Shown here: positions 1 to 64,000 of the stretch, piece by piece
Layout: each line of letters starts with the position of its first letter
Position numbering within the stretch: position 1 is the first letter of the stretch
Notes under the pieces: model-generated
Told to the model about the DNA's origin: nothing
The model's database searches: none
What the model saw: the letters and a program-made list of their open reading frames with translations, nothing else
Assembly: GCA_044227505.1 (NCBI GenBank)
Contig: JBGAWP010000001.1
Coordinates: 26,731-90,730 of the forward strand
Source of the DNA: Chitinophagales bacterium
Lineage (GTDB): Bacteria; Bacteroidota; Bacteroidia; Chitinophagales; BACL12
DNA: 64,000 bases
Direction of reading: 5' to 3'
Translations under genes and position numbers: made by a program

Positions 1-1627
1 TCTCCAATTCCGCTAGGGAAGTTATTTTTTTGGCTTCCAGATAATCGTATATATCGCCTATATGTTCTTTGATGCCTTTATTTTTAAATTCAAAAACGCG
101 ATTCGTTATTCCCTTTAAAAAATCTCTGTCGTGGGAAACCACAATTACCGTTCCTTCAAAATTCTTTAATGCATTTTTTAATACATCCTTGCTTCGCATG
201 TCGAGGTGATTGGTAGGCTCATCCAGAATTAATAAATTGTATGGCTCCAATAATAATTTACACATGGCGAGTCGCGATTTTTCTCCTCCCGATAAAACCT
301 TCACTTTTTTGAAGGAGGCTTCTCCGCCAAATAAAAATGCTCCAAGCAAAGTTCTGATATGCGAACGCATTTCGCCGGCAGCCACTTTATCAATGGTATC
401 AAATACTGTATCATCACCACTTAATGTTTCCGCCTGATTTTGTGCATAATACCCAAGATTAACATTATGTCCCAGTTCCATCTCCCCACTATATTTTTCC
501 AAGCCGGCAATTATTTTCGATAAGGTTGATTTACCTTCCCCGTTCTTCCCTACAAATGCAATTTTATCTCCGCGGTGAATTTCAAAATCTATTTTATCGA
601 GAATTAATTTTACATCATAAGTTTTAGAAAGATGTTTTCCTGTTACAACCGTTTTTCCGGAGCGCTGTGGTTTTGGAAAATAAAAGTGAATGGTTGCAGT
701 TTCTTCATCATCCACTTCTATCTCTTCAATTTTATCTAATTTTTTTATAAGCGATTGTGCAAATTTTGCTTTATTTGCTTTTGCCCTGAATTTATCGATC
801 AGTTTTTCAGTATGCTCAATATATTTTTCCTGATTTTTTTGCGCAGCTTTTTGCTGATCAATTCTTTCTTTTCTCAACTCTACGAACTGCGAATAATTTG
901 CAGGATAATCGTATATTTTTTTACTTACGATCTCAATTGTTCTCCGTGTAACATTATCTAAAAATGTTCTGTCGTGGGAAACAATAATAATTGCTCCGGG
1001 ATATGTTTCCAGATATTCCTCCAGCCATTGAATACTTTCAATATCCAAATGATTGGTAGGCTCATCCAATAAAACCAATTCGGGTTTGCTCAACAGAATT
1101 TTTGCCAATTCAATACGCATTTGCCAACCACCGCTGAAAGTTTCCACCGGCATATTAAAATCCTCGCGCATAAATCCCAATCCCATCAAAACCAATTCAA
1201 TTTGTTTTTCGATGGTTGCAACATTTATGATCTCCAAACGATGCGAAACTTCCTGAATCTCATTTATCAGATCGTGGTAAGAATCACTTTCATAATCGGT
1301 GCGCACGGTAAGTTCATGTTCTATCTGATGCATACGCGCATCCAATTGCAATGCTTCATTAAAGGCAGACTGTGTTTCTTCAAACACAGTTTTACCCTTC
1401 ATTTTGCTCAGATCCTGGTGCAAATAACCTATAAGGCTATCTTTTGGAAGAATTACCTGGCCACTATCGGGTTTTTGCAAGCCACTCAATATTTTTAAAA
1501 GTGTAGATTTTCCGGCCCCGTTTTTCCCCACCAAACCTACTCTGTCGTTCTCTTTTAAAGCGAATGTAACCTCCTCAAATAAAAACTCACCACTGAAATG
1601 GATCGATAAATTTTGCACTGCTATCAT
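1..1627 (-). CDS. ABC-F family ATPase with tandem ABC domains; the C-terminal end is cut by the window edge
   Basis: This ORF is missing from the ORF track, presumably because the window edge truncates it. Reading the reverse complement from the ATG at 1627 gives MIAVQNLSIHFSGEFLFEEVTFALKENDRVGLVGKNGAGKSTL (Walker A 1). A second Walker A, DKIAFVGKNGEGKSTL, lies around 530-580, and an ABC signature, LSGGEKSRLAM, around 265-300. The + strand ORFs at 210-1498 are antisense artefacts. Confidence 0.85.
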   Translation of the reverse strand, partial: MIAVQNLSIHFSGEFLFEEVTFALKENDRVGLVGKNGAGKSTLLKILSGLQKPDSGQVILPKDSLIGYLHQDLSKMKGKTVFEETQSAFNEALQLDARMHQIEHELTVRTDYESDSYHDLINEIQEVSHRLEIINVATIEKQIELVLMGLGFMREDFNMPVETFSGGWQMRIELAKILLSKPELVLLDEPTNHLDIESIQWLEEYLETYPGAIIIVSHDRTFLDNVTRRTIEIVSKKIYDYPANYSQFVELRKERIDQQKAAQKNQEKYIEHTEKLIDKFRAKANKAKFAQSLIKKLDKIEEIEVDDEETATIHFYFPKPQRSGKTVVTGKHLSKTYDVKLILDKIDFEIHRGDKIAFVGKNGEGKSTLSKIIAGLEKYSGEMELGHNVNLGYYAQNQAETLSGDDTVFDTIDKVAAGEMRSHIRTLLGAFLFGGEASFKKVKVLSGGEKSRLAMCKLLLEPYNLLILDEPTNHLDMRSKDVLKNALKNFEGTVIVVSHDRDFLKGITNRVFEFKNKGIKEHIGDIYDYLEAKKITSLAELE

Positions 1628-1686
1628 GGTGCAAAGGTAAGGAGTATAACCTTTATATCGTTAAAGTATCTAAAACACAGGCTTTT

Positions 1687-3981
1687 TTATTGTTTTACGA
1701 AAGGATAATGCACGGGATCCTTTCCCGGAAATATCAAGGTTGCAGTATAGGAACCGTCAGCGAGATTTTCCACGGGCAGCGACAAATATCCAGATCCGGA
1801 GTAAATCATTTGTTCAGAAAAAACTACATGTCCCATAGAATTTATAATAGTTACATAAACTCCCTCCCCTGACAATAAATTTTTCATGGTAAATAAAATA
1901 CTCCCGGTGGTTGGGTTTGGAAAAGGGTCATCAATAATTTCAGAAACCTCCACCGAAATAGCATCCGAATAATTAATGCTGCCATCGATATCTACTTGTC
2001 GAAGCCGATAATAATCCACACCCGGAACAGGAGTTTCATCAATAGCGGAATAATTGGTTTCCTTTTGTTCTTGACCTTGTGCCTGAACCGTTTCAATGGA
2101 AATAAATTCGCCGTCTGTATTGCGTTCCACAACAAAATAATCGTTATTAATTTCCGATTCTGTTGACCATTCCAGAATCACAATCCCGTTTTTAAATTCG
2201 CCGTCAAAACTTGTAAGTGTTATGGGCAACAAACAATTATCTGCTATTAGTGTAAATGTTGCTGTTCGTGTAACATTGCAGGCATCGGTAACAAGACAGG
2301 TATAAACAAAGGTGCCGTTCACACAAGAAAAAACTGTGGTATCAGAACCCGTTCCACCGCCGGTCCATAAATAAGTATACGGCGGTACACCGTAAAGTGG
2401 ATTTGGGTCCAACACAAAATCATCACAACAAAAAGCATCATTATAGGTAATTGACCCGCTTCCGTCAACTACATCACCAAGGGTTTCAAGATTATGCCCT
2501 GTGAGTGTTATTGACCAGGTATTTGCATTCATACGTTGGCAAGGAACAGCAGCGCCAACCGGGCAATCGCCATTTGCGTTACAATAACAATAACTCGCAC
2601 GCATTTGAAATGGAATTGAACCTGAACATTTTGGAGTGAGACAGGAAACCAGCGCAAAAAGGTCATAATTAACTGCAGTGCAGGTTCCAATTCCGGCAAA
2701 TGGCCAACAACTCCAGAATAAAGGAGCCGGCGGAGAAAACACATCGCAGGAATCTGACCACATTCTGAAACCGGCATCTGCCATCCAGCAAGCACCAACA
2801 CAAGTTCCGGCAACAGTTATTGCCTGCGAGGAAAACGTACCTGCGGTGAGGGTGCAATTTGGTGGTAATATCACATCTAATGTGTATGAGCAATAGGTTG
2901 CAGCTCCGCACCATTCACCATTGTATTTGAATTTAATAACAGAACCATACATGGCAGTAGAAGTTACCAAGGGGTCTATAACAACCGGATACACAAGTTC
3001 GGGTTCGTTAAGCCAATTTCCTGAAATTAAAATTGTAAGATTTTTTGAAATGGAGTCATATATATATTCAGGACTATATTCATGAATTCCAATGGAGTCG
3101 CGACTTGTTAAGGTCACGTATTTACTGTCGTAGGCAATAGCCCTTCCAATTTCAAACCCATATAATTCTGCTTCTGTGGAAGCCGAATTAATTGTTCCTA
3201 TCCATCCTTTTTCCCCAAACCACCCGGTTCCGTAGCCGACAGCAAAATTTTCCGGTAGAATTATTTGATCTGTAATTGCGAGATATCCATCAGTGATTCC
3301 CAAAGGGTTTTTAATGATAAAATTTGTTTTGATCATATTAAGATCAAAGGTTATTTCCATATCCATTTCGGGCCAAACATCCTTTACATATATACCATGA
3401 TCACCTATGGTATAATTCGACCAATTTGCACTTCCAATAATAATTGTGTCACCACCCGGTAATAAATGTTTCAACTTTAATGCATTATTAAAAGCGAAAC
3501 GCTCGCCATTCACAATAAAAGCTGTTTGATTTACATTGAGATCCACTAACGTAGGGGTTGCCTGATTTTTTGCAATATAAAGGTTGGCGGAATCTTGCTG
3601 AAGCCGGCGGTCAAAAGAAATAAACCGACCCATTTCATCCATATAATGAATTGCATCGAAAGCGGTTTGTTTGTAAAAGGTATTTCCGTTAGTTCCGCTT
3701 CTTACAAAATATCTGGAATCCGGTGTTCTTCTGTCAATCAGTTCCACACAATCATAACAGGGTGTATTTTCAGGCAATATTCCGAATTCGGGATGAGTAT
3801 AAACGGAGGAGTCAGAGAGATCTAATAGCTCCTGCGTAATGTTAGGGGTTCTGGGGTCGAAGGAGTAAAGGTTAGGCTCCCACACCTCCATACTTTGTCC
3901 GAAAATATTTCTTGAGGAGATTAGAAATAGGTTCAAAAACAGTACTATCCCCAAAAGGCCGATAGTGTTGTGGTTTTTCAT
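1687..3981 (-). CDS. Secreted Cys-rich hypothetical protein with a T9SS type A C-terminal sorting domain
   Basis: This is ORF 1687..3999. I prefer the ATG at 3981 (MKNHNTIGLLGIVLFLNLFLISS, signal-peptide-like) over the upstream TTG. The C-terminal approximately 80 aa (FPNPTTGSILFTM...GSYTATLIF...VKQ) looks like a Por/T9SS CTD. The central region is very Cys-rich. Confidence 0.7.
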   Translation of the reverse strand: MKNHNTIGLLGIVLFLNLFLISSRNIFGQSMEVWEPNLYSFDPRTPNITQELLDLSDSSVYTHPEFGILPENTPCYDCVELIDRRTPDSRYFVRSGTNGNTFYKQTAFDAIHYMDEMGRFISFDRRLQQDSANLYIAKNQATPTLVDLNVNQTAFIVNGERFAFNNALKLKHLLPGGDTIIIGSANWSNYTIGDHGIYVKDVWPEMDMEITFDLNMIKTNFIIKNPLGITDGYLAITDQIILPENFAVGYGTGWFGEKGWIGTINSASTEAELYGFEIGRAIAYDSKYVTLTSRDSIGIHEYSPEYIYDSISKNLTILISGNWLNEPELVYPVVIDPLVTSTAMYGSVIKFKYNGEWCGAATYCSYTLDVILPPNCTLTAGTFSSQAITVAGTCVGACWMADAGFRMWSDSCDVFSPPAPLFWSCWPFAGIGTCTAVNYDLFALVSCLTPKCSGSIPFQMRASYCYCNANGDCPVGAAVPCQRMNANTWSITLTGHNLETLGDVVDGSGSITYNDAFCCDDFVLDPNPLYGVPPYTYLWTGGGTGSDTTVFSCVNGTFVYTCLVTDACNVTRTATFTLIADNCLLPITLTSFDGEFKNGIVILEWSTESEINNDYFVVERNTDGEFISIETVQAQGQEQKETNYSAIDETPVPGVDYYRLRQVDIDGSINYSDAISVEVSEIIDDPFPNPTTGSILFTMKNLLSGEGVYVTIINSMGHVVFSEQMIYSGSGYLSLPVENLADGSYTATLIFPGKDPVHYPFVKQ

Positions 3982-4048
3982 AAATAATAGGTAGCACAAG
4001 GGTTTAATAATCCTATAGATCGCTATTTTTACATAAAATTAATTTTTT

Positions 4049-4717
4049 ATGTCACAAATTCAAAGGGAAACCATTAAATTTTTACAGTTATTAGATAAAA
4101 ACAACAACAAACCCTGGTTTGAGCAGCACAGACCTGAGTTTGAGGCTGCAAAAGCCAATTTTTTAGACTTTAATACCGAGTTGATATCCAAAATGCAAAA
4201 AATGGATAATTCGCTTCATGGATTGGATCCCAAAAAAACAGTATTCAGGATCAACAGGGATGTGCGATTTTCGAAGGATAAAAGTCCCTATAAAAATAAT
4301 ATGGGTACTGCCATGAGTAAAGGCGGAAAAAATATGATGACCGCAGGTTATTACTTTCATTTACAACCCGGAAATAAATCTTTTGCAGCAATTGGATCCT
4401 ATATGCCGGCACCGGATATTTTACAAAATATAAGGCAAGAAATTGATTATGATCTTGCAGCATTTAAAAAAATAATTCAGGCAGCATCCTTCAAAAAATA
4501 TTTTGATGGATTTGATGATATCGAAAGATTAAAAACAGTGCCGAAAGGATATACAGCAGATAATCCGGCAATTGAATATTTAAAGAACAGGAGTTTTGTT
4601 GTGTCAAAATATTATACCGATAAAGAAATTCTATCGGCTGATTTTATATCTGAATTACTTAAATGTTATAAAGCAGCCTACCCATTGGTTTTATTTTTAC
4701 ACAGAGCAGAAAAGTGA
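4049..4717 (+). CDS. DUF2461 (TIGR02453-like) family protein
   Basis: It carries the hallmark motifs KFLQLLDKNNNKPWFEQHRPEFE and RINRDVRFSKDKSPYK. Its length of 222 aa is typical for the family. Confidence 0.8.
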   Translation: MSQIQRETIKFLQLLDKNNNKPWFEQHRPEFEAAKANFLDFNTELISKMQKMDNSLHGLDPKKTVFRINRDVRFSKDKSPYKNNMGTAMSKGGKNMMTAGYYFHLQPGNKSFAAIGSYMPAPDILQNIRQEIDYDLAAFKKIIQAASFKKYFDGFDDIERLKTVPKGYTADNPAIEYLKNRSFVVSKYYTDKEILSADFISELLKCYKAAYPLVLFLHRAEK

Positions 4718-4765
4718 TTAAACTCCTATTTTAATAATAAAAAAATCATTACTTTCATCCTCGAA

Positions 4766-6628
4766 ATGCGCAGTCTCCTTCTTTTAATAATTATTAGCTT
4801 TTTATTCAGTGTCAATTTTGCACAAAGTATTATTGCATATCCTGATACAATAATTTGCAGCGCTGAACCGGTATGGTTATATGCAACGGTTGACGGAAGT
4901 TATGGAACAGAAGAATATACCTACGAATCGCTGCCCTTTGCACCTGAACCGATTTCAGGGTCGGTGCATAATATGGTTGATGATACACATGTAGGACCTT
5001 TTTCAATAGGATTTGATTTTTGTTTTTTCGGAGAGATCTACACGCAGTTTTATATTGCATCCAATGGATGGATCAGTTTTTTAAACCCTTCGGGAGCAAT
5101 GGATGTGAACTGGACACCCGATGGTCCGATACCGGATGCAGCAGCAGGTGTGCCAAAAGCGGCAATTTTTAGCCCCTGGACAGACTGGCATTCAGGATTA
5201 TGCACAAATTGTATATTTCATGAGGTGGTTGGGACTGCCCCCAACAGAAAATTGATTGTGAGTTGGGAAGATGTACCATTATTTTCCTGCACAGGATTTG
5301 AAGGCACCTTTCAGATCGTTTTACACGAAACAACGAATCAAATTGAAAATCATTTAACCTCTGTGGATGTTTGTCCGGGTTGGGATCTTGGAATTGCAAC
5401 GCAGGGTATTTTGAATGAAGATGGAACACAGGGTTATGCCATAGCCGGCAGAAATGCTACCAACTGGTCTGCAACAAATGAAACCTGGGTATGGTTGCCA
5501 AGTGCCATAACATGGTATGAAACTGCAACTGGTACCGAGATCGGAACGGGAGATAGCATAGAAGTTTCACCTGCAGCCACCACTACTTACACAGCGGAGG
5601 TATTATTATGCGACGGAACAACACTCTCGGATGATGTGACCGTTACGATAGTTACTCCCTACGATGTTACTGTTGATGTTCAAAATATTACCTGTAACGG
5701 CGATGCCAATGCATGGATAGATGTGGATGTAACAGGAAATGTTAATCCTATTACCTATTCGTGGTCTACCGGCGATACTACCGACAGTATATATGGTCTT
5801 GAACCCGGTGTTTACACAATTACCATTCAGGAGGTGGATGGATGTGCTTATTTTGAGGAGATCATTATCACAGAACCACCGTTGTTAACCCTTGATACTA
5901 TATTAACTGGTGATATTACTTGTTTTGGAGGTAATGATGGTGTTGTTGAGCTGGATCCAACTGGCGGGGTTGCTCCTTATTTGTTTAGTTTCGATGGAGT
6001 AAGCTGGCAAACCGACAGCAATTTTACAACCATGTATGCAGGAGTATACACTTTTTATGTTAAGGATGCTTTTGGCTGCACGGTCACTTTCAGCACCGTA
6101 GTTCTCGACCAACCGGCTCCAATTATTGTTGATGCAGGCTCTAACCACACTGTGGCTTATGGGAGCTCGGTAGTTCTGGAAGCTACCTCGCCCTCCGATC
6201 CTATAACTTCAATTGAATGGTCGCCAACTGACGGGTTGAGTTGCACCGACTGCATGCAACCTGTAGCTTCACCAACCTTCAATACTACTTATTATATTAC
6301 TATTACCGACGAAAACGGATGCACAGCAACTGATTCGGTAATTGTTTGGGTGGATATTGATTTTAATGTACCAAATGCTTTTACTCCAAATGGAGATGGG
6401 TTAAACGACCTGTTTAATATACAAACGGAACTCCTTATTTCTTACAGTATCACTATTTATAACCGTTGGGGTTCTGTTATATTCGCTTCAAATGATATAA
6501 GAATAGGCTGGGATGGCAATTTTCAGGGTAAACCACAGGAGATCGGGGTTTACATGTATGAGATCAAGTCCGTTTCCACCCTTAATTTGCCCATCTCAAA
6601 AACGGGTACCATAACACTTTTGCGTTAG
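4766..6628 (+). CDS. Adhesin-like protein with SprB-type repeats and a gliding-motility-associated (T9SS type B) C-terminal domain
   Basis: It has a signal peptide (MRSLLLLIIISFLFSVNFAQ). It has repeats ITCNGDANAWIDVDVTGN..YSWSTGDTT and ITCFGGNDGVVELDPTGGVAPYLFSFDG. The C-terminal motif is VPNAFTPNGDGLNDLF. Confidence 0.8.
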   Translation: MRSLLLLIIISFLFSVNFAQSIIAYPDTIICSAEPVWLYATVDGSYGTEEYTYESLPFAPEPISGSVHNMVDDTHVGPFSIGFDFCFFGEIYTQFYIASNGWISFLNPSGAMDVNWTPDGPIPDAAAGVPKAAIFSPWTDWHSGLCTNCIFHEVVGTAPNRKLIVSWEDVPLFSCTGFEGTFQIVLHETTNQIENHLTSVDVCPGWDLGIATQGILNEDGTQGYAIAGRNATNWSATNETWVWLPSAITWYETATGTEIGTGDSIEVSPAATTTYTAEVLLCDGTTLSDDVTVTIVTPYDVTVDVQNITCNGDANAWIDVDVTGNVNPITYSWSTGDTTDSIYGLEPGVYTITIQEVDGCAYFEEIIITEPPLLTLDTILTGDITCFGGNDGVVELDPTGGVAPYLFSFDGVSWQTDSNFTTMYAGVYTFYVKDAFGCTVTFSTVVLDQPAPIIVDAGSNHTVAYGSSVVLEATSPSDPITSIEWSPTDGLSCTDCMQPVASPTFNTTYYITITDENGCTATDSVIVWVDIDFNVPNAFTPNGDGLNDLFNIQTELLISYSITIYNRWGSVIFASNDIRIGWDGNFQGKPQEIGVYMYEIKSVSTLNLPISKTGTITLLR

Positions 6629-6874
6629 TTTGTGCATAATGCGGACCCATTTGATGCACTTGATAATTAATTGGTTGCATGGGTGCAAAATTTTTTTTAA
6701 TTTTTTTTTGGTTTTCTCATTTTTAACCATAGCTTTGTTTCAATTAATTGCGAGAGTAAGAGGCAATGGTTTTTTTTAATAAGTTAAAATCATGGTCTGA
6801 TTAACTAAAAATAGGTAAAGAATGCCTTTATTTTTAAAATTTCGCAAAAAAAATTGACAAAATTGCAACTCCGA

Positions 6875-6906
6875 TTTGCATAAGAACAATAGGGGTTATA
6901 GTTTTG
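6875..6906 (+). promoter_or_regulatory. Candidate Bacteroidota-type promoter for the OmpA-family gene
   Basis: A TTTG at 6875-6878 is followed 20 nt later by TAgtTTTG at 6899-6906. This matches the TTTG / TAnnTTTG consensus of Bacteroidetes sigma-A promoters. It lies about 65 nt upstream of the ATG at 6972. Confidence 0.35.
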
Positions 6907-6971
6907 CCGTCATATTAGATTATTTTATACATTATAGAATTTAAAATATTATTAACTTTAATTAATACGTC

Positions 6972-8567
6972 ATGATTAGTAGAAAACTCACGTTAGTGGT
7001 ATTGTTGCTGGTTGGCATCATTACCTTTGGCCAAAGCCAAAATTCTCCATTTCCTCCAAAACCTGCCAACAAATGGCAAATTGGATTGAATCTTGGAGTT
7101 CCCCAGATTCTGGGTGATATTAAATCTGAACCTTTTGGTGGTAACCACACTCCTGCTTTTGGTGTTGGTTTAAACGTTCGTAAAAGTTTAGGCTACCTTT
7201 TATCTATGCGTTTGCATGGTATGTATGGTAATGCTTACGGACAGGATTTCATCCAGGGTTCTTATGCGTTTAACAAAACACTCAATGGTGCTTTTGCAAA
7301 CAGCACGAATGAGAATTACTCAACAGGTGCCGATTATACCGGTAACGTTTGGGTACCAAACTATAAAACTCAAATGGGCCACGGATCATTGGATCTGATG
7401 GTTAACATAAACAATCTTAACTTCCACACAGCATCTTCTAAATTCTTAGTATATGCATTTGTTGGAGTAGGTGGTTTCATATTTAATACGAAGATGGATG
7501 CGTTGAATGGTGATACACCATATGACTACGCAGCTATTCTTGGAGCTTTCGGTTCTCAGAACACATCAGAAAAAGAGCGTATCGATGCGATACATGCTGT
7601 ATTGGATGGTGAATATGAAACGCAAGCTGAAATTGCGACACCTGCAGCACGTGAAGAAGGTGAAGTAAGAGGAACATGGGTACGTAACCCAAGTATCTCC
7701 GGTGGTTTCGGTATGTCTTACAGAATCGGAGCAAACATGGAGATCGGTTTAGAACACAGAGCTTCTCATTACTTCGACGACTTAGCAGATGGTCAGCGTT
7801 GGGAATTGGATGGTGACTACACAGATCACTATGACATGTTCCAATACACTAACCTTACCTTCGGTATCAACTTAGGTAAAGCAGATGCAGTAGATCCACT
7901 TTGGGAAATGAACCCTCTTGCATACTTATATGAGGAAATTGCTAAAATTGATGTTGATGAATTATTAAAAGATTCTGACAACGACGGTGTTCTTGATCGT
8001 TTAGATAAAGAACCAAATACTGCAGAAGGAACTCCGGTTGATACACATGGTGTTAGCTTGGATTCAGATAAAGATGGTTGCCCGGATTCAGAAGATCCTG
8101 AACCATATTCATCTCCGGTTCTTCCTATGGAAAATTGCCAGAACGTTCACGTAACAATGACTGAAGTAAAAGCTTATGTTGACAAAGCAATTGCTGACAT
8201 AGGACCTGGTAAAGGTGGTGCGAGCGATTGGATCTTACCTTACATATTCTTCGACTTAAATAAATATGAAATCCGTCCGGATGCAGTACCTACCTTAAAT
8301 CAGGTTGCTGAGATCATGAACAGATATACAAAATTAGAAGTAGAAGTTGTTGGTCACACTGATACTCAAGGTAGTGAATCAATGAATATGAAATTATCTG
8401 AAAATCGTTCTAAATCAGCTATCGCTTACCTTACTAAAAAAGGTGTATCTGAAAGCAGAATGAAAATCGTTTATAAAGGTGAAGGATCTGTTATCATCGA
8501 AAATGCTAATACTCCTGACGAACACCAAATGAATCGTCGTGTGGAATTCCACATCATTAAGAATTAA
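6972..8567 (+). CDS. OmpA-family outer membrane protein with thrombospondin type-3 repeats
   Basis: It has a signal peptide and an N-terminal beta-barrel-like region. TSP3 repeats are DSDNDGVLDRLDKEPNT and DSDKDGCPDSEDPEP. The C-terminal OmpA_C domain reads VVGHTDTQGS...LSENRSKSAIAYL...NRRVEF. Confidence 0.9.
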   Translation: MISRKLTLVVLLLVGIITFGQSQNSPFPPKPANKWQIGLNLGVPQILGDIKSEPFGGNHTPAFGVGLNVRKSLGYLLSMRLHGMYGNAYGQDFIQGSYAFNKTLNGAFANSTNENYSTGADYTGNVWVPNYKTQMGHGSLDLMVNINNLNFHTASSKFLVYAFVGVGGFIFNTKMDALNGDTPYDYAAILGAFGSQNTSEKERIDAIHAVLDGEYETQAEIATPAAREEGEVRGTWVRNPSISGGFGMSYRIGANMEIGLEHRASHYFDDLADGQRWELDGDYTDHYDMFQYTNLTFGINLGKADAVDPLWEMNPLAYLYEEIAKIDVDELLKDSDNDGVLDRLDKEPNTAEGTPVDTHGVSLDSDKDGCPDSEDPEPYSSPVLPMENCQNVHVTMTEVKAYVDKAIADIGPGKGGASDWILPYIFFDLNKYEIRPDAVPTLNQVAEIMNRYTKLEVEVVGHTDTQGSESMNMKLSENRSKSAIAYLTKKGVSESRMKIVYKGEGSVIIENANTPDEHQMNRRVEFHIIKN

Positions 8568-8600
8568 TACTGATATATACATATAATCATGACAGCCAAA

Positions 8601-8630
8601 GGGGTGGAGTTAAATCCACCCCTTTTTTTT
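8601..8630 (+). terminator. Rho-independent terminator after the OmpA-family gene
   Basis: The stem GGGGTGGA (8601-8608) pairs with TCCACCCC (8615-8622) around a 6-nt loop. A T8 run follows at 8623-8630. Confidence 0.7.
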
Positions 8631-8646
8631 ATCACAGAGTGGACAA

Positions 8647-8756
8647 GGGATCGCGGATTTTGGATCGCGGATTTAAGGGGGATTTCGCGGATTGCGCGGA
8701 TTTTGGTTTTGGATCGCGGATTTTATGGGGATTTCGCGGATTGCGCGGATTTTGGG
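8647..8756. repeat. CGCGGATT-word tandem repeat (two units of about 45-49 bp plus a partial unit)
   Basis: GGATCGCGGATTTaagggGGATTTCGCGGATTGCGCGGATTTTGG at 8662-8706 recurs nearly identically at 8711-8755. A partial GGATCGCGGATTTT lies at 8648-8661. Confidence 0.9.
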
Positions 8757-8795
8757 TTGTTGAAGTAATTATTTAGTTTTATATGGATTTAGATA

Positions 8796-9488
8796 ATGTT
8801 TAGAATATTAATCATATCTGTAGTATTTTTTGTTTGTACTTCTGTTAATGGGCAGAATCAAAATGGGGAGGAGAAAAAAATTCCGCATTTGTATTTTCCT
8901 TATGAGCAGGTGGAGAAAAATTCGGTGCAGGATAGATCTGCTTCAAATATTATGGATACCGACAATGATGGTGTGCTTGATGAATTTGATAAGGAAATAA
9001 ATTCTCCTCTAGGTTTTCCTGTTGATGTGTTTGGTGTTTCGATGGATAGTGATAAGGATGGTTGTTTGGATGCTGAGGATCCGGAACCTTTGTCGTCACA
9101 GGTTTTGCCTATCGAGAATTGTGTAACCGTTATTCAAACTATTTGTGGTTATAAATGCGGGGGGAGCTCGGGATTTGCCGATTTGTGCATTCCGACTTTG
9201 TTTTTTGAAAAAAGTTCTGTGGATATTGCTGAAGAATCTGTTATTAATTTAAGATCAGTTTTTGAACTAATGGATAGATATCCAAAATTAAAAATGGCAA
9301 TTATTGGTAATTCAACCGTCTATTCTGATGAAGTTATAACATTAGAAAGAATAAAATTTGTAACGCAATATTTATTAGACAAAGGGATATCGGAAGAGCG
9401 GTTGATTATAATGCAAAATAAATATAAAGTAAAAAATTCTACTACCGATATGTTGGATTCTAATGTAGCCTTTAATGTAATTCAATAA
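8796..9488 (+). CDS. OmpA-like tandem paralogue with TSP3 repeats and a degenerate OmpA_C domain
   Basis: It shares DTDNDGVLDEFDKE and DSDKDGCLDAEDPEPLSSQVLPIENC with the upstream gene. The C-terminal part aligns to OmpA_C, but GHTD is replaced by GNST and the NRRVEF motif is absent. Confidence 0.65.
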   Translation: MFRILIISVVFFVCTSVNGQNQNGEEKKIPHLYFPYEQVEKNSVQDRSASNIMDTDNDGVLDEFDKEINSPLGFPVDVFGVSMDSDKDGCLDAEDPEPLSSQVLPIENCVTVIQTICGYKCGGSSGFADLCIPTLFFEKSSVDIAEESVINLRSVFELMDRYPKLKMAIIGNSTVYSDEVITLERIKFVTQYLLDKGISEERLIIMQNKYKVKNSTTDMLDSNVAFNVIQ

Positions 9489-10835
9489 CTACTGCGAGTT
9501 CGCCCGAATAATATTTTTCATTCTTCTTTTAATCTGCATTTCGTAAATAAAATATCCGATCACAATTACATATTCCAACACGATCAGATAATAATTCTCC
9601 AGGTAAGCTGGTGTGATATAAGTAATGTAGGAAAGATAAATTAAAAACGACCATATAATGGCATATCTGTAAGGGGAAAAAACAGATAAAATAATAAGGG
9701 GTGATAAATACCAGGGGTGAATGGTGGTTGCAAATAAACAATAAAGGGAAAATGTAAGGAGCAAGGCGGATAAGAAATATTGTTTTTTATAAAATATGCT
9801 TAATGCTGTAATTGTTAAAATGGTTATAATCGGCAATAATTTGCGCATCAACAAAAAGGTATCATAATGTTCATCCTTTCCAATTAAGAATCGGAATAGA
9901 TAATAACTGCTCGCATTAAATTCGAATTGCTGGAAATAGAGATTTAAACTTCCAACAATATTTTTATATTGAAGGAACATCGGGAGCAATATTATTAATG
10001 CAGTAGCTCCGCTTATTAAACAAAATTGTATGGTTCTCCTGCATCCAATAAACTTAAAGAAAAGCGGCAATAACATAACAGGCCAAAGTTTTGAGCCGAT
10101 TGCAAACCCAAAAACAATAGCCGAAAAAATATCTTGCTGTTTTAAAAGAAAATAAATGGACAATACGAGAAAAAATACCATTATGGCCTCAAAATGCATG
10201 TTGCCGGTAAGCTCCAGAATTATCAATGGGTTTAAGGTATAGATCAGCTGATATTTGACAGGCATTTTAAGTTGCACCAATAATTTTGGCAACAATAAAA
10301 TGGTGCCGACCTCAAACATAAAAATGAAAAATTTTAACAATACAATATTTACATATTCATTATTAAAAGATAAAAATGCTGCACTGGAAAAAAGGAATTG
10401 GCAAACAGGAGGATAGATGGTAAAATATTGTTTTGAATTGAGCTCATCAAATAAATGAGTATCAACAACATTTGTAAGGTTTGTGTGATGAACATTATCA
10501 AGCGCTATCTGTTCGGGAGAAAATGCGTAGGGATTTATTCCATTTAATAACAGCTTACCATCCCAAATAAACCGATAAAAATCGTCGGTGAGATTAGGTA
10601 CATTGAATAATAAAACGAAACGCAGGAATAGTCCCAGATATCTTCCTTCCTTTACCAGATCTTCATTATCTGCATATTTGAGCAATACAATATATAATCC
10701 GAAGGCAGCGCTGTAGAGTACAAATAATTGCAAAAAATTTTCACGGGCAGTAAAATACCCGATCGATATAAAAACAGCGATCATCAACAAATACACAGCA
10801 AATCTCCAGGTGCCGGTAATTGCTGTTTTGATCAT
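9489..10835 (-). CDS. Polytopic membrane protein, GT-C-fold glycosyltransferase-like (PIG-M/DUF2029-like)
   Basis: It is 448 aa with many predicted TM helices. The N-proximal loop DDFYRFIWDGKLLLNGINPY resembles the acidic first-loop motif of GT-C enzymes. It starts 2 nt after the stop of the processive GT2 gene. Confidence 0.5.
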   Translation of the reverse strand: MIKTAITGTWRFAVYLLMIAVFISIGYFTARENFLQLFVLYSAAFGLYIVLLKYADNEDLVKEGRYLGLFLRFVLLFNVPNLTDDFYRFIWDGKLLLNGINPYAFSPEQIALDNVHHTNLTNVVDTHLFDELNSKQYFTIYPPVCQFLFSSAAFLSFNNEYVNIVLLKFFIFMFEVGTILLLPKLLVQLKMPVKYQLIYTLNPLIILELTGNMHFEAIMVFFLVLSIYFLLKQQDIFSAIVFGFAIGSKLWPVMLLPLFFKFIGCRRTIQFCLISGATALIILLPMFLQYKNIVGSLNLYFQQFEFNASSYYLFRFLIGKDEHYDTFLLMRKLLPIITILTITALSIFYKKQYFLSALLLTFSLYCLFATTIHPWYLSPLIILSVFSPYRYAIIWSFLIYLSYITYITPAYLENYYLIVLEYVIVIGYFIYEMQIKRRMKNIIRANSQ

Positions 10836-10837
10836 TG

Positions 10838-12316
10838 TTACGAGTTATACCTGGAATGTTTAAGCGAAAAGTAAAAAATTAATGCAAAACCGGTAAATGC
10901 AAGTATGTGGAAAGGCAATAAACCATAGTCCTCATAATAGAATGCCATGATGATCCCCATTAAAAAATACATGCTGAATAACCCTTCCAGATAAGTGATA
11001 GGACTAATTTTAGTTGCAGCATATTTTTTGTTCTTCCAAATATCTTTACCGTTGATAATATTAAACTTAGGTGTGCGCACAAACGCTGTTTTCTGACCTA
11101 TCCAGCCTCTGAATACCGCCCAGGCATTGTGGAGGCTCATTCCCATTGTAATGGCAAGGAAGATAGGGAAACGCGTAATATAGATATGTAAAGTTTTACG
11201 CATTGTTTTTTCGCGCTGCATGGTGGAGATATAATAGGCATATGCAATTGCCAATGATCCCAACAAGAAAATACTCGCGTATTTAAAATAGTTAAAATCG
11301 ATGTAATGGTTTTTAATGAACAACAACGGAACACTTAAAATTGCTGTTATTAAAATAAAGATATAATTCGTGGTATTAAATAAATGTGCAATGGCATGTA
11401 ATTTAATTCTCAACGGAAGTTCAGAATTCATAACACTGCGGCCAATTTTTTTAGCTGTTTCAGCACCACCTTTGTTCCAACGGAATTGTTGCGATTTAAG
11501 TGCATTCATATCGGTAGGTAATTCTGCAGGAGCGGTAACATTTTCCACATACTTGAATTTCCATCCTTTTAACTGAGCGCGGTAACTTAGATCAAGGTCT
11601 TCGGTAAGAGTATCGGCTTTCCATCCTCCTGCATCTTCAATACATTGTTTGCGCCATACACCGGCGGTTCCATTAAAATTGATAAAATAACCGGCTGCAT
11701 TTCTTCCCTGTTGTTCAATGGTGAAATGCATATCCAATGCAAATGCCTGCATTTTGGTTAAAATGGAATAGTCTTTATTTAAATGTTCCCATTTAGCCTG
11801 CACCACTCCAATTTTATTATCCTCTAAAAAATAAGGAATGGTTTTTTTAAGAAAATCGGGATAAGGTGTAAAGTCAGCATCAAAAATTGCAATGTATTCT
11901 CCTTTGGCGATCTTTAATCCGTATTCCAAAGCGCCGGCTTTAAAACCTTTGCGTTCGGGGCGTTTTATTTGAACGATATCGATACCGAGGTTTTGATAAT
12001 ATTCTACTTTTCGAAGTGCTATTTCAAAACTTTCGTCGGTAGAGTCGTCGAGTAGTTGAATCTCTAACTTATTTTTTGGATAATCGAAGGCTGCAATGGC
12101 ATCAATCAGACGTTCAACAACGTAGAGTTCATTATAAACCGGAAGTTGAACAGTTACAAGCGGATATTCCTCTTCAGGAATTTCAAACTTTGCATCTTCT
12201 TTTTGCAAGGTGCGCTTGAATTTTATGTAATGGATGGCCAAACTCAATTGCATTATGCAATAAAAGAAAAGCAGGGTAATCGCGATGGTATATATTACTA
12301 TTATAGAGATTGACAT
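10838..12316 (-). CDS. Processive family-2 glycosyltransferase (cellulose/chitin/CslA-synthase-like)
   Basis: GT2 core motifs are VTVQLPVYNE, LLDDSTD, FDADF and TEDLDLS, plus the synthase motif QQFRWNKG. It has N- and C-terminal TM bundles. I chose the ATG at 12316. The track ORF starts at a TTG at 12334, which would overlap the upstream gene by 4 nt. Confidence 0.8.
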   Translation of the reverse strand: MSISIIVIYTIAITLLFFYCIMQLSLAIHYIKFKRTLQKEDAKFEIPEEEYPLVTVQLPVYNELYVVERLIDAIAAFDYPKNKLEIQLLDDSTDESFEIALRKVEYYQNLGIDIVQIKRPERKGFKAGALEYGLKIAKGEYIAIFDADFTPYPDFLKKTIPYFLEDNKIGVVQAKWEHLNKDYSILTKMQAFALDMHFTIEQQGRNAAGYFINFNGTAGVWRKQCIEDAGGWKADTLTEDLDLSYRAQLKGWKFKYVENVTAPAELPTDMNALKSQQFRWNKGGAETAKKIGRSVMNSELPLRIKLHAIAHLFNTTNYIFILITAILSVPLLFIKNHYIDFNYFKYASIFLLGSLAIAYAYYISTMQREKTMRKTLHIYITRFPIFLAITMGMSLHNAWAVFRGWIGQKTAFVRTPKFNIINGKDIWKNKKYAATKISPITYLEGLFSMYFLMGIIMAFYYEDYGLLPFHILAFTGFALIFYFSLKHSRYNS

Positions 12317-12330
12317 GTCAATCGTTTGGT

Positions 12331-13023
12331 TCAAAAATATTTAAAAATGGTAGTGATGATTTTATATCCTGCCATTACTGTTCCTTTAAGGGTTCCGGTG
12401 ATCTTCGATTTTCCGATGCGTGGCCGATAATCCACTGCCACTTCTACAAAGGTCAGCTTTTTTTTGGCAGCCTTTATTTGCATTTCCACAGTCCAGCCGT
12501 AATTAGTGTCCACCATTTGCAATTCCAGCAATCGCTGCCATTTTATTGCCCTGAATGGACCCAGATCACTGAATTTAGCTCCGAAAAACATTTTAATGAG
12601 AGAAGTTGCCAACCAGTTCCCAAAAATTTGTTGTGGTGCCATGGACCCTTTTATCCTTTTTCCTTTTGCTCTGCTGCCAATTACCATGTCGATATTCTGT
12701 TCGATAATGGGTTGAACAAGCAATTGCATTTGTTCGGGATAATCGGAATAATCTCCGTCAATGAACACAATAATATCGGGTTGCTCTTCTTTTGGCTTGT
12801 TTTTGATATAGTTAATACCTTTTAAACAAGCCGACCCGTAACCCTTTCTTTCTTCTAATAGAACAGTAGCGCCCTTTTGGTGTGCAATTTCAGCGGTGTT
12901 GTCGGTTGACCCGTTATTCACTACTATTACTTCTTTCACCAGATTTGCAGGAATATCCTGTAAAACATGACCTATAGAACCACTTTCATTAAAAACCGGA
13001 ATGATGACATTGATTTTTTGCAT
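12331..13023 (-). CDS. Small soluble family-2 glycosyltransferase (polyprenyl-phosphate sugar synthase-like, Dpm1/GtrB size class)
   Basis: Motifs are VIIPVFNESGSI, VVNNGSTDNT and FIDGDYSD. It is 230 aa. Confidence 0.7.
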   Translation of the reverse strand: MQKINVIIPVFNESGSIGHVLQDIPANLVKEVIVVNNGSTDNTAEIAHQKGATVLLEERKGYGSACLKGINYIKNKPKEEQPDIIVFIDGDYSDYPEQMQLLVQPIIEQNIDMVIGSRAKGKRIKGSMAPQQIFGNWLATSLIKMFFGAKFSDLGPFRAIKWQRLLELQMVDTNYGWTVEMQIKAAKKKLTFVEVAVDYRPRIGKSKITGTLKGTVMAGYKIITTIFKYF

Positions 13024-13094
13024 GGTTATAGCCTGTCCCCCTTCCTCAAAAAGTGCACAAAGTTACGTGAAATGTAAAAGATATTTAAATAATG

Positions 13095-14468
13095 TTAAGA
13101 AAGAATTTTCAAATCGTCGCTGCTGAATAAAATTTGTGTGCGATTGGCGTTATCGGGACCATTCTCAAGCTTCAAAACTCCTCTCGGACAAACGGCAGCG
13201 CACACTCCGCAACCAACGCAACTTGCGCGTACTATGTTTTGTCCGCGTTGGGCATAAGCGCGCACATCAATTCCCATTTCGCAATAAGTGCTGCAATTTC
13301 CGCAGGATATGCACTGTGCGCCGTTTGTAGTGATGCGGAAACGCGATTTGAAGCGCTGAATAATTCCCATATAAGCTGCCATAGGACAACCAAAACGGCA
13401 CCAAACCCTGCTTCCCATGATGGGGTAAAATCCAACTCCTACAACTCCGCTGAATACCATGCCGATGACAAAACTGTATCCTTTTGCAATCGGAGCGGCG
13501 CTACTTCCCAATAATTGATTTTTGAAACCATTATCCACCAATAATAATACGGTTATGATAATTATGGCTGCCAAAACGGAGTGTATCATCCATCTTTCAA
13601 TTTTCCATGCCTTCAGACTTTTATCTGAAAGATGGCGAAAAGGGTCTCCCGCAGTTTCTGCCAATCCACCACATCCACATACCCAACTACAATACCAGCG
13701 TTTTCCAAAAAAATAGGTGAGGATTGGTGTTACAACAAAAGAAAGTACTAATCCCCAAAAAATAAAAAAAGTACCAAATGCGCCTTGCGTTTGAAAATAA
13801 CTGAGGGTGGATGGAAATATTGCGTCGTAATCCAAAGGCCAGAAATAGGTGAGATAAGGTTCGTAGTTATATAACGATTTCATGACTGCCGGTAATAACC
13901 ATGCTAAACCAAGTTGAAAGAACATTACCGAAATTGTTCTTATGATCTGATAATTATTGTGTCTGTATTTATAAATAAATTTAAATCCCATAACCAAAAC
14001 AGCGATGGTATAAAAGGAACCATATACAAACCACTGATCAGAAGGAGCATTTCGAATAGCTTCACTCAAAGGATTGAACATATTGATCAAACCGCCTAAA
14101 AGATCTACTCCAAAAACTTTTTGCCAATGATCTTTCCAATATAAACACACATAAAATCCGGTAATTATAATTCCCGACATCCACGCAAGAGCTCCTCTCG
14201 ATGACATGGAAGTGAACATGGTTCGATTATTTTTTATTCCTGCAGGAAGATTTCCATAGGAACCTAAAGTATAAATTATAGTACCTGCAAATAAACAAAC
14301 GATGGTAACCAATAAAAAAATAAGCGGTTGCTCATTTCCTACGCCTGCCCATGCAAGAAATATTGCGAGTATTCCCAATGCAGTAACGGACAATCCGACT
14401 TTTTGCATACCATTAAAGTTTGCAGGATGGGGATTGGAGAGGGACATGGATATGTTTGAGTCAGCCAT
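13095..14468 (-). CDS. Integral membrane 4Fe-4S cluster-binding protein (NapH/FixG-like topology)
   Basis: It has multiple TM helices. Cys motifs include CSWVCGCGG and WCRFGCPMAAY. Two ferredoxin motifs are CISCGNCSTYC and CVGCGVCAAVCP. Confidence 0.75.
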   Translation of the reverse strand: MADSNISMSLSNPHPANFNGMQKVGLSVTALGILAIFLAWAGVGNEQPLIFLLVTIVCLFAGTIIYTLGSYGNLPAGIKNNRTMFTSMSSRGALAWMSGIIITGFYVCLYWKDHWQKVFGVDLLGGLINMFNPLSEAIRNAPSDQWFVYGSFYTIAVLVMGFKFIYKYRHNNYQIIRTISVMFFQLGLAWLLPAVMKSLYNYEPYLTYFWPLDYDAIFPSTLSYFQTQGAFGTFFIFWGLVLSFVVTPILTYFFGKRWYCSWVCGCGGLAETAGDPFRHLSDKSLKAWKIERWMIHSVLAAIIIITVLLLVDNGFKNQLLGSSAAPIAKGYSFVIGMVFSGVVGVGFYPIMGSRVWCRFGCPMAAYMGIIQRFKSRFRITTNGAQCISCGNCSTYCEMGIDVRAYAQRGQNIVRASCVGCGVCAAVCPRGVLKLENGPDNANRTQILFSSDDLKILS

Positions 14469-14550
14469 TTGTTAATTTGTTAGTTTGTTAATTTGATAAT
14501 TGATTGTCTGCATTGTACTTTGTTCTTCGCATTATACTTTGTTCTTCACA
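14469..14550. repeat. AT-rich octamer array abutting the start codon, followed by a 20-bp tandem duplication
   Basis: ATTTGTTA / GTTTGTTA / ATTTGATA units run from 14469 to about 14508, directly upstream of the ATG at 14468 on the minus strand. CATTGTACTTTGTTCTTCGC and CATTATACTTTGTTCTTCAC stand in tandem at 14511-14550. Confidence 0.85.
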
Positions 14551-14586
14551 TTTAACTTTTCTCACCTTCCATTTTTTAATTTAACT

Positions 14587-14626
14587 GCCATGAATGCAAG
14601 AATTTTTTTATTCGTGCATTCGTGGC
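14587..14626 (-). repeat. Long imperfect hairpin between the FAD oxidoreductase and 4Fe-4S genes
   Basis: GCCATGAATGCAAGAAT pairs with ATTCGTGCATTCGTGGC, a stem of about 16-17 bp with 2 mismatches around an A/T-only loop. It begins 10 nt after the stop at 14636. It could be an intercistronic terminator, attenuator or RNA-stability element. Confidence 0.6.
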
Positions 14627-14635
14627 AACCCTTTT

Positions 14636-15970
14636 TTATTTAAATATCATTTGCATCAAACTCTTTTTTGATTTTAAAATTATTTGCTTTTTGGGATTAC
14701 GAGTATTCCATGCATGTATAATTTCCTCTTCAAATTGCGCGTAAAATTCAGGATCAAAATTTGCGGCTTTAAGATGAGTGAGAACGTATTCTACTGTTCT
14801 TTTTTCTTGCAGCCAGGTATTAAATAGTTCGTGGCGTAATCTAATTCCGAAATTATTGATACCGATAAAAAGATGATCTTCTTTTTTGTAAACGAGATGT
14901 ATACATTTTTTTGAATCCGGGTGTTCCCAATAAAATTCTTCTTCTCCTTCGCGCAATTTATTTAATACCGTTCCATAGGTTTGATATTCAATGTCTAAAA
15001 ATTTTGCGGAATTAAACCAATAACCGGGATTGTAATTTGTTTCCACACCGATCATATTTAATGCTGCACATTCACCCTGAATTTTGCCGGTGTACCACAC
15101 TTGTTCCACAGTTTTTCTATCCGGCAGTGCCTCCTGAAACTGAGCGCAATCGCCCGCTGCGTATACATCCTGTGTGTTTGTTTGCATTTGGGAGTTGATT
15201 ATAACGCCTCTGTCGCATTTAATACCACTCTCATTTAAAAACGTTATATTGGGAGAAACTCCGGCGGTTAATCCAACCACTTCGCATTTAATTTCTTCTC
15301 CCTTATCCGTAATTACACTTTTAACTCTGCCATTGCTGTCGCCGATAATTTCTTTCATAGAAGTATTTAATCGCAGATCGAATCCATATTCGCGGATATG
15401 TTTTGATATCATGGTTGATTCCTGTTCGGGGAGAACATTATTCCAATAATTACTTTCCCGCACTAAAATGGTAACAGGATAATGACGCGAGTGCAGCATT
15501 TCTGCCATTTCAATTCCGATCAATCCTCCGCCAACAATTACCGCGCGGGTAATTCCGTTTTTCGTATTTTCTTCCAGCGCCAAAAGATCCTGGTATGAGT
15601 ACATTCCCTGCACACCTTTAAGGTCTTGTCCGGGCCAGCCAAATTTATTTGATTTTGCACCCGTAGCAATTAATAATTTATCGTAAGCAAGTGGTTTTCC
15701 TTTTTCAAATTCCACATTTTTATTTTCGACATCAATATTTTTAACCCAGGCTTTTTTGAGTTTAATTCTATTCTTTTCCCAAAACCAATTTTCGTAAGGT
15801 TGAGTATGTTCAAATTTCATGTGACCCATATACACATACATGAGTGCTGTTCTGCTAAAAAAATAATCGGTTTCGCCCGAGATCACCGTAATTTCATGAT
15901 CCGAATTTTTCCGGATGGTTCTCGCCGCAGTAATGCCCGTGATGCCGTTTCCTATGATTACGATATGCAT
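14636..15970 (-). CDS. NAD(P)/FAD-dependent pyridine nucleotide-disulfide oxidoreductase family protein
   Basis: The N-terminal Rossmann motif is IVIIGNGITG. A second dinucleotide fold is VIVGGGLIGIE, and AAGDCA follows. It is 444 aa. Confidence 0.8.
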   Translation of the reverse strand: MHIVIIGNGITGITAARTIRKNSDHEITVISGETDYFFSRTALMYVYMGHMKFEHTQPYENWFWEKNRIKLKKAWVKNIDVENKNVEFEKGKPLAYDKLLIATGAKSNKFGWPGQDLKGVQGMYSYQDLLALEENTKNGITRAVIVGGGLIGIEMAEMLHSRHYPVTILVRESNYWNNVLPEQESTMISKHIREYGFDLRLNTSMKEIIGDSNGRVKSVITDKGEEIKCEVVGLTAGVSPNITFLNESGIKCDRGVIINSQMQTNTQDVYAAGDCAQFQEALPDRKTVEQVWYTGKIQGECAALNMIGVETNYNPGYWFNSAKFLDIEYQTYGTVLNKLREGEEEFYWEHPDSKKCIHLVYKKEDHLFIGINNFGIRLRHELFNTWLQEKRTVEYVLTHLKAANFDPEFYAQFEEEIIHAWNTRNPKKQIILKSKKSLMQMIFK

Positions 15971-16180
15971 GCCTAAAACTAATTTGATTAAAGGTATTGT
16001 GAAAATAGGAAGATTATGGGAAAAGTTCAGGGGATTTGTGAAAGTTTGGTAAATGGGGAGGAGAGGAGTTTGATATGTAATAAATTATAGGGTAGCTTTG
16101 AAAAGCAAAACTTCCTAGTTTCTGCTAATAAGAAGGGATTGGGGAAGTTTTGTGAGAAAAACTTTTCCATTTAATTAGTT

Positions 16181-16717
16181 ATGCCTAATGCTAAAATGAC
16201 GACACAATTAGAAAATCCACCGTCATCAGGACAATACGAGGAAGTATTTTTCGACCTTCAAGAACCTTGGCGTGGACAAAATTGGCATTTTGTATTATTT
16301 ACTACGACAGAAGGACAAGAATGGTGTGGACACTTTAGAGAAAAGCAAAGCAATAATTTTCTTGTTGCAGAATTACTTAACAACAATATTGCGCTTATTG
16401 TATCAGGTGGACACGGCTACATTGTTGACGTTGATAAAAGAAAGAAAGTAAAAGATATTGACAGTTCACATATTATTTCAATTAAAGCTGACGATTTATC
16501 ATCCTCTTTTTATGTTGCGACTTATTGGGACATAACTAAAATTGATAAAGAGTTGAATGAAGTTGGTCTAATATTGCCATTTGAGGCAGACGGAATATAT
16601 TTAATTGAAATTAATAATAGAAAATTAGAAATCGAGATTGAAGAAATCCGGGCAGACATGAAGAGAAATAATGAGTATTTTATTGACCTAAATGATGGAA
16701 CAATCAAAAAGCACTAG
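16181..16717 (+). CDS. Hypothetical cytoplasmic protein (178 aa)
   Basis: It is a clean ORF with an ATG start and no signal peptide. I recognise no motif. Confidence 0.5.
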   Translation: MPNAKMTTQLENPPSSGQYEEVFFDLQEPWRGQNWHFVLFTTTEGQEWCGHFREKQSNNFLVAELLNNNIALIVSGGHGYIVDVDKRKKVKDIDSSHIISIKADDLSSSFYVATYWDITKIDKELNEVGLILPFEADGIYLIEINNRKLEIEIEEIRADMKRNNEYFIDLNDGTIKKH

Positions 16718-16906
16718 GCATAACAGCACATTTCCAATTAGCGGGGTTTCGTGCTCTGCAGACAATTTTGTAGTTAATGAGAGTATAGTTCTCTGCGGCA
16801 ACAAATGAAGTAAAAAACCCGCCCATCGCAAATCTGCAAAACGTTATACAACTTTCCATATTCTCAAATCTACTTTGTTTTAACATCCTCCACATTTTAA
16901 ACGTCC

Positions 16907-18658
16907 TTACATTTTTATAAACGTAGCACTCTTTTCTACCCCATTTACAGTATAACTAACCAAATAAACCCCAGCCCTCAAAAAACGCACATCTAATTGC
17001 CAGGTATTTAAATTTTGTTGAACTGGTGTCATCGACCAAACTTGTCCAAGCATATTAGAAATGATACAATTTGTAATTGTTTCTGTTTTATCTGAAAAGG
17101 ATAAATTGAGTTCATCTCTGGTAGGAATCGGGTAAATTGATGATTCAGAATAAACCATTAAAAGGGAGTCGGGTATAATATAGGTATCACTAAAATCATA
17201 TGGAAACTTTGTGAGAAAATACCCTTGTCTTCCTCCGTCGGTTATCAGCGTTTCTTCACCTAATACCATACCGTCATAATATTCACCGAATGCATAAATG
17301 CTGCTGTCAAAAACAGCTAAAATGCGTAAATCACCGTTCGAATAACATGGTGAAGTAAATGGACAAGATGCCCTGCCAAATTGTTGAAGTTCAAAATTAA
17401 AATCATATCGTCCCAATGCTGCATTTCGCCATTTAGTTTCTTCCGTATAAATATGACCCGGTACATAAATGTTTTGATCTTGCACAACAAGTTCTGAATA
17501 TAAAAAAATAGAATCTTTACTGAACATATAATTCACAGGATTTCCATCTGCATCAATTTGCAGAACAATATATGGCTTATCAATGGCTGGCATCATATCG
17601 GGGAGAATAATGATGGTGCTGTCTTTGATAAAAACTGTGTCTCCCTCATAAAATAATCCTATAGTAAAAATATTGCCTTCATCATCAACTGTGAGTGTGT
17701 GAAAAAATTGAGTTTTTTTGCCATTTATTGTGCAGTCCCAAATTGCAACACCATTTGAATCATATTTTATTAATACCCCATCCGGATCAAAATATTGAAT
17801 TGTATCTATAAAAACTTCAAAAGAATCTTCTGCTATCTCGAATGAATCAATATACACTTCCGTATAAGTATGCGGCAAATAAGTTTTGCCATTTAGGTAC
17901 AGCGTGTCTTCATAAATATATGTCACAAAGGTGTTCCCTTCATTATCTGCTGCAATATGCGGCATATAAGAGGGATAGGTATTTGAGTAATATGGATTAG
18001 TATATGGTCCAGGTTGTTCAATTAAATAATTTAATGTAAAGTTATCTTTACATTGAAAAATAAAATTTCCTGTATTAACAGTTTGCCCAAATAATTCTCC
18101 GTTTGTACCATAGTTTTCTGCAACGCCATTGATCTCATCATTCGGCCCAATTGCAATATCCCAGATATAAATACTGTCGATTTGTGAAAAACTGACTGAC
18201 TCACCTGCAGTATCAATCTTATGTAAAAATCCAATGGAAACATCATCCGTAAAATCTGAAAGGTAAAAACCATCAAATAAAATAACTCCAGCCGAAATTC
18301 CATAAACAACGAGTTCATCCTTGTTGTTTATTTTCATTCCGGTTACCCTTATGCTTGAATTATTATAAGTGTCAATATAATTTCTTGTCCATAGCAATTC
18401 ACCGGCAGCATTAAATTTTGCGATCATATTGCTGTAATACCCTGTCCCCGGCAAAATTGGAGTATCATTGATCCATATTGTATCATGTGAATAGCAAGCG
18501 ATATACACATTCCCTTTGCTGTCAACTTCAAGTGCCTGCGGATAAAGAAAGTCAAAATCAGCAGCATGGATCTGATTGGTCCATTCGGGTGTGAATATCT
18601 CTTGTCCCTGCATTGTTTGCGTGAACAAAATCATCCATATACAGTTGCGAAGCGACAT
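16907..18658 (-). CDS. Secreted repeat protein (beta-propeller-like) with a T9SS type A C-terminal domain
   Basis: The N-terminus is signal-like. Recurrent D-x-x-G-N-hydrophobic strands include DSKGNVYIA, DDEGNIFTI, DNEGNTFVT and DADGNPVNY. The C-terminal tail is YPIPTRDELNLSF...AGVYLVSYTVNGVEKSATFIKM. Confidence 0.7.
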   Translation of the reverse strand: MSLRNCIWMILFTQTMQGQEIFTPEWTNQIHAADFDFLYPQALEVDSKGNVYIACYSHDTIWINDTPILPGTGYYSNMIAKFNAAGELLWTRNYIDTYNNSSIRVTGMKINNKDELVVYGISAGVILFDGFYLSDFTDDVSIGFLHKIDTAGESVSFSQIDSIYIWDIAIGPNDEINGVAENYGTNGELFGQTVNTGNFIFQCKDNFTLNYLIEQPGPYTNPYYSNTYPSYMPHIAADNEGNTFVTYIYEDTLYLNGKTYLPHTYTEVYIDSFEIAEDSFEVFIDTIQYFDPDGVLIKYDSNGVAIWDCTINGKKTQFFHTLTVDDEGNIFTIGLFYEGDTVFIKDSTIIILPDMMPAIDKPYIVLQIDADGNPVNYMFSKDSIFLYSELVVQDQNIYVPGHIYTEETKWRNAALGRYDFNFELQQFGRASCPFTSPCYSNGDLRILAVFDSSIYAFGEYYDGMVLGEETLITDGGRQGYFLTKFPYDFSDTYIIPDSLLMVYSESSIYPIPTRDELNLSFSDKTETITNCIISNMLGQVWSMTPVQQNLNTWQLDVRFLRAGVYLVSYTVNGVEKSATFIKM

Positions 18659-18731
18659 TATAGAAATAAAATTAGGCTATTTTTTGTGATGATGATGAAT
18701 TTATTTAGATTTATAGGATGAATTATCAAGT

Positions 18732-19601
18732 ATGAAAGCGAATTTGCACAAACGATTGCTTCATTATGCCGCAGCTGTTCCAACTATACTCAGTTTGCAG
18801 CCCTTAGGAGGCCAGATCGTTGTGCACAATCCCGAACCAAATATTATTGGAGGTCTTAATACACCTGTTAGTCTTGATTTTAACGATGATGGTGATAGTG
18901 AAATGAATTTTGAAATTTCGGAAATGCATCATTCCGGAAGCGACTCTTATGGCGGTACCTATCATTATACTACGCGTAAGATAATTGTGAATCCGGAAAC
19001 CGGAGCGTTGATAGGTGATGGATATCCAAATGACATTATTCATTATGATGTGGAGCCAACAATGCTAGGATATGATGAAATTATTTCCTCCGATGCCAGT
19101 TGGTATCGTCAGGATTATCAAATTTTATGTTCACTGGGTATTTCTGATTATGGAAATATATTTGCTGCAAAAGGAAATTGGTTAGATAAAAATGATACTG
19201 CATACCTTGGTGTAAAATTGACCTTAAATGGAAATTTACATTATGGTTGGGTCAGGTTGAATGTAAATTATGATGAACCATCCTATACCATTCTCAGTTA
19301 CGCACATAATGCTATTCCAGGTGCATATATTCGAGCCGGACAAATAGATCAACATACCTTTGATTTACAGGCTATGCAAACAGGGGAAAATATTTTGATC
19401 AGCCCTCCCGAATTTTTTATTGGTAAACCGTTAAACTTGCAAGTGCATGATCTGAGTGGTCATACCTATTTAAACGAACAGATAATGGGTGAAGAGATCA
19501 ACTATTTAAATATGCTTGATAAATTATCGGGTATTTATATCATAACACTTTTTGATGAAAATATTTCAAGAAGTATTAAGGTGGTTTATATTCGTGGATA
19601 G
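18732..19601 (+). CDS. Hypothetical secreted protein, probable T9SS C-terminal domain
   Basis: The N-terminal hydrophobic segment is LLHYAAAVPTILSL. The C-terminal approximately 70 aa (LNLQVHDLSGHTYL...SGIYIITLFDENISRSIKVVYI) has the strand pattern of a T9SS CTD. Confidence 0.5.
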   Translation: MKANLHKRLLHYAAAVPTILSLQPLGGQIVVHNPEPNIIGGLNTPVSLDFNDDGDSEMNFEISEMHHSGSDSYGGTYHYTTRKIIVNPETGALIGDGYPNDIIHYDVEPTMLGYDEIISSDASWYRQDYQILCSLGISDYGNIFAAKGNWLDKNDTAYLGVKLTLNGNLHYGWVRLNVNYDEPSYTILSYAHNAIPGAYIRAGQIDQHTFDLQAMQTGENILISPPEFFIGKPLNLQVHDLSGHTYLNEQIMGEEINYLNMLDKLSGIYIITLFDENISRSIKVVYIRG

Positions 19602-19730
19602 TTGTCGCTCAGTAAAAAAAATAATTCAACTTATCCGTTCCGATTTACTCGTCTCCAATATCTAAAAAATCCCTAATGCACTTTTCTTTTTGAAAATCCC
19701 GCACTAATTTTATATTCAAAATTTACCATT

Positions 19731-20189
19731 ATGAAAAAGTTAAATTTAGAAATTAAAATAAACGCCTCTCCCGAAAAAGTTTGGGATGCTATTGTAAATG
19801 TCTCAAAGTATCGAATATGGACTGCTGCTTTTAACGAAGGATCTTTTTTTGAAGGAGGCTGGAATAAAGGAGATACGATCAGATTTATTGGTCTTAATGA
19901 AGCAGGTGAAAAAGAAGGAATGATCTCTGAGATTGCAGAAAGTAATTACCCCGAATTTATTTCTATTCGTCACCTGGGTTATATTATTAAAGGTGTTGAA
20001 GATACAACGAGCGATGCGGTTAAAAAATGGGCTCCTTCTTATGAAAATTATACCTTGGTTAAAATAGATGATAATCAAACGGAGTTTAAACTTAATATGG
20101 ATGTAGCAGACGAATGGTATGATATGTTTATCGACATGTGGCCGAAAGCAATGGCGAAATTGAAGGAAGTGGCGGAAGCGAATAGCTGA
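19731..20189 (+). CDS. SRPBCC (AHSA1/START-like) domain protein
   Basis: The N-terminus LEIKINASPEKVWDAIVN and a length of 152 aa are typical of the Aha1-like SRPBCC family. Confidence 0.7.
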   Translation: MKKLNLEIKINASPEKVWDAIVNVSKYRIWTAAFNEGSFFEGGWNKGDTIRFIGLNEAGEKEGMISEIAESNYPEFISIRHLGYIIKGVEDTTSDAVKKWAPSYENYTLVKIDDNQTEFKLNMDVADEWYDMFIDMWPKAMAKLKEVAEANS

Positions 20190-20242
20190 TAAGTAAGAAG
20201 GTGCCACCATAAAAAATTAAGAAATAATAGAACGGCGTTTCA

Positions 20243-20662
20243 ATGACCCAAATCACAATCGGTACTATAACATTAAATGTTGATTTACAGGCAACTAAAC
20301 AATACTACAGCGATAAACCAACTTTTCTATGCACCTGTATCGACTGTCAAAATTATCTGAGGCAAATTCAAAATATTATAAAGGCATTTGATGGACTTGA
20401 CCAGAAGTTAGGAATTGATCTGACAAGAGATGTTGGCATTGGAAGTGATGAGTTAATGCCTCATGATTATGATGATCATTTATTATATGTTATCCCTTAC
20501 TATGTAATAGGAAGTTTAATATCACCATCAGGAAATTCTTATGAAGTAAATGATTGGATTAGGTTTCAAATAAGAGATACCAATTACAATAAAACAATGC
20601 AAATCAAAGAGGATGCGTTTTGTATTTGGCTGGAAATACGACTTCCACCTCATGAACTTTAG
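20243..20662 (+). CDS. Hypothetical protein (139 aa)
   Basis: It is a clean ATG ORF with no recognised motif. Confidence 0.45.
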   Translation: MTQITIGTITLNVDLQATKQYYSDKPTFLCTCIDCQNYLRQIQNIIKAFDGLDQKLGIDLTRDVGIGSDELMPHDYDDHLLYVIPYYVIGSLISPSGNSYEVNDWIRFQIRDTNYNKTMQIKEDAFCIWLEIRLPPHEL

Positions 20663-20689
20663 CGTACCTTTAACCCAAAATTCCCCCAA

Positions 20690-21208
20690 ATGAAACTGCG
20701 TACAACCTACTTATTTCTCCTTTTTTCTCTGGTTTCCAATTTACTCCATTCTCAGGAAACCAATTTAGATACCATAGCACCCCGACCCCTGAATAGTTTT
20801 AATATAAATCTGGGTGATGCTTCGGGAATATCACTTAACTATGAAAGATTATTCAAAATTGGACAGAATTTTTTACTTGCTGGTAGAATCGGTTTGGGAT
20901 ATAATGAGGAATTTAAAACTGGATGTACTAGTAATAGTTGTCAATCAAAATATCTGACAGTTCCCGCAAGCATAACGATGAATTTTGGGGAAAAAAGGAA
21001 TTTTTTCGAAGTGGGAATGGGTGGTACCAAACTCTATGGAGATTTAGAAAAAGATTATTGGTTATATCCTCTACTTGGGTACAGATTCCAGCCGTTAATA
21101 GGAGGAAAATTTAATTTTAGAATATATTTCTGTGTTCCATTAGGCGGGTATCTCGTTAAAGATATCTTTTTTAACCCTAGTGGTTTAAGTACGGGAGTGT
21201 TGTTTTAA
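20690..21208 (+). CDS. Hypothetical small outer-membrane beta-barrel-like protein
   Basis: It has a signal peptide (MKLRTTYLFLLFSLVSNLLHSQ) and alternating hydrophobic strands rich in G and Y. Confidence 0.4.
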   Translation: MKLRTTYLFLLFSLVSNLLHSQETNLDTIAPRPLNSFNINLGDASGISLNYERLFKIGQNFLLAGRIGLGYNEEFKTGCTSNSCQSKYLTVPASITMNFGEKRNFFEVGMGGTKLYGDLEKDYWLYPLLGYRFQPLIGGKFNFRIYFCVPLGGYLVKDIFFNPSGLSTGVLF

Positions 21209-21269
21209 ATTTATAGTCAAAACGAGGGTCAACGACAAGAAAACAGTGAAATTTGATAGCTTCCAAAAA

Positions 21270-22034
21270 TCACTTTCCCACCTCATTCAACCTCCAATCA
21301 TACTCCATAAACTCAATCTTTGTCTCTTCACCTATTTTTACTTTTGAATATGTATTTATAAACTCTTTCAAACTTCCGTTTTTAGTAAAATCGCCTGTGA
21401 ACCAGTTGAAAATAGAGCTTACCTGTACGCTGTCGGTGGTGATTTTATTTCGGGTGGGATCGTTGATGAAATCTGTTGCCTGTTGCTGGAGTTGTTTCTC
21501 TAATTTATTTGCGGTGTAGGCTTCATTTAATAATTTGGGACAACTATAACTTGCGCAATTAACGGCGAAATGAATTCTAGGTTCATTCATTTTTCGGAGG
21601 ATATTGTGTTCAATGTTGTTGAGGTCCAGGATCTGCCCTTCAATATTTATAAATTTAATATCCCACACAGAATTAATAAATGCAACTCCGGATTGAATGT
21701 CTTTAATGCTTGCAAGCGGATAATTTCGAATAATTAATTGAATGGTGTATGCATTATAGGCATTGATCCAATAAGCTAAAATTTCTTCCCGGCTCCAGGT
21801 TTTTTCATTGGGGTAATTTGTTTCTATTAATTGCAGGTAAGAATTTAGTTTCAGACTATCAGCAATAAATTTTTCATAATTTACAAATCCCGCTTCATTC
21901 ACATTGTTCTTGAGGAGACCATTAAAAATATCATGACTTATAGGTTTGGAATCGGTTTGAATGCCTGAGATCGTTTTGCAGGAAACCACAACAGTTATAA
22001 GAAAAAGTATAAAAAGACCAGATAATAAGCGCAT
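21270..22034 (-). CDS. DUF547 domain-containing protein
   Basis: Motifs AYWINAYNAYTIQLII, LDLNNIEHNILR and EPRIHFAVNCASYSCPKL match the DUF547 signature. Confidence 0.8.
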   Translation of the reverse strand: MRLLSGLFILFLITVVVSCKTISGIQTDSKPISHDIFNGLLKNNVNEAGFVNYEKFIADSLKLNSYLQLIETNYPNEKTWSREEILAYWINAYNAYTIQLIIRNYPLASIKDIQSGVAFINSVWDIKFINIEGQILDLNNIEHNILRKMNEPRIHFAVNCASYSCPKLLNEAYTANKLEKQLQQQATDFINDPTRNKITTDSVQVSSIFNWFTGDFTKNGSLKEFINTYSKVKIGEETKIEFMEYDWRLNEVGK

Positions 22035-22087
22035 TGAAATATGTTTTGATCTCTAAAGATACGAATAGAAGTCCATAACGGATTTAA

Positions 22088-22115
22088 ACAAAAAAGCACA
22101 GCTTCTATGCTGTGC
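22088..22115 (-). terminator. Rho-independent terminator after the metalloprotease gene
   Basis: GCACAGC (22096-22102) pairs with GCTGTGC (22109-22115) around a 6-nt loop. On the minus strand it is followed by a T-run, seen as A6 at 22090-22095 on the + strand. Confidence 0.6.
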
Positions 22116-22134
22116 CTTTTGTTAGGAGTTGAAA

Positions 22135-24600
22135 TTAATTTTTAATGATCTCTTTAATAACGGTTTGGCCGCTTGAAAGTGTTGCTTTTATAAAATACAA
22201 TCCTGGAGCAACATTGGTAATATCTAAATTTATTACACCTTGATCCTCTGCAATGGAATTATCAATTATTTTATTACCGGTGATATCAAAAACTTCAATA
22301 TTTAATCCGCCGTTTAGCGCATTGATATATTCCAGTTGATAGATACCATCAGAAGGGTTAGGATAAATATTCAGAGAAAAATTATTTTCTTCTTCAAAAA
22401 TTAATCCCGGTAAAATATTTATGGTATAATCTTCCACCTCGCCATTAGTAAAGGTTTCGCAGGAAGTTGGATATCCACCATATTTACTGCTGATGCGCAT
22501 GCGTGTTAAACCTGTGGTTGCAGTTAACGGAATTTTTACATTTTTATTAAATATGGAGGAAGAGGTTGCTACTTTTTGAAATATTTGTTCACCCGCATCT
22601 GTAAAATCTCCATCGCGATTGTAATCGATCCATCCTTTCCAATACATCTGATAAATAGTTCCGGAAAAACCTGCGCTATATTTTAACGGATAAGTTCCAC
22701 CTTTAGAAACATTGGTGGAAAGTGCTGTTCCATTATAATATCCTCCATCACTTCCTGAGGTTCGTGTTATTGCTCCGATATTAATATAATCGATATGTCT
22801 TGATGCACTTGATGTTCCTGCACTCGCGCAATAAGTAAGGCCTGCAGGTGTAAAGGAAGCAGTATAATCTTCCACTTCGCCATAATCAAATGTTTCGCAG
22901 GAAGTGGCAAGTGCATTATATTTCATAGTAATGCGCATACGCGTTGTTCCTGTTAATCCAGCAGGAACAGAAAAACTTCCGCTCACTGCTGCAGTAACTG
23001 CACCGGAATTAAATACATTTTCTCCTGCATCAGTAAAATCAAGATCTTTATTGTGATCTACCCAAATAGAAAAATATTCGGGATAAGTTGCTCCTGAAAA
23101 TCCTGGAGATAAAGTAAAGGATGCTGTTCCTCCGGAAGTTAAATTAATGGTTGTTGCAGTAAAATCTTCGTACCCACCATTATTTCCTGAATTATTATTT
23201 GTGCCTGCAATATTTATTGTTTGTATCCATTCATCGGCAGTGGATAATCCTAAGGATGCACAATATGTTGGTGCAACTCCGCAAGAAGTAACACAACCTG
23301 CAGCAGAAATAGTATTTCTTATCGCATTTCCAGGTTGTACTCCGAATCCATTATTAAAATTAATTCCATAACCTGTGAGGTGACAATAACTCATGATAGT
23401 TCCGCCGTCAACGGGAGGAGGACCAGGTGCGCAACCACCTTCCGTTGTATAACAATTATCCAAAGCACCACCAACCCATGCTCCGCAATTTTGTGTATGA
23501 TAACTTCCGAATAAATGTCCCATTTCATGTGTAACAACCATTACTGTCCAACTATAGGTAGGAAAATCGGAATAACTTGCATCAATATCGCTGTAACAAT
23601 ATTTATAAGGGTTGCATAATCCGTTTATTGTTGCTGCAACTCCACCTAATCCACCCGGATCCAATGCCAATAAGTGTGCAATATTTCCATTAAATGTTGT
23701 GCGATATGCCATAAAATCATCTAATGCACTAAAGGATGATGCAGCAGAATATCCGTCACTACTTGTCCATACAAAAATTTCGGAAATTTGTGTAGGAACA
23801 CTTTCGTTGGTATAAATTACTGCCGAATTATTATAAATTCCGGTGATATAATTTGCAGTATTTGTTACGGAACCTTTATTTTGATATAACTGATAATCTG
23901 CTTCGAAATATATTTTCGGGCAAGCGGAAATTCTGGAACTACCTTCAATTTCCATGATCTCATGAAACTGATCGAGATAAGATTCATCTTCAATAGTTGC
24001 GCATCCCGCATTATTATTTTCCACTAAAATATCGCGGTCGGAAAAGATGAGATAATCATTTAATTCCCCTTTTTTATATCTCCCGATATTAATATTTCCA
24101 TCTGCAGTGGTGGAGATAATACCCATAATTTCATTTTCGAAAATACTTATTGCAACTATGGAATTGGGATCATCTTTTACAATTCCCTGATAATAAACAC
24201 CAGGCTCATAGTTTATAGCCTCTTCATTGGAAATATCGGTGCTGATCTTAAATTCATCAGCAAAAATATTAACCTCTATTAGTTCAAGGGAAAGGATATT
24301 GTTTTTGAACGGAATATTTAGCTCCAGTGCTGCATTTTTTGTTTTGTGTAAATTGTTAATTTGCATAAGATCTAAATGCGCATAGGTAATATTATTTGCG
24401 AATGCATCTGTATTTATTTTATATGCAGCAGATGCATTTAATACAAATGGTGCTGCCTCTTTAAATTGAATATTCGTGGTTTTAGAATCTGTTATCATTT
24501 TGGCTAATGGTTTTAAAGCCTTTGTTTGCCCAAATGATGTGTTGCATAAAATACATACGAGTATTAATGCTAAAAATGTAAGAGTAAATAATTTTCTCAT
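22135..24600 (-). CDS. Secreted zinc metalloprotease (reprolysin/M12B-like) with two GEVED domains and a T9SS type A CTD
   Basis: The zinc motif is HEMGHLFGSYH. GEVEDYT occurs twice (YGEVEDYTASF, NGEVEDYTINI). It has a signal peptide. The C-terminal tail is LNIYPNPSDGIYQLEY...PGLYFIKATLSSGQTVIKEIIKN. Confidence 0.85.
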   Translation of the reverse strand: MRKLFTLTFLALILVCILCNTSFGQTKALKPLAKMITDSKTTNIQFKEAAPFVLNASAAYKINTDAFANNITYAHLDLMQINNLHKTKNAALELNIPFKNNILSLELIEVNIFADEFKISTDISNEEAINYEPGVYYQGIVKDDPNSIVAISIFENEIMGIISTTADGNINIGRYKKGELNDYLIFSDRDILVENNNAGCATIEDESYLDQFHEIMEIEGSSRISACPKIYFEADYQLYQNKGSVTNTANYITGIYNNSAVIYTNESVPTQISEIFVWTSSDGYSAASSFSALDDFMAYRTTFNGNIAHLLALDPGGLGGVAATINGLCNPYKYCYSDIDASYSDFPTYSWTVMVVTHEMGHLFGSYHTQNCGAWVGGALDNCYTTEGGCAPGPPPVDGGTIMSYCHLTGYGINFNNGFGVQPGNAIRNTISAAGCVTSCGVAPTYCASLGLSTADEWIQTINIAGTNNNSGNNGGYEDFTATTINLTSGGTASFTLSPGFSGATYPEYFSIWVDHNKDLDFTDAGENVFNSGAVTAAVSGSFSVPAGLTGTTRMRITMKYNALATSCETFDYGEVEDYTASFTPAGLTYCASAGTSSASRHIDYINIGAITRTSGSDGGYYNGTALSTNVSKGGTYPLKYSAGFSGTIYQMYWKGWIDYNRDGDFTDAGEQIFQKVATSSSIFNKNVKIPLTATTGLTRMRISSKYGGYPTSCETFTNGEVEDYTINILPGLIFEEENNFSLNIYPNPSDGIYQLEYINALNGGLNIEVFDITGNKIIDNSIAEDQGVINLDITNVAPGLYFIKATLSSGQTVIKEIIKN

Positions 24601-25050
24601 AGCAGAACTTTTTAGGGTTAAAAAATCGTGTATGTCTGCTTAAGGAAGGGAACCTAAAGGTGAATTTAATTTTTGAATTTTGCAAATAAAAAGTGTAAGT
24701 GAACGGTATAAGGTGATGGATGGAGGAGGAAAGGATTGTTTTGCAAGAGTTTAATGAGCTTTATAGCCGGGAAGACGGAAAGGGCGGGAAGGATACGGGA
24801 AGAAGTTGAAGTAGTGTGTAAGTTTAATTTACTCCATGATGTTTTTAAGATTAAATAGGAAAATATTATTTAAGTTTTGCGATAATTTAAGTCCAGCTCC
24901 ATGTGTCTTTTTTTGCCACGAAGACACCAAGGGCACGAAGATCACACGAAGAAATTTATGTAGGCTGAAAGTTTATTCTTACACCATAAAACTTTATAGT
25001 TTGAATTGGAATTAATAAAGTTGTACAATTCGATCTACAATAAAAATTAT

Positions 25051-25199
25051 CCTTCGAATCCACAGAGATTCCCTTCGGGTAACACTGCGGGGACACTTGG
25101 GATGCAGAACTCAGAACCCAGAACTCAGAACTCATCCTCCGAATCTACAGCGTTTCTTTATCCTACTTCCTATTTCCTACTTCCTATTTCCCATTCCCC
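25051..25199. repeat. Composite intergenic repeat: CGAATCCACAGAG hairpin module plus GAACTCA and CCTACTT/CCTATTT heptamer arrays
   Basis: CCTTCGAATCCACAGAGATTCCCTTCGGGTAACACTGCGGGGACACTTGGG lies at 25051-25101. Four GAACTCA/GAACCCA heptamers lie at 25107-25134. CCTACTT/CCTATTT units lie at 25162-25199. Confidence 0.9.
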
Positions 25200-26333
25200 C
25201 TAATCAATCCCCTGTGTCATTTTACGCACAATTTTTAGTTCACTGAAAAACTCCTTAGCAATAATCCGGAAGAATGCATACACCGGCATAGCGGCGATCA
25301 TTCCGGGAACTCCAGCGAGGGAACCAAATACTAAAACCACAAAAAACACTTCTAATGGATGTGCTTTAATTGAATTGGAATAAATAATGGGTTGCGAAAT
25401 AAAATTATCGATGAGTTGTACTCCCTGGAAGAGAATAAATAATTGAATCAGCATTGGAGTGATATCAAAATTGGGATCCACACTTAAATTCGTGGTAATG
25501 CCGATGAACATACCGAATAACATTCCGATAATTGGTCCGATATAGGGAATGATATTGATGATACCCGCAAATAAAGCGATGAGCCAGCTGTTTGGCCCGA
25601 AACCGAGTGCCAGTAAGCCTCCTGCAATTAAAATAAATACAATAAGCGATTGAATGATCAACCCCACAAAATATCGTGTGAGATATTTTTTACTCGATTG
25701 TAAAATGCGTTTTGCGTTGGGTTCAAATTTTGTAGGAGTGAGTATCATCACGATATTATAAAATAATTTTTCATCCCGCAAAAAGAAAAATGAAATAAAA
25801 GTGATGGAAAATAAAGCAACAATTATATTGCCGAGTCCGCCCAAAATATTATTAAAAATATGGGTGATGGATGTAACATTTATCCAGTTCTTTAAATTAT
25901 CATTAATGATCTGATCAACAGATTGTTGCGGTACATTGGGATCCTGAAAACGCACTACCAAAGAGTCGAGGGCTTCCATTTGTGCTTGTAATCCCATCGC
26001 AACTTGTTCAGTATTAATATTGCTGATATTATTTGTTTGTTCAACAACCAATGGTGTAAACATTTTAACTATTCCGAAAATAATTCCGAATAAAACAGAT
26101 ATGGTAATTAAAGAAGAAAGTGCATTAGGGATCTTAAATTTTCCAATCTTAAAATGTTCTAGAAAATCGCAAATGGGTTTTCCGATAATGGAAATAATTG
26201 CGGCGATGATAAAATAAAATAATATTGTTGTGATCTGCAAGATCAGCCAAACAACTCCAAATACTAAAGCAAGGGTGATGAGTATTAATAAAGTTGTTCG
26301 AATGATATTGTTGTTGGACCAAGGTGTGGGCAT
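25200..26333 (-). CDS. AI-2E family transporter (PerM-like permease)
   Basis: It is a multi-TM protein with GIINIIPYIGPIIG, typical of the family. I chose the ATG at 26333 (MPTPWSNNN...). The track start at 26414 is a TTG whose extra 27 codons are read out of the intergenic repeat. Confidence 0.8.
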   Translation of the reverse strand: MPTPWSNNNIIRTTLLILITLALVFGVVWLILQITTILFYFIIAAIISIIGKPICDFLEHFKIGKFKIPNALSSLITISVLFGIIFGIVKMFTPLVVEQTNNISNINTEQVAMGLQAQMEALDSLVVRFQDPNVPQQSVDQIINDNLKNWINVTSITHIFNNILGGLGNIIVALFSITFISFFFLRDEKLFYNIVMILTPTKFEPNAKRILQSSKKYLTRYFVGLIIQSLIVFILIAGGLLALGFGPNSWLIALFAGIINIIPYIGPIIGMLFGMFIGITTNLSVDPNFDITPMLIQLFILFQGVQLIDNFISQPIIYSNSIKAHPLEVFFVVLVFGSLAGVPGMIAAMPVYAFFRIIAKEFFSELKIVRKMTQGID

Positions 26334-26490
26334 TGGATAAATTTTCGTGAAGATAAGTCTTTTGAAGATTCGAAGGGAGAGGAATCGAACCTGCTTGCTA
26401 ACAGTGTCGGGCAAGGGGAGAAGGGGAAGGGTCTAAGGGGGAGTAGGAAGGAATGGGTGGGGAAGGGTTGAAAAGTATTAATCTTATAAA

Positions 26491-26810
26491 AATATCGAAT
26501 AAAGAACAAGGAATAAAGAACATTGATCGGATCGACAGCCCGGGAGATATTGCTCCGCAGTGAATCGGGATTAATATCCAATAATAATCAAAAAATAAAA
26601 AATATTAATCGGACTGACAACCCTGAAGATTTTTCTCGGTAATAAATCCTTATAATATCGAATAAAGAACAAGGAATAAAGAACATTAAACGGATCGACA
26701 GCCCGGGAGATTTTCCTCCGCGGTGAACCAGGAGGAATATCAAATAATAATCAAAAAATAAAAAATATTAATCGGATCTACAACCCGGAGTTTATTCCTC
26801 CGAAGTGAAC
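26491..26810 (+). repeat. Tandem duplication of a 163-bp unit, each unit built from two related sub-elements of about 80 bp
   Basis: AATATCGAATAAAGAACAAGGAATAAAGAACATT starts at 26491 and again at 26654. Each unit contains two cores resembling ATTAATCGGATCGACANCCCGGAGATTTTCCTCCGNNGTGAAC. One core has an AATATCGAATAAAGAAC... leader and the other an AATAATAATCAAAAAATAAAAAAT leader. Confidence 0.9.
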
Positions 26811-26840
26811 TCAGAACCCGAACTACTCCATAAACTTTGA

Positions 26841-26935
26841 GCTCCGAATCCACAGAGTTCGCTGCGCGTAACACTGTGGGGAAACGCTTGGGGTTGGTGA
26901 ACTCAGAACCCTGAACTCAGAATTCAGAACAGAAC
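26841..26935. repeat. Second copy of the CGAATCCACAGAG hairpin module plus a GAACTCA heptamer array
   Basis: GCTCCGAATCCACAGAGTTCGCTGCGCGTAACACTGTGGGGAAACGCTTGGGG lies at 26841-26893. GAACTCAGAACCCTGAACTCAGAATTCAGAAC lies at 26899-26935. The module order matches 25051-25134. Confidence 0.9.
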
Positions 26936-26970
26936 ATAGTTCGAAATTAATGTTTCAAGAGAAAAAAATC

Positions 26971-27945
26971 CTAACAACATCCACCCCCATCAAAAAAAAA
27001 GGTAGAGCCGGAAATAAAAATATCATTTCTATTTAACGCGGCAAGATTACCTGCTGTTTTATCGCAAACGGCTAATGGTTGATTTGGAGTTAGAGTATGA
27101 CCTTTGTGGTCGTCGAAATATTCTGCATCACCAAAATATATTGCAGTTTTACCAGTGAATACACAAGGGCCATCAGTGGGCATTGGATCTTTAATGGCAC
27201 ACACTTCTGCACTTTCGATGTAAATTAATTCAGAAGTTTCGTAATGTAAAGGATCTAAAATTCTATAAGGCCTTCTTGCACGCACTTCTATTGTGCCAAA
27301 ACCAACATCGGTAATTCTATTTATATATTCCTGTAAAGGAAGTGAACCACTCAGACATAAAGCGCGTAATTTTTCATCATCTCGTAAATTTTCCGGAATA
27401 GTTTGTTCGCAGGTTGGATCGCTCATTACCAAACGACCGTGTTTTTTTAATATGCGATACATTTCTCCCAATGCTTTTTGCAGATCTTCTTCTCTGAAGA
27501 TATTAAATAGACAATTTTGAGCGGCAATATCAACTGAATTATCTTCCACAGGTAAATTAAATGCATCACCTTTGCGCAAATCAACAAATTCTCTTTTGAA
27601 CCAGGGATTTAATTTTTCTGCTTCCAATAAATTTTCGTGACAGGCTTCCAGCATTTCATCAACAACATCAACACCAATTACCCCACCTTTTTTACGGGAG
27701 AAATACGCGAATTGCAATAATTCCATTCCGCCGCCAACACCAACATACATTATAGTGGGTTCATTAACAAGATCTCTGGGATTAACTGTGCTCCCACAAC
27801 CATAATTCATCTGCAACATTTTTTGCGGAATTACCAGTCCCGGTAATTGCCAAATAGGAGTAGTGGTGCAACACAATCCTTCCTGCGGATTTTCTGCTGC
27901 TTCTTTGTAAACGTTTCTTGTTGTTTCTAAATAACCTGTCGACAT
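26971..27945 (-). CDS. arsM: ArsM-like SAM-dependent (arsenite) methyltransferase
   Basis: The N-terminal Cys pair is EGLCCTTTP. The SAM-binding motif is MYVGVGGGME. The C-terminus is GGGCC. It is the last gene of a tightly packed run with an ArsS-like radical SAM gene. Confidence 0.7.
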   Translation of the reverse strand: MSTGYLETTRNVYKEAAENPQEGLCCTTTPIWQLPGLVIPQKMLQMNYGCGSTVNPRDLVNEPTIMYVGVGGGMELLQFAYFSRKKGGVIGVDVVDEMLEACHENLLEAEKLNPWFKREFVDLRKGDAFNLPVEDNSVDIAAQNCLFNIFREEDLQKALGEMYRILKKHGRLVMSDPTCEQTIPENLRDDEKLRALCLSGSLPLQEYINRITDVGFGTIEVRARRPYRILDPLHYETSELIYIESAEVCAIKDPMPTDGPCVFTGKTAIYFGDAEYFDDHKGHTLTPNQPLAVCDKTAGNLAALNRNDIFISGSTFFFDGGGCC

Positions 27946-27962
27946 GTTTATTTATTTTGGTA

Positions 27963-29045
27963 TTAAATAATATTATTTGATATAACATAAATGAGTGCAG
28001 AAACAAGAGCTGCAATTGGCAAAGTGAGTACCCATGAGCCCACTATTTTACCTATCATTTTATAATCTGCTTTTTTATTCACCACGCCAATTCCGAATAT
28101 TCCTCCTACTGAAACATGTGTGGTGGAAACCGGTAATCCGCTTGCACTGGCGGTCCAGACTAACACAGCTGTTATTAAATTCGAAGTAAATCCTTGCCCG
28201 GAATTCATATAAGTAATTTTTTTACTCATGGTCATGGCTACTTTTTTTGCATTTAACAACCCTCCAATTGCCATAACAATTGCAACAATAATGATCATCC
28301 ATGGAACATTTAAAAAACTTACTAATAATAACAATCCTGCAATTTTAGGTGCATCGTTCATTCCTCTTGCAAATCCAACGGCGCCAGCGGATAAAAAATG
28401 TAATCCGTCCAATATTTTTTGTGCGCTTATACCAACAATATTACCGTGATAACTTTCGCGGTAATCGTTGCTAATTGAAATTGTGGATGCGGCAATATTA
28501 TTTGTATCAGATAATGGTTTATCCACTGTAAGATGTGTTTGTTTATCTATTTTGAGCAGAAGGCGAACCTGTCTGAAAATAAAATATAAAATGATACTTG
28601 ATGCACAGGCAATAAAGGGACTCAGTAATAATGGTTTGAGAAATACATCTCCTAATTGTGTAAAATTGAGTTCATTACCCACAGCCATAAATCCTGCACC
28701 AACCAATGCTCCTACAATTGCATGTGTAGTGGAGATAGGAATACCGATTCTGGTTGCTAAAAATACCGTTGTAGCAGCGCCAAGTGCAACAGCAATAGCA
28801 AGAGAAGGGTCTTTTAATGCTTCATCGGGTATTAATCCTTTTCCGGAAAAATTTTTCATTAATCCCTGTGCTATATAAATTGCAAACAAACAGCCTGCAA
28901 GCGTGGTAATTGTACCCCAATTAATTGCTTTTTTGTAATCGGTTGTTCCGCTTCCAAAAAGAGTAGAAACACCTTTAAAATTATCGTTTGCTCCATTGGA
29001 AAATGCCAGGAAACAAGCTGCCAATAAAATGATAATTGTTATCAC
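27963..29045 (-). CDS. PiT (PHO4) family inorganic phosphate/anion transporter
   Basis: The N-terminal motif is SNGANDNFKGV, and the internal repeat motif is ARGMNDAPKIAG. It has about 10 TM helices. Its GTG start overlaps the stop of the upstream DUF2064 gene (GTGA). Confidence 0.8.
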   Translation of the reverse strand: MITIIILLAACFLAFSNGANDNFKGVSTLFGSGTTDYKKAINWGTITTLAGCLFAIYIAQGLMKNFSGKGLIPDEALKDPSLAIAVALGAATTVFLATRIGIPISTTHAIVGALVGAGFMAVGNELNFTQLGDVFLKPLLLSPFIACASSIILYFIFRQVRLLLKIDKQTHLTVDKPLSDTNNIAASTISISNDYRESYHGNIVGISAQKILDGLHFLSAGAVGFARGMNDAPKIAGLLLLVSFLNVPWMIIIVAIVMAIGGLLNAKKVAMTMSKKITYMNSGQGFTSNLITAVLVWTASASGLPVSTTHVSVGGIFGIGVVNKKADYKMIGKIVGSWVLTLPIAALVSALIYVISNNII

Positions 29046-29653
29046 GCTATCACATTTTTTAGATCAGGAAATAAGTTTAGGTCTTCAATAGTATCGATAT
29101 CGGTTAATGTTTCCAGTAGGAATAATTTTCCATTATTATTTTCAATTTCAGTTTTAGATTCTTCAAAAAGATGTTCAGTGCTCCATTGTTTATTTTGTAA
29201 AAGCCAACGATTCCACTTTTTCATGCCAATTAAATAATAACCACCGTCCGTTGCGGGACCAATTACAAAGTCGTGATCTTGTAAGGCCAGGAAAGCTTTA
29301 TTAATATGTTCGGGAGTAAGTGCATAACAATCTGCACCTATCATCACCACTTCTTTGTATTCGTTTTTAAAAGGAATGGAAAAACCATAATCCATGCGCA
29401 CGCCCAGATCTCCGCTGCATTGAACATATTTTCTATAATTGGCATTATCAAAAATGTCATTTCTTTCTACCAGGTCAGAATAAAAGATGTATTTATCAGC
29501 ATCAATATCACGGGTGATCATTTGTGTGTGCCGCAATAAATTCATGTATATATCAAATGCCATTTCCTCACCCGCATCTTTTGCCAAACGTGTTTTTACC
29601 TTTCCTTTTACAGGATTTTTCAACATTATTACCAGTGCTTTTCTGTTGGACAT
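29042..29653 (-). CDS. DUF2064 family transferase-like protein (rSAM/arsenosugar-cluster-associated type)
   Basis: ALVIMLKNPVKGKVKTRLA, IGADCYALTPEHI, VIGPATDGGYYLIG and QWSTEHL are DUF2064 hallmarks. Confidence 0.75.
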   Translation of the reverse strand: MSNRKALVIMLKNPVKGKVKTRLAKDAGEEMAFDIYMNLLRHTQMITRDIDADKYIFYSDLVERNDIFDNANYRKYVQCSGDLGVRMDYGFSIPFKNEYKEVVMIGADCYALTPEHINKAFLALQDHDFVIGPATDGGYYLIGMKKWNRWLLQNKQWSTEHLFEESKTEIENNNGKLFLLETLTDIDTIEDLNLFPDLKNVIA

Positions 29654-29691
29654 TTTATTTTTTTATTGCTCAATGGTTAATATTAATTCAC

Positions 29692-30750
29692 TTAAGCAAC
29701 GGTTCCTCCGCAACTGCTGCCACTTCCTGCTGTGCATCCAAAACAATGTTGATTTAACACTATTTCTCTGTTGTTTAATTTTTCCAGATCCCAATTGCTG
29801 ATATGATTTGGAGCGCCATGGTTTACTTTTAATCCCAACATCTGATTAAAATCACAATCATAAATTGTTCCTTCCCAACCTATTGAAATGGTATTTCTGC
29901 ACATTACATTTTGAGCAGCAACGGGATTAAATGCCTCAATTAATTGTTGCATATACGTTTCATAATTTCCGCTCTGAATTAAATAATCGAGAAATCTGCT
30001 TATAGGCATATTTGTAATACAGAATAGACTATTAAATTCGATATTGTGCTGGCGTTTTAATTCTTTTTTAAATTGCGCCTCCAGCGTTTCCTGAGAGCCG
30101 GGTAAAAATGCTCCACTTGGATTATACACTAAATTTAAAATCAAACCTGAACCCGGTTTTCCATAACCTACTTCATTCAACATTTGTAATGCTTTAATAC
30201 TATCTTCAAATACACCATCTCCGCGTTGTGCATCTGTTCTTGATTTATTATAAAATGGCAGTGAAGAAATTACCTCCACTTTGTGATCGGCAAAAAATTG
30301 TGGCAGGTCGTGATATTTTTTATTTGCCATGATAATGGTGAGATTACAACGCACCATTGTTTTTCTTCCGAGTTTTGAAATTTCTTCTACGAACCATCTG
30401 AAATCGGGATTCATTTCCGGGGCACCACCGGTAAGATCAACAGTTGGAATATCGGTCTGAGCCAAAACATCCAAACACTGTTGCATGGTTTCTCTCGTCA
30501 TAATTTCCTGCCGGTCGGGACCAGCATCCACATGGCAATGCGCACAAGTTTGATTACACATATAACCAACATTCACCTGAAATATTTCAGTTTTTGTAGG
30601 CTTCAATGGAAATAAATTAATACTGTTTAATTTATCATCAAACCGTTCAAAATCCGCAGTTGCAATTTCATGTGTTTCCAACACCTTCAGCTGATAATCA
30701 TTATCGGCTAATTTATGATGTTGGGCATGTAATGATTTTGTTGTCTTCAT
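29692..30750 (-). CDS. arsS: ArsS-type radical SAM / Cys-rich domain protein (arsenosugar-family biosynthesis)
   Basis: The radical SAM motif is CNQTCAHC. The C-terminal Cys-rich tail is CRNTISIGWEGTIYDCDFN...CFGCTAGSGSSCGGTVA, with Cys at the position where some family members carry Sec. I prefer the ATG at 30750 over the TTG at 30765. Confidence 0.8.
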   Translation of the reverse strand: MKTTKSLHAQHHKLADNDYQLKVLETHEIATADFERFDDKLNSINLFPLKPTKTEIFQVNVGYMCNQTCAHCHVDAGPDRQEIMTRETMQQCLDVLAQTDIPTVDLTGGAPEMNPDFRWFVEEISKLGRKTMVRCNLTIIMANKKYHDLPQFFADHKVEVISSLPFYNKSRTDAQRGDGVFEDSIKALQMLNEVGYGKPGSGLILNLVYNPSGAFLPGSQETLEAQFKKELKRQHNIEFNSLFCITNMPISRFLDYLIQSGNYETYMQQLIEAFNPVAAQNVMCRNTISIGWEGTIYDCDFNQMLGLKVNHGAPNHISNWDLEKLNNREIVLNQHCFGCTAGSGSSCGGTVA

Positions 30751-30760
30751 ATTATAAATT

Positions 30761-30922
30761 GTCAATAGTCATTAGTCAGGAGTCATTAGTCAGGAGTGAG
30801 GACGTAAATTTTAAATCGGACGTAAACTCATTACTCATAACTCATTTGGAGAATCGTAAGCAATAATCCGGCTCGGAACATACTCACCACTCACCACTCA
30901 CCACTCACCACTTCCCACTCAC
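30761..30922. repeat. Heptamer-phased degenerate arrays filling the ArsS / AhpD-like intergenic spacer
   Basis: GTCAATA GTCATTA GTCAGGA GTCATTA GTCAGGA GTGAGGA lie at 30761-30802. GGACGTAAA occurs twice. AACTCAT TACTCAT AACTCAT lie around 30825-30846. TACTCAC followed by (CACTCAC)3 CACTTCC CACTCAC lie at 30881-30922, ending at the stop codon of the upstream gene. Confidence 0.95.
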
Positions 30923-31260
30923 TACATCGCTATCTCCTTAAATTTCGCCATCATCTGCGTTCCATGCACCAAACTCGCTCCACCGCGAATTGCTGCGGCA
31001 ACGTGAATTGCTTCCATCATTTGTTCTTCATCACAACCTTTTGCCATTGTGTCTTGTGTATAAGCATCAATACAATAGGGACATTGAATTGCATGAGAAA
31101 CTGCCAATGCAATTAAACTTTTTTCGCGTGCTGTTAATGCACCTTCGGCGAAAACTTTTCCGTAATAATCAAAAAATGCTTTTCCTAATTCGGCATCCCA
31201 GTTACTGATCTTTCCGAAATTTTTAAGGTCTTTAGGGTCGTAGTATGTTGAACGTTCCAT
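30922..31260 (-). CDS. AhpD/carboxymuconolactone-decarboxylase-fold peroxidase-like protein (CxxC form)
   Basis: It has 112 aa. LTAREKSLIALAVSHAIQCPYCIDAY carries the AhpD-core CxxC. This small family accompanies ArsS-type radical SAM genes. Confidence 0.75.
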   Translation of the reverse strand: MERSTYYDPKDLKNFGKISNWDAELGKAFFDYYGKVFAEGALTAREKSLIALAVSHAIQCPYCIDAYTQDTMAKGCDEEQMMEAIHVAAAIRGGASLVHGTQMMAKFKEIAM

Positions 31261-31375
31261 TATAAAATTTGTATTGTTAAATGAATTAATAAATTAAATA
31301 GAGCTGTAATTATTTGTAATGGATCTTACTTCAAAACAGAAGCAAATTACAAATGTTCAAATCTGAAAATTTGAA

Positions 31376-32080
31376 TCAAACAGCAGGGGGACCTCTTAAT
31401 AAGGAGTACTTACGAAAGAAATTGGAAAGTGGATTGCTGAAAAATGTTAAACAAAAACTGTTAACAGAAGCCAGAATTGAAGCTAATTTTTTTCTAAAAG
31501 AAAAAAGTAAAAATGGGTTTGAAATTGTTTTGAGCAGATCAGATCTGTGATCCAAATCACTTTTTTGTTGTGTAACAATAAATTCTGCAGAAACGGAATC
31601 CAAATAATAAATAAATGCAGAACTTACCTGATCGGTTCCCCAGGGAATATTGTTAAATAATTCCGTTCTTAAAAAATGTTGGTTAAGTCCGATAAGATAT
31701 AATCCACCATCTGATGCCGGACCGATAACCACTTCCTTTAGCTGTAACTTTTCTGCTGCAAATACAAGGTCAGCCGGAGTTAGTGTAGGACAATCATTTC
31801 CGATGGCGATCACATTTTCAAACCCAAGTTGAAATATATCGTTAAATGCATTATTCAGTCGTTCTGCAAAAGAATTTCCGGTTTGCAGATCAGTGTTTAT
31901 TGTAAAACAAGGAAGCCCACTGTCACGCGCAATTTTTTCGGTGTGGCTGATGAGATTTTTTGCAATTAAAAGATTTGCATGAAAAGAATGCGCTTCTGTG
32001 AAGTCTTTAGCAATTGCTTCCTCTTCCGCAGAGCGCGTGAATAGGAGCAGAGCTGTATTTTTAACCTCTTTGAGATGCAT
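31376..32080 (-). CDS. Second DUF2064 family transferase-like paralogue
   Basis: Motifs are ALLLFTRSAEEE, IGNDCPTLTPADL, VIGPASDGGLYLIGL and IPWGTDQV. The last approximately 50 codons are low-complexity, so the true 3' end is uncertain. Confidence 0.65.
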   Translation of the reverse strand: MHLKEVKNTALLLFTRSAEEEAIAKDFTEAHSFHANLLIAKNLISHTEKIARDSGLPCFTINTDLQTGNSFAERLNNAFNDIFQLGFENVIAIGNDCPTLTPADLVFAAEKLQLKEVVIGPASDGGLYLIGLNQHFLRTELFNNIPWGTDQVSSAFIYYLDSVSAEFIVTQQKSDLDHRSDLLKTISNPFLLFSFRKKLASILASVNSFCLTFFSNPLSNFFRKYSLLRGPPAV

Positions 32081-32156
32081 TGTTGTGAAACGCCTGTTTC
32101 GTTAAATAGTTCGGCTAAAATAGAAAGCTTTTCGCAATTGCAATGTTAAACTTTTC

Positions 32157-32720
32157 CTAACGTTTCTTTTGAATGCTGCTTTCCAGCCAAACAACTGCTC
32201 TTTTTATGTAATATTCCTTATCTGCTTTTTGTTTTTTTATCAGTTTCCAAATGGCAGGGTGCATTTCCGGACGTTTGCAAAAATCTTCCACCAAAACAAG
32301 TGATAATCGCCTGTGCCACATATTTTTTGAGTTGGATAACTTTTCTGCCAAATCAAAAACTTCTTTAGTTCGGATCTTATTGATCGATTTTAAACTTTGC
32401 ATGCCAAGTGTGTCGCAAACTGCCCAATTGTCAATACCATCGGCATATTTTTCTACAAGGCTAATTGCCTTTTCGGGATCCTGTTTAGCTATCAGCCGAA
32501 TTATTTTAGCGGCGAGTATTTTTTCTTCATATGCCCCTGAGCGCCATAGCTCTTCAACAAGATCAAAACCGCCTTCTTTCATTTCTTTCGCCAATTCATT
32601 GATCACAGGCATTCTCACACCATAAGCACCTTTGGCGCCGGGAGCCACAATTTTTAGTTGTTCAATTCTGTCAGGATGGCCGTTAGCCTTTAATACTTTT
32701 TTAATTTCTGTCAGCGACAT
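32157..32720 (-). CDS. DNA alkylation repair (AlkD-like HEAT repeat) family protein
   Basis: GAYGVRMPVINELAKE...EEKILAAKIIRLIA...IDNWAVCDTL matches the AlkD-like family pattern. The ATG at 32720 overlaps the upstream gene by 20 nt. The track start at 32741 is a TTG. Confidence 0.7.
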   Translation of the reverse strand: MSLTEIKKVLKANGHPDRIEQLKIVAPGAKGAYGVRMPVINELAKEMKEGGFDLVEELWRSGAYEEKILAAKIIRLIAKQDPEKAISLVEKYADGIDNWAVCDTLGMQSLKSINKIRTKEVFDLAEKLSNSKNMWHRRLSLVLVEDFCKRPEMHPAIWKLIKKQKADKEYYIKRAVVWLESSIQKKR

Positions 32721-33537
32721 AATTATTACAATAATTTTCAAATAATGGTATCAATAATTTTGTGATATTGCCAGGTGCGCCGTTCGCGATCATTTGATCT
32801 TCAATTTTTACTACCGGCATAATGTTTTTTGTTGTACTGGAAATAAATACTTCATCAGCTTCAAATAATTCTTTAATGGAAATATCCTTTTCAATCACCA
32901 TAAATTGTTCTTTTAAACAATGCATTACATGATGTCGTGTCACACCTTTTAATATGTTTTTATCCGGTGTGTAAATTAAGCCTCCTTTAATAATAAAAAT
33001 ATTACATCGTGAACATTCACGAACAATATTGTCGAAATAAAAAAGAATATCCTCGGAATTGTTTTCCAACATTCTGTCATACTCTCTTAAAGAACCCAAA
33101 TAAAATGTAGTTTTATATTCAGGAAATGGTTTTGCAAATTCATGAAGAATGAGTGTTATTCCATCATTAAACATTTTCTGATCATACTCTTTAAAAATAT
33201 CCTGATAAACTGTTAGAATAGCGGTTAATTTATTGTCAACCATTCTTGCAGAAATGATGCATTTGAAATAGGAATTATTTAAATTATTTTCTTTTTGTAA
33301 GGTCTCCAATATATTTTTAATATCATCCATTTGTGCTTTGGAATGTAGACGCAGCAATGATTGTGAGTGTTCTAATCGCGATAAATGTTCCTTTAAAAAT
33401 GGAATGGTGCCATTTCTTTCCCGGCAATAGTCAAACACAGCAAATCCGCGTTCAAAACCAAGATCATCGGTTCCGATGCTGATCTTATCCTTAGGTAAAT
33501 AAATACCATCCCGATAGGCTAATAATTGTTGTATCAT
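32701..33537 (-). CDS. Class IV (fold type IV) aminotransferase / aminodeoxychorismate-lyase-like protein
   Basis: DLGFERGFAVFDY, NIFIIKGGLIYTP, ILKGVTRHHV and ADEVFISSTTKNIMPV follow the class IV PLP-enzyme pattern. Confidence 0.7.
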   Translation of the reverse strand: MIQQLLAYRDGIYLPKDKISIGTDDLGFERGFAVFDYCRERNGTIPFLKEHLSRLEHSQSLLRLHSKAQMDDIKNILETLQKENNLNNSYFKCIISARMVDNKLTAILTVYQDIFKEYDQKMFNDGITLILHEFAKPFPEYKTTFYLGSLREYDRMLENNSEDILFYFDNIVRECSRCNIFIIKGGLIYTPDKNILKGVTRHHVMHCLKEQFMVIEKDISIKELFEADEVFISSTTKNIMPVVKIEDQMIANGAPGNITKLLIPLFENYCNNYVADRN

Positions 33538-33538
33538 A

Positions 33539-34432
33539 TTAATCTGCTAAGATACTATTCCTGATATTATACTTCGCACATAATGTTTTTACTATATTAT
33601 TAATATTTTCATGATACTGTTTTGGCGGGAAAGGCCAAATTCTGTATAAACTTTTATATTGTTGCACTAAATGCGGATGATAACGCTCAAGAAATTTATA
33701 ATACAGGGTTTTTGAGGATGCCGGATCTTTTCCAAATAGGGTAAGGCCTCCAATTAAAATATAATCAGCCCCATATTTTTTAGCAGTAGATATCATCTCC
33801 TCCATTTTTTCCTCGCTGTCTGAAATAAAAGGTAATACCGGCAAACAATTCAATCCGGTCAAAAAACCGGCTTCCTTAATTTTTTGCATAGCCTCCAATC
33901 TTTTTAATGGAGCAATTGCGCCGGGTTCGAGATGATCGGTAATATTCTGATCTAAGGATGAAATGGAAAATGTGATCAAAGTGCCACGGTTTAAACTTGT
34001 TTTCAGGTCATCGGGAAGAATGGCATTTGAATCAATATTTTTTAGAATATCAATGTCTTGTAAAACGCCATTGGATTTTGTAATGATATGCACCGGAAAC
34101 TGATATTTCAGAAATAATTCCAGAAATTTTTTTGTCATGCCATATTTTGCATCCACAGGCATATAAGCATCTGTTGCACTTGATAAAACAACAAAACCAT
34201 ATTGTTGCTTTTTTACGCGGAATTGCAGTTGTTTTTCCAATACTTCCGGAGCATTTATTTTTACGGAAAGTGCATCTTCCATATTCACTCCATACTTACT
34301 CCCGCGCACATAACAGTATAGGCAATTCATGCTGCATCCCTCATACGCATTAACCGTAAATTCATCCAAAAACCAGCTATCGCGTTTTTTCTTTTTATTG
34401 AGAATGGTTTTTGCTTGTATTTCCTGTATCAC
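33539..34432 (-). CDS. SplB/COG1533-like radical SAM protein
   Basis: The motif is YEGCSMNCLYCYV (CxxxCxxC). The length of 297 aa and the overall pattern resemble the spore-photoproduct-lyase-family radical SAM proteins. It has a GTG start. Confidence 0.7.
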   Translation of the reverse strand: MIQEIQAKTILNKKKKRDSWFLDEFTVNAYEGCSMNCLYCYVRGSKYGVNMEDALSVKINAPEVLEKQLQFRVKKQQYGFVVLSSATDAYMPVDAKYGMTKKFLELFLKYQFPVHIITKSNGVLQDIDILKNIDSNAILPDDLKTSLNRGTLITFSISSLDQNITDHLEPGAIAPLKRLEAMQKIKEAGFLTGLNCLPVLPFISDSEEKMEEMISTAKKYGADYILIGGLTLFGKDPASSKTLYYKFLERYHPHLVQQYKSLYRIWPFPPKQYHENINNIVKTLCAKYNIRNSILAD

Positions 34433-34547
34433 AAAACAATATTAAGCAGAAAATCCAATTGTATCCTGCCCAAAACTACCGATATTTGTACCTTCAAACT
34501 AAACGGGCAGTTTACTTGTTAAAAAACAGGAAAAGAAAAAGAAAGAA

Positions 34548-37277
34548 ATGGACAAGTTTTCATACATAGCAAACGCGGAACCTCAATATATAGAGAGTTT
34601 ATATCAGAATTATAAATCCGACCCGGCAAAAATTGATGGGGAATGGAAAAAGTTTTTCGAAGGATTTGACTTCGCGCAACAAAATTTTTCTTCTAACGGA
34701 CATTACGAAAATATCAGCTCATCAAATTTGGCGGCGGAATTAAAGGTGTACAATGCAATTTTGGCCTACCGCGAAAAGGGTCATTTGATCTCCAAAACAA
34801 ATCCCCTGAAACCGCGCAAAGACAGAAATGCACAGTTGAAATTGGAGCAATTGGGATTTAGGGAAAATGATCTGACCAAAAAATTTGGCGCAGGTGTGGC
34901 AGTGGGTATGGAAAATGCCACTTTGCAGGAAATTTTAGCGCATCTCGAAAATTGTTATTGCAGAAGTATCGGTTTTGAATACGACTATATTATCGATCCC
35001 ATTGAAAAAAAATGGTTTCAGGATAAAATAGAAATTAACGGAAAAAATATCACTTTTTCTGTTGATCAAAAAAAACGAATTCTAAAAAAATTAAATGATA
35101 CTGTTGTTTTTGAACAGTTTCTCGATAAAAAATATGTAGGTCAAAAAAGGTTTTCATTGGAGGGGGGAGAAACAACGATCCCGGCATTAGATGCAATTAT
35201 TACAAAGGGTGCGGCAATGGGAGTGGAGGAATTCGTTTTCGGAATGGCTCACCGTGGGAGATTAAATGTACTGGCAAACATACTTGGAAAAACATACGAA
35301 CAAATATTTAATGAATTTGAAGGAACAGCAATTCCGGACACTACGATGGGTGATGGCGATGTGAAATATCATCTTGGTTATTCATCGCAGGTGGAAACAA
35401 ATTCAGGAAAAGAAGTACATTTAAAATTAACACCAAATCCATCTCATTTGGAAGCAGTTAATCCCGTAATGCAGGGATTTGTAAGAGCTAAAACAGATGT
35501 TTTATACAATGAGGATTGGGATAAAATAATGCCTATAACTATTCACGGTGATGCTGCCATTGCGGGACAAGGAGTTGTTTACGAAGTATTACAAATGAGC
35601 AATCTGAAAGGTTACAGAGTTGGTGGAACTTTACACTTTGTAATTAATAATCAGATAGGATTTACAACTGATTTTGATGATGCTCGCACTAGTAATTATT
35701 GCACGAGTTATGCTGCAACAATTCAGGCTCCGGTAATTCATGTAAATGGTGATGATGCGGAAGCTGTAGTATTTGCCTGTGAATTAGCAGTGGAGTATCG
35801 CCAGGAATTTAATAAGGATATTTTTATTGATATGTTGTGTTACAGAAAACACGGACATAATGAAGGGGATGACCCGAAATACACACAACCTGCTCTATAT
35901 AAATTGATTGAAAATAAATTAAATCCACGAGAAATTTATGTGCAGAAATTATTGGCGAGTCACGATATTGATAAACAACTCGCAACAGAAATGGAAAAAG
36001 ATTTCTGGAATGAATTACAAAGCAGATTAGATCTCACCAAACAAAAACCACTTAAATATCAATATCAGGCTCCGGAAGAGGCGTGGAGAAAATTGAAAAA
36101 GATAATTGATATCGCAGTAGACTTTAGTAATACGCCGGAAACAAAAGTAGACAAAGAAAAAATTAAACAGGTTACGGATAATATGTTTAAAGTACCTGAA
36201 GGTTTTGTGAAGTTGAAAAAAATTGAAAAGTTATTCGAAACAAATAAAAAACTTTTAGCCGAAAATAAAATTGACTGGGCCCTAGCTGAATTAATTGCTT
36301 ACGGAACTATTTTATTGGATGGACAAGATGTTCGCATGAGCGGACAAGATGTAAGAAGAGGTACTTTTAGTCACCGTCATGCAGTATTGCGTGAAGAAAA
36401 TACAAATGAGGAATATATTCGTTTAAATCACCTCGCTGAAAAACAAGGTAAATTCAGAATTTATAATTCTTTATTGAGCGAATTTGGAGTGTTGGGATTT
36501 GAATTTGGTTACAGTCTTGCCTGCCCCGACCCATTGGTAATATGGGAAGCGCAATTCGGTGATTTTAATAATGGAGCGCAAACAATTATTGATCAGTTTA
36601 TATCAGCAAGTGTGAGCAAGTGGCAGCGTATGAGCGGACTGGTTATGTTGTTGCCTCATGGATATGAGGGGCAGGGCCCGGAACATTCCAGTGCTCGTTT
36701 AGAGCGATTTTTACAATTATGTGCCGAAGGAAATTTAATTGTTGCGAATATTACTACCCCAGCAAATTTTTTCCACATATTAAGACGACAACTTGCCTTT
36801 GATTTTCGCAGGCCTCTGATCATCATGAGTCCGAAAAGTTTGTTGCGTCACCCTTTGGTGCAATCTCCATTAACTGAATTATCTGAAGGTAAATTTGAAC
36901 CGCTGATAGGAGATGAGTATGCTGATAAGAAAAAAGTAAAACGCGTTATTTTATGCAGTGGAAAAATTTATTACGATCTGTATGAATATCAACAAAAAAA
37001 TGAAAGAAAGGACATCGCAATTTTACGGGTGGAACAATTATATCCTTTTCCGATGACCAGATTAAAAGAAGAATTAAATAAATATCCCGAGGCAGAATTA
37101 ATGTGGACGCAGGAAGAACCGAGAAATATGGGAGCATGGTTTTATATCTGGAATTTAATGGGCACTATGATCAAACAAAAGGTGAGCAGAAAATCAAGTG
37201 CATCACCGGCAACAGGTTTTGCGAAGATTCATGCTCAGGAGCAAGCGGATATTGTGGAGCAGAGTTTTAAGTTGTGA
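34548..37277 (+). CDS. sucA: 2-oxoglutarate dehydrogenase E1 component
   Basis: It has 909 aa. The N-terminus is SYIANAEPQYIESLYQNYKSDP. The ThDP-enzyme core includes GMAHRGRLNVLANILGK and HGDAAIAGQGVVYE. The C-terminal part includes WEAQFGDFNNGAQ. Confidence 0.95.
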   Translation: MDKFSYIANAEPQYIESLYQNYKSDPAKIDGEWKKFFEGFDFAQQNFSSNGHYENISSSNLAAELKVYNAILAYREKGHLISKTNPLKPRKDRNAQLKLEQLGFRENDLTKKFGAGVAVGMENATLQEILAHLENCYCRSIGFEYDYIIDPIEKKWFQDKIEINGKNITFSVDQKKRILKKLNDTVVFEQFLDKKYVGQKRFSLEGGETTIPALDAIITKGAAMGVEEFVFGMAHRGRLNVLANILGKTYEQIFNEFEGTAIPDTTMGDGDVKYHLGYSSQVETNSGKEVHLKLTPNPSHLEAVNPVMQGFVRAKTDVLYNEDWDKIMPITIHGDAAIAGQGVVYEVLQMSNLKGYRVGGTLHFVINNQIGFTTDFDDARTSNYCTSYAATIQAPVIHVNGDDAEAVVFACELAVEYRQEFNKDIFIDMLCYRKHGHNEGDDPKYTQPALYKLIENKLNPREIYVQKLLASHDIDKQLATEMEKDFWNELQSRLDLTKQKPLKYQYQAPEEAWRKLKKIIDIAVDFSNTPETKVDKEKIKQVTDNMFKVPEGFVKLKKIEKLFETNKKLLAENKIDWALAELIAYGTILLDGQDVRMSGQDVRRGTFSHRHAVLREENTNEEYIRLNHLAEKQGKFRIYNSLLSEFGVLGFEFGYSLACPDPLVIWEAQFGDFNNGAQTIIDQFISASVSKWQRMSGLVMLLPHGYEGQGPEHSSARLERFLQLCAEGNLIVANITTPANFFHILRRQLAFDFRRPLIIMSPKSLLRHPLVQSPLTELSEGKFEPLIGDEYADKKKVKRVILCSGKIYYDLYEYQQKNERKDIAILRVEQLYPFPMTRLKEELNKYPEAELMWTQEEPRNMGAWFYIWNLMGTMIKQKVSRKSSASPATGFAKIHAQEQADIVEQSFKL

Positions 37278-37287
37278 GGGAGGAGTG

Positions 37288-37418
37288 GCAGTCGCAGTCG
37301 CAGTCGCAGTCGCAGTCGCAGTCGCAGTCGCAGTCGCAGTCGCAGTCGCAGTCGCAGTCGCAGTCGCAGTCGCAGTCGCAGTCGCAGTCGCAGTCGCAGT
37401 CGCAGTCGCAGTCGCAGT
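37288..37418. repeat. Perfect hexanucleotide microsatellite (GCAGTC)21 plus a partial unit
   Basis: I counted it directly: 126 bp of uninterrupted GCAGTC at 37288-37413, then GCAGT. It starts 11 nt after the sucA stop and ends 64 nt before the sucB start. Confidence 0.98.
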
Positions 37419-37481
37419 TTTAAATTTAAAGAATTATTTTAGTTCCGATAAATTGAATTAATATTAAAAATATAATTTATA

Positions 37482-38750
37482 ATGATAATTGAATTAAAAG
37501 TGCCGACAATTGGCGAATCTATAAATGAGGTTACACTTTCGAAGTGGCTTGTAAGTGATGGAGATATTGTTACTATTGATCAATCGCTATGTGAATTTGA
37601 AAGTGATAAGGCAACCTTGGAATTTCCGGCAGAGAAAGCAGGAAAAATTACTTTGCTTGTTAAAGAAGAAACAGAATTAAAAATAGGTGATGTAATTGCT
37701 ACCTTGGATACAGATGCTGTGCCCGCAGCAACAGCTGAAACAAAAAAGGAAGAAAAAGTTATAAAAGAAGAAGTGGTAGAAAAGAAAGAGGTAAAGGAAG
37801 GAAAGATTGTTGAAACAGTAAAAGAAGAAAAGAAAATTGCAGCAGAGGAACACGCCCCAGTTATTTCTCCATTAGCATCCACAATTGCAAAGGAAAATAA
37901 AGTGGATATTCAAAAATTATCAGGTACCGGAAGTGGCGGAAGAATTACGAAGGAAGATGTATTAAATTACATTAAAAGTGGAACTGATGGGAAGGAAATT
38001 GTAAAAGGTTTGCGAAAAAATTTACGCACACAGCATGAAGAAAAAGTATCCAAACTCCGCAAAACAATTGCAAAAAGATTGGTAGGAGTTAAAAATGAAA
38101 CCGCCATGCTCACCACCTTTAATGAAGTGGATATGAGCGCAATTATGGCAATTCGCGATAAACACAAAGTGAATTTTGAAAAGAAATTCGGAGTTGGATT
38201 GGGATTTATGTCGTTTTTTGTAAAAGCATGTTGTAATGCATTACAGGAATTTCCTAGTGTAAATGCATATTTTAATGAGGATACCATACTATTTAATGAC
38301 TATTGTGACATATCCATTGCAGTATCTACTCCAAAAGGTCTTGTAGTACCCGTAGTGCGCAATGCCGAAAGTATGAGTATGGCCGACGTAGAATTAACAA
38401 TTAAATCATTAGCAGTTAAAGGGCGTGACGGAACTTTGAGCTTGGAAGAAATGCAAGGCGGTACCTTTACTATAACCAATGGAGGAGTATTCGGATCATT
38501 AATGAGCACACCAATCATCAACGCACCACAAAGTGCGATTTTGGGCATGCATAAAATTCAGGAAAGGCCTATTGCTTTAAACGGACAAGTTATAATAAGA
38601 CCAATGATGTATCTTGCATTGAGTTATGATCACAGAATTATCGATGGAAAAGAATCGGTGAGTTTTTTGGTGAGGGTGAAGGAACAATTAGAAAAGCCGG
38701 AGAATTTATTGTTTGGTTTTGATAATATTGAATTGTTGCTGGAGTTATAA
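37482..38750 (+). CDS. sucB: Dihydrolipoyllysine-residue succinyltransferase (2-oxoglutarate dehydrogenase E2)
   Basis: The lipoyl domain is [18 protein letters not shown]. An E/K/A-rich linker and an E3-binding segment follow. The catalytic motif is [11 protein letters not shown]. Confidence 0.95.
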
Positions 38751-38796
38751 ATACATTATCTAAAAGTATCTTAGTATTACATATAAATTATTGTTC

Positions 38797-39831
38797 ATGA
38801 AATTTTATATCCTGTTATTATTGCCTGTACTAACAAGCTTACAATGTGCATCACAAAACCAGAATGAGAAGGCAATGAGTTATGGAGTTATGTTTTATAA
38901 TCTCGAAAATTTATATGATACAATAAATGACCCCAAGGTTGATGATGAAACTTTTCTTCCTGGTGCTGATAGAAAATGGGATGATGAGAAATACAAAAAG
39001 AAACTTAAACAACTTTCCAAAGTAATAGCAACCGGTGCTGATGAAATACCTGTTTTAGTGGGGTTGTGCGAAGTTGAAAATGTAATGGTGGTAAATGATC
39101 TTGCTGCCACACTTAATTTATCGGCTGCGAATTATTCTGTGGTACATTTTGATTCGCCTGATGAAAGAGGGATTGATGTTGCGCTTTTATATAACAAGAA
39201 CGTATTTACTCCAAAAATTAAAAAACCCATTCATGTAACTATTCCCGGTGATTCTGTGGACTATACAAGAGATATTTTATATGTTGCAGGAACCATAAAT
39301 ATAAATGGTAAAAAAGAAGATCTCCATATTTTTGTGAATCATTGGCCCAGCCGCTCAGAAGGTGAGGAAGTTTCAGCACCAAAACGAGCAGCCGCTGCTC
39401 AAACATTAAAACATTTTGTCGATTCTTTGAATAATAAATTTTCCGATCCTAATATTATTATCATGGGTGATTTTAATGATACTCCTTTTGATATCAGTAT
39501 TCAGAAAATATTAATGGCTCTAGAGACAAATAATACTTATCCTGATGAGTGCCTTGTTAATACTATGAGTTCTAAACAAAAAGCCGGAGAAGGAACCTAT
39601 AATTTTAAAGGGAATTGGCAAGTACTTGATCAAATAATAGTATCTGAAAGTTTATTGGATAAAACATCCGTTGATGCAGACCTAAATAGCGCCAAGATCG
39701 TCAAGCAGGACTGGATGTTATTTCACCACGATAAATACGGAGATTCGCCCGACAGAACTTATAGCGGAATTAAATATATTGGAGGATATTCTGATCACCT
39801 ACCTGTATATATCGAATTAATTACCTATTAA
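38797..39831 (+). CDS. Secreted endonuclease/exonuclease/phosphatase (EEP) family protein
   Basis: It has a signal peptide. Motifs are NLENLYD, GLCEVEN, MGDFNDTP and SDHLPVY. I prefer the ATG at 38797 over the TTG at 38791. Confidence 0.8.
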   Translation: MKFYILLLLPVLTSLQCASQNQNEKAMSYGVMFYNLENLYDTINDPKVDDETFLPGADRKWDDEKYKKKLKQLSKVIATGADEIPVLVGLCEVENVMVVNDLAATLNLSAANYSVVHFDSPDERGIDVALLYNKNVFTPKIKKPIHVTIPGDSVDYTRDILYVAGTININGKKEDLHIFVNHWPSRSEGEEVSAPKRAAAAQTLKHFVDSLNNKFSDPNIIIMGDFNDTPFDISIQKILMALETNNTYPDECLVNTMSSKQKAGEGTYNFKGNWQVLDQIIVSESLLDKTSVDADLNSAKIVKQDWMLFHHDKYGDSPDRTYSGIKYIGGYSDHLPVYIELITY

Positions 39832-40663
39832 AACAAAGTACATAACCACCACCGCCGGCGCCACATAATTTATATATCTCTTTACCGGATTGTAATCCTG
39901 CATGCCATTGGTGTTGCACTGATTCAGGAATTGCAAAAGCAAAATGTTGGAGTTGGAATGCAGAGAGTGCTTCGAGGTCTAAATAAAATCCTTCTTTATC
40001 GTTTTTTATTAATTTCTCGATCACTGAAGCAACCAAGGTCAAATATTCTTCATTTATCAACTTGCTGAAATCTTCTTTTTCCATTTTATTGATAAATAAT
40101 TCAATTTTGGTTGATGCTTTTCTTTCTAAACCAGTATTGAATAAACCAATGTTTAAATCTTTTAATAAATGAATTTCCTCAGTAACAGCCCGTGGCTCTC
40201 CACCGTGTAAAAGATGAACCGGTTTATTTAATAAGATCACTAATGGATCGAGTCCGGAACTGGTTTCATGGAAATAATTTTCCATTTCAGCGAGTACTTT
40301 TTTTAAAGTTTTTAGATCGGAAGCATGTTCGGTTTTAATTGTCTGGTTGGAATATTTATCAAACACAGCCGCAACTACAGAACCGGAACTTCCTAATCCC
40401 ATTCCTATAGGTATATCCGATCTTAAAAAATAATTATTTTGCAGATCCTCAATAAATTTTTCGAGGTCGAGAATTGTATTAAATTTTTCAGATGATTTCA
40501 GGAATTTATAGAATGGTCGCAGATCATGTATAATATCAATTGGAGAATTAGCCTGCTGCCATTCAGAACTATATTTCGGATAGGGAATTGCAAATCCTTC
40601 ACCACCTACCAACACGGCATATTCGCCGAACAATAATAATTTGGAAGGATAGGAAAGGTACAT
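39821..40663 (-). CDS. Short GHMP-family kinase, mevalonate kinase-like
   Basis: Motifs are KLLLFGEYAVLVGGEGFAIP, the GHMP motif PIGMGLGSSGSVVAA, and C-terminal CGAGGGGYVL. It sits in a mevalonate-pathway cluster. Its 3' end overlaps the convergent EEP gene by 11 nt. Confidence 0.6.
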   Translation of the reverse strand: MYLSYPSKLLLFGEYAVLVGGEGFAIPYPKYSSEWQQANSPIDIIHDLRPFYKFLKSSEKFNTILDLEKFIEDLQNNYFLRSDIPIGMGLGSSGSVVAAVFDKYSNQTIKTEHASDLKTLKKVLAEMENYFHETSSGLDPLVILLNKPVHLLHGGEPRAVTEEIHLLKDLNIGLFNTGLERKASTKIELFINKMEKEDFSKLINEEYLTLVASVIEKLIKNDKEGFYLDLEALSAFQLQHFAFAIPESVQHQWHAGLQSGKEIYKLCGAGGGGYVLCFNR

Positions 40664-40697
40664 TTACAATTTGTTAATTTGTTAATTTAATAATTAG
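40664..40697. repeat. AT-rich octamer array abutting the start codon
   Basis: AATTTGTT AATTTGTT AATTTAAT AATTAGAA lie directly upstream of the ATG at 40663 on the minus strand. The same words occur at 14469-14508. Confidence 0.85.
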
Positions 40698-40707
40698 AAC
40701 TACATGA

Positions 40708-41748
40708 CTAATCTTCAATTATTTGTGAAGGACCTTTTCCCATATGATCGTAGATCGCTTTCTTTTTTACACAAAATTGTAATAATTCACTTTGAATAAA
40801 ATTACGCACTTTCGTTTTTTCAGAATAGGGATATAAAACATGCACGTTTGGTCCGGCATCCAAAGTAAAACAAACAGGAATTTTTGTAGATGCTCTGAAA
40901 TTCCGTATACGTTCAATTACTTCTAATGTGTTTGGTTTCATTAAAATAAACGAATGTGTACTGGTCATCATTAAAGCATGTAATTCCAAGGCCTCTGTTT
41001 CCACAATTTGGCAAAATAGTCCCCAATCACCACTCTCTAATGCATTTAATAAAAGATTAAATCTTGTATTGGCATTAATATAACGTTGTTTTGCCATAGG
41101 GTGATCATTCATTAAGGAGTGACCTGCCCTGCTGCTTACCGATTTTTCATCTGCATTGATAATTAAAATAGTATCCTCCAGATCAATAAAATCGGCATGA
41201 TAATTAATTGGAAAGGGAATTGCATATTTATCTGAACTTCCATTTATCGATTTTGTTTTTCCCCAAACTGAAAACTCAGGATAAATACTACGCGACGCAC
41301 TACCACTTCCAAGCCGTGCAAAATTTGATGCCTGTTGTAAAAACGTATCGTAATTATACATTTTTTTTTCGGTGATCGCCTTCAGCGACATTAAACATAA
41401 GGCCATTGCACTCATAGAGGATGCACTGCTTGCTATTCCTGCAGAATGAGGAAAAGAGTTTTCCGATTCCACCATTAAACGTTTTTCGCTTAAAAAGGAA
41501 AAATCATTCTGAATATTCGCTAAATAATATAAAATTTTAGTAGAAAAAACAGGTTTTTTTTTCCCTTCAAAAGTGAAGTCAAGGTCAATAGGTTTTTTGC
41601 TTCTCTTTTTTTTAAGTGTTATTGAAGTTGTTGTATATGCTTCACTTAGTGTAAGTGATAAGGAGGGGTTATTGGGTAATTGTTCGCCATGTTTCCCCCA
41701 ATATTTAATAAGTGCAATGTTTGATGGGCTTTTCCAGGTAATTTTCAT
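40708..41748 (-). CDS. mvaD: Diphosphomevalonate decarboxylase
   Basis: Motifs are NIALIKYWGK, AGIASSASSMSA and LGSGSASRS. It has 346 aa. Confidence 0.85.
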   Translation of the reverse strand: MKITWKSPSNIALIKYWGKHGEQLPNNPSLSLTLSEAYTTTSITLKKKRSKKPIDLDFTFEGKKKPVFSTKILYYLANIQNDFSFLSEKRLMVESENSFPHSAGIASSASSMSAMALCLMSLKAITEKKMYNYDTFLQQASNFARLGSGSASRSIYPEFSVWGKTKSINGSSDKYAIPFPINYHADFIDLEDTILIINADEKSVSSRAGHSLMNDHPMAKQRYINANTRFNLLLNALESGDWGLFCQIVETEALELHALMMTSTHSFILMKPNTLEVIERIRNFRASTKIPVCFTLDAGPNVHVLYPYSEKTKVRNFIQSELLQFCVKKKAIYDHMGKGPSQIIED

Positions 41749-41789
41749 ACATACAAATTTAAATGCTAAACGTCAATCATTTTCCGGGA

Positions 41790-42728
41790 TCACAAAACCA
41801 TTTCATGATAGGGAATGATGGTATTATACTGTTTATTGGAAAAATAATCTCTCACCTCCACTTCCTCCATGCTGCTCGCTGCCAAAACAAAATCTCCACC
41901 CCATGCTCCTAATGATTTTACACTGCCTTTAAAATCAGGAAACAATTTTGTTTTTACCATTTCTTCCTGTAAAACAAATTGCATCATTTCCTCGTGTTCA
42001 TCCAATAATTGTTTGAAATCATGAAAGTCGTCGCAGAATAAAAGGGCTTCACTAATTTCTGATATCACCTCTATCTCCTCAATAAATTTAGAAGTGTTAT
42101 TGTTGAAGTTTATCACCTCTGTTTTAGAATCCTGTTTTTTGTTGAGATGCACAAAAAATATTTTTTCAGGACTTGGCGGCATAAAATGAACGGTATCAAA
42201 TACAGGTCCTTCCTCATCAATTTTAAACAGGACCGGTTTTTTCGCATTAGCACAGGCAATATCATAACCACTTCCTCCAAATACGATCTTATTCAAAACA
42301 AAAGCATCAACTCCTGCAAAACGCGCTATATTATTTATTAAAGTGGAGCTGCTTCCTAAACCGGAATGGCGATCAAATTCCAAATAATTTGTAATATGTG
42401 TTGAACCTTTGGTTTTCAAGAATTCGGAATTTAGATCCCGAATTGTTTTTAGAATTTTTTGTAAAGTTTCTAAAACAGGGGCTTCAATATTTTTTAATGT
42501 TTCTTTGAACGGACTGAGATCTTTTTTATTAAATTGAACATCTATCCAAATATTATTTTGATTGTCGTAACTCTTCCAGAATAAAATATTTTCTCCGCTC
42601 TCATCCTCTTCAACATCCATGCGCTGACCCTGTTTAGTTGGGACAGCCAAGGCCAATGCACCGCGCAATACCAGGTATTCGCCGCTGATTAATAGTTTAC
42701 CATGTGAATAGAAAGTTTTTTTCACCAA
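41790..42728 (-). CDS. GYDIA-type GHMP-family kinase (candidate phosphomevalonate kinase substitute)
   Basis: Motifs are GKLLISGEYLVLRGALALAVP, the GHMP motif HSGLGSSSTL, and the eponymous GGSGYDIACA. It has a non-ATG (TTG/GTG) start. Confidence 0.65.
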   Translation of the reverse strand: MVKKTFYSHGKLLISGEYLVLRGALALAVPTKQGQRMDVEEDESGENILFWKSYDNQNNIWIDVQFNKKDLSPFKETLKNIEAPVLETLQKILKTIRDLNSEFLKTKGSTHITNYLEFDRHSGLGSSSTLINNIARFAGVDAFVLNKIVFGGSGYDIACANAKKPVLFKIDEEGPVFDTVHFMPPSPEKIFFVHLNKKQDSKTEVINFNNNTSKFIEEIEVISEISEALLFCDDFHDFKQLLDEHEEMMQFVLQEEMVKTKLFPDFKGSVKSLGAWGGDFVLAASSMEEVEVRDYFSNKQYNTIIPYHEMVL

Positions 42729-42751
42729 AATTTATTAATAGTAAGTAAAAT

Positions 42752-44101
42752 TTATAATTTTTCTGTTGAGAAGTTTTCACCTCTCAGGTCAATTAAATAA
42801 GCTCTCACCGAACTGAACGAAACTGTTTTGTCAGTAAAATAAGTAGCAGCCAATTGTATCTCATTTTCACTCGCACCAAAGTGCCGTAAAATATTTGTGA
42901 GATGCATTTTCATGTGACCTTTTTGTATGCCTGAAGTTACCAATGCTTTAATGGCTGAAAAATTTTGTGCCAAACCAACACATGCTACGATCTTCATTAA
43001 TTCTTTTGCGCTTGGATTTCCCAATATCTCCAACGAGCGTTTGCTCAGTGGATGTAATTTTGTGAGTCCACCAACTGTTCCAACAGCTAATGGTATTTCT
43101 AAGGAGAAAATAAATTTATTCCCTTTTATTTCACAGCTGGAAAGACTTGCATATTGTCCGTTGCGCGATGCATAAGCGTGACCGCATGCTTCAATTGCGC
43201 GAAAATCGTTTCCTGTTGCGAGAATAACTGCATCAATACCATTAAAAATTCCTTTGTTATGGGTAGTTGCGCGATACACATCGTGTTTCGCTATATTAAT
43301 TGCAGTATTAAATTTTCTTGCAAATTGTTGTGCAGATAAACTTGCTTCTTCAAAAGAACCCAATTCAGTTATATCACATTCCACCCAGGCCTTTACTAAA
43401 CATTCAGGAGTATAATTACTTAAAATACTCATTACAACATCCACTTCTCTTTCAGCTCCGGTAAATTTTTTATTTTCTTTAACTTCTTCTGCAAGGCTTC
43501 CGGCAAAATGTTCCAAAACAGAATTAATAAAATTAGCACCCATTGCATCGGCAGTTTCGAAGGTTGCTTTTAATTGATAATATTCCGGTTCCAGATCGGA
43601 GCAATCAATTAATTCCAAAGTTTTTAATCCACCCCCGCGTGCCTTCATATTTTCAACCAGAGGTTGAACACCGGCAATTAATTCTTCTTTTAATTCCGTA
43701 TCGAAAAAATGCAATAATTTTTCACTGTCGCCTCGCCATAAAAAATGAACGTGACCAACTTTTATTGTTGAAATTACTTCAGCATGAAAACCTCCGCGCT
43801 CACTCCAGAATTTTGCTCCGGCACTTGCTGCTGCAACAACTGAGCTTTCTTCTATCACCATCGGCACTACATAAGTACGGCCATTAATAACAAAATTTGG
43901 GGCGACACCATAAGGTAAATAAAAATTGGTAAGGGTATTTTCAGAGATACCGTCGAATACTTTTTGCAATTCGGCATTGGCATGCATATAACTTGAAAAT
44001 TCCCGCGCAATATCCAATGGATTACTGGTGAGAAAATGTTTTGCAAGCCATGCAATTTTTTCCGTTTTATTGAGTTTGGAAAACCCTTTTATTTTTGCCA
44101 C
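42752..44101 (-). CDS. mvaA: Hydroxymethylglutaryl-CoA reductase, class II type
   Basis: Motifs are IEESSVVAAASAGAKFW, ADAMGANFIN and LAVGTVGG. It has 449 aa and a GTG start. Confidence 0.85.
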   Translation of the reverse strand: MAKIKGFSKLNKTEKIAWLAKHFLTSNPLDIAREFSSYMHANAELQKVFDGISENTLTNFYLPYGVAPNFVINGRTYVVPMVIEESSVVAAASAGAKFWSERGGFHAEVISTIKVGHVHFLWRGDSEKLLHFFDTELKEELIAGVQPLVENMKARGGGLKTLELIDCSDLEPEYYQLKATFETADAMGANFINSVLEHFAGSLAEEVKENKKFTGAEREVDVVMSILSNYTPECLVKAWVECDITELGSFEEASLSAQQFARKFNTAINIAKHDVYRATTHNKGIFNGIDAVILATGNDFRAIEACGHAYASRNGQYASLSSCEIKGNKFIFSLEIPLAVGTVGGLTKLHPLSKRSLEILGNPSAKELMKIVACVGLAQNFSAIKALVTSGIQKGHMKMHLTNILRHFGASENEIQLAATYFTDKTVSFSSVRAYLIDLRGENFSTEKL

Positions 44102-44143
44102 TCCTAAATTTATTATTCAAATACAATTAATTAAAAGCAAATG

Positions 44144-45235
44144 TTATTTTACTTTTAAAAAGTTATTACACAAAATTAACCCATCTCTCTGACTTTCGAT
44201 ATATGTTTTCAACTCCGCATATCCTGTCTGTGCATATTTCAGGAAACCGGAACCCTGCGCATAAATACTGTTCAGGTTCAACTTTTGGGTAAGATAATAT
44301 CCGTCCAAAAAGTTTTTAACTCCACCGCTGATTATCACCTCTCTGCATTTCAGATCGTTCCCTAATGTTGCAGCGGCTTGGTTTACAAATGCAACCATCT
44401 CCTCTGCTGTATGTCCTATATACGCTAATTCATTAAACACAGATCCTTCGGCATTGTTCGAACGCAACATTTCCAATTTTGCAAAATTAGTGCCGCCATA
44501 TGCGCCAAAATCAAGAGCAGCAATAGGTAGCTGCAACAAAGCTTTCACACTTTCAGGTCCCATTCCCTGGCCTACTTCCTTCACAATAAGGGGAAAATCA
44601 ACCTCAAGTAGCAATTGTTGTAAGGTTTCCAAAGGTGATTTTGTAAAGTTATCGCCCTCAGGTTGTAACCATTCCTGAAATGGATTAATATGAACTATAA
44701 GTCCGTCAGCATCAAGCGATTGCACCATTTTTTTAATGGCATCTACCGTATTATCGGCGAGGTTATGTTCTATCTGCGCAATTCCAAGGTTGGCAAAAAA
44801 GGGCAGGTTCTTTCCAATGATGGGCCTTAAATTAAAATCATCAAAATACTTGTCATCGTTCAACAGACGCCTGCAGGAGCCCAAACCCATGCCCATTCCG
44901 AATTCATTACATGCTCTTGCTAAATTGCGATTTATCACCCCGGCTTGCTCCGTTCCACCCGTCATACTGCTTATCCAGATTGGGTTTGCGAGCTTTTTCC
45001 CTAAAAATTCTTTCTCTAATGAAACTGTGTGATGTCCGCTCAAAACGGGTTCGTAGTAAAACCTCATATCATTTTCAAGACTTCCCGTCTGACTCTTGAG
45101 TGCCAGTTCGATATGGTCTTGTTTGCGTTGTTCTGAAGTTGGATCGGACAAGTGGAACTTTATTGTTGGGTGCAAAGGTAAGAAAATGAGTAATGAGTTA
45201 TGAGTGATGAGATGATCCGAGAAGGCCGGGTGCAT
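44144..45235 (-). CDS. fni: Type 2 isopentenyl-diphosphate delta-isomerase (FMN-dependent)
   Basis: Motifs are RKQDHIELAL, SSMTGG, FANLG, VKEVGQGM and FGAYGGTNFA. The start is uncertain. The first approximately 17-20 codons are read out of the AATGAGT heptamer array, and an in-frame TTG lies at about 45175. Confidence 0.85.
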   Translation of the reverse strand: MHPAFSDHLITHNSLLIFLPLHPTIKFHLSDPTSEQRKQDHIELALKSQTGSLENDMRFYYEPVLSGHHTVSLEKEFLGKKLANPIWISSMTGGTEQAGVINRNLARACNEFGMGMGLGSCRRLLNDDKYFDDFNLRPIIGKNLPFFANLGIAQIEHNLADNTVDAIKKMVQSLDADGLIVHINPFQEWLQPEGDNFTKSPLETLQQLLLEVDFPLIVKEVGQGMGPESVKALLQLPIAALDFGAYGGTNFAKLEMLRSNNAEGSVFNELAYIGHTAEEMVAFVNQAAATLGNDLKCREVIISGGVKNFLDGYYLTQKLNLNSIYAQGSGFLKYAQTGYAELKTYIESQRDGLILCNNFLKVK

Positions 45236-45291
45236 TTACTCCTAACTTATGACTCGTGACTGGGTGAGTGGTGAGTAGTGAATAGTGAGCT
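45185..45291. repeat. Heptamer arrays at the 5' edge of fni (AATGAGT type and GTGAGTG type)
   Basis: AATGAGT AATGAGT TATGAGT GATGAGA lie at 45185-45212. GACTCGT GACTGG GTGAGTG GTGAGTA GTGAATA GTGAGCT lie at 45251-45291. Confidence 0.9.
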
Positions 45292-45477
45292 TACTCCGAG
45301 TTTGCGGAATAGTTTTACTCCGCCCGTACGCTGTGGTTTGGTGTTTTTCACCAACCACTGCTGGGCGAAGTGAGATTAATGGAGTATGGAGATTTAGCTA
45401 TTATTGAGTCATCCAATTTCTAAACAGATACTTTGTGCTTTCTTGAAGGACTAAAATTTTCATTCCACCTATTATCC

Positions 45478-45573
45478 CTCTCATTACTCAAAACTCATTT
45501 CTCATCCACAGACCCACCCACTCACCCTTTCCCTTCCCACTCACTCCTCACCACTCACCACTCCCCCCTCACC
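45478..45573. repeat. Heptamer-type arrays upstream of the M3 peptidase gene (ACTCATT and CACTCAC words)
   Basis: The sequence reads CTCTCATTACTCAAAACTCATTTCTCATCC ... CCCACTCACCCTTTCCCTTCCCACTCACTCCTCACCACTCACCACTCC. CTCACCACTCAC at 45547-45558 is the exact reverse complement of GTGAGTGGTGAG at 45264-45275. Confidence 0.9.
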
Positions 45574-45612
45574 ATGAATATCTTCTTAAATTTGCATCTT
45601 CAATAAAAAACC

Positions 45613-47310
45613 ATGCATTTTTCAGAATATAGTTATACGAGGCCTGATATTGATTCTTTGCGGGGGCGATTTTTAGAGTTGGTAAAAACATTTGAGGCGG
45701 CGGAAAATGCCGAAGTTCAAATGGATATAATGGATAAAATAAATCTGTTGCGTTCAGAATTTGATACGAGTTATCAGTTGTGTTCTATTCGTCATTCCAT
45801 TGATACAAGAGATGAATTTTACAACAAGGAGCAGGATTTTTTTGATGAGAATTTGCCGCAGTTTGAGGAGGTAACAAGTATTTATTATAAAGCATTAATA
45901 AATTCTAAATTTCGCAGTGAACTGGAAGAAAAATTCGGAAAACAATTATTTCGAATTGCAGATATGCAATTGCGTGTTTTTAAACCGGAGATAATTAATG
46001 ATCTCATTACCGAAAATAAATTAAGTACAGAATATCAGGAATTAATTGCAAGTGCACTTATCAATTTCGATGGTGCCGATAGAACTATTGCAGAGATGGT
46101 TCCTTATTTGCGCTCAACAGATAGAAATGTAAGGCAAGAAGCATCAACTGCACGATGGAATTTTTTTGTAGATAATGAAAATGCTTTCGACAGAATATTT
46201 GATGAATTGGTAAAAACGCGTCATCAAATAGCATTGGAATTGGGATTTAAAAATTTTGTAGAAGTAGGATATCTCCGCATGTTGCGAAGCGATTATACTG
46301 CTGATATGGTTGCGGGATTTCGCGAGCAGGTTTTACAACAAATTGTTCCCATGGCATCGGAATTAAAAAAAGAACAAGCAAAACGACTTAATCTAAACAC
46401 ATTAAAATATTACGACGAACCATTATTATTTAAAAGCGGAAATGCAGATCCAAAAGGTTCACCTGAATGGATAATTAATAACGGAAAAAAAATGTATTCA
46501 GAATTATCCTCTGAAACTAAAGAGTTTTTTAATTTCATGCTCGACCACGACCTCATGGATCTTGAGGCAAAAAAAGGTAAGGCCGGGGGTGGATATTGCA
46601 CTTATATTTCAGGATATAAATCGCCTTTTATTTTTTCAAATTTTAATGGAACGAGCGCAGATATTGATGTACTTACACATGAGGTGGGACATGCATTTCA
46701 GGTGTATATGAGTCGCGGGTTTGAAGTGCCGGAATATTATTGGCCAACAAGTGATGCTGCAGAAATTCACTCCATGAGCATGGAATATTTTGCATATCCC
46801 TGGATGGATGAATTTTTTAATGAAGATGCAGATAAATATCGTTATGCACATTTAGTGGAGTCGCTTTTATTTTTACCTTATGGTGTTGCAGTGGATGAAT
46901 TTCAACATCATATTTATGAAAAACCAAGTTTATCTCCTACCGAAAGAAAATCACTTTGGCGCAACATAGAAAAAAAATATCTTCCGCTAAAAGATTATGA
47001 TGATAATAATTATTTAAATGCCGGAGGATTCTGGCAAACACAGGCTCATATTTATCAATCGCCGTTTTATTATATCGATTATACCCTTGCACAAATGTGT
47101 GCATTTCAATTTTGGTTAAAAGCCAAAAAAGATAATGTTGCAGCATTACACGATTATGTTCAATTATGCAAAGCAGGCGGTAGCCGATCCTTTTTAGAAT
47201 TAGTAGAATACGCCAACCTTAGATCACCATTTGATGAAAATGTATTTTCGGATATTGTTGTTGCGTTGGATGGCTATTTGAAGGGGGTGGATGAAGAGAA
47301 ATTGGGATGA
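45613..47310 (+). CDS. M3 family oligoendopeptidase (PepF-like)
   Basis: The zinc motif HEVGHAFQ is followed by a downstream E (AAEIHSMSME). It has 565 aa and a PepF-like overall pattern. Confidence 0.8.
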   Translation: MHFSEYSYTRPDIDSLRGRFLELVKTFEAAENAEVQMDIMDKINLLRSEFDTSYQLCSIRHSIDTRDEFYNKEQDFFDENLPQFEEVTSIYYKALINSKFRSELEEKFGKQLFRIADMQLRVFKPEIINDLITENKLSTEYQELIASALINFDGADRTIAEMVPYLRSTDRNVRQEASTARWNFFVDNENAFDRIFDELVKTRHQIALELGFKNFVEVGYLRMLRSDYTADMVAGFREQVLQQIVPMASELKKEQAKRLNLNTLKYYDEPLLFKSGNADPKGSPEWIINNGKKMYSELSSETKEFFNFMLDHDLMDLEAKKGKAGGGYCTYISGYKSPFIFSNFNGTSADIDVLTHEVGHAFQVYMSRGFEVPEYYWPTSDAAEIHSMSMEYFAYPWMDEFFNEDADKYRYAHLVESLLFLPYGVAVDEFQHHIYEKPSLSPTERKSLWRNIEKKYLPLKDYDDNNYLNAGGFWQTQAHIYQSPFYYIDYTLAQMCAFQFWLKAKKDNVAALHDYVQLCKAGGSRSFLELVEYANLRSPFDENVFSDIVVALDGYLKGVDEEKLG

Positions 47311-47312
47311 AT

Positions 47313-47565
47313 GGGACGCGGGAATCGGGACACGGAAATCGGGAAAACAAAGGATGGAGAAAAAGAGGATCGCGGATGACGCTGATTTAGCGGATTTAAA
47401 AGGATAAATTTTTTTAATAATGCAGATTAATTATTAATTAGAATATAGAGTTTTCAATTTACGATAAGTACAGTCCGTCGCGGCGGACGAGCCATCTTTT
47501 AACAACGGACTTTAGCCCGTGGGTTAATAAAAAGAGGAACCTGACTAACGCGGTCAGCAGGCAGG
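47313..47565. repeat. Composite intergenic repeat block (GGGAATC heptamers, CGGATTT words, GTCC..GGAC hairpins, divergent CCTG..CAGG palindrome)
   Basis: GGGACGC GGGAATC GGGACAC GGAAATC GGGAAAA lie at 47313-47347. GATGACGCTGATTTAGCGGATTTAAAAGGATAAATTT lies at 47375-47411. The hairpin GTCCGTCGCGGCGGAC is followed by CATCTTTTAACAACGGACTTTAGCCCGTGGG at 47493-47523. CCTGACTAACGCGGTCAGCAGGCAGG lies at 47540-47565. Confidence 0.9.
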
Positions 47566-47782
47566 CGCTAAAGACGCAAATTTGGCGGATTTAAAAGGGT
47601 TTTTTTTGAATATTGAATTTTTAATAGCCTAGAAAATATTTGTCCTAGAATAAATTAAACCCCGGTAGGGGTGGCATTATTATAGAAAAGATGCAATTAA
47701 ATTAACCGTAAACCCCGTTAGGGGTGACATTATAACCCAACCTACAAAAAATGATATTTTAATAACTCAAATTGAATTTACG

Positions 47783-48517
47783 GTGAAATATAATTTTAAT
47801 AAATATCTAATACTGTTTTTGATCATTGGATTTTTTCCTGTGATTGTTGATGCGCAAACTAATTCGAGAGATTCATCGATATTAAAAGCTACAAGCATTG
47901 CCAAACGTGTTATTAGTGCAATGGGTGGCGAAGAAAATTTTGAGCAGACCAAATATATAGGCTGGACATTTTTTGGGAGTAGAAAATTAATTTGGGATAA
48001 GGAAAATGATAGGTTGAGGGTTGATTATCTTAAAAAGAAATTAACAATTATTACGTCTTTAAATTCTGATGAAACTAAATTATATATGGATGATATCGAA
48101 ATCACTAATACAGATTCCCTTATCAAATATAGTACAAGAGGAAAAAGAATTTGGGCAAACGATTCCTATTGGCTCCTGATGCCTTTTAAATTGTTGGATG
48201 AAGGGGTGAATTTAAAATTTGTAAAAGACACACTTTTAAATACTGTAAATACCTCCATCCTCGAAATGACCTTTGAAAATGTTGGTTTTACCCCTGAAAA
48301 TAAATATTGGATCTACGTTGATATGAATTCCTATTTAATAACCCAATGGGATTTCTACAATACCTATACTGACATAACACCCGAATTTTCCAATACCTGG
48401 GGCGACTACAAAAAATACGATAAATTACTGATCTCCGGTGACCGCGGCGTAGAAGGAAAATTGGAAAATATTTATGTGGTGGATGAAATGCCTTCAGCAA
48501 TATTTGAAACGAAATAA
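47783..48517 (+). CDS. Hypothetical secreted protein (244 aa)
   Basis: It has a GTG start and a signal peptide (KYLILFLIIGFFPVIVDAQ). I recognise no motif. Related repeat modules flank it on both sides. Confidence 0.5.
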   Translation: MKYNFNKYLILFLIIGFFPVIVDAQTNSRDSSILKATSIAKRVISAMGGEENFEQTKYIGWTFFGSRKLIWDKENDRLRVDYLKKKLTIITSLNSDETKLYMDDIEITNTDSLIKYSTRGKRIWANDSYWLLMPFKLLDEGVNLKFVKDTLLNTVNTSILEMTFENVGFTPENKYWIYVDMNSYLITQWDFYNTYTDITPEFSNTWGDYKKYDKLLISGDRGVEGKLENIYVVDEMPSAIFETK

Positions 48518-48605
48518 GATTTGGGATGAGGGTTTCGGTACAAGTGAAACAGGGGAACAAATAAATGAATAAAAAAGGGAACCCGCCAGTGGGCGAACAG
48601 GAGCT

Positions 48606-48978
48606 GATGACGCTGATTTGTCGGATTTAAAAGGATAAATTTAAAGGGGATATAATTAGAAATTTGAGATGAATTTTTCGGCTATAAATAATCAAAAAGT
48701 CCTGAAAGGACGGCACATCTTGTAACAACGGACTTTAGTCCGAGGTAACTAGTCCAAAATGTGACTCAGGACACAGGAAACAGGACAACTTTGACTCAAC
48801 TTGAAAATTTATAATGCCAAGTAAAATTTAAATTAGCATATAAAATTTTCAATCAAAAACGAACTCCCCTTTTTCAACCTTTCCCAACCCTTCCTTCCTT
48901 TTTTAACCTTAGAACCTTACCCTTCGAATCTTCTCCCTTCTCCCTTCGAATCTTCCATGACTTCTCCCTTCGAATCTT
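48606..48978. repeat. Composite intergenic repeat block (second copy of the 47375-47523 modules, CAGGACA heptamers, CCCTTCGAATCTT x3)
   Basis: GATGACGCTGATTTGTCGGATTTAAAAGGATAAATTT lies at 48606-48642. The hairpin GTCCTGAAAGGAC is followed by CATCTTGTAACAACGGACTTTAGTCCGAGGT at 48716-48746. CAGGACA CAGGAAA CAGGACA lie at 48767-48787. CCCTTCGAATCTT occurs at 48920, 48942 and 48966, and the last copy overlaps the response-regulator stop codon. Confidence 0.9.
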
Positions 48979-49687
48979 ATACTACAGCCTCCTCCTCCGT
49001 ATTCAACCTAAAACCATTCCCATGAATATTCACGATCTCCAATGTTGGATCTTCTTTTAAATATTTGCGGAGTTTGGTTACGAATACATCCATGCTGCGG
49101 GCTGTGAAATAATCATCCCTTCCCCAAATTTGTTTGAGAGCTTCTTCGCGATAAACGATGTCGTTTACTTTCATGCAGAATAAACGCAATAATTCTGCTT
49201 CCTTAGGTGAAAGTTTTGCATCGGAGCCATCTGTTTTGAGAAGGCGGGTTTTGTAATTAAAATGATATTTTCCTATCGTAAATTCTTTTTGCTGATTATT
49301 GGTGCGCAATTTTCCTCCGCGTTTTAAAATTGCGGCAATGCGATACAATAGTTCTTCGCTGTTAAATGGTTTGGTGATATAATCATCAGCACCCACTTTA
49401 AATCCTTCCAAAACATCTTCCTGTAATGTTTTTGCTGTTAGGAAAATTACAGGCATTTCCGGATTTATACGTTTAATTTGTGCAGCCAACGTGAAGCCAT
49501 CTTTTTTAGGCATCATTACATCCAGCACACATAAATTAAATTCTTCTTTGAAAAAAAGGTCCTCGCCTTTTTCGCCATCAGTAGCAAGGCGAACATCGTA
49601 GCCACTCATGCTTAAATAATCTTTTAAAACGGCTCCGAAATTCGGATCGTCTTCCACTAATAAAATTTTTGTTTTTAACTCTTCCAT
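48977..49687 (-). CDS. OmpR-family response regulator (receiver plus winged-helix domains)
   Basis: Receiver motifs are LVEDDPNF, VLDVMMPKKDGF and LTAK. The C-terminal trans_reg_C-like segment is LSPKEAELLRLF...FVTKLRKYL. Confidence 0.9.
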   Translation of the reverse strand: MEELKTKILLVEDDPNFGAVLKDYLSMSGYDVRLATDGEKGEDLFFKEEFNLCVLDVMMPKKDGFTLAAQIKRINPEMPVIFLTAKTLQEDVLEGFKVGADDYITKPFNSEELLYRIAAILKRGGKLRTNNQQKEFTIGKYHFNYKTRLLKTDGSDAKLSPKEAELLRLFCMKVNDIVYREEALKQIWGRDDYFTARSMDVFVTKLRKYLKEDPTLEIVNIHGNGFRLNTEEEAVV

Positions 49688-49696
49688 AAGTATAGA

Positions 49697-51313
49697 TTAT
49701 AAGGTTATAGGTAAATATATTTTAAATTGTGATCCTTTTTTGAGTTGACTTTTTACTTCAATTGTTCCGTTATGTCCTTCAATAATGGCTTTAACATAAG
49801 TTAAACCTAGTCCGAATCCTTTTATATTATGTACATTGCCTGTTGGCACACGATAAAATTTTTCAAATATCATTTTAATATTCTCCTGACTCATTCCGAT
49901 ACCCTTATCTTCAATAATAATATATATTCCCTTGTTATCATTTTGTGTTGATATTTTAATTTCGGGTTTTTCGGGGGAGTATTTATTGGCATTGTCCAGT
50001 AAGTTAAAAATCACATTCTGGAGATGCACTTCATCGCCTGTAAGTTCGTAATTTTCTGCGGCAAGTTCTGTCATAATATTGCCACCTTTTTCTTCCACCT
50101 GTAAACTTATATTCTCTACGGCGCGATAAATAATATCATGTATATCAATCTCATCCTTGCTTAAATTGATCTGATTTTTATCCAATAACGCCATCTGCAA
50201 AACCTTTTCCACCTGACTGTTCATGCGTTTATTCTCCTCCTTGATGATATGGGTATAATGTTTAATTTTATTCTCATCCCTCAGTATCATGGGATTATTT
50301 ACCGCATCAACTGCAAGCGAAATAGTGGCCAATGGGGTTTTAAACTCATGGGTCATATTGTTGATGAAATCGTTTTTTATTTCCGATAGTTTTTTCTGAC
50401 GGAATAATATTAAAACGGTATAATAAAATACTGCGATTATAATAGAGGTAAATAAAAGCGAGCCAATAAGCAGCGACCATATTGAACTGAGGATAAAACT
50501 TTTCTGATGCGGAAAATCCACTAATAAAACATCGTTGTTAAAAAACATGTCATCGGGAAATAAACTTACCTTATGTTCTGTTGCAACTAATTCTTTTACT
50601 TCCAGCTTTTCTTTGGTATTGGTGATAAAAAATTCATCATCCATTAAAACTCCAAAATTGAAATCGGTGGTAATACCATTATTTTTTAATTCGTGAAACA
50701 GTGTATTCTTTAAAAATACGGTATCAATAGTTTGCTCCGGTTTGATTCCGCGTTGTACCATCTGAAACATCATTTGTTCCATCGCTTTTTTTATGCGCTG
50801 CGAATTGATCTGAAGCTGTCTGTCAATATCTTTTAATATTTGCGTAATCAGATCATTGTTTGCAGAAGAAAAATCTCCACTGTATTCCAAGGGTTCTAAA
50901 ATCATTGTTGGTTTTTCTCCTCTTGCCTGGATTGGTGATAGTGCATCCTTATAAGGATCTGCCACGGCGATCTCAGCATTTTCGAAATATCCATTGTCGA
51001 TCCGGGAAGCTTTTATCATCCCTGTTAACATACTATCATTAACAATACCGTCATAAATACTGAGGGAGTCGTTTCCCGTGCGCCAATAGGTAGAATCTGA
51101 GAAAAATAAACTCATCTGGCTGCTCAGGACAGAGGCTGCTATATTGGTCTCCACCTTATCGGCAACCTTATTAAGGGCTTCGTTTACGTGATATCCAAAA
51201 ACCTGTTCCTTCTGAGTAATGGTATTTTGAATCCAGTATACCTGAACCAAAATGATCCCCAACAGTGCGGAACTCATTAAAATTACAATAAGCCAAATAC
51301 GGTTCTTTAACAT
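49697..51313 (-). CDS. Sensor histidine kinase
   Basis: It has two TM segments. The H-box is MTHEFKTPLATI, the N-box is LLDNANKYS, the G1 box is EDKGIGM and the G2 box is GFGLGLTYVK. Confidence 0.9.
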   Translation of the reverse strand: MLKNRIWLIVILMSSALLGIILVQVYWIQNTITQKEQVFGYHVNEALNKVADKVETNIAASVLSSQMSLFFSDSTYWRTGNDSLSIYDGIVNDSMLTGMIKASRIDNGYFENAEIAVADPYKDALSPIQARGEKPTMILEPLEYSGDFSSANNDLITQILKDIDRQLQINSQRIKKAMEQMMFQMVQRGIKPEQTIDTVFLKNTLFHELKNNGITTDFNFGVLMDDEFFITNTKEKLEVKELVATEHKVSLFPDDMFFNNDVLLVDFPHQKSFILSSIWSLLIGSLLFTSIIIAVFYYTVLILFRQKKLSEIKNDFINNMTHEFKTPLATISLAVDAVNNPMILRDENKIKHYTHIIKEENKRMNSQVEKVLQMALLDKNQINLSKDEIDIHDIIYRAVENISLQVEEKGGNIMTELAAENYELTGDEVHLQNVIFNLLDNANKYSPEKPEIKISTQNDNKGIYIIIEDKGIGMSQENIKMIFEKFYRVPTGNVHNIKGFGLGLTYVKAIIEGHNGTIEVKSQLKKGSQFKIYLPITL

Positions 51314-51486
51314 CTACTACAAATTTACATATGTTAAAATCGTGGAAACAGCGGTTTAACGCAACATTAACATCTTTTAATGGTCATTTAACTACTTTGA
51401 TTTAAGATAGATGCTAAATTTGTCATCCCAAGGTCATAACACACGATAATCAACGAAAAATACGCAATAAACCAATCTCGAAAATT

Positions 51487-52926
51487 ATGAAACAGTTCCT
51501 TTTAATTTTCACCTTTTTTACCCTGAGTACCATATCCTTTAGCCAAAATCCCGATAATGGCCAGATCCGAATTAAAATTGATGCCAATGTAGATGGCGAA
51601 AAGGTTAAGATAGATACCTCTATCGATGCACTCAGCGATTTTGATATCGATGGGTTTTTAAAGGAGTTGGGTCTGGATGAGGAATTAAGTCAACTCAATA
51701 TCGATATCAATACCGGATTTAATTTCGATTGGGATGAAGCAGCATTTGAAGAAATGATGGAAGGATTACAAAATATTGAAATGCCTGAAATTCCTGAATT
51801 GCCAAATTTAGCCCATTTGCAGGAACTGGAGATCTTGTCAGCAAATAAAGCAATTCTCGGTGTATATACGGATAAAGTTCCGGAGGGAGCTAAAATTACA
51901 GGGCTTGTTGATGAAAGTGGAGCCGTTGAAGCAGGTTTGAAGGAAGGTGATATTATTACGGCAATTGATGCAAAAACAATTGAATCTCCCAATAATTTGA
52001 GTGAGGTTATAGGCATGTATGAAGCAGGTGTTACAGTTAAGGTTACCTATATAAGGGACGGAAAAACAGCTTCGGTAAATGCAGTTTTAAAAGAAAATAA
52101 AAATGATTTTGGCAGTTGGTCGGGTATGGAAGGGTTCTCAGATAGTTTTAATTTAAATTGGGATAACGATCTCGATAAATTAATGGAAATAAATAAACCA
52201 ACACGAGGATATTTAGGTGTTTATTTACAGGATGAGGAAGGGATGGTAAAAGTTTCAGGAGTGGAAGGCAATTCTGCAGCTCAAGAAGCACGTTTAAAGG
52301 AAGGAGATGTAATTACTGAATTAAATGGTAAAAAAATAATTACCTACGACGATGTTATGGAGTTTATGGAAACAACAACTCCGGGAGAAAAAATTAAAAT
52401 ATCCTACGAACGCGAAGGCAAAAAAAATTCGACCGAAGCAACTTTGAAAGAAGTAAAAGGAATGAATTTTTATTTTAAAGATAAGGAGGAAGGTTATGTG
52501 CCAAATATTATTATTGATCGTGTAGCACCATGTCCACCGGGCAGTGCTTACAGCTATAATTCAGGTGACGGAAAAAGAAATATAAATATCTGCATCACTG
52601 CAATTAAAAATTCAGATGAAAAAGCTCCGGCACCTAACGGAAATTCATCCGACCTCAGTCATCCATTGCTTGATCAAAATAGTGTAAGTATTTATTCTAA
52701 TCCCAGTGCAGGTACTTTTAATGTAAAATTTAATTTACCGGAAACCGGAGACACAAAAATTGTGATCACCGATATAAATGGAAAAGAGGTTTATACAGAA
52801 ACTTTACCTAATTTTTCAGGTGCCTACGATAAGACAGTGGCATTGACCACCGAACCAAAAGGAACTTATTTTGTTAAGGTTACTCAAAATGGATACTCCA
52901 ATACTAAAACAGTAGTGTTGCAATAA
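51487..52926 (+). CDS. Secreted protein with two PDZ domains and a T9SS type A CTD
   Basis: It has a signal peptide. PDZ motifs are GLKEGDIITAIDAKTI and RLKEGDVITELNGKKI. The C-terminal tail is VSIYSNPSAGTFNVKFNLP...GTYFVKVTQNGYSNTKTVVLQ. Confidence 0.75.
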   Translation: MKQFLLIFTFFTLSTISFSQNPDNGQIRIKIDANVDGEKVKIDTSIDALSDFDIDGFLKELGLDEELSQLNIDINTGFNFDWDEAAFEEMMEGLQNIEMPEIPELPNLAHLQELEILSANKAILGVYTDKVPEGAKITGLVDESGAVEAGLKEGDIITAIDAKTIESPNNLSEVIGMYEAGVTVKVTYIRDGKTASVNAVLKENKNDFGSWSGMEGFSDSFNLNWDNDLDKLMEINKPTRGYLGVYLQDEEGMVKVSGVEGNSAAQEARLKEGDVITELNGKKIITYDDVMEFMETTTPGEKIKISYEREGKKNSTEATLKEVKGMNFYFKDKEEGYVPNIIIDRVAPCPPGSAYSYNSGDGKRNINICITAIKNSDEKAPAPNGNSSDLSHPLLDQNSVSIYSNPSAGTFNVKFNLPETGDTKIVITDINGKEVYTETLPNFSGAYDKTVALTTEPKGTYFVKVTQNGYSNTKTVVLQ

Positions 52927-52951
52927 TTGAAATAATTAAAATTTTTTAATT

Positions 52952-52979
52952 GGCCGGATTTACTCCGGCCTTTTTTTTT
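52952..52979 (+). terminator. Rho-independent terminator after the PDZ protein gene
   Basis: GGCCGGA (52952-52958) pairs with TCCGGCC (52964-52970) around a 5-nt loop. A T9 run follows. Confidence 0.75.
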
Positions 52980-53104
52980 GATTTTTTTTAAAAATATTTG
53001 TTGTTACATTTTCACTACCCTCAGTACAAACAATATCCCTGTGAATATCAGCTAAGCATGCATTCATAATTTCTTTACATTCGCATCAACTAAACCCTAA
53101 ACCT

Positions 53105-55690
53105 ATGCTTAAGAATCTTTACTTACTGTTTCTTTCCTTAATTCTATGTACTATCGTTAACTCCCAGGTTGTGATTAAAGGCCACGTATCTGAATACGAC
53201 GGAGGTGCACTTATAGGTGCCACCGTAGTTGAAAAGGGCACTACCAATGGCACCTTGGCCGATGTTGACGGTAATTTTACCATCACGCTCAGCAGCACTC
53301 CTGCAACGCTCGTGTTTACCTATGTGGGTTATGCTACACAGGAGATCGAGGTTACTGCACAAACTACCTTGCGTGTAATATTGGAGGCAGATTCCTATAG
53401 TTTAAGCCAGGTGGAAGTGCTGGGAACCAGAAGTTTGAACAGATCTTCCACCGAAAGTATGGTACCCATTGATATAATTGATGTTAGTGCATTTACCGCT
53501 GCTAATGGTCAATTGGATATGAATCAGTTATTACAATATGCTGCTCCTTCCTTTAATTCCAATCGGCAGAGCGGAAGTGATGGTGCCGATCATATTGACC
53601 CTGCAACATTAAGAGGATTGGGTCCGGATCAAACATTAGTTCTTGTAAATGGAAAAAGATATCATCAATCATCTCTTATAAATATTTTTGGTACTCGCGG
53701 TAGAGGAAATACAGGAACTGATTTAAATACAATACCTGCTGCCGCAATTGAAAGAATTGAAATTTTACGCGATGGTGCATCTGCACAATATGGATCAGAT
53801 GCAATTGCGGGGGTAATCAATATTGTTTTAAAAGATAATGTAAATGAATTTACCGGCAATGTAAATACCTCCGGAAATCTCGCACAATATAATTTCGACC
53901 AGGGTTCCATCGATGGGCAAAATTTGCAAATAAATGGAAATTATGGATTTGATATTGGTGAAAAAGGCTTTCTGAATGTAACAGCAGATTATCATTATCG
54001 CGGACATACAAATCGCGCAGAATTTACCGGCGATTTTCCCGATAATGTGGATGTGCGCAATCAGTATGGTGATGCTGAGGTTACAGATTTTTCAGCTTGG
54101 TTCAATATGAAATATCAGTTAAACGGAAATGCACACTTTTATGCTTTCGGAGGATATAACACTAGAGATGTTGCCGCTTATGCTTATACAAGAGATGCTG
54201 GCAGTCCGAGAAATGTTACTTCACTTTACGAAAAGGGATTTGATCCCGTTATTGCATCCATTGTAACAGATAAGTCTGTTTCAGGAGGAATTCGCGGTGA
54301 TATTCATGGTTGGGATGTTGATTTTAATAATACCTTCGGAGCAAATAAAATGCATTATTATGGAAGAGAAACATTAAATGCTTCTATGGGTGATGCATCT
54401 CCAACTGAATTTGATGACGGCGGATTTTCATTAGCGCAAAATTCAACTAGTCTTAATTTTACAAAATATTTTGCCAGCGTTTTACAGGGATTAAATATTG
54501 CTTATGGTGCGGAATATCGCATTGATAATTATCAGATCTTTGCAGGCGAAGAAGCTTCATGGTATAATTACGGAGCAGTATTAATTGATGGTGAAGATAC
54601 CATTGGCAGACCTGGCGGTTCACAAGGGTTTCCGGGCTTTCAACCAAAAGATGTAACCAATGAATTCCGCTCTAATCTCGGAGCTTATTTTGATGTGGAA
54701 GCAAATTTTACGGAACAATTTTCTGCGGATGCTGCCTTGCGTTATGAAAATTATTCTGACTTCGGAAATACTGTGAATGGAAAATTAGCGGCACGATTTG
54801 CAATAAATGAAAAATTTGCATTCAGAGGATCTTTTAGCACAGGTTTCAGAGCACCATCTTTAGCACAAATTTATTTTAGTTCCACTTACACAAATGTGGA
54901 AGCAGGGGTAATTATTGATGAGGTTATTGCGGATAATAAAAGCACTATTGCCCGTCAACTCGGTATACCCGCATTAAAACAGGAAGAAAGTATGAATGGC
55001 AGTTTTGGATTTACGGCAAAACCAATGACCGGATTATCCTTAACGATAGATGGATATTATATCACCATAAATGACCGTATCGTATTAACCGATGGGTTCG
55101 GAACAGATGATGATATTATCGGCGGAATTCTATCTGATCTTAATGTTGGTTATGCAAGATTTTTTACCAATGCAGTGGACACAAAAACAATGGGTGTGGA
55201 TGTTATTCTTGCTTATAAAATTTATATGCAGGAAAATGCCCTCACATTTACCTATGCCGGAAATTTTAATCAGATGACAATTGAAAATATTTATACCAAC
55301 GATCTGCTAACCGGAAAGGAAGATAATTATTTCAGTTTGCGTGAGCAATATTTTTTAATTGCAAGTGCTCCACCTGCTAAAATGAATTTAACAGTAGAAT
55401 ACTCCACGAAAAAATTAAATGCAACATTGCGCGCTAATTATTTCGGCGAGATTAATTTAATTAATTACAGTGGATTGGAATATACTTATTCAGCTAAAAC
55501 AACAATTGATGCAAGTATAGGTTACGATATCACTAAAAATTCACATCTGACTATAGGTGCTGCAAACTTATTAAACACCTATCCTGATCCAACAGATCCA
55601 TACGAAACAGAAACCGGTGGTGCCTGGGATGCAGTGCAAATGGGATATAATGGAACGGCGGTGTTTGCGAAACTTGGGTTTAAGTTTTGA
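53105..55690 (+). CDS. TonB-dependent outer membrane receptor with an N-terminal carboxypeptidase-regulatory-like domain
   Basis: It has a signal peptide. The CarbopepD_reg-like segment is VIKGHVSEYDGGALIGATVVEKGT..TDVDGNFTI. Plug motifs are LRGLGPDQTLVLVNGKRY and IERIEILRDGASAQYGSDAIAGVINIVLK. The C-terminus is aromatic (LGFKF). Confidence 0.9.
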   Translation: MLKNLYLLFLSLILCTIVNSQVVIKGHVSEYDGGALIGATVVEKGTTNGTLADVDGNFTITLSSTPATLVFTYVGYATQEIEVTAQTTLRVILEADSYSLSQVEVLGTRSLNRSSTESMVPIDIIDVSAFTAANGQLDMNQLLQYAAPSFNSNRQSGSDGADHIDPATLRGLGPDQTLVLVNGKRYHQSSLINIFGTRGRGNTGTDLNTIPAAAIERIEILRDGASAQYGSDAIAGVINIVLKDNVNEFTGNVNTSGNLAQYNFDQGSIDGQNLQINGNYGFDIGEKGFLNVTADYHYRGHTNRAEFTGDFPDNVDVRNQYGDAEVTDFSAWFNMKYQLNGNAHFYAFGGYNTRDVAAYAYTRDAGSPRNVTSLYEKGFDPVIASIVTDKSVSGGIRGDIHGWDVDFNNTFGANKMHYYGRETLNASMGDASPTEFDDGGFSLAQNSTSLNFTKYFASVLQGLNIAYGAEYRIDNYQIFAGEEASWYNYGAVLIDGEDTIGRPGGSQGFPGFQPKDVTNEFRSNLGAYFDVEANFTEQFSADAALRYENYSDFGNTVNGKLAARFAINEKFAFRGSFSTGFRAPSLAQIYFSSTYTNVEAGVIIDEVIADNKSTIARQLGIPALKQEESMNGSFGFTAKPMTGLSLTIDGYYITINDRIVLTDGFGTDDDIIGGILSDLNVGYARFFTNAVDTKTMGVDVILAYKIYMQENALTFTYAGNFNQMTIENIYTNDLLTGKEDNYFSLREQYFLIASAPPAKMNLTVEYSTKKLNATLRANYFGEINLINYSGLEYTYSAKTTIDASIGYDITKNSHLTIGAANLLNTYPDPTDPYETETGGAWDAVQMGYNGTAVFAKLGFKF

Positions 55691-55945
55691 AATGAGTAAT
55701 GAGTTATGAGCCTGCCTGCCGACTGCGTCAGCGTCAGGCAGGTAATGAGTGTGATCCGGGTAGGATTATGCTCACCACTCACCATTTACGTAATAGTCGC
55801 AGTCTCAGTAAGCAGTTTTAAGCCAGCTGAGTCTTACTTCGCATTCACGTATGAGTAATGAGCCTGCCTGCCGACTGCGTCAGCGTCAGGCAGGTAATGA
55901 GTTTGATCCGAGTAGGAGTAAGCTCACTACTCACCACTCACTATT
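55691..55945. repeat. Two direct units of about 95 bp, each carrying AATGAGT words, a 32-nt GC-rich palindromic element and CACTCAC words
   Basis: Unit 1 spans 55691-55790 and unit 2 spans 55850-55945. The identical 32-mer CCTGCCTGCCGACTGCGTCAGCGTCAGGCAGG lies at 55711-55742 and 55863-55894. Next to them a 13-bp-stem hairpin at 55936-55973 is formed by inverted CACTCAC-type words. Confidence 0.95.
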
Positions 55946-55989
55946 CACAAAGGGTGAGTGGTGAATAGTGAGTAGGGAGTGACTCTATC

Positions 55990-56700
55990 ACCGGAAGATA
56001 TACCTTCGAACCAAGCTGAATAAATAACCAATAACAATCAAAAAATAAAAAACATTTATCGGATCGACTACCCGGAAGTCCCTCCTTCGAAGGGAACCTA
56101 TAGAACAATAATATCGAATACCGAACAAGGAATAAAGAATATTAATCGGATTGACATCCCGGATGATTTTCCTCCGAAATGAAACTTTCAATGTAAACGA
56201 AAAATATACTCCCCTATAGGGTAGGGGGCCCTTCGGATCGACACACTGGAGATTTTCCTCCGTAATAAACCCCTTCAACTCCTTCAACCAATCTCACCTC
56301 AAAGTTTCAAGTAGAATCGGAATTCCCTCTGTAATGAACCTTGCGAACCCAATTTAATATCGAACCTGCCTGCCGGTAGGCAGGTAAAGAACAAGGAATA
56401 AAGAACCTGTCTGCCGGCAGTCGCCAGGCAGGCATCTAACATGTCGACAATCCTGAAGATTTTCCTCCGCAACAAACCAAATTAATATCCAATAACAATC
56501 AAGAAATAAAAAATAACAATCGGATTCTCTCCCGGATGATTATCCTCCGTAACAAACCCCTTTAACCCCTTCAACTCCTTCAACCAATCTCGCCTCATGG
56601 TTTCAGGTAGAACCGGAGTCTCCCTCCGTAATGAACTCAGAACCTGCCTGACGCTGACGCAGTCGGCAGGCAGGCCCCGAACCCAGAACTGAAACATGCA
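55990..56700. repeat. Array of the approximately 80-bp modular element (same family as 26491-26810) with nested GC-rich palindromes and an approximately 295-bp higher-order repeat
   Basis: Element copies lie at about 56027-56098, 56107-56186, 56231-56271, 56355-56477 and 56482-56558. The unit CCTTCAACTCCTTCAACCAATCTC(A/G)CCTCA..GTTTCA.GTAGAA.CGGA...CCCTC.GTAATGAAC occurs at 56269-56340 and 56566-56636. Palindromes lie at 56365-56384, 56406-56432 and 56643-56674. Confidence 0.9.
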
Positions 56701-56765
56701 GTGATCGACGCAGGAGATCTACTACATGTCAGAACCCCGAACTTTTTTCTCCCCCCTTTAGTTTA

Positions 56766-56773
56766 TACCTTTG
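56766..56773 (+). promoter_or_regulatory. Candidate -7 box (TAccTTTG) for the NifU-like gene
   Basis: TACCTTTG matches the TAnnTTTG consensus and lies 16 nt upstream of the ATG at 56789. I see no clear -33 TTTG. Confidence 0.3.
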
Positions 56774-56788
56774 CAAAAAGAAAAGACT

Positions 56789-57373
56789 ATGAGCAATTTT
56801 ATCGTAAGCATATATACAGAAGGAACCCCGAACCCTGACAGTTTGAAATTTGTGATGAATAAAATGTTGTTGACCGGACAAAGTGTCGACTTCGACAGAG
56901 GAGATAATGTGAGTTATGCGCCTTTGGCGGAGGAATTATTTAACAAATTCGACTTTATTAAGGGTGTATTTATCATGAATAACTTCGTAACGGTTAGAAA
57001 AGAGGCGGAAATTGATTGGTTTGAAGTGAAATCGGGTATCAGTGAATTTATCAAAAATTATGTGAGCGAGGGAAAAACCGTAGTTGGTGAAATTCCTGAA
57101 ATTGATAATATCAGTGGCGAACTGGATGGCGATGCGATCATTGCCAAAATAAAATCCATGTTGGACCAATATGTGAAACCAGCCGTTGAAATGGATGGTG
57201 GTGCAATACAGTTCAAATCTTTCGACAATGGAATTGTTACATTGATGATGCAAGGTTCATGCAGCGGATGTCCTTCTTCTACCGTAACACTAAAATCTGG
57301 AATTGAAGGTTTATTAAAACGTATGGTTCCCGAAGTGAAAGAAGTGGTTGCGGAAAGTGCAGAAATAATTTAA
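56789..57373 (+). CDS. NifU-family Fe-S cluster assembly/carrier protein (Nfu_N plus NifU C-terminal domain)
   Basis: The Nfu_N-like N-terminus is IYTEGTPNPDSLKFVMN. The C-terminal motif is GSCSGCPSSTVTLKSGIE. I prefer the ATG at 56789 over the TTG at 56771. Confidence 0.85.
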   Translation: MSNFIVSIYTEGTPNPDSLKFVMNKMLLTGQSVDFDRGDNVSYAPLAEELFNKFDFIKGVFIMNNFVTVRKEAEIDWFEVKSGISEFIKNYVSEGKTVVGEIPEIDNISGELDGDAIIAKIKSMLDQYVKPAVEMDGGAIQFKSFDNGIVTLMMQGSCSGCPSSTVTLKSGIEGLLKRMVPEVKEVVAESAEII

Positions 57374-57384
57374 ATAATAAGTTG

Positions 57385-59244
57385 CTATTTTATAAACACG
57401 ATCTTTTTTGAGATCGTGTTTCTTTTTGTAATAAAACTGCATATATATTCTCCGGAGGAAAATTCAGACACATTTATTTTCTCTACATACAATCCTGTTT
57501 GAGCTGAATAGGAATTCTCAAATATAATTTTACCCTGCAGATCGAAAATGGCGATCTGAAAATCAGTATTTTCAAAAAGTGCATACTGAATAGTAAGGAT
57601 ATCGTGAACTGGATTGGGATAAGTTCCTAATACCACTATATCAAATTCATTTATATTGATAGATGCAGTGTCAGGCGCCTGTGGACATTCAGGTGCCAGA
57701 GGAATTTTTTTATGTTCGGGTCTTATAGTTGCTGAATCGCTGTGAAATAAAAAATTATCTCCATCCGGACAATACCAGCTGTCGTCATAATTATAATTGG
57801 TATCGATGGAATTAATATTATTAATGAAATAATAATCGCCCTGTGTTTTTGTTTTGCTGATATCAAGCATTAAAAAACCGCGATGTTCAATATCTATAAA
57901 TTTAATATGCTCATTCATGAGTTGAATTGCATCTTCCGCCCAACCCAATTCCATACTTGGTGAGGTAACGCTAGGCCCTACAAATTCCACTGCAGCACTA
58001 CCCAAATGCACACCCGGGCTATAAGAAGGTGTTGCAACATCATTTGCCCAGGAGGAATGAATATCGCCGGTTAAAATTACTTTATTGGATGGTATGCTAT
58101 CGCGTAAAAATTGTAAAAATATTTCCTGGTCCTGAGGATAGCCATCCCATTGATCGTCATTGATCGGAATTCCGAAAGCTGTTAATGGAGATACCATAAC
58201 CTGTTGCCCAATCACTTTCCATTGAGCATTCGAATTCTTCAAGTTATTGAATAACCAATTGCGTTGTGTTAAACTAATAATATGTCGCGAAGTATCATCC
58301 CAATTCGTGTCAAAATAATCGAGTTGTTTGTCGCGATCATCAATACGCGTATCTAACACATACAGGTCGGCGAGGTCGCCGAAATTAAATGCGCGATATG
58401 TTTTATTGGGAAATAATGTATCGTTGCTTTTTCTTACCGGCATCCAATCGAAATAGGCGTCTTCGGCACAATTTACTCTTTCGTCCCAATCTCCCTCAAA
58501 TAAAGGTTGGTGATTTACCGCTCCGTCATTATAGGCATTATCTGCAAATTCATGATCATCCCACAGACAAATAAATGGAAAATTTTGATGTAAGGTTCTA
58601 AGTTGTGCATCTAATTTATATTGTGAATGTCGGGTGTGATAATCAGAAAGATCAATAATTTCATCATCGGGTTCATAAGGACGGTCCACAGCATTATTAT
58701 ATCCGTATCCGTCGCTTTCATATTCATAAATATAATCCCCTAAGAAAATGACAGCATCAAAATCATTTCTTTTTGTAATGATATCATACACATTAAAATA
58801 ACCCGCATTTAAACTTGCACAGGAAATAACTGCAAACCTTATACTGTCAACATCTCCAATTGGTAATGTTTTAGTGCGACCTGTGAGAGAGTGCAATCCA
58901 TTGTAAGTAAATTGATAGTAATACCAGGTATTGGCATTTAATCCGCTTACCTCAATATGCAAACAAAAATCGCTGTTGATATCCGCCTCAGATGTACCCG
59001 AAGCAACTATGGAAGTGAATAATGTATCTGTTGCAACACGCCATGAAACAGAGGGCGTTTCGTCATCTTCAACAGTAATGCGCGTCCAGATTATAAATCC
59101 ATCCGCACTTGGATCGCCGGAGGCCACACCATGATAAAATGGCGCCAATAAACTATCCGCTTCACACCTTATCTTATAATTAGTTTGGCCGATCGATGCG
59201 TGTGTGGAAATAAATAAAAACAGGTATAAAAGTGTATGTTTCAT
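57385..59244 (-). CDS. PhoD-family alkaline phosphatase/phosphodiesterase with a T9SS type A CTD
   Basis: Motifs are FAVISCASL, IFLGDYIYEY and LWDDHEFADN. It has a signal peptide. The C-terminal tail is LGTYPNPVHDILTIQY...GEYICSFITKRNTISKKIVFIK. Confidence 0.85.
   Translation of the reverse strand: MKHTLLYLFLFISTHASIGQTNYKIRCEADSLLAPFYHGVASGDPSADGFIIWTRITVEDDETPSVSWRVATDTLFTSIVASGTSEADINSDFCLHIEVSGLNANTWYYYQFTYNGLHSLTGRTKTLPIGDVDSIRFAVISCASLNAGYFNVYDIITKRNDFDAVIFLGDYIYEYESDGYGYNNAVDRPYEPDDEIIDLSDYHTRHSQYKLDAQLRTLHQNFPFICLWDDHEFADNAYNDGAVNHQPLFEGDWDERVNCAEDAYFDWMPVRKSNDTLFPNKTYRAFNFGDLADLYVLDTRIDDRDKQLDYFDTNWDDTSRHIISLTQRNWLFNNLKNSNAQWKVIGQQVMVSPLTAFGIPINDDQWDGYPQDQEIFLQFLRDSIPSNKVILTGDIHSSWANDVATPSYSPGVHLGSAAVEFVGPSVTSPSMELGWAEDAIQLMNEHIKFIDIEHRGFLMLDISKTKTQGDYYFINNINSIDTNYNYDDSWYCPDGDNFLFHSDSATIRPEHKKIPLAPECPQAPDTASININEFDIVVLGTYPNPVHDILTIQYALFENTDFQIAIFDLQGKIIFENSYSAQTGLYVEKINVSEFSSGEYICSFITKRNTISKKIVFIK
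57394..57427 (+). terminator. Rho-independent terminator for the NifU-like gene, embedded in the 3' end of the convergent PhoD gene
   Basis: AAACACGATCT (57394-57404) pairs with AGATCGTGTTT (57411-57421) around a 6-nt loop, followed by CTTTTTG. It begins 21 nt after the stop at 57373. Confidence 0.5.
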
Positions 59245-60161
59245 TCTGCTTCAAAAAAATCTTTTATTTCTTTTTCATTAATGCTTCTGTAATTGTATTG
59301 ATGCACTACTTTGCCATTTTCCAATAAATAAATACTGGGGACAGATGGCCCGGCAATGGAAAAAAATTGTTTCATGGGTAAGAAGTCGTAACGGTATTTT
59401 TCAGAATTACTCTCCTCCCAAAAGTTGTTCAATAAATTTTCGTCGCCTGTAAATATATAAATAGTATTTTCAGAAAGGTTGTATTTCTGCGAAATCAATG
59501 AAATTTTATTCGCTGCATGTATACAATACTTGCAGGTTACACTGAACATGCATACCATTTTTTTATTTTCACCAACATTCAACGTGTCTGATACCGGAGA
59601 ATCGGCAATACGGGCAGAGATGGTCTCCAATGTATATCCACCGGGTTGCTCCCAATTTATCAAAAAATCGGGTCGTGATAATACTGGTGGAAGCGCGAAA
59701 CAAAATACAATGGAAAATAATAAAATATTGGATTGAAATTTAAGTTGAAAAGGGTTTTCTTTTTTTATCAAAAACAACAACCCGATCAAAATTATATTTT
59801 TCACAAGTGATTCTAACGGAGATAAACGAAGCATTTCTCCGAAACAATGGCAGTTTTCTTTTTCACCCCTGATAACCTGATATAAAAGAAAAAGTGAAAA
59901 AATGGTAAGAAGTATAACCGTTATTCGCCAAATAATAGCATACCGAATGTTGGTTATCAATAAAATTCCCAATAATAATTCAACGCTTATAATTAAGCGG
60001 GCTATTATTGCAGCAGTGTTAAAATTAAACCATTGCAGGCTAAAAATGTATAGTTCGAAGGTGTCAATTGAAACTAACTTAAATATGGCTGATAAAATAA
60101 ATACAGTTCCAATTAGTATTCTGATGAAATGATGGAAGAATGATTTTGGAATGAATTTCAT
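59241..60161 (-). CDS. MauE/DoxX-like membrane domain fused to a thioredoxin-like (CxxC) domain
   Basis: Four N-terminal TM helices begin RILIGTVFILSAIFKL. The C-terminal soluble part, KKMVCMFSVTCKYCIHAA, carries CKYC. Its stop overlaps the PhoD start by 4 nt. Confidence 0.5.
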   Translation of the reverse strand: MKFIPKSFFHHFIRILIGTVFILSAIFKLVSIDTFELYIFSLQWFNFNTAAIIARLIISVELLLGILLITNIRYAIIWRITVILLTIFSLFLLYQVIRGEKENCHCFGEMLRLSPLESLVKNIILIGLLFLIKKENPFQLKFQSNILLFSIVFCFALPPVLSRPDFLINWEQPGGYTLETISARIADSPVSDTLNVGENKKMVCMFSVTCKYCIHAANKISLISQKYNLSENTIYIFTGDENLLNNFWEESNSEKYRYDFLPMKQFFSIAGPSVPSIYLLENGKVVHQYNYRSINEKEIKDFFEAE

Positions 60162-60176
60162 GGTGCTCAGAAAAAC

Positions 60177-60416
60177 TTAAAAAGGTTCACAATCCACTGT
60201 TTTTGTAATTCCGAATTCTGTTGTTTCTGAATCAAAGGCATCGCAGGTTTTGTTTGCATCTCGCCCTTCGCCTACCAGCGTATAGGTTGTGTCGAAACCG
60301 GAAACATCCTGATAACAATCGCATCTGAATTCTTTATCGCAGGAATTTAAAAGTAACACAAATGCAAAAAGTGTGATAAAGAAAATGAAATATTTTGTTG
60401 CTGATTGGAATTTCAT
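60177..60416 (-). CDS. Small Cys-rich putative lipoprotein (79 aa)
   Basis: I chose the ATG at 60416 (MKFQSATKYFIFFITLFAFVLLLNSC, lipobox-like). The track start at 60500 would overlap rlmN. The mature part has six Cys. Confidence 0.45.
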   Translation of the reverse strand: MKFQSATKYFIFFITLFAFVLLLNSCDKEFRCDCYQDVSGFDTTYTLVGEGRDANKTCDAFDSETTEFGITKTVDCEPF

Positions 60417-60426
60417 TTTTAGTGTT

Positions 60427-61467
60427 TTATTTATTTGCCAATTGACCGCAGGCTGCATCAATGTCTTTCCCTCTGCTTCTTCGAACCACGGCCACAACAT
60501 TATGTTGTTCGAGATAACTTATAAATTTTTCTCTTTGTTCCACTTTTGATTTGTGAAAATCCGCCTCGCGAATCGCATTGTATTCAATAATATTTACTTT
60601 TGCCGGAACTCTTGCGCATAGGGTCACCAGGTTTTTCGCATCCTCCATACTTTCATTTATTCCGTCAAACAAAATATATTCGAAGGTGATGGAATTGCCT
60701 GTTTTTTCATAAAAGTAATTTAATGCTTCTACCAGATCATTTAAGTTATTTGCATCATTGATTGGCATTAATTTACTTCGTTTAATATCATCTGCAGCAT
60801 GGAGAGATAATGCAAGATTAAATTTAACATCATCATCCCCCAATTTTTTTATCATTTTTGCCAAACCTGCAGTGGAAACAGTTATGCGTTTTGCCGAAAT
60901 ATTTAATCCTTCTTCAGAAGTAATTTTATCTATGGCTTCCAAAACATTTTTATAATTCAACAATGGTTCACCCATCCCCATAAAAACAATATTGCTCAAT
61001 GGTTGATCGTGTTCTTTAAGGGCAATTTTATTTAATAATACCACCTGATCATAAATTTCATGTGGTTGCAAATTCCTTTTTGTTTTAATAAACCCAGTTG
61101 CACAAAAGGTGCATCCGAGGTTACATCCCACCTGACTGGATACACAGGCGGTCATTCTGTGTTTTGTGGGGATGAGAACACCTTCAATAAAATGGCCGTC
61201 ATGGAGTTGAAAACGACATTTTACAGTGCCATCGTTACTTTTTTGTTCCATGTTGATTTGCAGGGGAAGTATTTCAAATTCATCCTCTAAAAGTGCTCTT
61301 AGTTCTTTGGAAAGGTTACTCATCTCCTCAAAACGCACAGCACTTTTCTTCCACAACCATTCATGTATTTGATTGGCTCTGAACTTTTTATCGCCTAAAG
61401 CAATGATCTTTTCTGTCAACTCATTCAGGGTTAGATCCCGTATGGCTATTTTTTGCTTTTCCTGCAT
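60427..61467 (-). CDS. rlmN: 23S rRNA/tRNA adenine-C2 methyltransferase RlmN (radical SAM)
   Basis: Motifs are KFRANQIHEWLW, CVSSQVGCNLGCTFCATG, MGMGEPLLN and DIDAACGQL. Confidence 0.95.
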   Translation of the reverse strand: MQEKQKIAIRDLTLNELTEKIIALGDKKFRANQIHEWLWKKSAVRFEEMSNLSKELRALLEDEFEILPLQINMEQKSNDGTVKCRFQLHDGHFIEGVLIPTKHRMTACVSSQVGCNLGCTFCATGFIKTKRNLQPHEIYDQVVLLNKIALKEHDQPLSNIVFMGMGEPLLNYKNVLEAIDKITSEEGLNISAKRITVSTAGLAKMIKKLGDDDVKFNLALSLHAADDIKRSKLMPINDANNLNDLVEALNYFYEKTGNSITFEYILFDGINESMEDAKNLVTLCARVPAKVNIIEYNAIREADFHKSKVEQREKFISYLEQHNVVAVVRRSRGKDIDAACGQLANK

Positions 61468-61592
61468 TTAGGCAAAGATAACCCTTTAATTGCGTGTGTC
61501 TGTCGGATTTCAGTAATCTAAGTCATCGAAAATATTTTGAAATATCGCACAATAGTCGGAACTTCAACCTCCAAAACAAACCGACTGTAGGA

Positions 61593-62627
61593 ATGAATAA
61601 ATTTTTTACTCTGCTATTTACATGTATTTTATCGTTGTCGGTACACGCACAAGACATTCATTTTTCACAGTTTTATGCGTCACCGTTAACCCTCAATCCG
61701 GGGTTAACGGGTGCATTTAACGGCAACATCCGCGGTATTGTAAATTACAGGAACCAGTGGAATTCTTTTGCTCCGTTTAACACTTTTGCAGCTTCGGTAG
61801 ATATGAATTTCGGTCAGAGTTTTTTAAAATATGACCTTATGGGATTTGGATTAAGCGCTTTTTCTGATGTTGCCGGTGATACAAAATATAGCAGCACACA
61901 GGTCAATATGACCTTTTGTTATATAAAAACACTGGGAAATAAATATCATCCAAGTTATATGTCTGCCGGTTTTCAGGGTGGATATGCGCAAAAAAGTGTT
62001 AATTACCTGGCAATGACCTTCGCAAATCAGTTCGATGGTGTTTATTACGATCCTACATTGGGAACCGGTGAGTCCATCGGTTTTGAATCGCGCGGGTATT
62101 TGGACCTATCAGCCGGATTAATGTGGTATCTTGTTCCAAAAGAAGATAAATTCAGTATGTATCTGGGAGGTTCGGTTTACCATGTAAATGAACCCAACCA
62201 ATCGATAGGCGCCGAAGATGACAGATTATATATGAAGTATTCCGGTCATGCCGGTGCTCAAATACCTGTAGGAAAAATGACCTCTTTGGTTCCGGCATTT
62301 ATGATGAATGTTCAGGGGCCTTATACGGAATACTTTGGCGGAGCAAATCTTAAATTTTACCTCGAAGGTATGCAGTGGAGTTCCACCGCTATTTCATTCG
62401 GGGTATGGCAACGGGTTGTGGGTGATGTGGAGGCTGCAACAAAGGCCGAAGCAACCATTCTGGCAGCGCGACTCGATTACGATAAGATAAGTTTAGGGGT
62501 GAGTTATGATGTAAATATTTCTTCGCTTGCAGAGGCAAGTAAAAATAATGGCGGACCTGAAATTTCACTTTCTTATATTACAAATTTGCCACAACGCGAA
62601 AGAAGAATACCTTGTCCGAAGTTTTAA
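61593..62627 (+). CDS. PorP/SprF-family type IX secretion system membrane protein
   Basis: From the ATG at 61593 the signal peptide MNKFFTLLFTCILSLSVHAQ is followed by DIHFSQFYASPLTLNPGLTG, the family N-terminal signature. The track start at 61494 adds 33 unlikely codons. Confidence 0.85.
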   Translation: MNKFFTLLFTCILSLSVHAQDIHFSQFYASPLTLNPGLTGAFNGNIRGIVNYRNQWNSFAPFNTFAASVDMNFGQSFLKYDLMGFGLSAFSDVAGDTKYSSTQVNMTFCYIKTLGNKYHPSYMSAGFQGGYAQKSVNYLAMTFANQFDGVYYDPTLGTGESIGFESRGYLDLSAGLMWYLVPKEDKFSMYLGGSVYHVNEPNQSIGAEDDRLYMKYSGHAGAQIPVGKMTSLVPAFMMNVQGPYTEYFGGANLKFYLEGMQWSSTAISFGVWQRVVGDVEAATKAEATILAARLDYDKISLGVSYDVNISSLAEASKNNGGPEISLSYITNLPQRERRIPCPKF

Positions 62628-62727
62628 CAGCTTACAAGTTTTATTGCCGTCGTAACCCTTTTATATTTTCTTAAAAAAATAGAACTATTACGGGGAAATT
62701 GGCATTACTATTAATTGAATTTACAGC

Positions 62728-63411
62728 ATGTTGAAATTCTACTTTTTTATAGCATTGTTTGTTACTGCATTTATTGTTCAATGTCAATCAACCGCTTTGG
62801 GATCACCTCATAGTAAATTAAATTCAAGCGAAATTTCGAATGCTGAGTTTACAATACATTACAGTGATACAACTTATAAAAAGTATACAAAAAAATTACA
62901 ACTTATAGAACAAAATGATACCATTGTTTATATTGAAATATTTGATGTAAACAAATTCTGGTACCTGGAACGTTATATTCTGAAAAATGGCAAAAGAATA
63001 AAAAGCGGTTGGCAACAGGAATTTGATATTGGAGGAAATAAAACATTCGAAAGATATTGTTCAGCTGAGGCGGGTAATTGTAATAAAGTAAATACTTATA
63101 CCTATTACCCCAATGGAAATATAATTGCCATAGTTAAAACCATTAAGAATAAAAAAGAAGGACTCAGTTCATTTTATCACAATAACGGGCAACTAAAAAA
63201 TACCATTGAATTTAAGAATGATAAACTTTGGAATATAGTAGCGTACTACGATCAAAATGGAAATATTTTGGACCCTGGTAATTTTTGTGATGGGAATGGA
63301 TTTGTGAATGTCTATTCTGTAACCGGTAAATTGATTAAGGTCAAGAGGTATAAAAATGGGAGGGAGGTGTTGTTTAAGGGGAAGTTGCGGGGAGTTGACA
63401 GTCACAGGTAG
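62728..63411 (+). CDS. MORN-variant repeat protein (YwqK-like)
   Basis: It has a signal-like N-terminus. Repeats of the Y-Y-x-N-G type include YYPNGNIIAIVKTIKNKKEG, FYHNNGQLKNTIEFKNDKLWN and AYYDQNGN. Confidence 0.5.
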   Translation: MLKFYFFIALFVTAFIVQCQSTALGSPHSKLNSSEISNAEFTIHYSDTTYKKYTKKLQLIEQNDTIVYIEIFDVNKFWYLERYILKNGKRIKSGWQQEFDIGGNKTFERYCSAEAGNCNKVNTYTYYPNGNIIAIVKTIKNKKEGLSSFYHNNGQLKNTIEFKNDKLWNIVAYYDQNGNILDPGNFCDGNGFVNVYSVTGKLIKVKRYKNGREVLFKGKLRGVDSHR

Positions 63412-63585
63412 TTACTTTGGAGATTATTGATTATGGTTGAAAAAGTCAATAGTCAACAGTGGGCAGTTTGTAGCATTGGAGATTATTGTTTCGGTTGAAG
63501 TTTTTTTACACCCGTAAACTTGTATTATTTGACGTGCAAAACGATGTTTTATTTCCTCCCGAAACTTTACCAAATCATTAAATAA

Positions 63586-63862
63586 GGAGAGAGGAGAGAG
63601 GAGTTTAAATTTCTTGCGAAATTTTGTAAGACAACACCGTATGATTTAATGATTGCTAATACCCTAAACCATACATTTAAAACCCTCGCTAAGAGCGAGA
63701 ATCACACTGTATCCAACGAAATATTAAAATACCACCCTTTGTTTTCCTGCACTTAAAAAGGAGAAAGGAGTGAGGAGAAAGGAGTTTAAATTTCTGGCGA
63801 AATTTTATTGGGTGGTACGTTAGTGAGGCTTTCGCTCTTAGCGAAGGTCTCACTAACGGTAC
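63586..63862. repeat. Direct repeats about 175 bp apart plus long hairpins built from an inverted TCGCTAAGAGCGA word
   Basis: GGAG-rich words followed by GGAGTTTAAATTTCT(T/G)GCGAAATTTT occur at about 63586-63636 and 63761-63810. The hairpin CTCGCTAAGAGCGAG lies at about 63686-63700. A hairpin with a stem of about 22 bp, GTACGTTAGTGAGGCTTTCGCT/AGCGAAGGTCTCACTAACGGTAC, lies at 63815-63862. Confidence 0.85.
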
Positions 63863-63895
63863 TCTCCACTCCCAACTGCGTTTGTTTTCCTAATA

Positions 63896-63983
63896 CTTGA
63901 TACCTGATACCTGATACGCGCGCAGCGCCCGTCCTATTTCCCCTTCCATTGTCCTACGTCAAGTCCTATGTCCTGTGTCCTAA
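63896..63983. repeat. Heptamer arrays (CCTGATA type, GTCCTAT type)
   Basis: CTTGATA CCTGATA CCTGATA lie at 63896-63916. GTCCTAT GTCCTGT GTCCTAA lie at 63963-63983, with further GTCCTA words at 63931 and 63951. Confidence 0.9.
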
Positions 63984-64000
63984 AAAATACATTGATCCCC

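Follow-up and report, generated by a model that had tools for sequence, protein, structure and literature searches.

A family of short GC-rich hairpin cassettes appears to have become embedded in an AT-rich repeat unit of about 80 nt in an uncultured Chitinophagales bacterium, by few insertions, and then to have multiplied together with its host units. We give this reading, which rests on the comparison of sequences, a probability of roughly 0.6. The DNA analysed is a stretch of 64 kb, referred to here as the window, in which two of the cassettes (P20 and P27) interrupt a single copy of the repeat unit.

Two hairpin cassettes interrupt a collinear repeat unit

The preliminary description of this DNA had reported that two short palindromes interrupt a copy of an AT-rich repeat which is otherwise collinear with the uninterrupted copy at 26491. 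Removal of the 20 nt at 56365-56384 and the 27 nt at 56406-56432 from 56356-56480 bears this out, as it leaves a complete 78-nt unit that aligns gap-free with the uninterrupted units at 26491-26568 (60/78 identical, 77%) and 26654-26731 (64/78, 82%). The first 33 nt of the excised unit are identical to those at 26491. Likewise, an HMM built from uninterrupted units recovered 56385-56478 as unit positions 12-78, reading across P27 (E = 4e-6). The positions of both inserts had been given correctly, whereas the leader had been placed one base early, at 56355, and really starts at 56356.

Neither P20 nor P27 is accompanied by a target-site duplication, as had already been remarked: the excised unit is exactly collinear and no flank is doubled. 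The sequence directly 3' of P27 is CATCTAAC. In the reading GAACCTGT, GAAC and CCTG have one C in common, so that junction 2 can be placed at either of two positions 1 nt apart (GAA^C or GAAC^); under either placement P27 is 27 nt long. Seven metagenome contigs of the same species, assembled independently, extend to the site, and all of them contain both inserts (7/7), which are thus not an assembly artefact. Contig L007 begins within the first insert, P20. The layout of the interrupted unit and of the other features is given in Table 1.

Table 1. Repeat units, hairpin cassettes and the spacer cluster that contains them, in window coordinates.
Feature	Position	Strand	Sequence or remark
Four uninterrupted tandem units A-B-A-B (starts 26491, 26573, 26654, 26736)	26491-26813	+	"empty" reference forms
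Repeat cluster, 1.1 kb (1,098 nt)	55691-56788	+	mosaic made up of ~80-nt units, arrays of heptamer words and GC hairpins
P32 copy 1	55711-55742	+	20 nt past the receptor stop codon, within ATGAG word array
P32 copy 2	55863-55894	+	ATGAG word array; within tandem repeat
Uninterrupted B unit + A unit	56023-56187	+	same cluster as the inserts
5' end of interrupted A-type unit	56356-56364	+	AATATCGAA
P20, 20-nt GC hairpin cassette, junction 1	56365-56384	no strand	CCTGCCTGCCGGTAGGCAGG
Word segment between P20 and P27	56385-56405 (56406 with trailing C)	+	TAAAGAACAAGGAATAAAGAA(C)
P27, 27-nt GC hairpin cassette, junction 2	56406-56432	+	CCTGTCTGCCGGCAGTCGCCAGGCAGG
3' half (core) of interrupted unit	56433-56480	+	CATCTAACATGTCGACAATCCTGAAGATTTTCCTCCGCAACAAACC
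Uninterrupted B unit directly after interrupted A unit	56485-56558	+	
P32 copy 3	56643-56674	-	exact reverse complement, within CAGAAC/CCGAAC word array

The cassettes belong to one hairpin family

P20 and P27 are members of one family with the pattern CCTG(Y)CTG...CAGGCAGG, in which the stem CCTGCC(TG)/(CA)GGCAGG encloses a variable loop. The family comprises size forms of 20, 23, 27 and 32 nt, with stems of 7-9 bp, loops of 4-16 nt, a DNA ΔG of -9 to -14 kcal/mol and z of -3.5 to -4.1. Relative to shuffled controls, the P20 hairpin (DNA ΔG -9.0 kcal/mol) reaches z -3.5 and the P27 hairpin (DNA ΔG -10.2 kcal/mol) z -4.0. The stem of P27 contains one T·G pair, and P20 resembles a shortened P27 (19/27 aligned). 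The 32-nt member, P32 (CCTGCCTG-CCGACTGCGTCAGCGT-CAGGCAGG), is present in three copies in one spacer, all 32/32 identical, and is found in either orientation, within word arrays of two unrelated kinds. P32 copies 1 and 2 are surrounded by a tandem repeat, in which identity is 91% over the best-matching core of 91 nt and 74% over the full 152-nt units.

The cassettes are flanked by GAG^CCTG or GAA^CCTG on the left and by CAGG^TAA, CAGG^CAT or CAGG^CCC on the right, the left flank being GAR^ (GAA or GAG) in 10 of 13 cassettes. The loop of P27 has GGCAGTCGC in common with the (AGTCGC)n array at 37284-37420. A long-range pairing between site 1 and site 2, as in REPINs, was considered and rejected: it is predicted for the window copy only through the common stem and is absent in L018 and L042.

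The window holds five cassettes, all in the spacer 55691-56788, and five further cassettes were found in about 74 kb of loci selected by the leader. This copy number is low for the sample, with five copies in 64 kb confined to one spacer, and counts against the reading given at the outset. A metagenome scan with the 3' half of P27 (CGGCAGTCGCCAGGCAGG) returned 62 matches, all of them chance matches in high-GC DNA and none from this lineage.

The host unit behaves as a satellite-like repeat

The leader is the 5' half of a unit of about 78-81 nt with the consensus tAATAtcgAATAAagAaCAAggAATAAAgAAcatTAAtCggAtcgacaaCCCGgaaGATttTcCTcCG.A.tgAAcc. The unit exists in two homologous variants, A with G-containing words and the A-rich B (AATATCCAATAATAATCAAAAAATAAAAAAT), which align gap-free once the cassettes are left out. 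Uninterrupted leaders are exact at 26491 and 26654, and a third one, at 56110, shows two mismatches over the 17-nt search pattern. Units are arranged in co-oriented tandem arrays, with up to six consecutive units in the MAG JAYSYX01, and their orientation is without relation to the direction of the flanking genes.

A conserved hairpin in the core of the unit was rejected, since single units fold about as stably as shuffled sequence (z about 0) and compensatory changes are not obvious among the aligned copies. Searching the whole window with the covariance models of Rfam 15 gave no match, and a further search yielded only a chance-level miRNA match (E = 0.07). The ~80-nt unit behaves as a DNA-level satellite-like repeat.

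Spacers in the window are rich in word arrays with a period of about 7 nt, among them TAATGAG, CAGAACT, CTCACCA, GCGGATT and (AGTCGC)n, and further host words include TAAAGAAC/AAGGAA. Further occurrences of the leader 22-mer TAAAGAACAAGGAATAAAGAAC lie in the spacers of Ignavibacteria and of numerous orders within the Bacteroidota.

Empty units, filled units and cassette relocation

A-type units were counted in three genomes, represented by the window, the MAG JAYSYX01 (12 loci) and the Chitinophagales MAG L012, which together contain 19 such units. Because the leader 22-mer itself served to retrieve the comparison loci, the sample favours leaders that are well conserved; P27 was not among the search keys. 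Fourteen of the 19 units are empty. Junction 1 is filled in five (the window copy, L016, L018, L019 and L042), and junction 2 carries GC-rich sequence in three (the window copy, L018 and L042), all of which are also filled at junction 1. The junction-2 sequences of L018 and L042 look decayed. None of about 10 B-type units is filled.

Empty units have identical junctions across the three genomes, and junction 1 has neither microhomology nor a direct repeat on its flanks by which cassettes could have been precisely lost several times. Taken together, the majority of empty units, their identical junctions, the gap-free alignment with B units and the absence of a direct repeat at junction 1 indicate that the filled form is derived. 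The preliminary description had likewise regarded the palindromes as derived rather than ancestral and had suggested scoring copies of the leader for their presence. With most copies empty in the three genomes, the unit at 26491 is very unlikely to be the deleted form.

P27 at junction 2 of the window copy is identical (27/27) to the junction-1 cassette of L019 and differs at a single position (26/27) from that of L018. The 3' halves of the units hosting these P27 copies are only 31/48 to 32/52 identical (about 60-65%). The same cassette thus occurs with the same boundaries at two junctions in diverged hosts, and P27 behaves as a discrete cassette. It is far more uniform than its hosts and would either have relocated or have been homogenised independently of the host units. 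At locus L041, a P32-like cassette lies within the ATGAG array in one of two tandem units and is missing from the other.

The unit contains a second GAA^TAAAGAAC junction 14 nt further downstream, locally identical in sequence to junction 1; this second junction is never filled. Five fills at junction 1 versus none at an identical junction suggest that few founding insertions were followed by co-amplification with the host unit, rather than that the junction was targeted frequently; the independent insertions may number as few as two or three. No orthologous gene shared by the window and the fetched JAYSYX01 loci was found, and one apparent orthologue was rejected as an ABC-F paralogue at 32% identity.

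The cassettes are fixed in the present population

No empty allele at this locus was found among the seven same-species contigs, and the two cassettes are fixed in the present population. At the site itself, the conspecific contigs differ by no more than two point substitutions, of which L010 carries one in the word segment and L001 the other in P27. About 120 nt downstream of the site, strains differ by a 9-nt word-copy indel. Empty and filled sites among related strains had been proposed as a mark of mobility, and their absence from the seven conspecific contigs argues against current mobility.

Three contigs deviate at their junctions with the cluster. In L005 and L009, the upstream region of GlyRS is joined to the cluster at a unit boundary near 56004-56021. 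In L007, the stop codon of an unrelated gene is joined directly to CTGCCGGTAGGCAGG, which puts the breakpoint inside P20. These junction variants suggest recombination at the repeats, with assembly chimeras being possible. At the second locus (26415-26970), the sole strain contig found, L056, breaks 128 nt into the repeats.

The repeat cluster in comparison with syntenic relatives

The cluster takes up the whole of the spacer that separates a TonB-dependent receptor gene (53105-55690) from a NifU/Nfu gene (56789-57373) and interleaves P32 (+, +, -), P20 and P27 with A and B units and with the families D5, D7 and D13. In syntenic relatives, whose NifU is 88-91% identical, the genes for the PDZ protease, the TonB receptor and NifU follow one another in the same order. 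Their receptor-NifU spacers measure 111-276 nt (L047-L052) and hold an ordinary terminator consisting of a GC hairpin and a T-run. In L053 and L054, the sequence upstream of NifU holds a gene fragment that stops 72 nt short of it, and L050 has a promoter region homologous to that of the window. Neither units nor cassettes were found in 83 kb of the syntenic relatives. On this comparison, the repeat cluster is a lineage-specific gain.

A second spacer, 47311-48976, is expanded as well, with 1.67 kb in the window versus 53 nt in L055. Contigs of strains with 98-99% identical NifU also end within the 3' end of the cluster, and in the near relatives P0001 and P0002 the contigs begin at a distance of 29-88 nt before NifU, again inside the cluster's 3' end. 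An exact-protein look-up of the TonB receptor returned no record; the same look-up of NifU succeeded.

Search for a mobilising enzyme and for hallmarks of known elements

The preliminary description had called for a search for a TnpA of the RAYT or IS200/IS605 type or for another candidate mobilising enzyme. A RAYT is the Y1 transposase associated with REPs, and its gene usually has such repeats on either side. No Y1 or other transposase was found with Pfam and NCBIfam among the approximately 49 ORFs of the window, which represents about 2% of the genome, and a rough tblastn with Y1 transposase sequences against all fetched loci gave no credible match. The best RAYT match (E = 0.37, L027) was rejected because it lies on the wrong strand of a real ORF. 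The ORF at 47783-48517, in the other expanded spacer, was also rejected as a candidate enzyme: it encodes a signal-peptide protein without a family match.

In size and shape the cassettes correspond to REPs, being imperfect GC-rich palindromes of 20-40 nt that lie outside genes, all in 55691-56788. As in BIMEs, palindromes in both orientations and other conserved short motifs share one spacer. A GTAG tag beside the stem is absent from the cassette flanks and so is a terminal CGTC tag, CGTC being found only inside the loop of P32. The 20- and 27-nt inserts have neither the terminal inverted repeats nor the target-site duplication of a MITE. No terminator-like site was detected on the + strand of 55500-56900, and no cassette is followed by a T-run; the sequence after P32 at 55711 is TAATGAG. 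Of the earlier proposal that the palindromes are, or were, mobile or templated insertions of REP or MITE type, the part concerning discrete, derived cassettes therefore holds, whereas the tag, the terminal inverted repeats or target-site duplication, a transposase in the window or the fetched loci and an empty allele among the seven contigs, which would complete it, were not found.

Origin of the cassettes

According to the reading that we favour, cassettes would have entered the units where two purine-rich words adjoin, in most cases directly behind GAA or GAG and without target duplication. After few insertion or relocation events, they would have been carried along as the host units multiplied through tandem duplication, through ectopic recombination and through gene conversion among paralogs, and the outcome would be a mosaic of the kind that enterobacterial REP/BIME clusters represent. 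The original insertion may have occurred either by hairpin-dependent single-strand transposition by a Y1-type enzyme or by template switching or conversion between word arrays. The cassettes may also have a function today, for instance by forming a hairpin in RNA or DNA behind the receptor gene. P32 at 55711 occupies the position at which the relatives have their terminator, and a role of this hairpin in the receptor transcript is thus possible.

Copying between word arrays could also be the whole explanation. In that case, template switching or microhomology-guided conversion would spread cassettes independently of any transposase, and conversion between paralogs would add or remove them precisely. 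Words ending in GAA or GAG are ubiquitous and could serve as homology, the cassettes always lie at word junctions in purine-rich arrays, and recombination among units is indicated by the hybrid B/A leader in L042 and by the repeat breakpoints. Strains also differ by the word-copy indel, and the cassettes are themselves built of short GC words, (CCTG)2...(CAGG)2, with GGCAGTCGC of the (AGTCGC)n array recurring in the P27 loop. However, there is no direct evidence of conversion tracts, the microhomology at the junctions amounts to only 1-3 nt and the origin of the first cassette is left unexplained; we therefore consider this explanation possible but rather doubtful. A wider version, in which cassettes and heptamer words in Bacteroidota stem from one transposase-independent process (slippage, template switching or an unrecognised enzyme), seems unlikely to us; spacers would then be built from a common vocabulary of short words, and hairpins made of GC words would insert precisely at word junctions. 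A common vocabulary does exist, as the wide occurrence of the leader 22-mer shows. Similarly unlikely is an active element of REP/REPIN type that inserts 3' of GAR by single-stranded cut-and-paste, using a RAYT or a Y1 enzyme of the IS200/IS605 type encoded elsewhere. Such an element would account for the precise boundaries at the hairpin foot without target-site duplication, for the same cassette at different junctions and in both orientations, for the recurring GAR^ left flank and for the clustering with other motifs as in BIMEs. It is at odds with the lack of a GTAG or CGTC tag adjoining the stem, with the failure to find a Y1 transposase in the window or the fetched loci, with the uniform alleles of conspecific contigs, and with the few copies and an identical potential target in the unit that was never used.

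The hairpins might instead be kept for function rather than through selfish spread, as terminator-like, transcript-stabilising or protein-binding structures of RNA or DNA. This would fit P32, which follows the receptor stop codon by 20 nt where relatives have a canonical hairpin and T-run terminator, with no other terminator-like site on the + strand of the spacer. It would also fit the T·G pair of P27, which would be G·U in + strand RNA, and the better conservation of cassettes compared to host-unit cores. P20 and P27, however, are separated by about 670 nt and 715 nt from the closest gene end on their upstream side, P32 is found in either orientation, none of the cassettes has a T-run behind it, and the units are oriented without regard to neighbouring genes. 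The invariant stems, moreover, provide no covariation in support of selection on pairing, and selection for function is in our view an improbable explanation. Finally, the palindromes could be ancestral and the uninterrupted copies, at 26491 and elsewhere, deletion derivatives. Palindromes are known to be deletion-prone, P20 and P23 resemble internally deleted forms of P27, and the junction-2 sequences of L018 and L042 look decayed. Already disfavoured, this view is very hard to reconcile with 14 of 19 A units and all B units being empty with identical junctions in three genomes, with the gap-free alignment of A and B units without cassettes and with the missing direct repeat at junction 1, and we consider it highly improbable.

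Significance and comparison with known systems

Short interspersed palindromes are well studied in Proteobacteria and hardly in Bacteroidota. The cassette family described here is without the hallmarks that link REPs to RAYT transposases and is nested in a satellite-like unit, and the spacers that contain it have lengthened in one lineage to >1 kb, starting from about 100 nt. Should the cassettes move without a transposase of their own, they would represent a simple system for studying the spread of hairpin DNA, the reshaping of spacers and the promotion of rearrangements, for which strains already show breakpoints at the repeats. In addition, the repeats break metagenome assemblies of this lineage, and many contigs end in the cluster.

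In form, the cassettes resemble the GC clusters of yeast and other fungal mitochondria. These are short GC-rich palindromic cassettes in AT-rich spacers, which fall into several size classes, occur in both orientations and are present or absent among otherwise collinear sequences. They show strain polymorphism and short target signatures. The likeness is one of analogy, drawn from general knowledge of these clusters: the mitochondrial clusters come from another domain of life and have unrelated sequences, and neither strain polymorphism nor a target signature was found for the cassettes. If cassettes and heptamer words did arise by one common process, the cassettes would be the bacterial counterpart of mitochondrial GC clusters. 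With MITEs such as Correia/NEMIS, the cassettes share that they are small, non-coding, intergenic and repeated. MITEs, however, measure 100-400 bp and have terminal inverted repeats and target-site duplications, whereas the cassettes measure 20-32 nt and lack a duplication.

Heptanucleotide arrays have been described in bacteria, including some Bacteroidetes, with TAACTGA repeats as one example (PMC4679880), and long simple-sequence repeats of heptanucleotides in bacteria are attributed to Mrazek (2007, as cited in PMC4679880). The host words are similar to these repeats in being intergenic, direct and sporadic, with a period of about 7 nt and a copy number that varies between strains, as seen in the 9-nt indel. 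Unlike them, they occur within a conserved unit of ~80 nt, and hairpin cassettes interrupt them, an arrangement that is undescribed for the heptanucleotide repeats.

GTAG and CGTC tags define two super-families of REPs, of which only CGTC-type repeats have been reported in Bacteroidota (PMC3733652). CGTC-tagged repeats and the palindromic elements of Rickettsia are short hairpins without a dedicated transposase, and reports of such repeats include Bacteroidetes (PMC3733652). The cassettes are likewise short hairpins, and no transposase for them was found in the window or the fetched loci. The CGTC-tagged repeats are characterised by their tag, a stem of 8-9 bp and a loop of 4-5 nt, whereas the cassettes have loops of 4-16 nt and the ends CCTG...CAGG.

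Differences from the REP, BIME and REPIN elements of E. coli and Pseudomonas concern the host, here a member of the Bacteroidota, the absence of a GTAG or CGTC tag, the fact that no RAYT was found and a copy number that is low so far, REPs being present in tens to thousands of copies per genome. Furthermore, the cassettes are nested in an AT-rich satellite unit of ~80 nt instead of alternating with S, L and r motifs. With these elements they have in common that they are GC-rich, imperfect extragenic palindromes of 20-40 nt in either orientation, that they form mosaic spacer clusters with other short motifs, often just downstream of genes, and that they combine lineage-specific abundance with the lack of a target duplication. 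Overall, the cluster is best described as a REP/BIME-like mosaic in Bacteroidota.

The Leader 22-mer Recurs in Spacers of Bacteroidota and Ignavibacteria

Searching genome contigs for the leader 22-mer TAAAGAACAAGGAATAAAGAAC/T, we found it in 36 stretches (L011-L046), whereas about one is expected by chance. All but one of these 36 belong to the Bacteroidota or to the phylum of the Ignavibacteria; the remaining stretch lies elsewhere. The 22-mer occupies spacers in many Bacteroidota orders, including Sphingobacteriales, Chitinophagales, Cytophagales, and Bacteroidales, as well as in Ignavibacteria. It either forms long tandem arrays or pairs with TTCTTTATTCCTTGTTC in an imperfect hairpin, and in two Ignavibacterium loci (L029, L044) the longer string AATATTGAATAAAGAACAAGGAATAAAGAAT is conserved.

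Strain Junctions and Predicted Folding of the Repeat Cluster

Parts of the 1.1-kb repeat cluster between the TonB-dependent receptor and NifU/Nfu genes are preceded by different DNA in three same-species contigs. In this upstream DNA, L005 and L009 carry a GlyRS gene and L007 carries the end of an unrelated gene. These junction variants break either at the boundary of a unit or within P20, the 20-nt GC-rich hairpin cassette. These differences reflect either recombination at repeat sites or chimeric assembly.

For the unit at 55691-55800, which contains the 32-nt cassette P32, a three-way fold is predicted on both strands (z about -3.5). In this predicted fold, ATGAG words pair with CTCACCA words to form the outer stem, and the two inner arms are P32 and a second hairpin (GAGTGTGATCCGGGTAGGATTATGCTC). 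The P32 loop also contains the reverse complement (GACTGC) of the start of the AGTCGC array (GGCAGTCGC), and this array start matches the loop of the 27-nt cassette P27.

Features of the window and corresponding sites in other contigs (L005, L007, L009, same species; L018, L019, MAG JAYSYX01)
Feature	Window	Other contigs	Remarks
CCGAATCCACAGNG...GTAACACTGYGGGGA... family	25040-25135, 26832-26934	L018 4451-4523, 4622-4724	
AAGGAGNGAGGAGANAGGAGTTTAAATTTCTNGCGAAATTTT repeat	63584-63625, 63765-63806	L018 1826-1873	
Paired AAACCCCNGNAGGGGTGNCATTAT copies	47660-47740	L019 ~2630-2700	Small GGGG/CCCC hairpin; present in both genomes
AGTCGC hexamer array	37284-37421		~23 tandem copies; spacer between 2-oxoglutarate dehydrogenase E1 and E2 genes
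2-oxoglutarate dehydrogenase E1 gene	34548-37277		Flanks AGTCGC array
2-oxoglutarate dehydrogenase E2 gene	37482-38750		Flanks AGTCGC array
~7-nt word arrays (examples)	8652-8768, 14467-14504, 25101-25199, 30756-30922, 45500-45570, 48880-48976, 63890-63990		
Degenerate hairpin family cgaac-CYGCYTGCTAACNGYGTCGGRCARGG-ggagaagg	26385-26420	L005 ~1830-1860	Adjoins gene starts
Mevalonate-pathway gene cluster	39821-45235 (minus strand)		GHMP kinase, diphosphomevalonate decarboxylase, GYDIA-family kinase, HMG-CoA reductase, type 2 IPP isomerase
Differing DNA upstream of cluster parts	55691-56370	L005 1808-2040, L009 1-390, L007 1-134	

Word Arrays and Other Repeats in Spacers of the Window

Throughout the spacers of the window, short words such as GCGGATT, TTGTTAA, CAGAACT, CCTATTT, AGTCATT/AGTCAGG, CTCACCA, CTTCTCC, GATACCT, and GTCCTAT are arrayed with a periodicity of about 7 nt. 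A complementary word often lies close to an array, so that long imperfect hairpins are possible. At 56555-56563 the window carries a 9-nt word-copy insertion (AACCCCTTT-type) that is absent from seven of seven conspecific contigs, which shows that slippage changes word arrays within the species. In the degenerate hairpin family, the window copy overlaps the region annotated as the TTG start of the AI-2E transporter ORF (25200-26414, minus strand).

The spacer at 47311-48976, bounded by convergent Peptidase_M3 and response-regulator genes, spans 1.67 kb, and the relative L055 has 53 nt there. Within this spacer, the ORF at 47783-48517 encodes a protein with a signal peptide, for which a family match was not found; 40-nt direct repeats (47372, 47567, and 48603) and other repeat families flank the ORF, which may represent a small inserted cassette.

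Several repeats are common to the window and MAG JAYSYX01. Copies of the CCGAATCCACAGNG...GTAACACTGYGGGGA... family, which are followed by CAGAAC word arrays, are 82-85% identical between the two. The AAGGAGNGAGGAGANAGGAGTTTAAATTTCTNGCGAAATTTT repeat is 98% identical over 48 nt, a conservation that is unusually high for spacer DNA.
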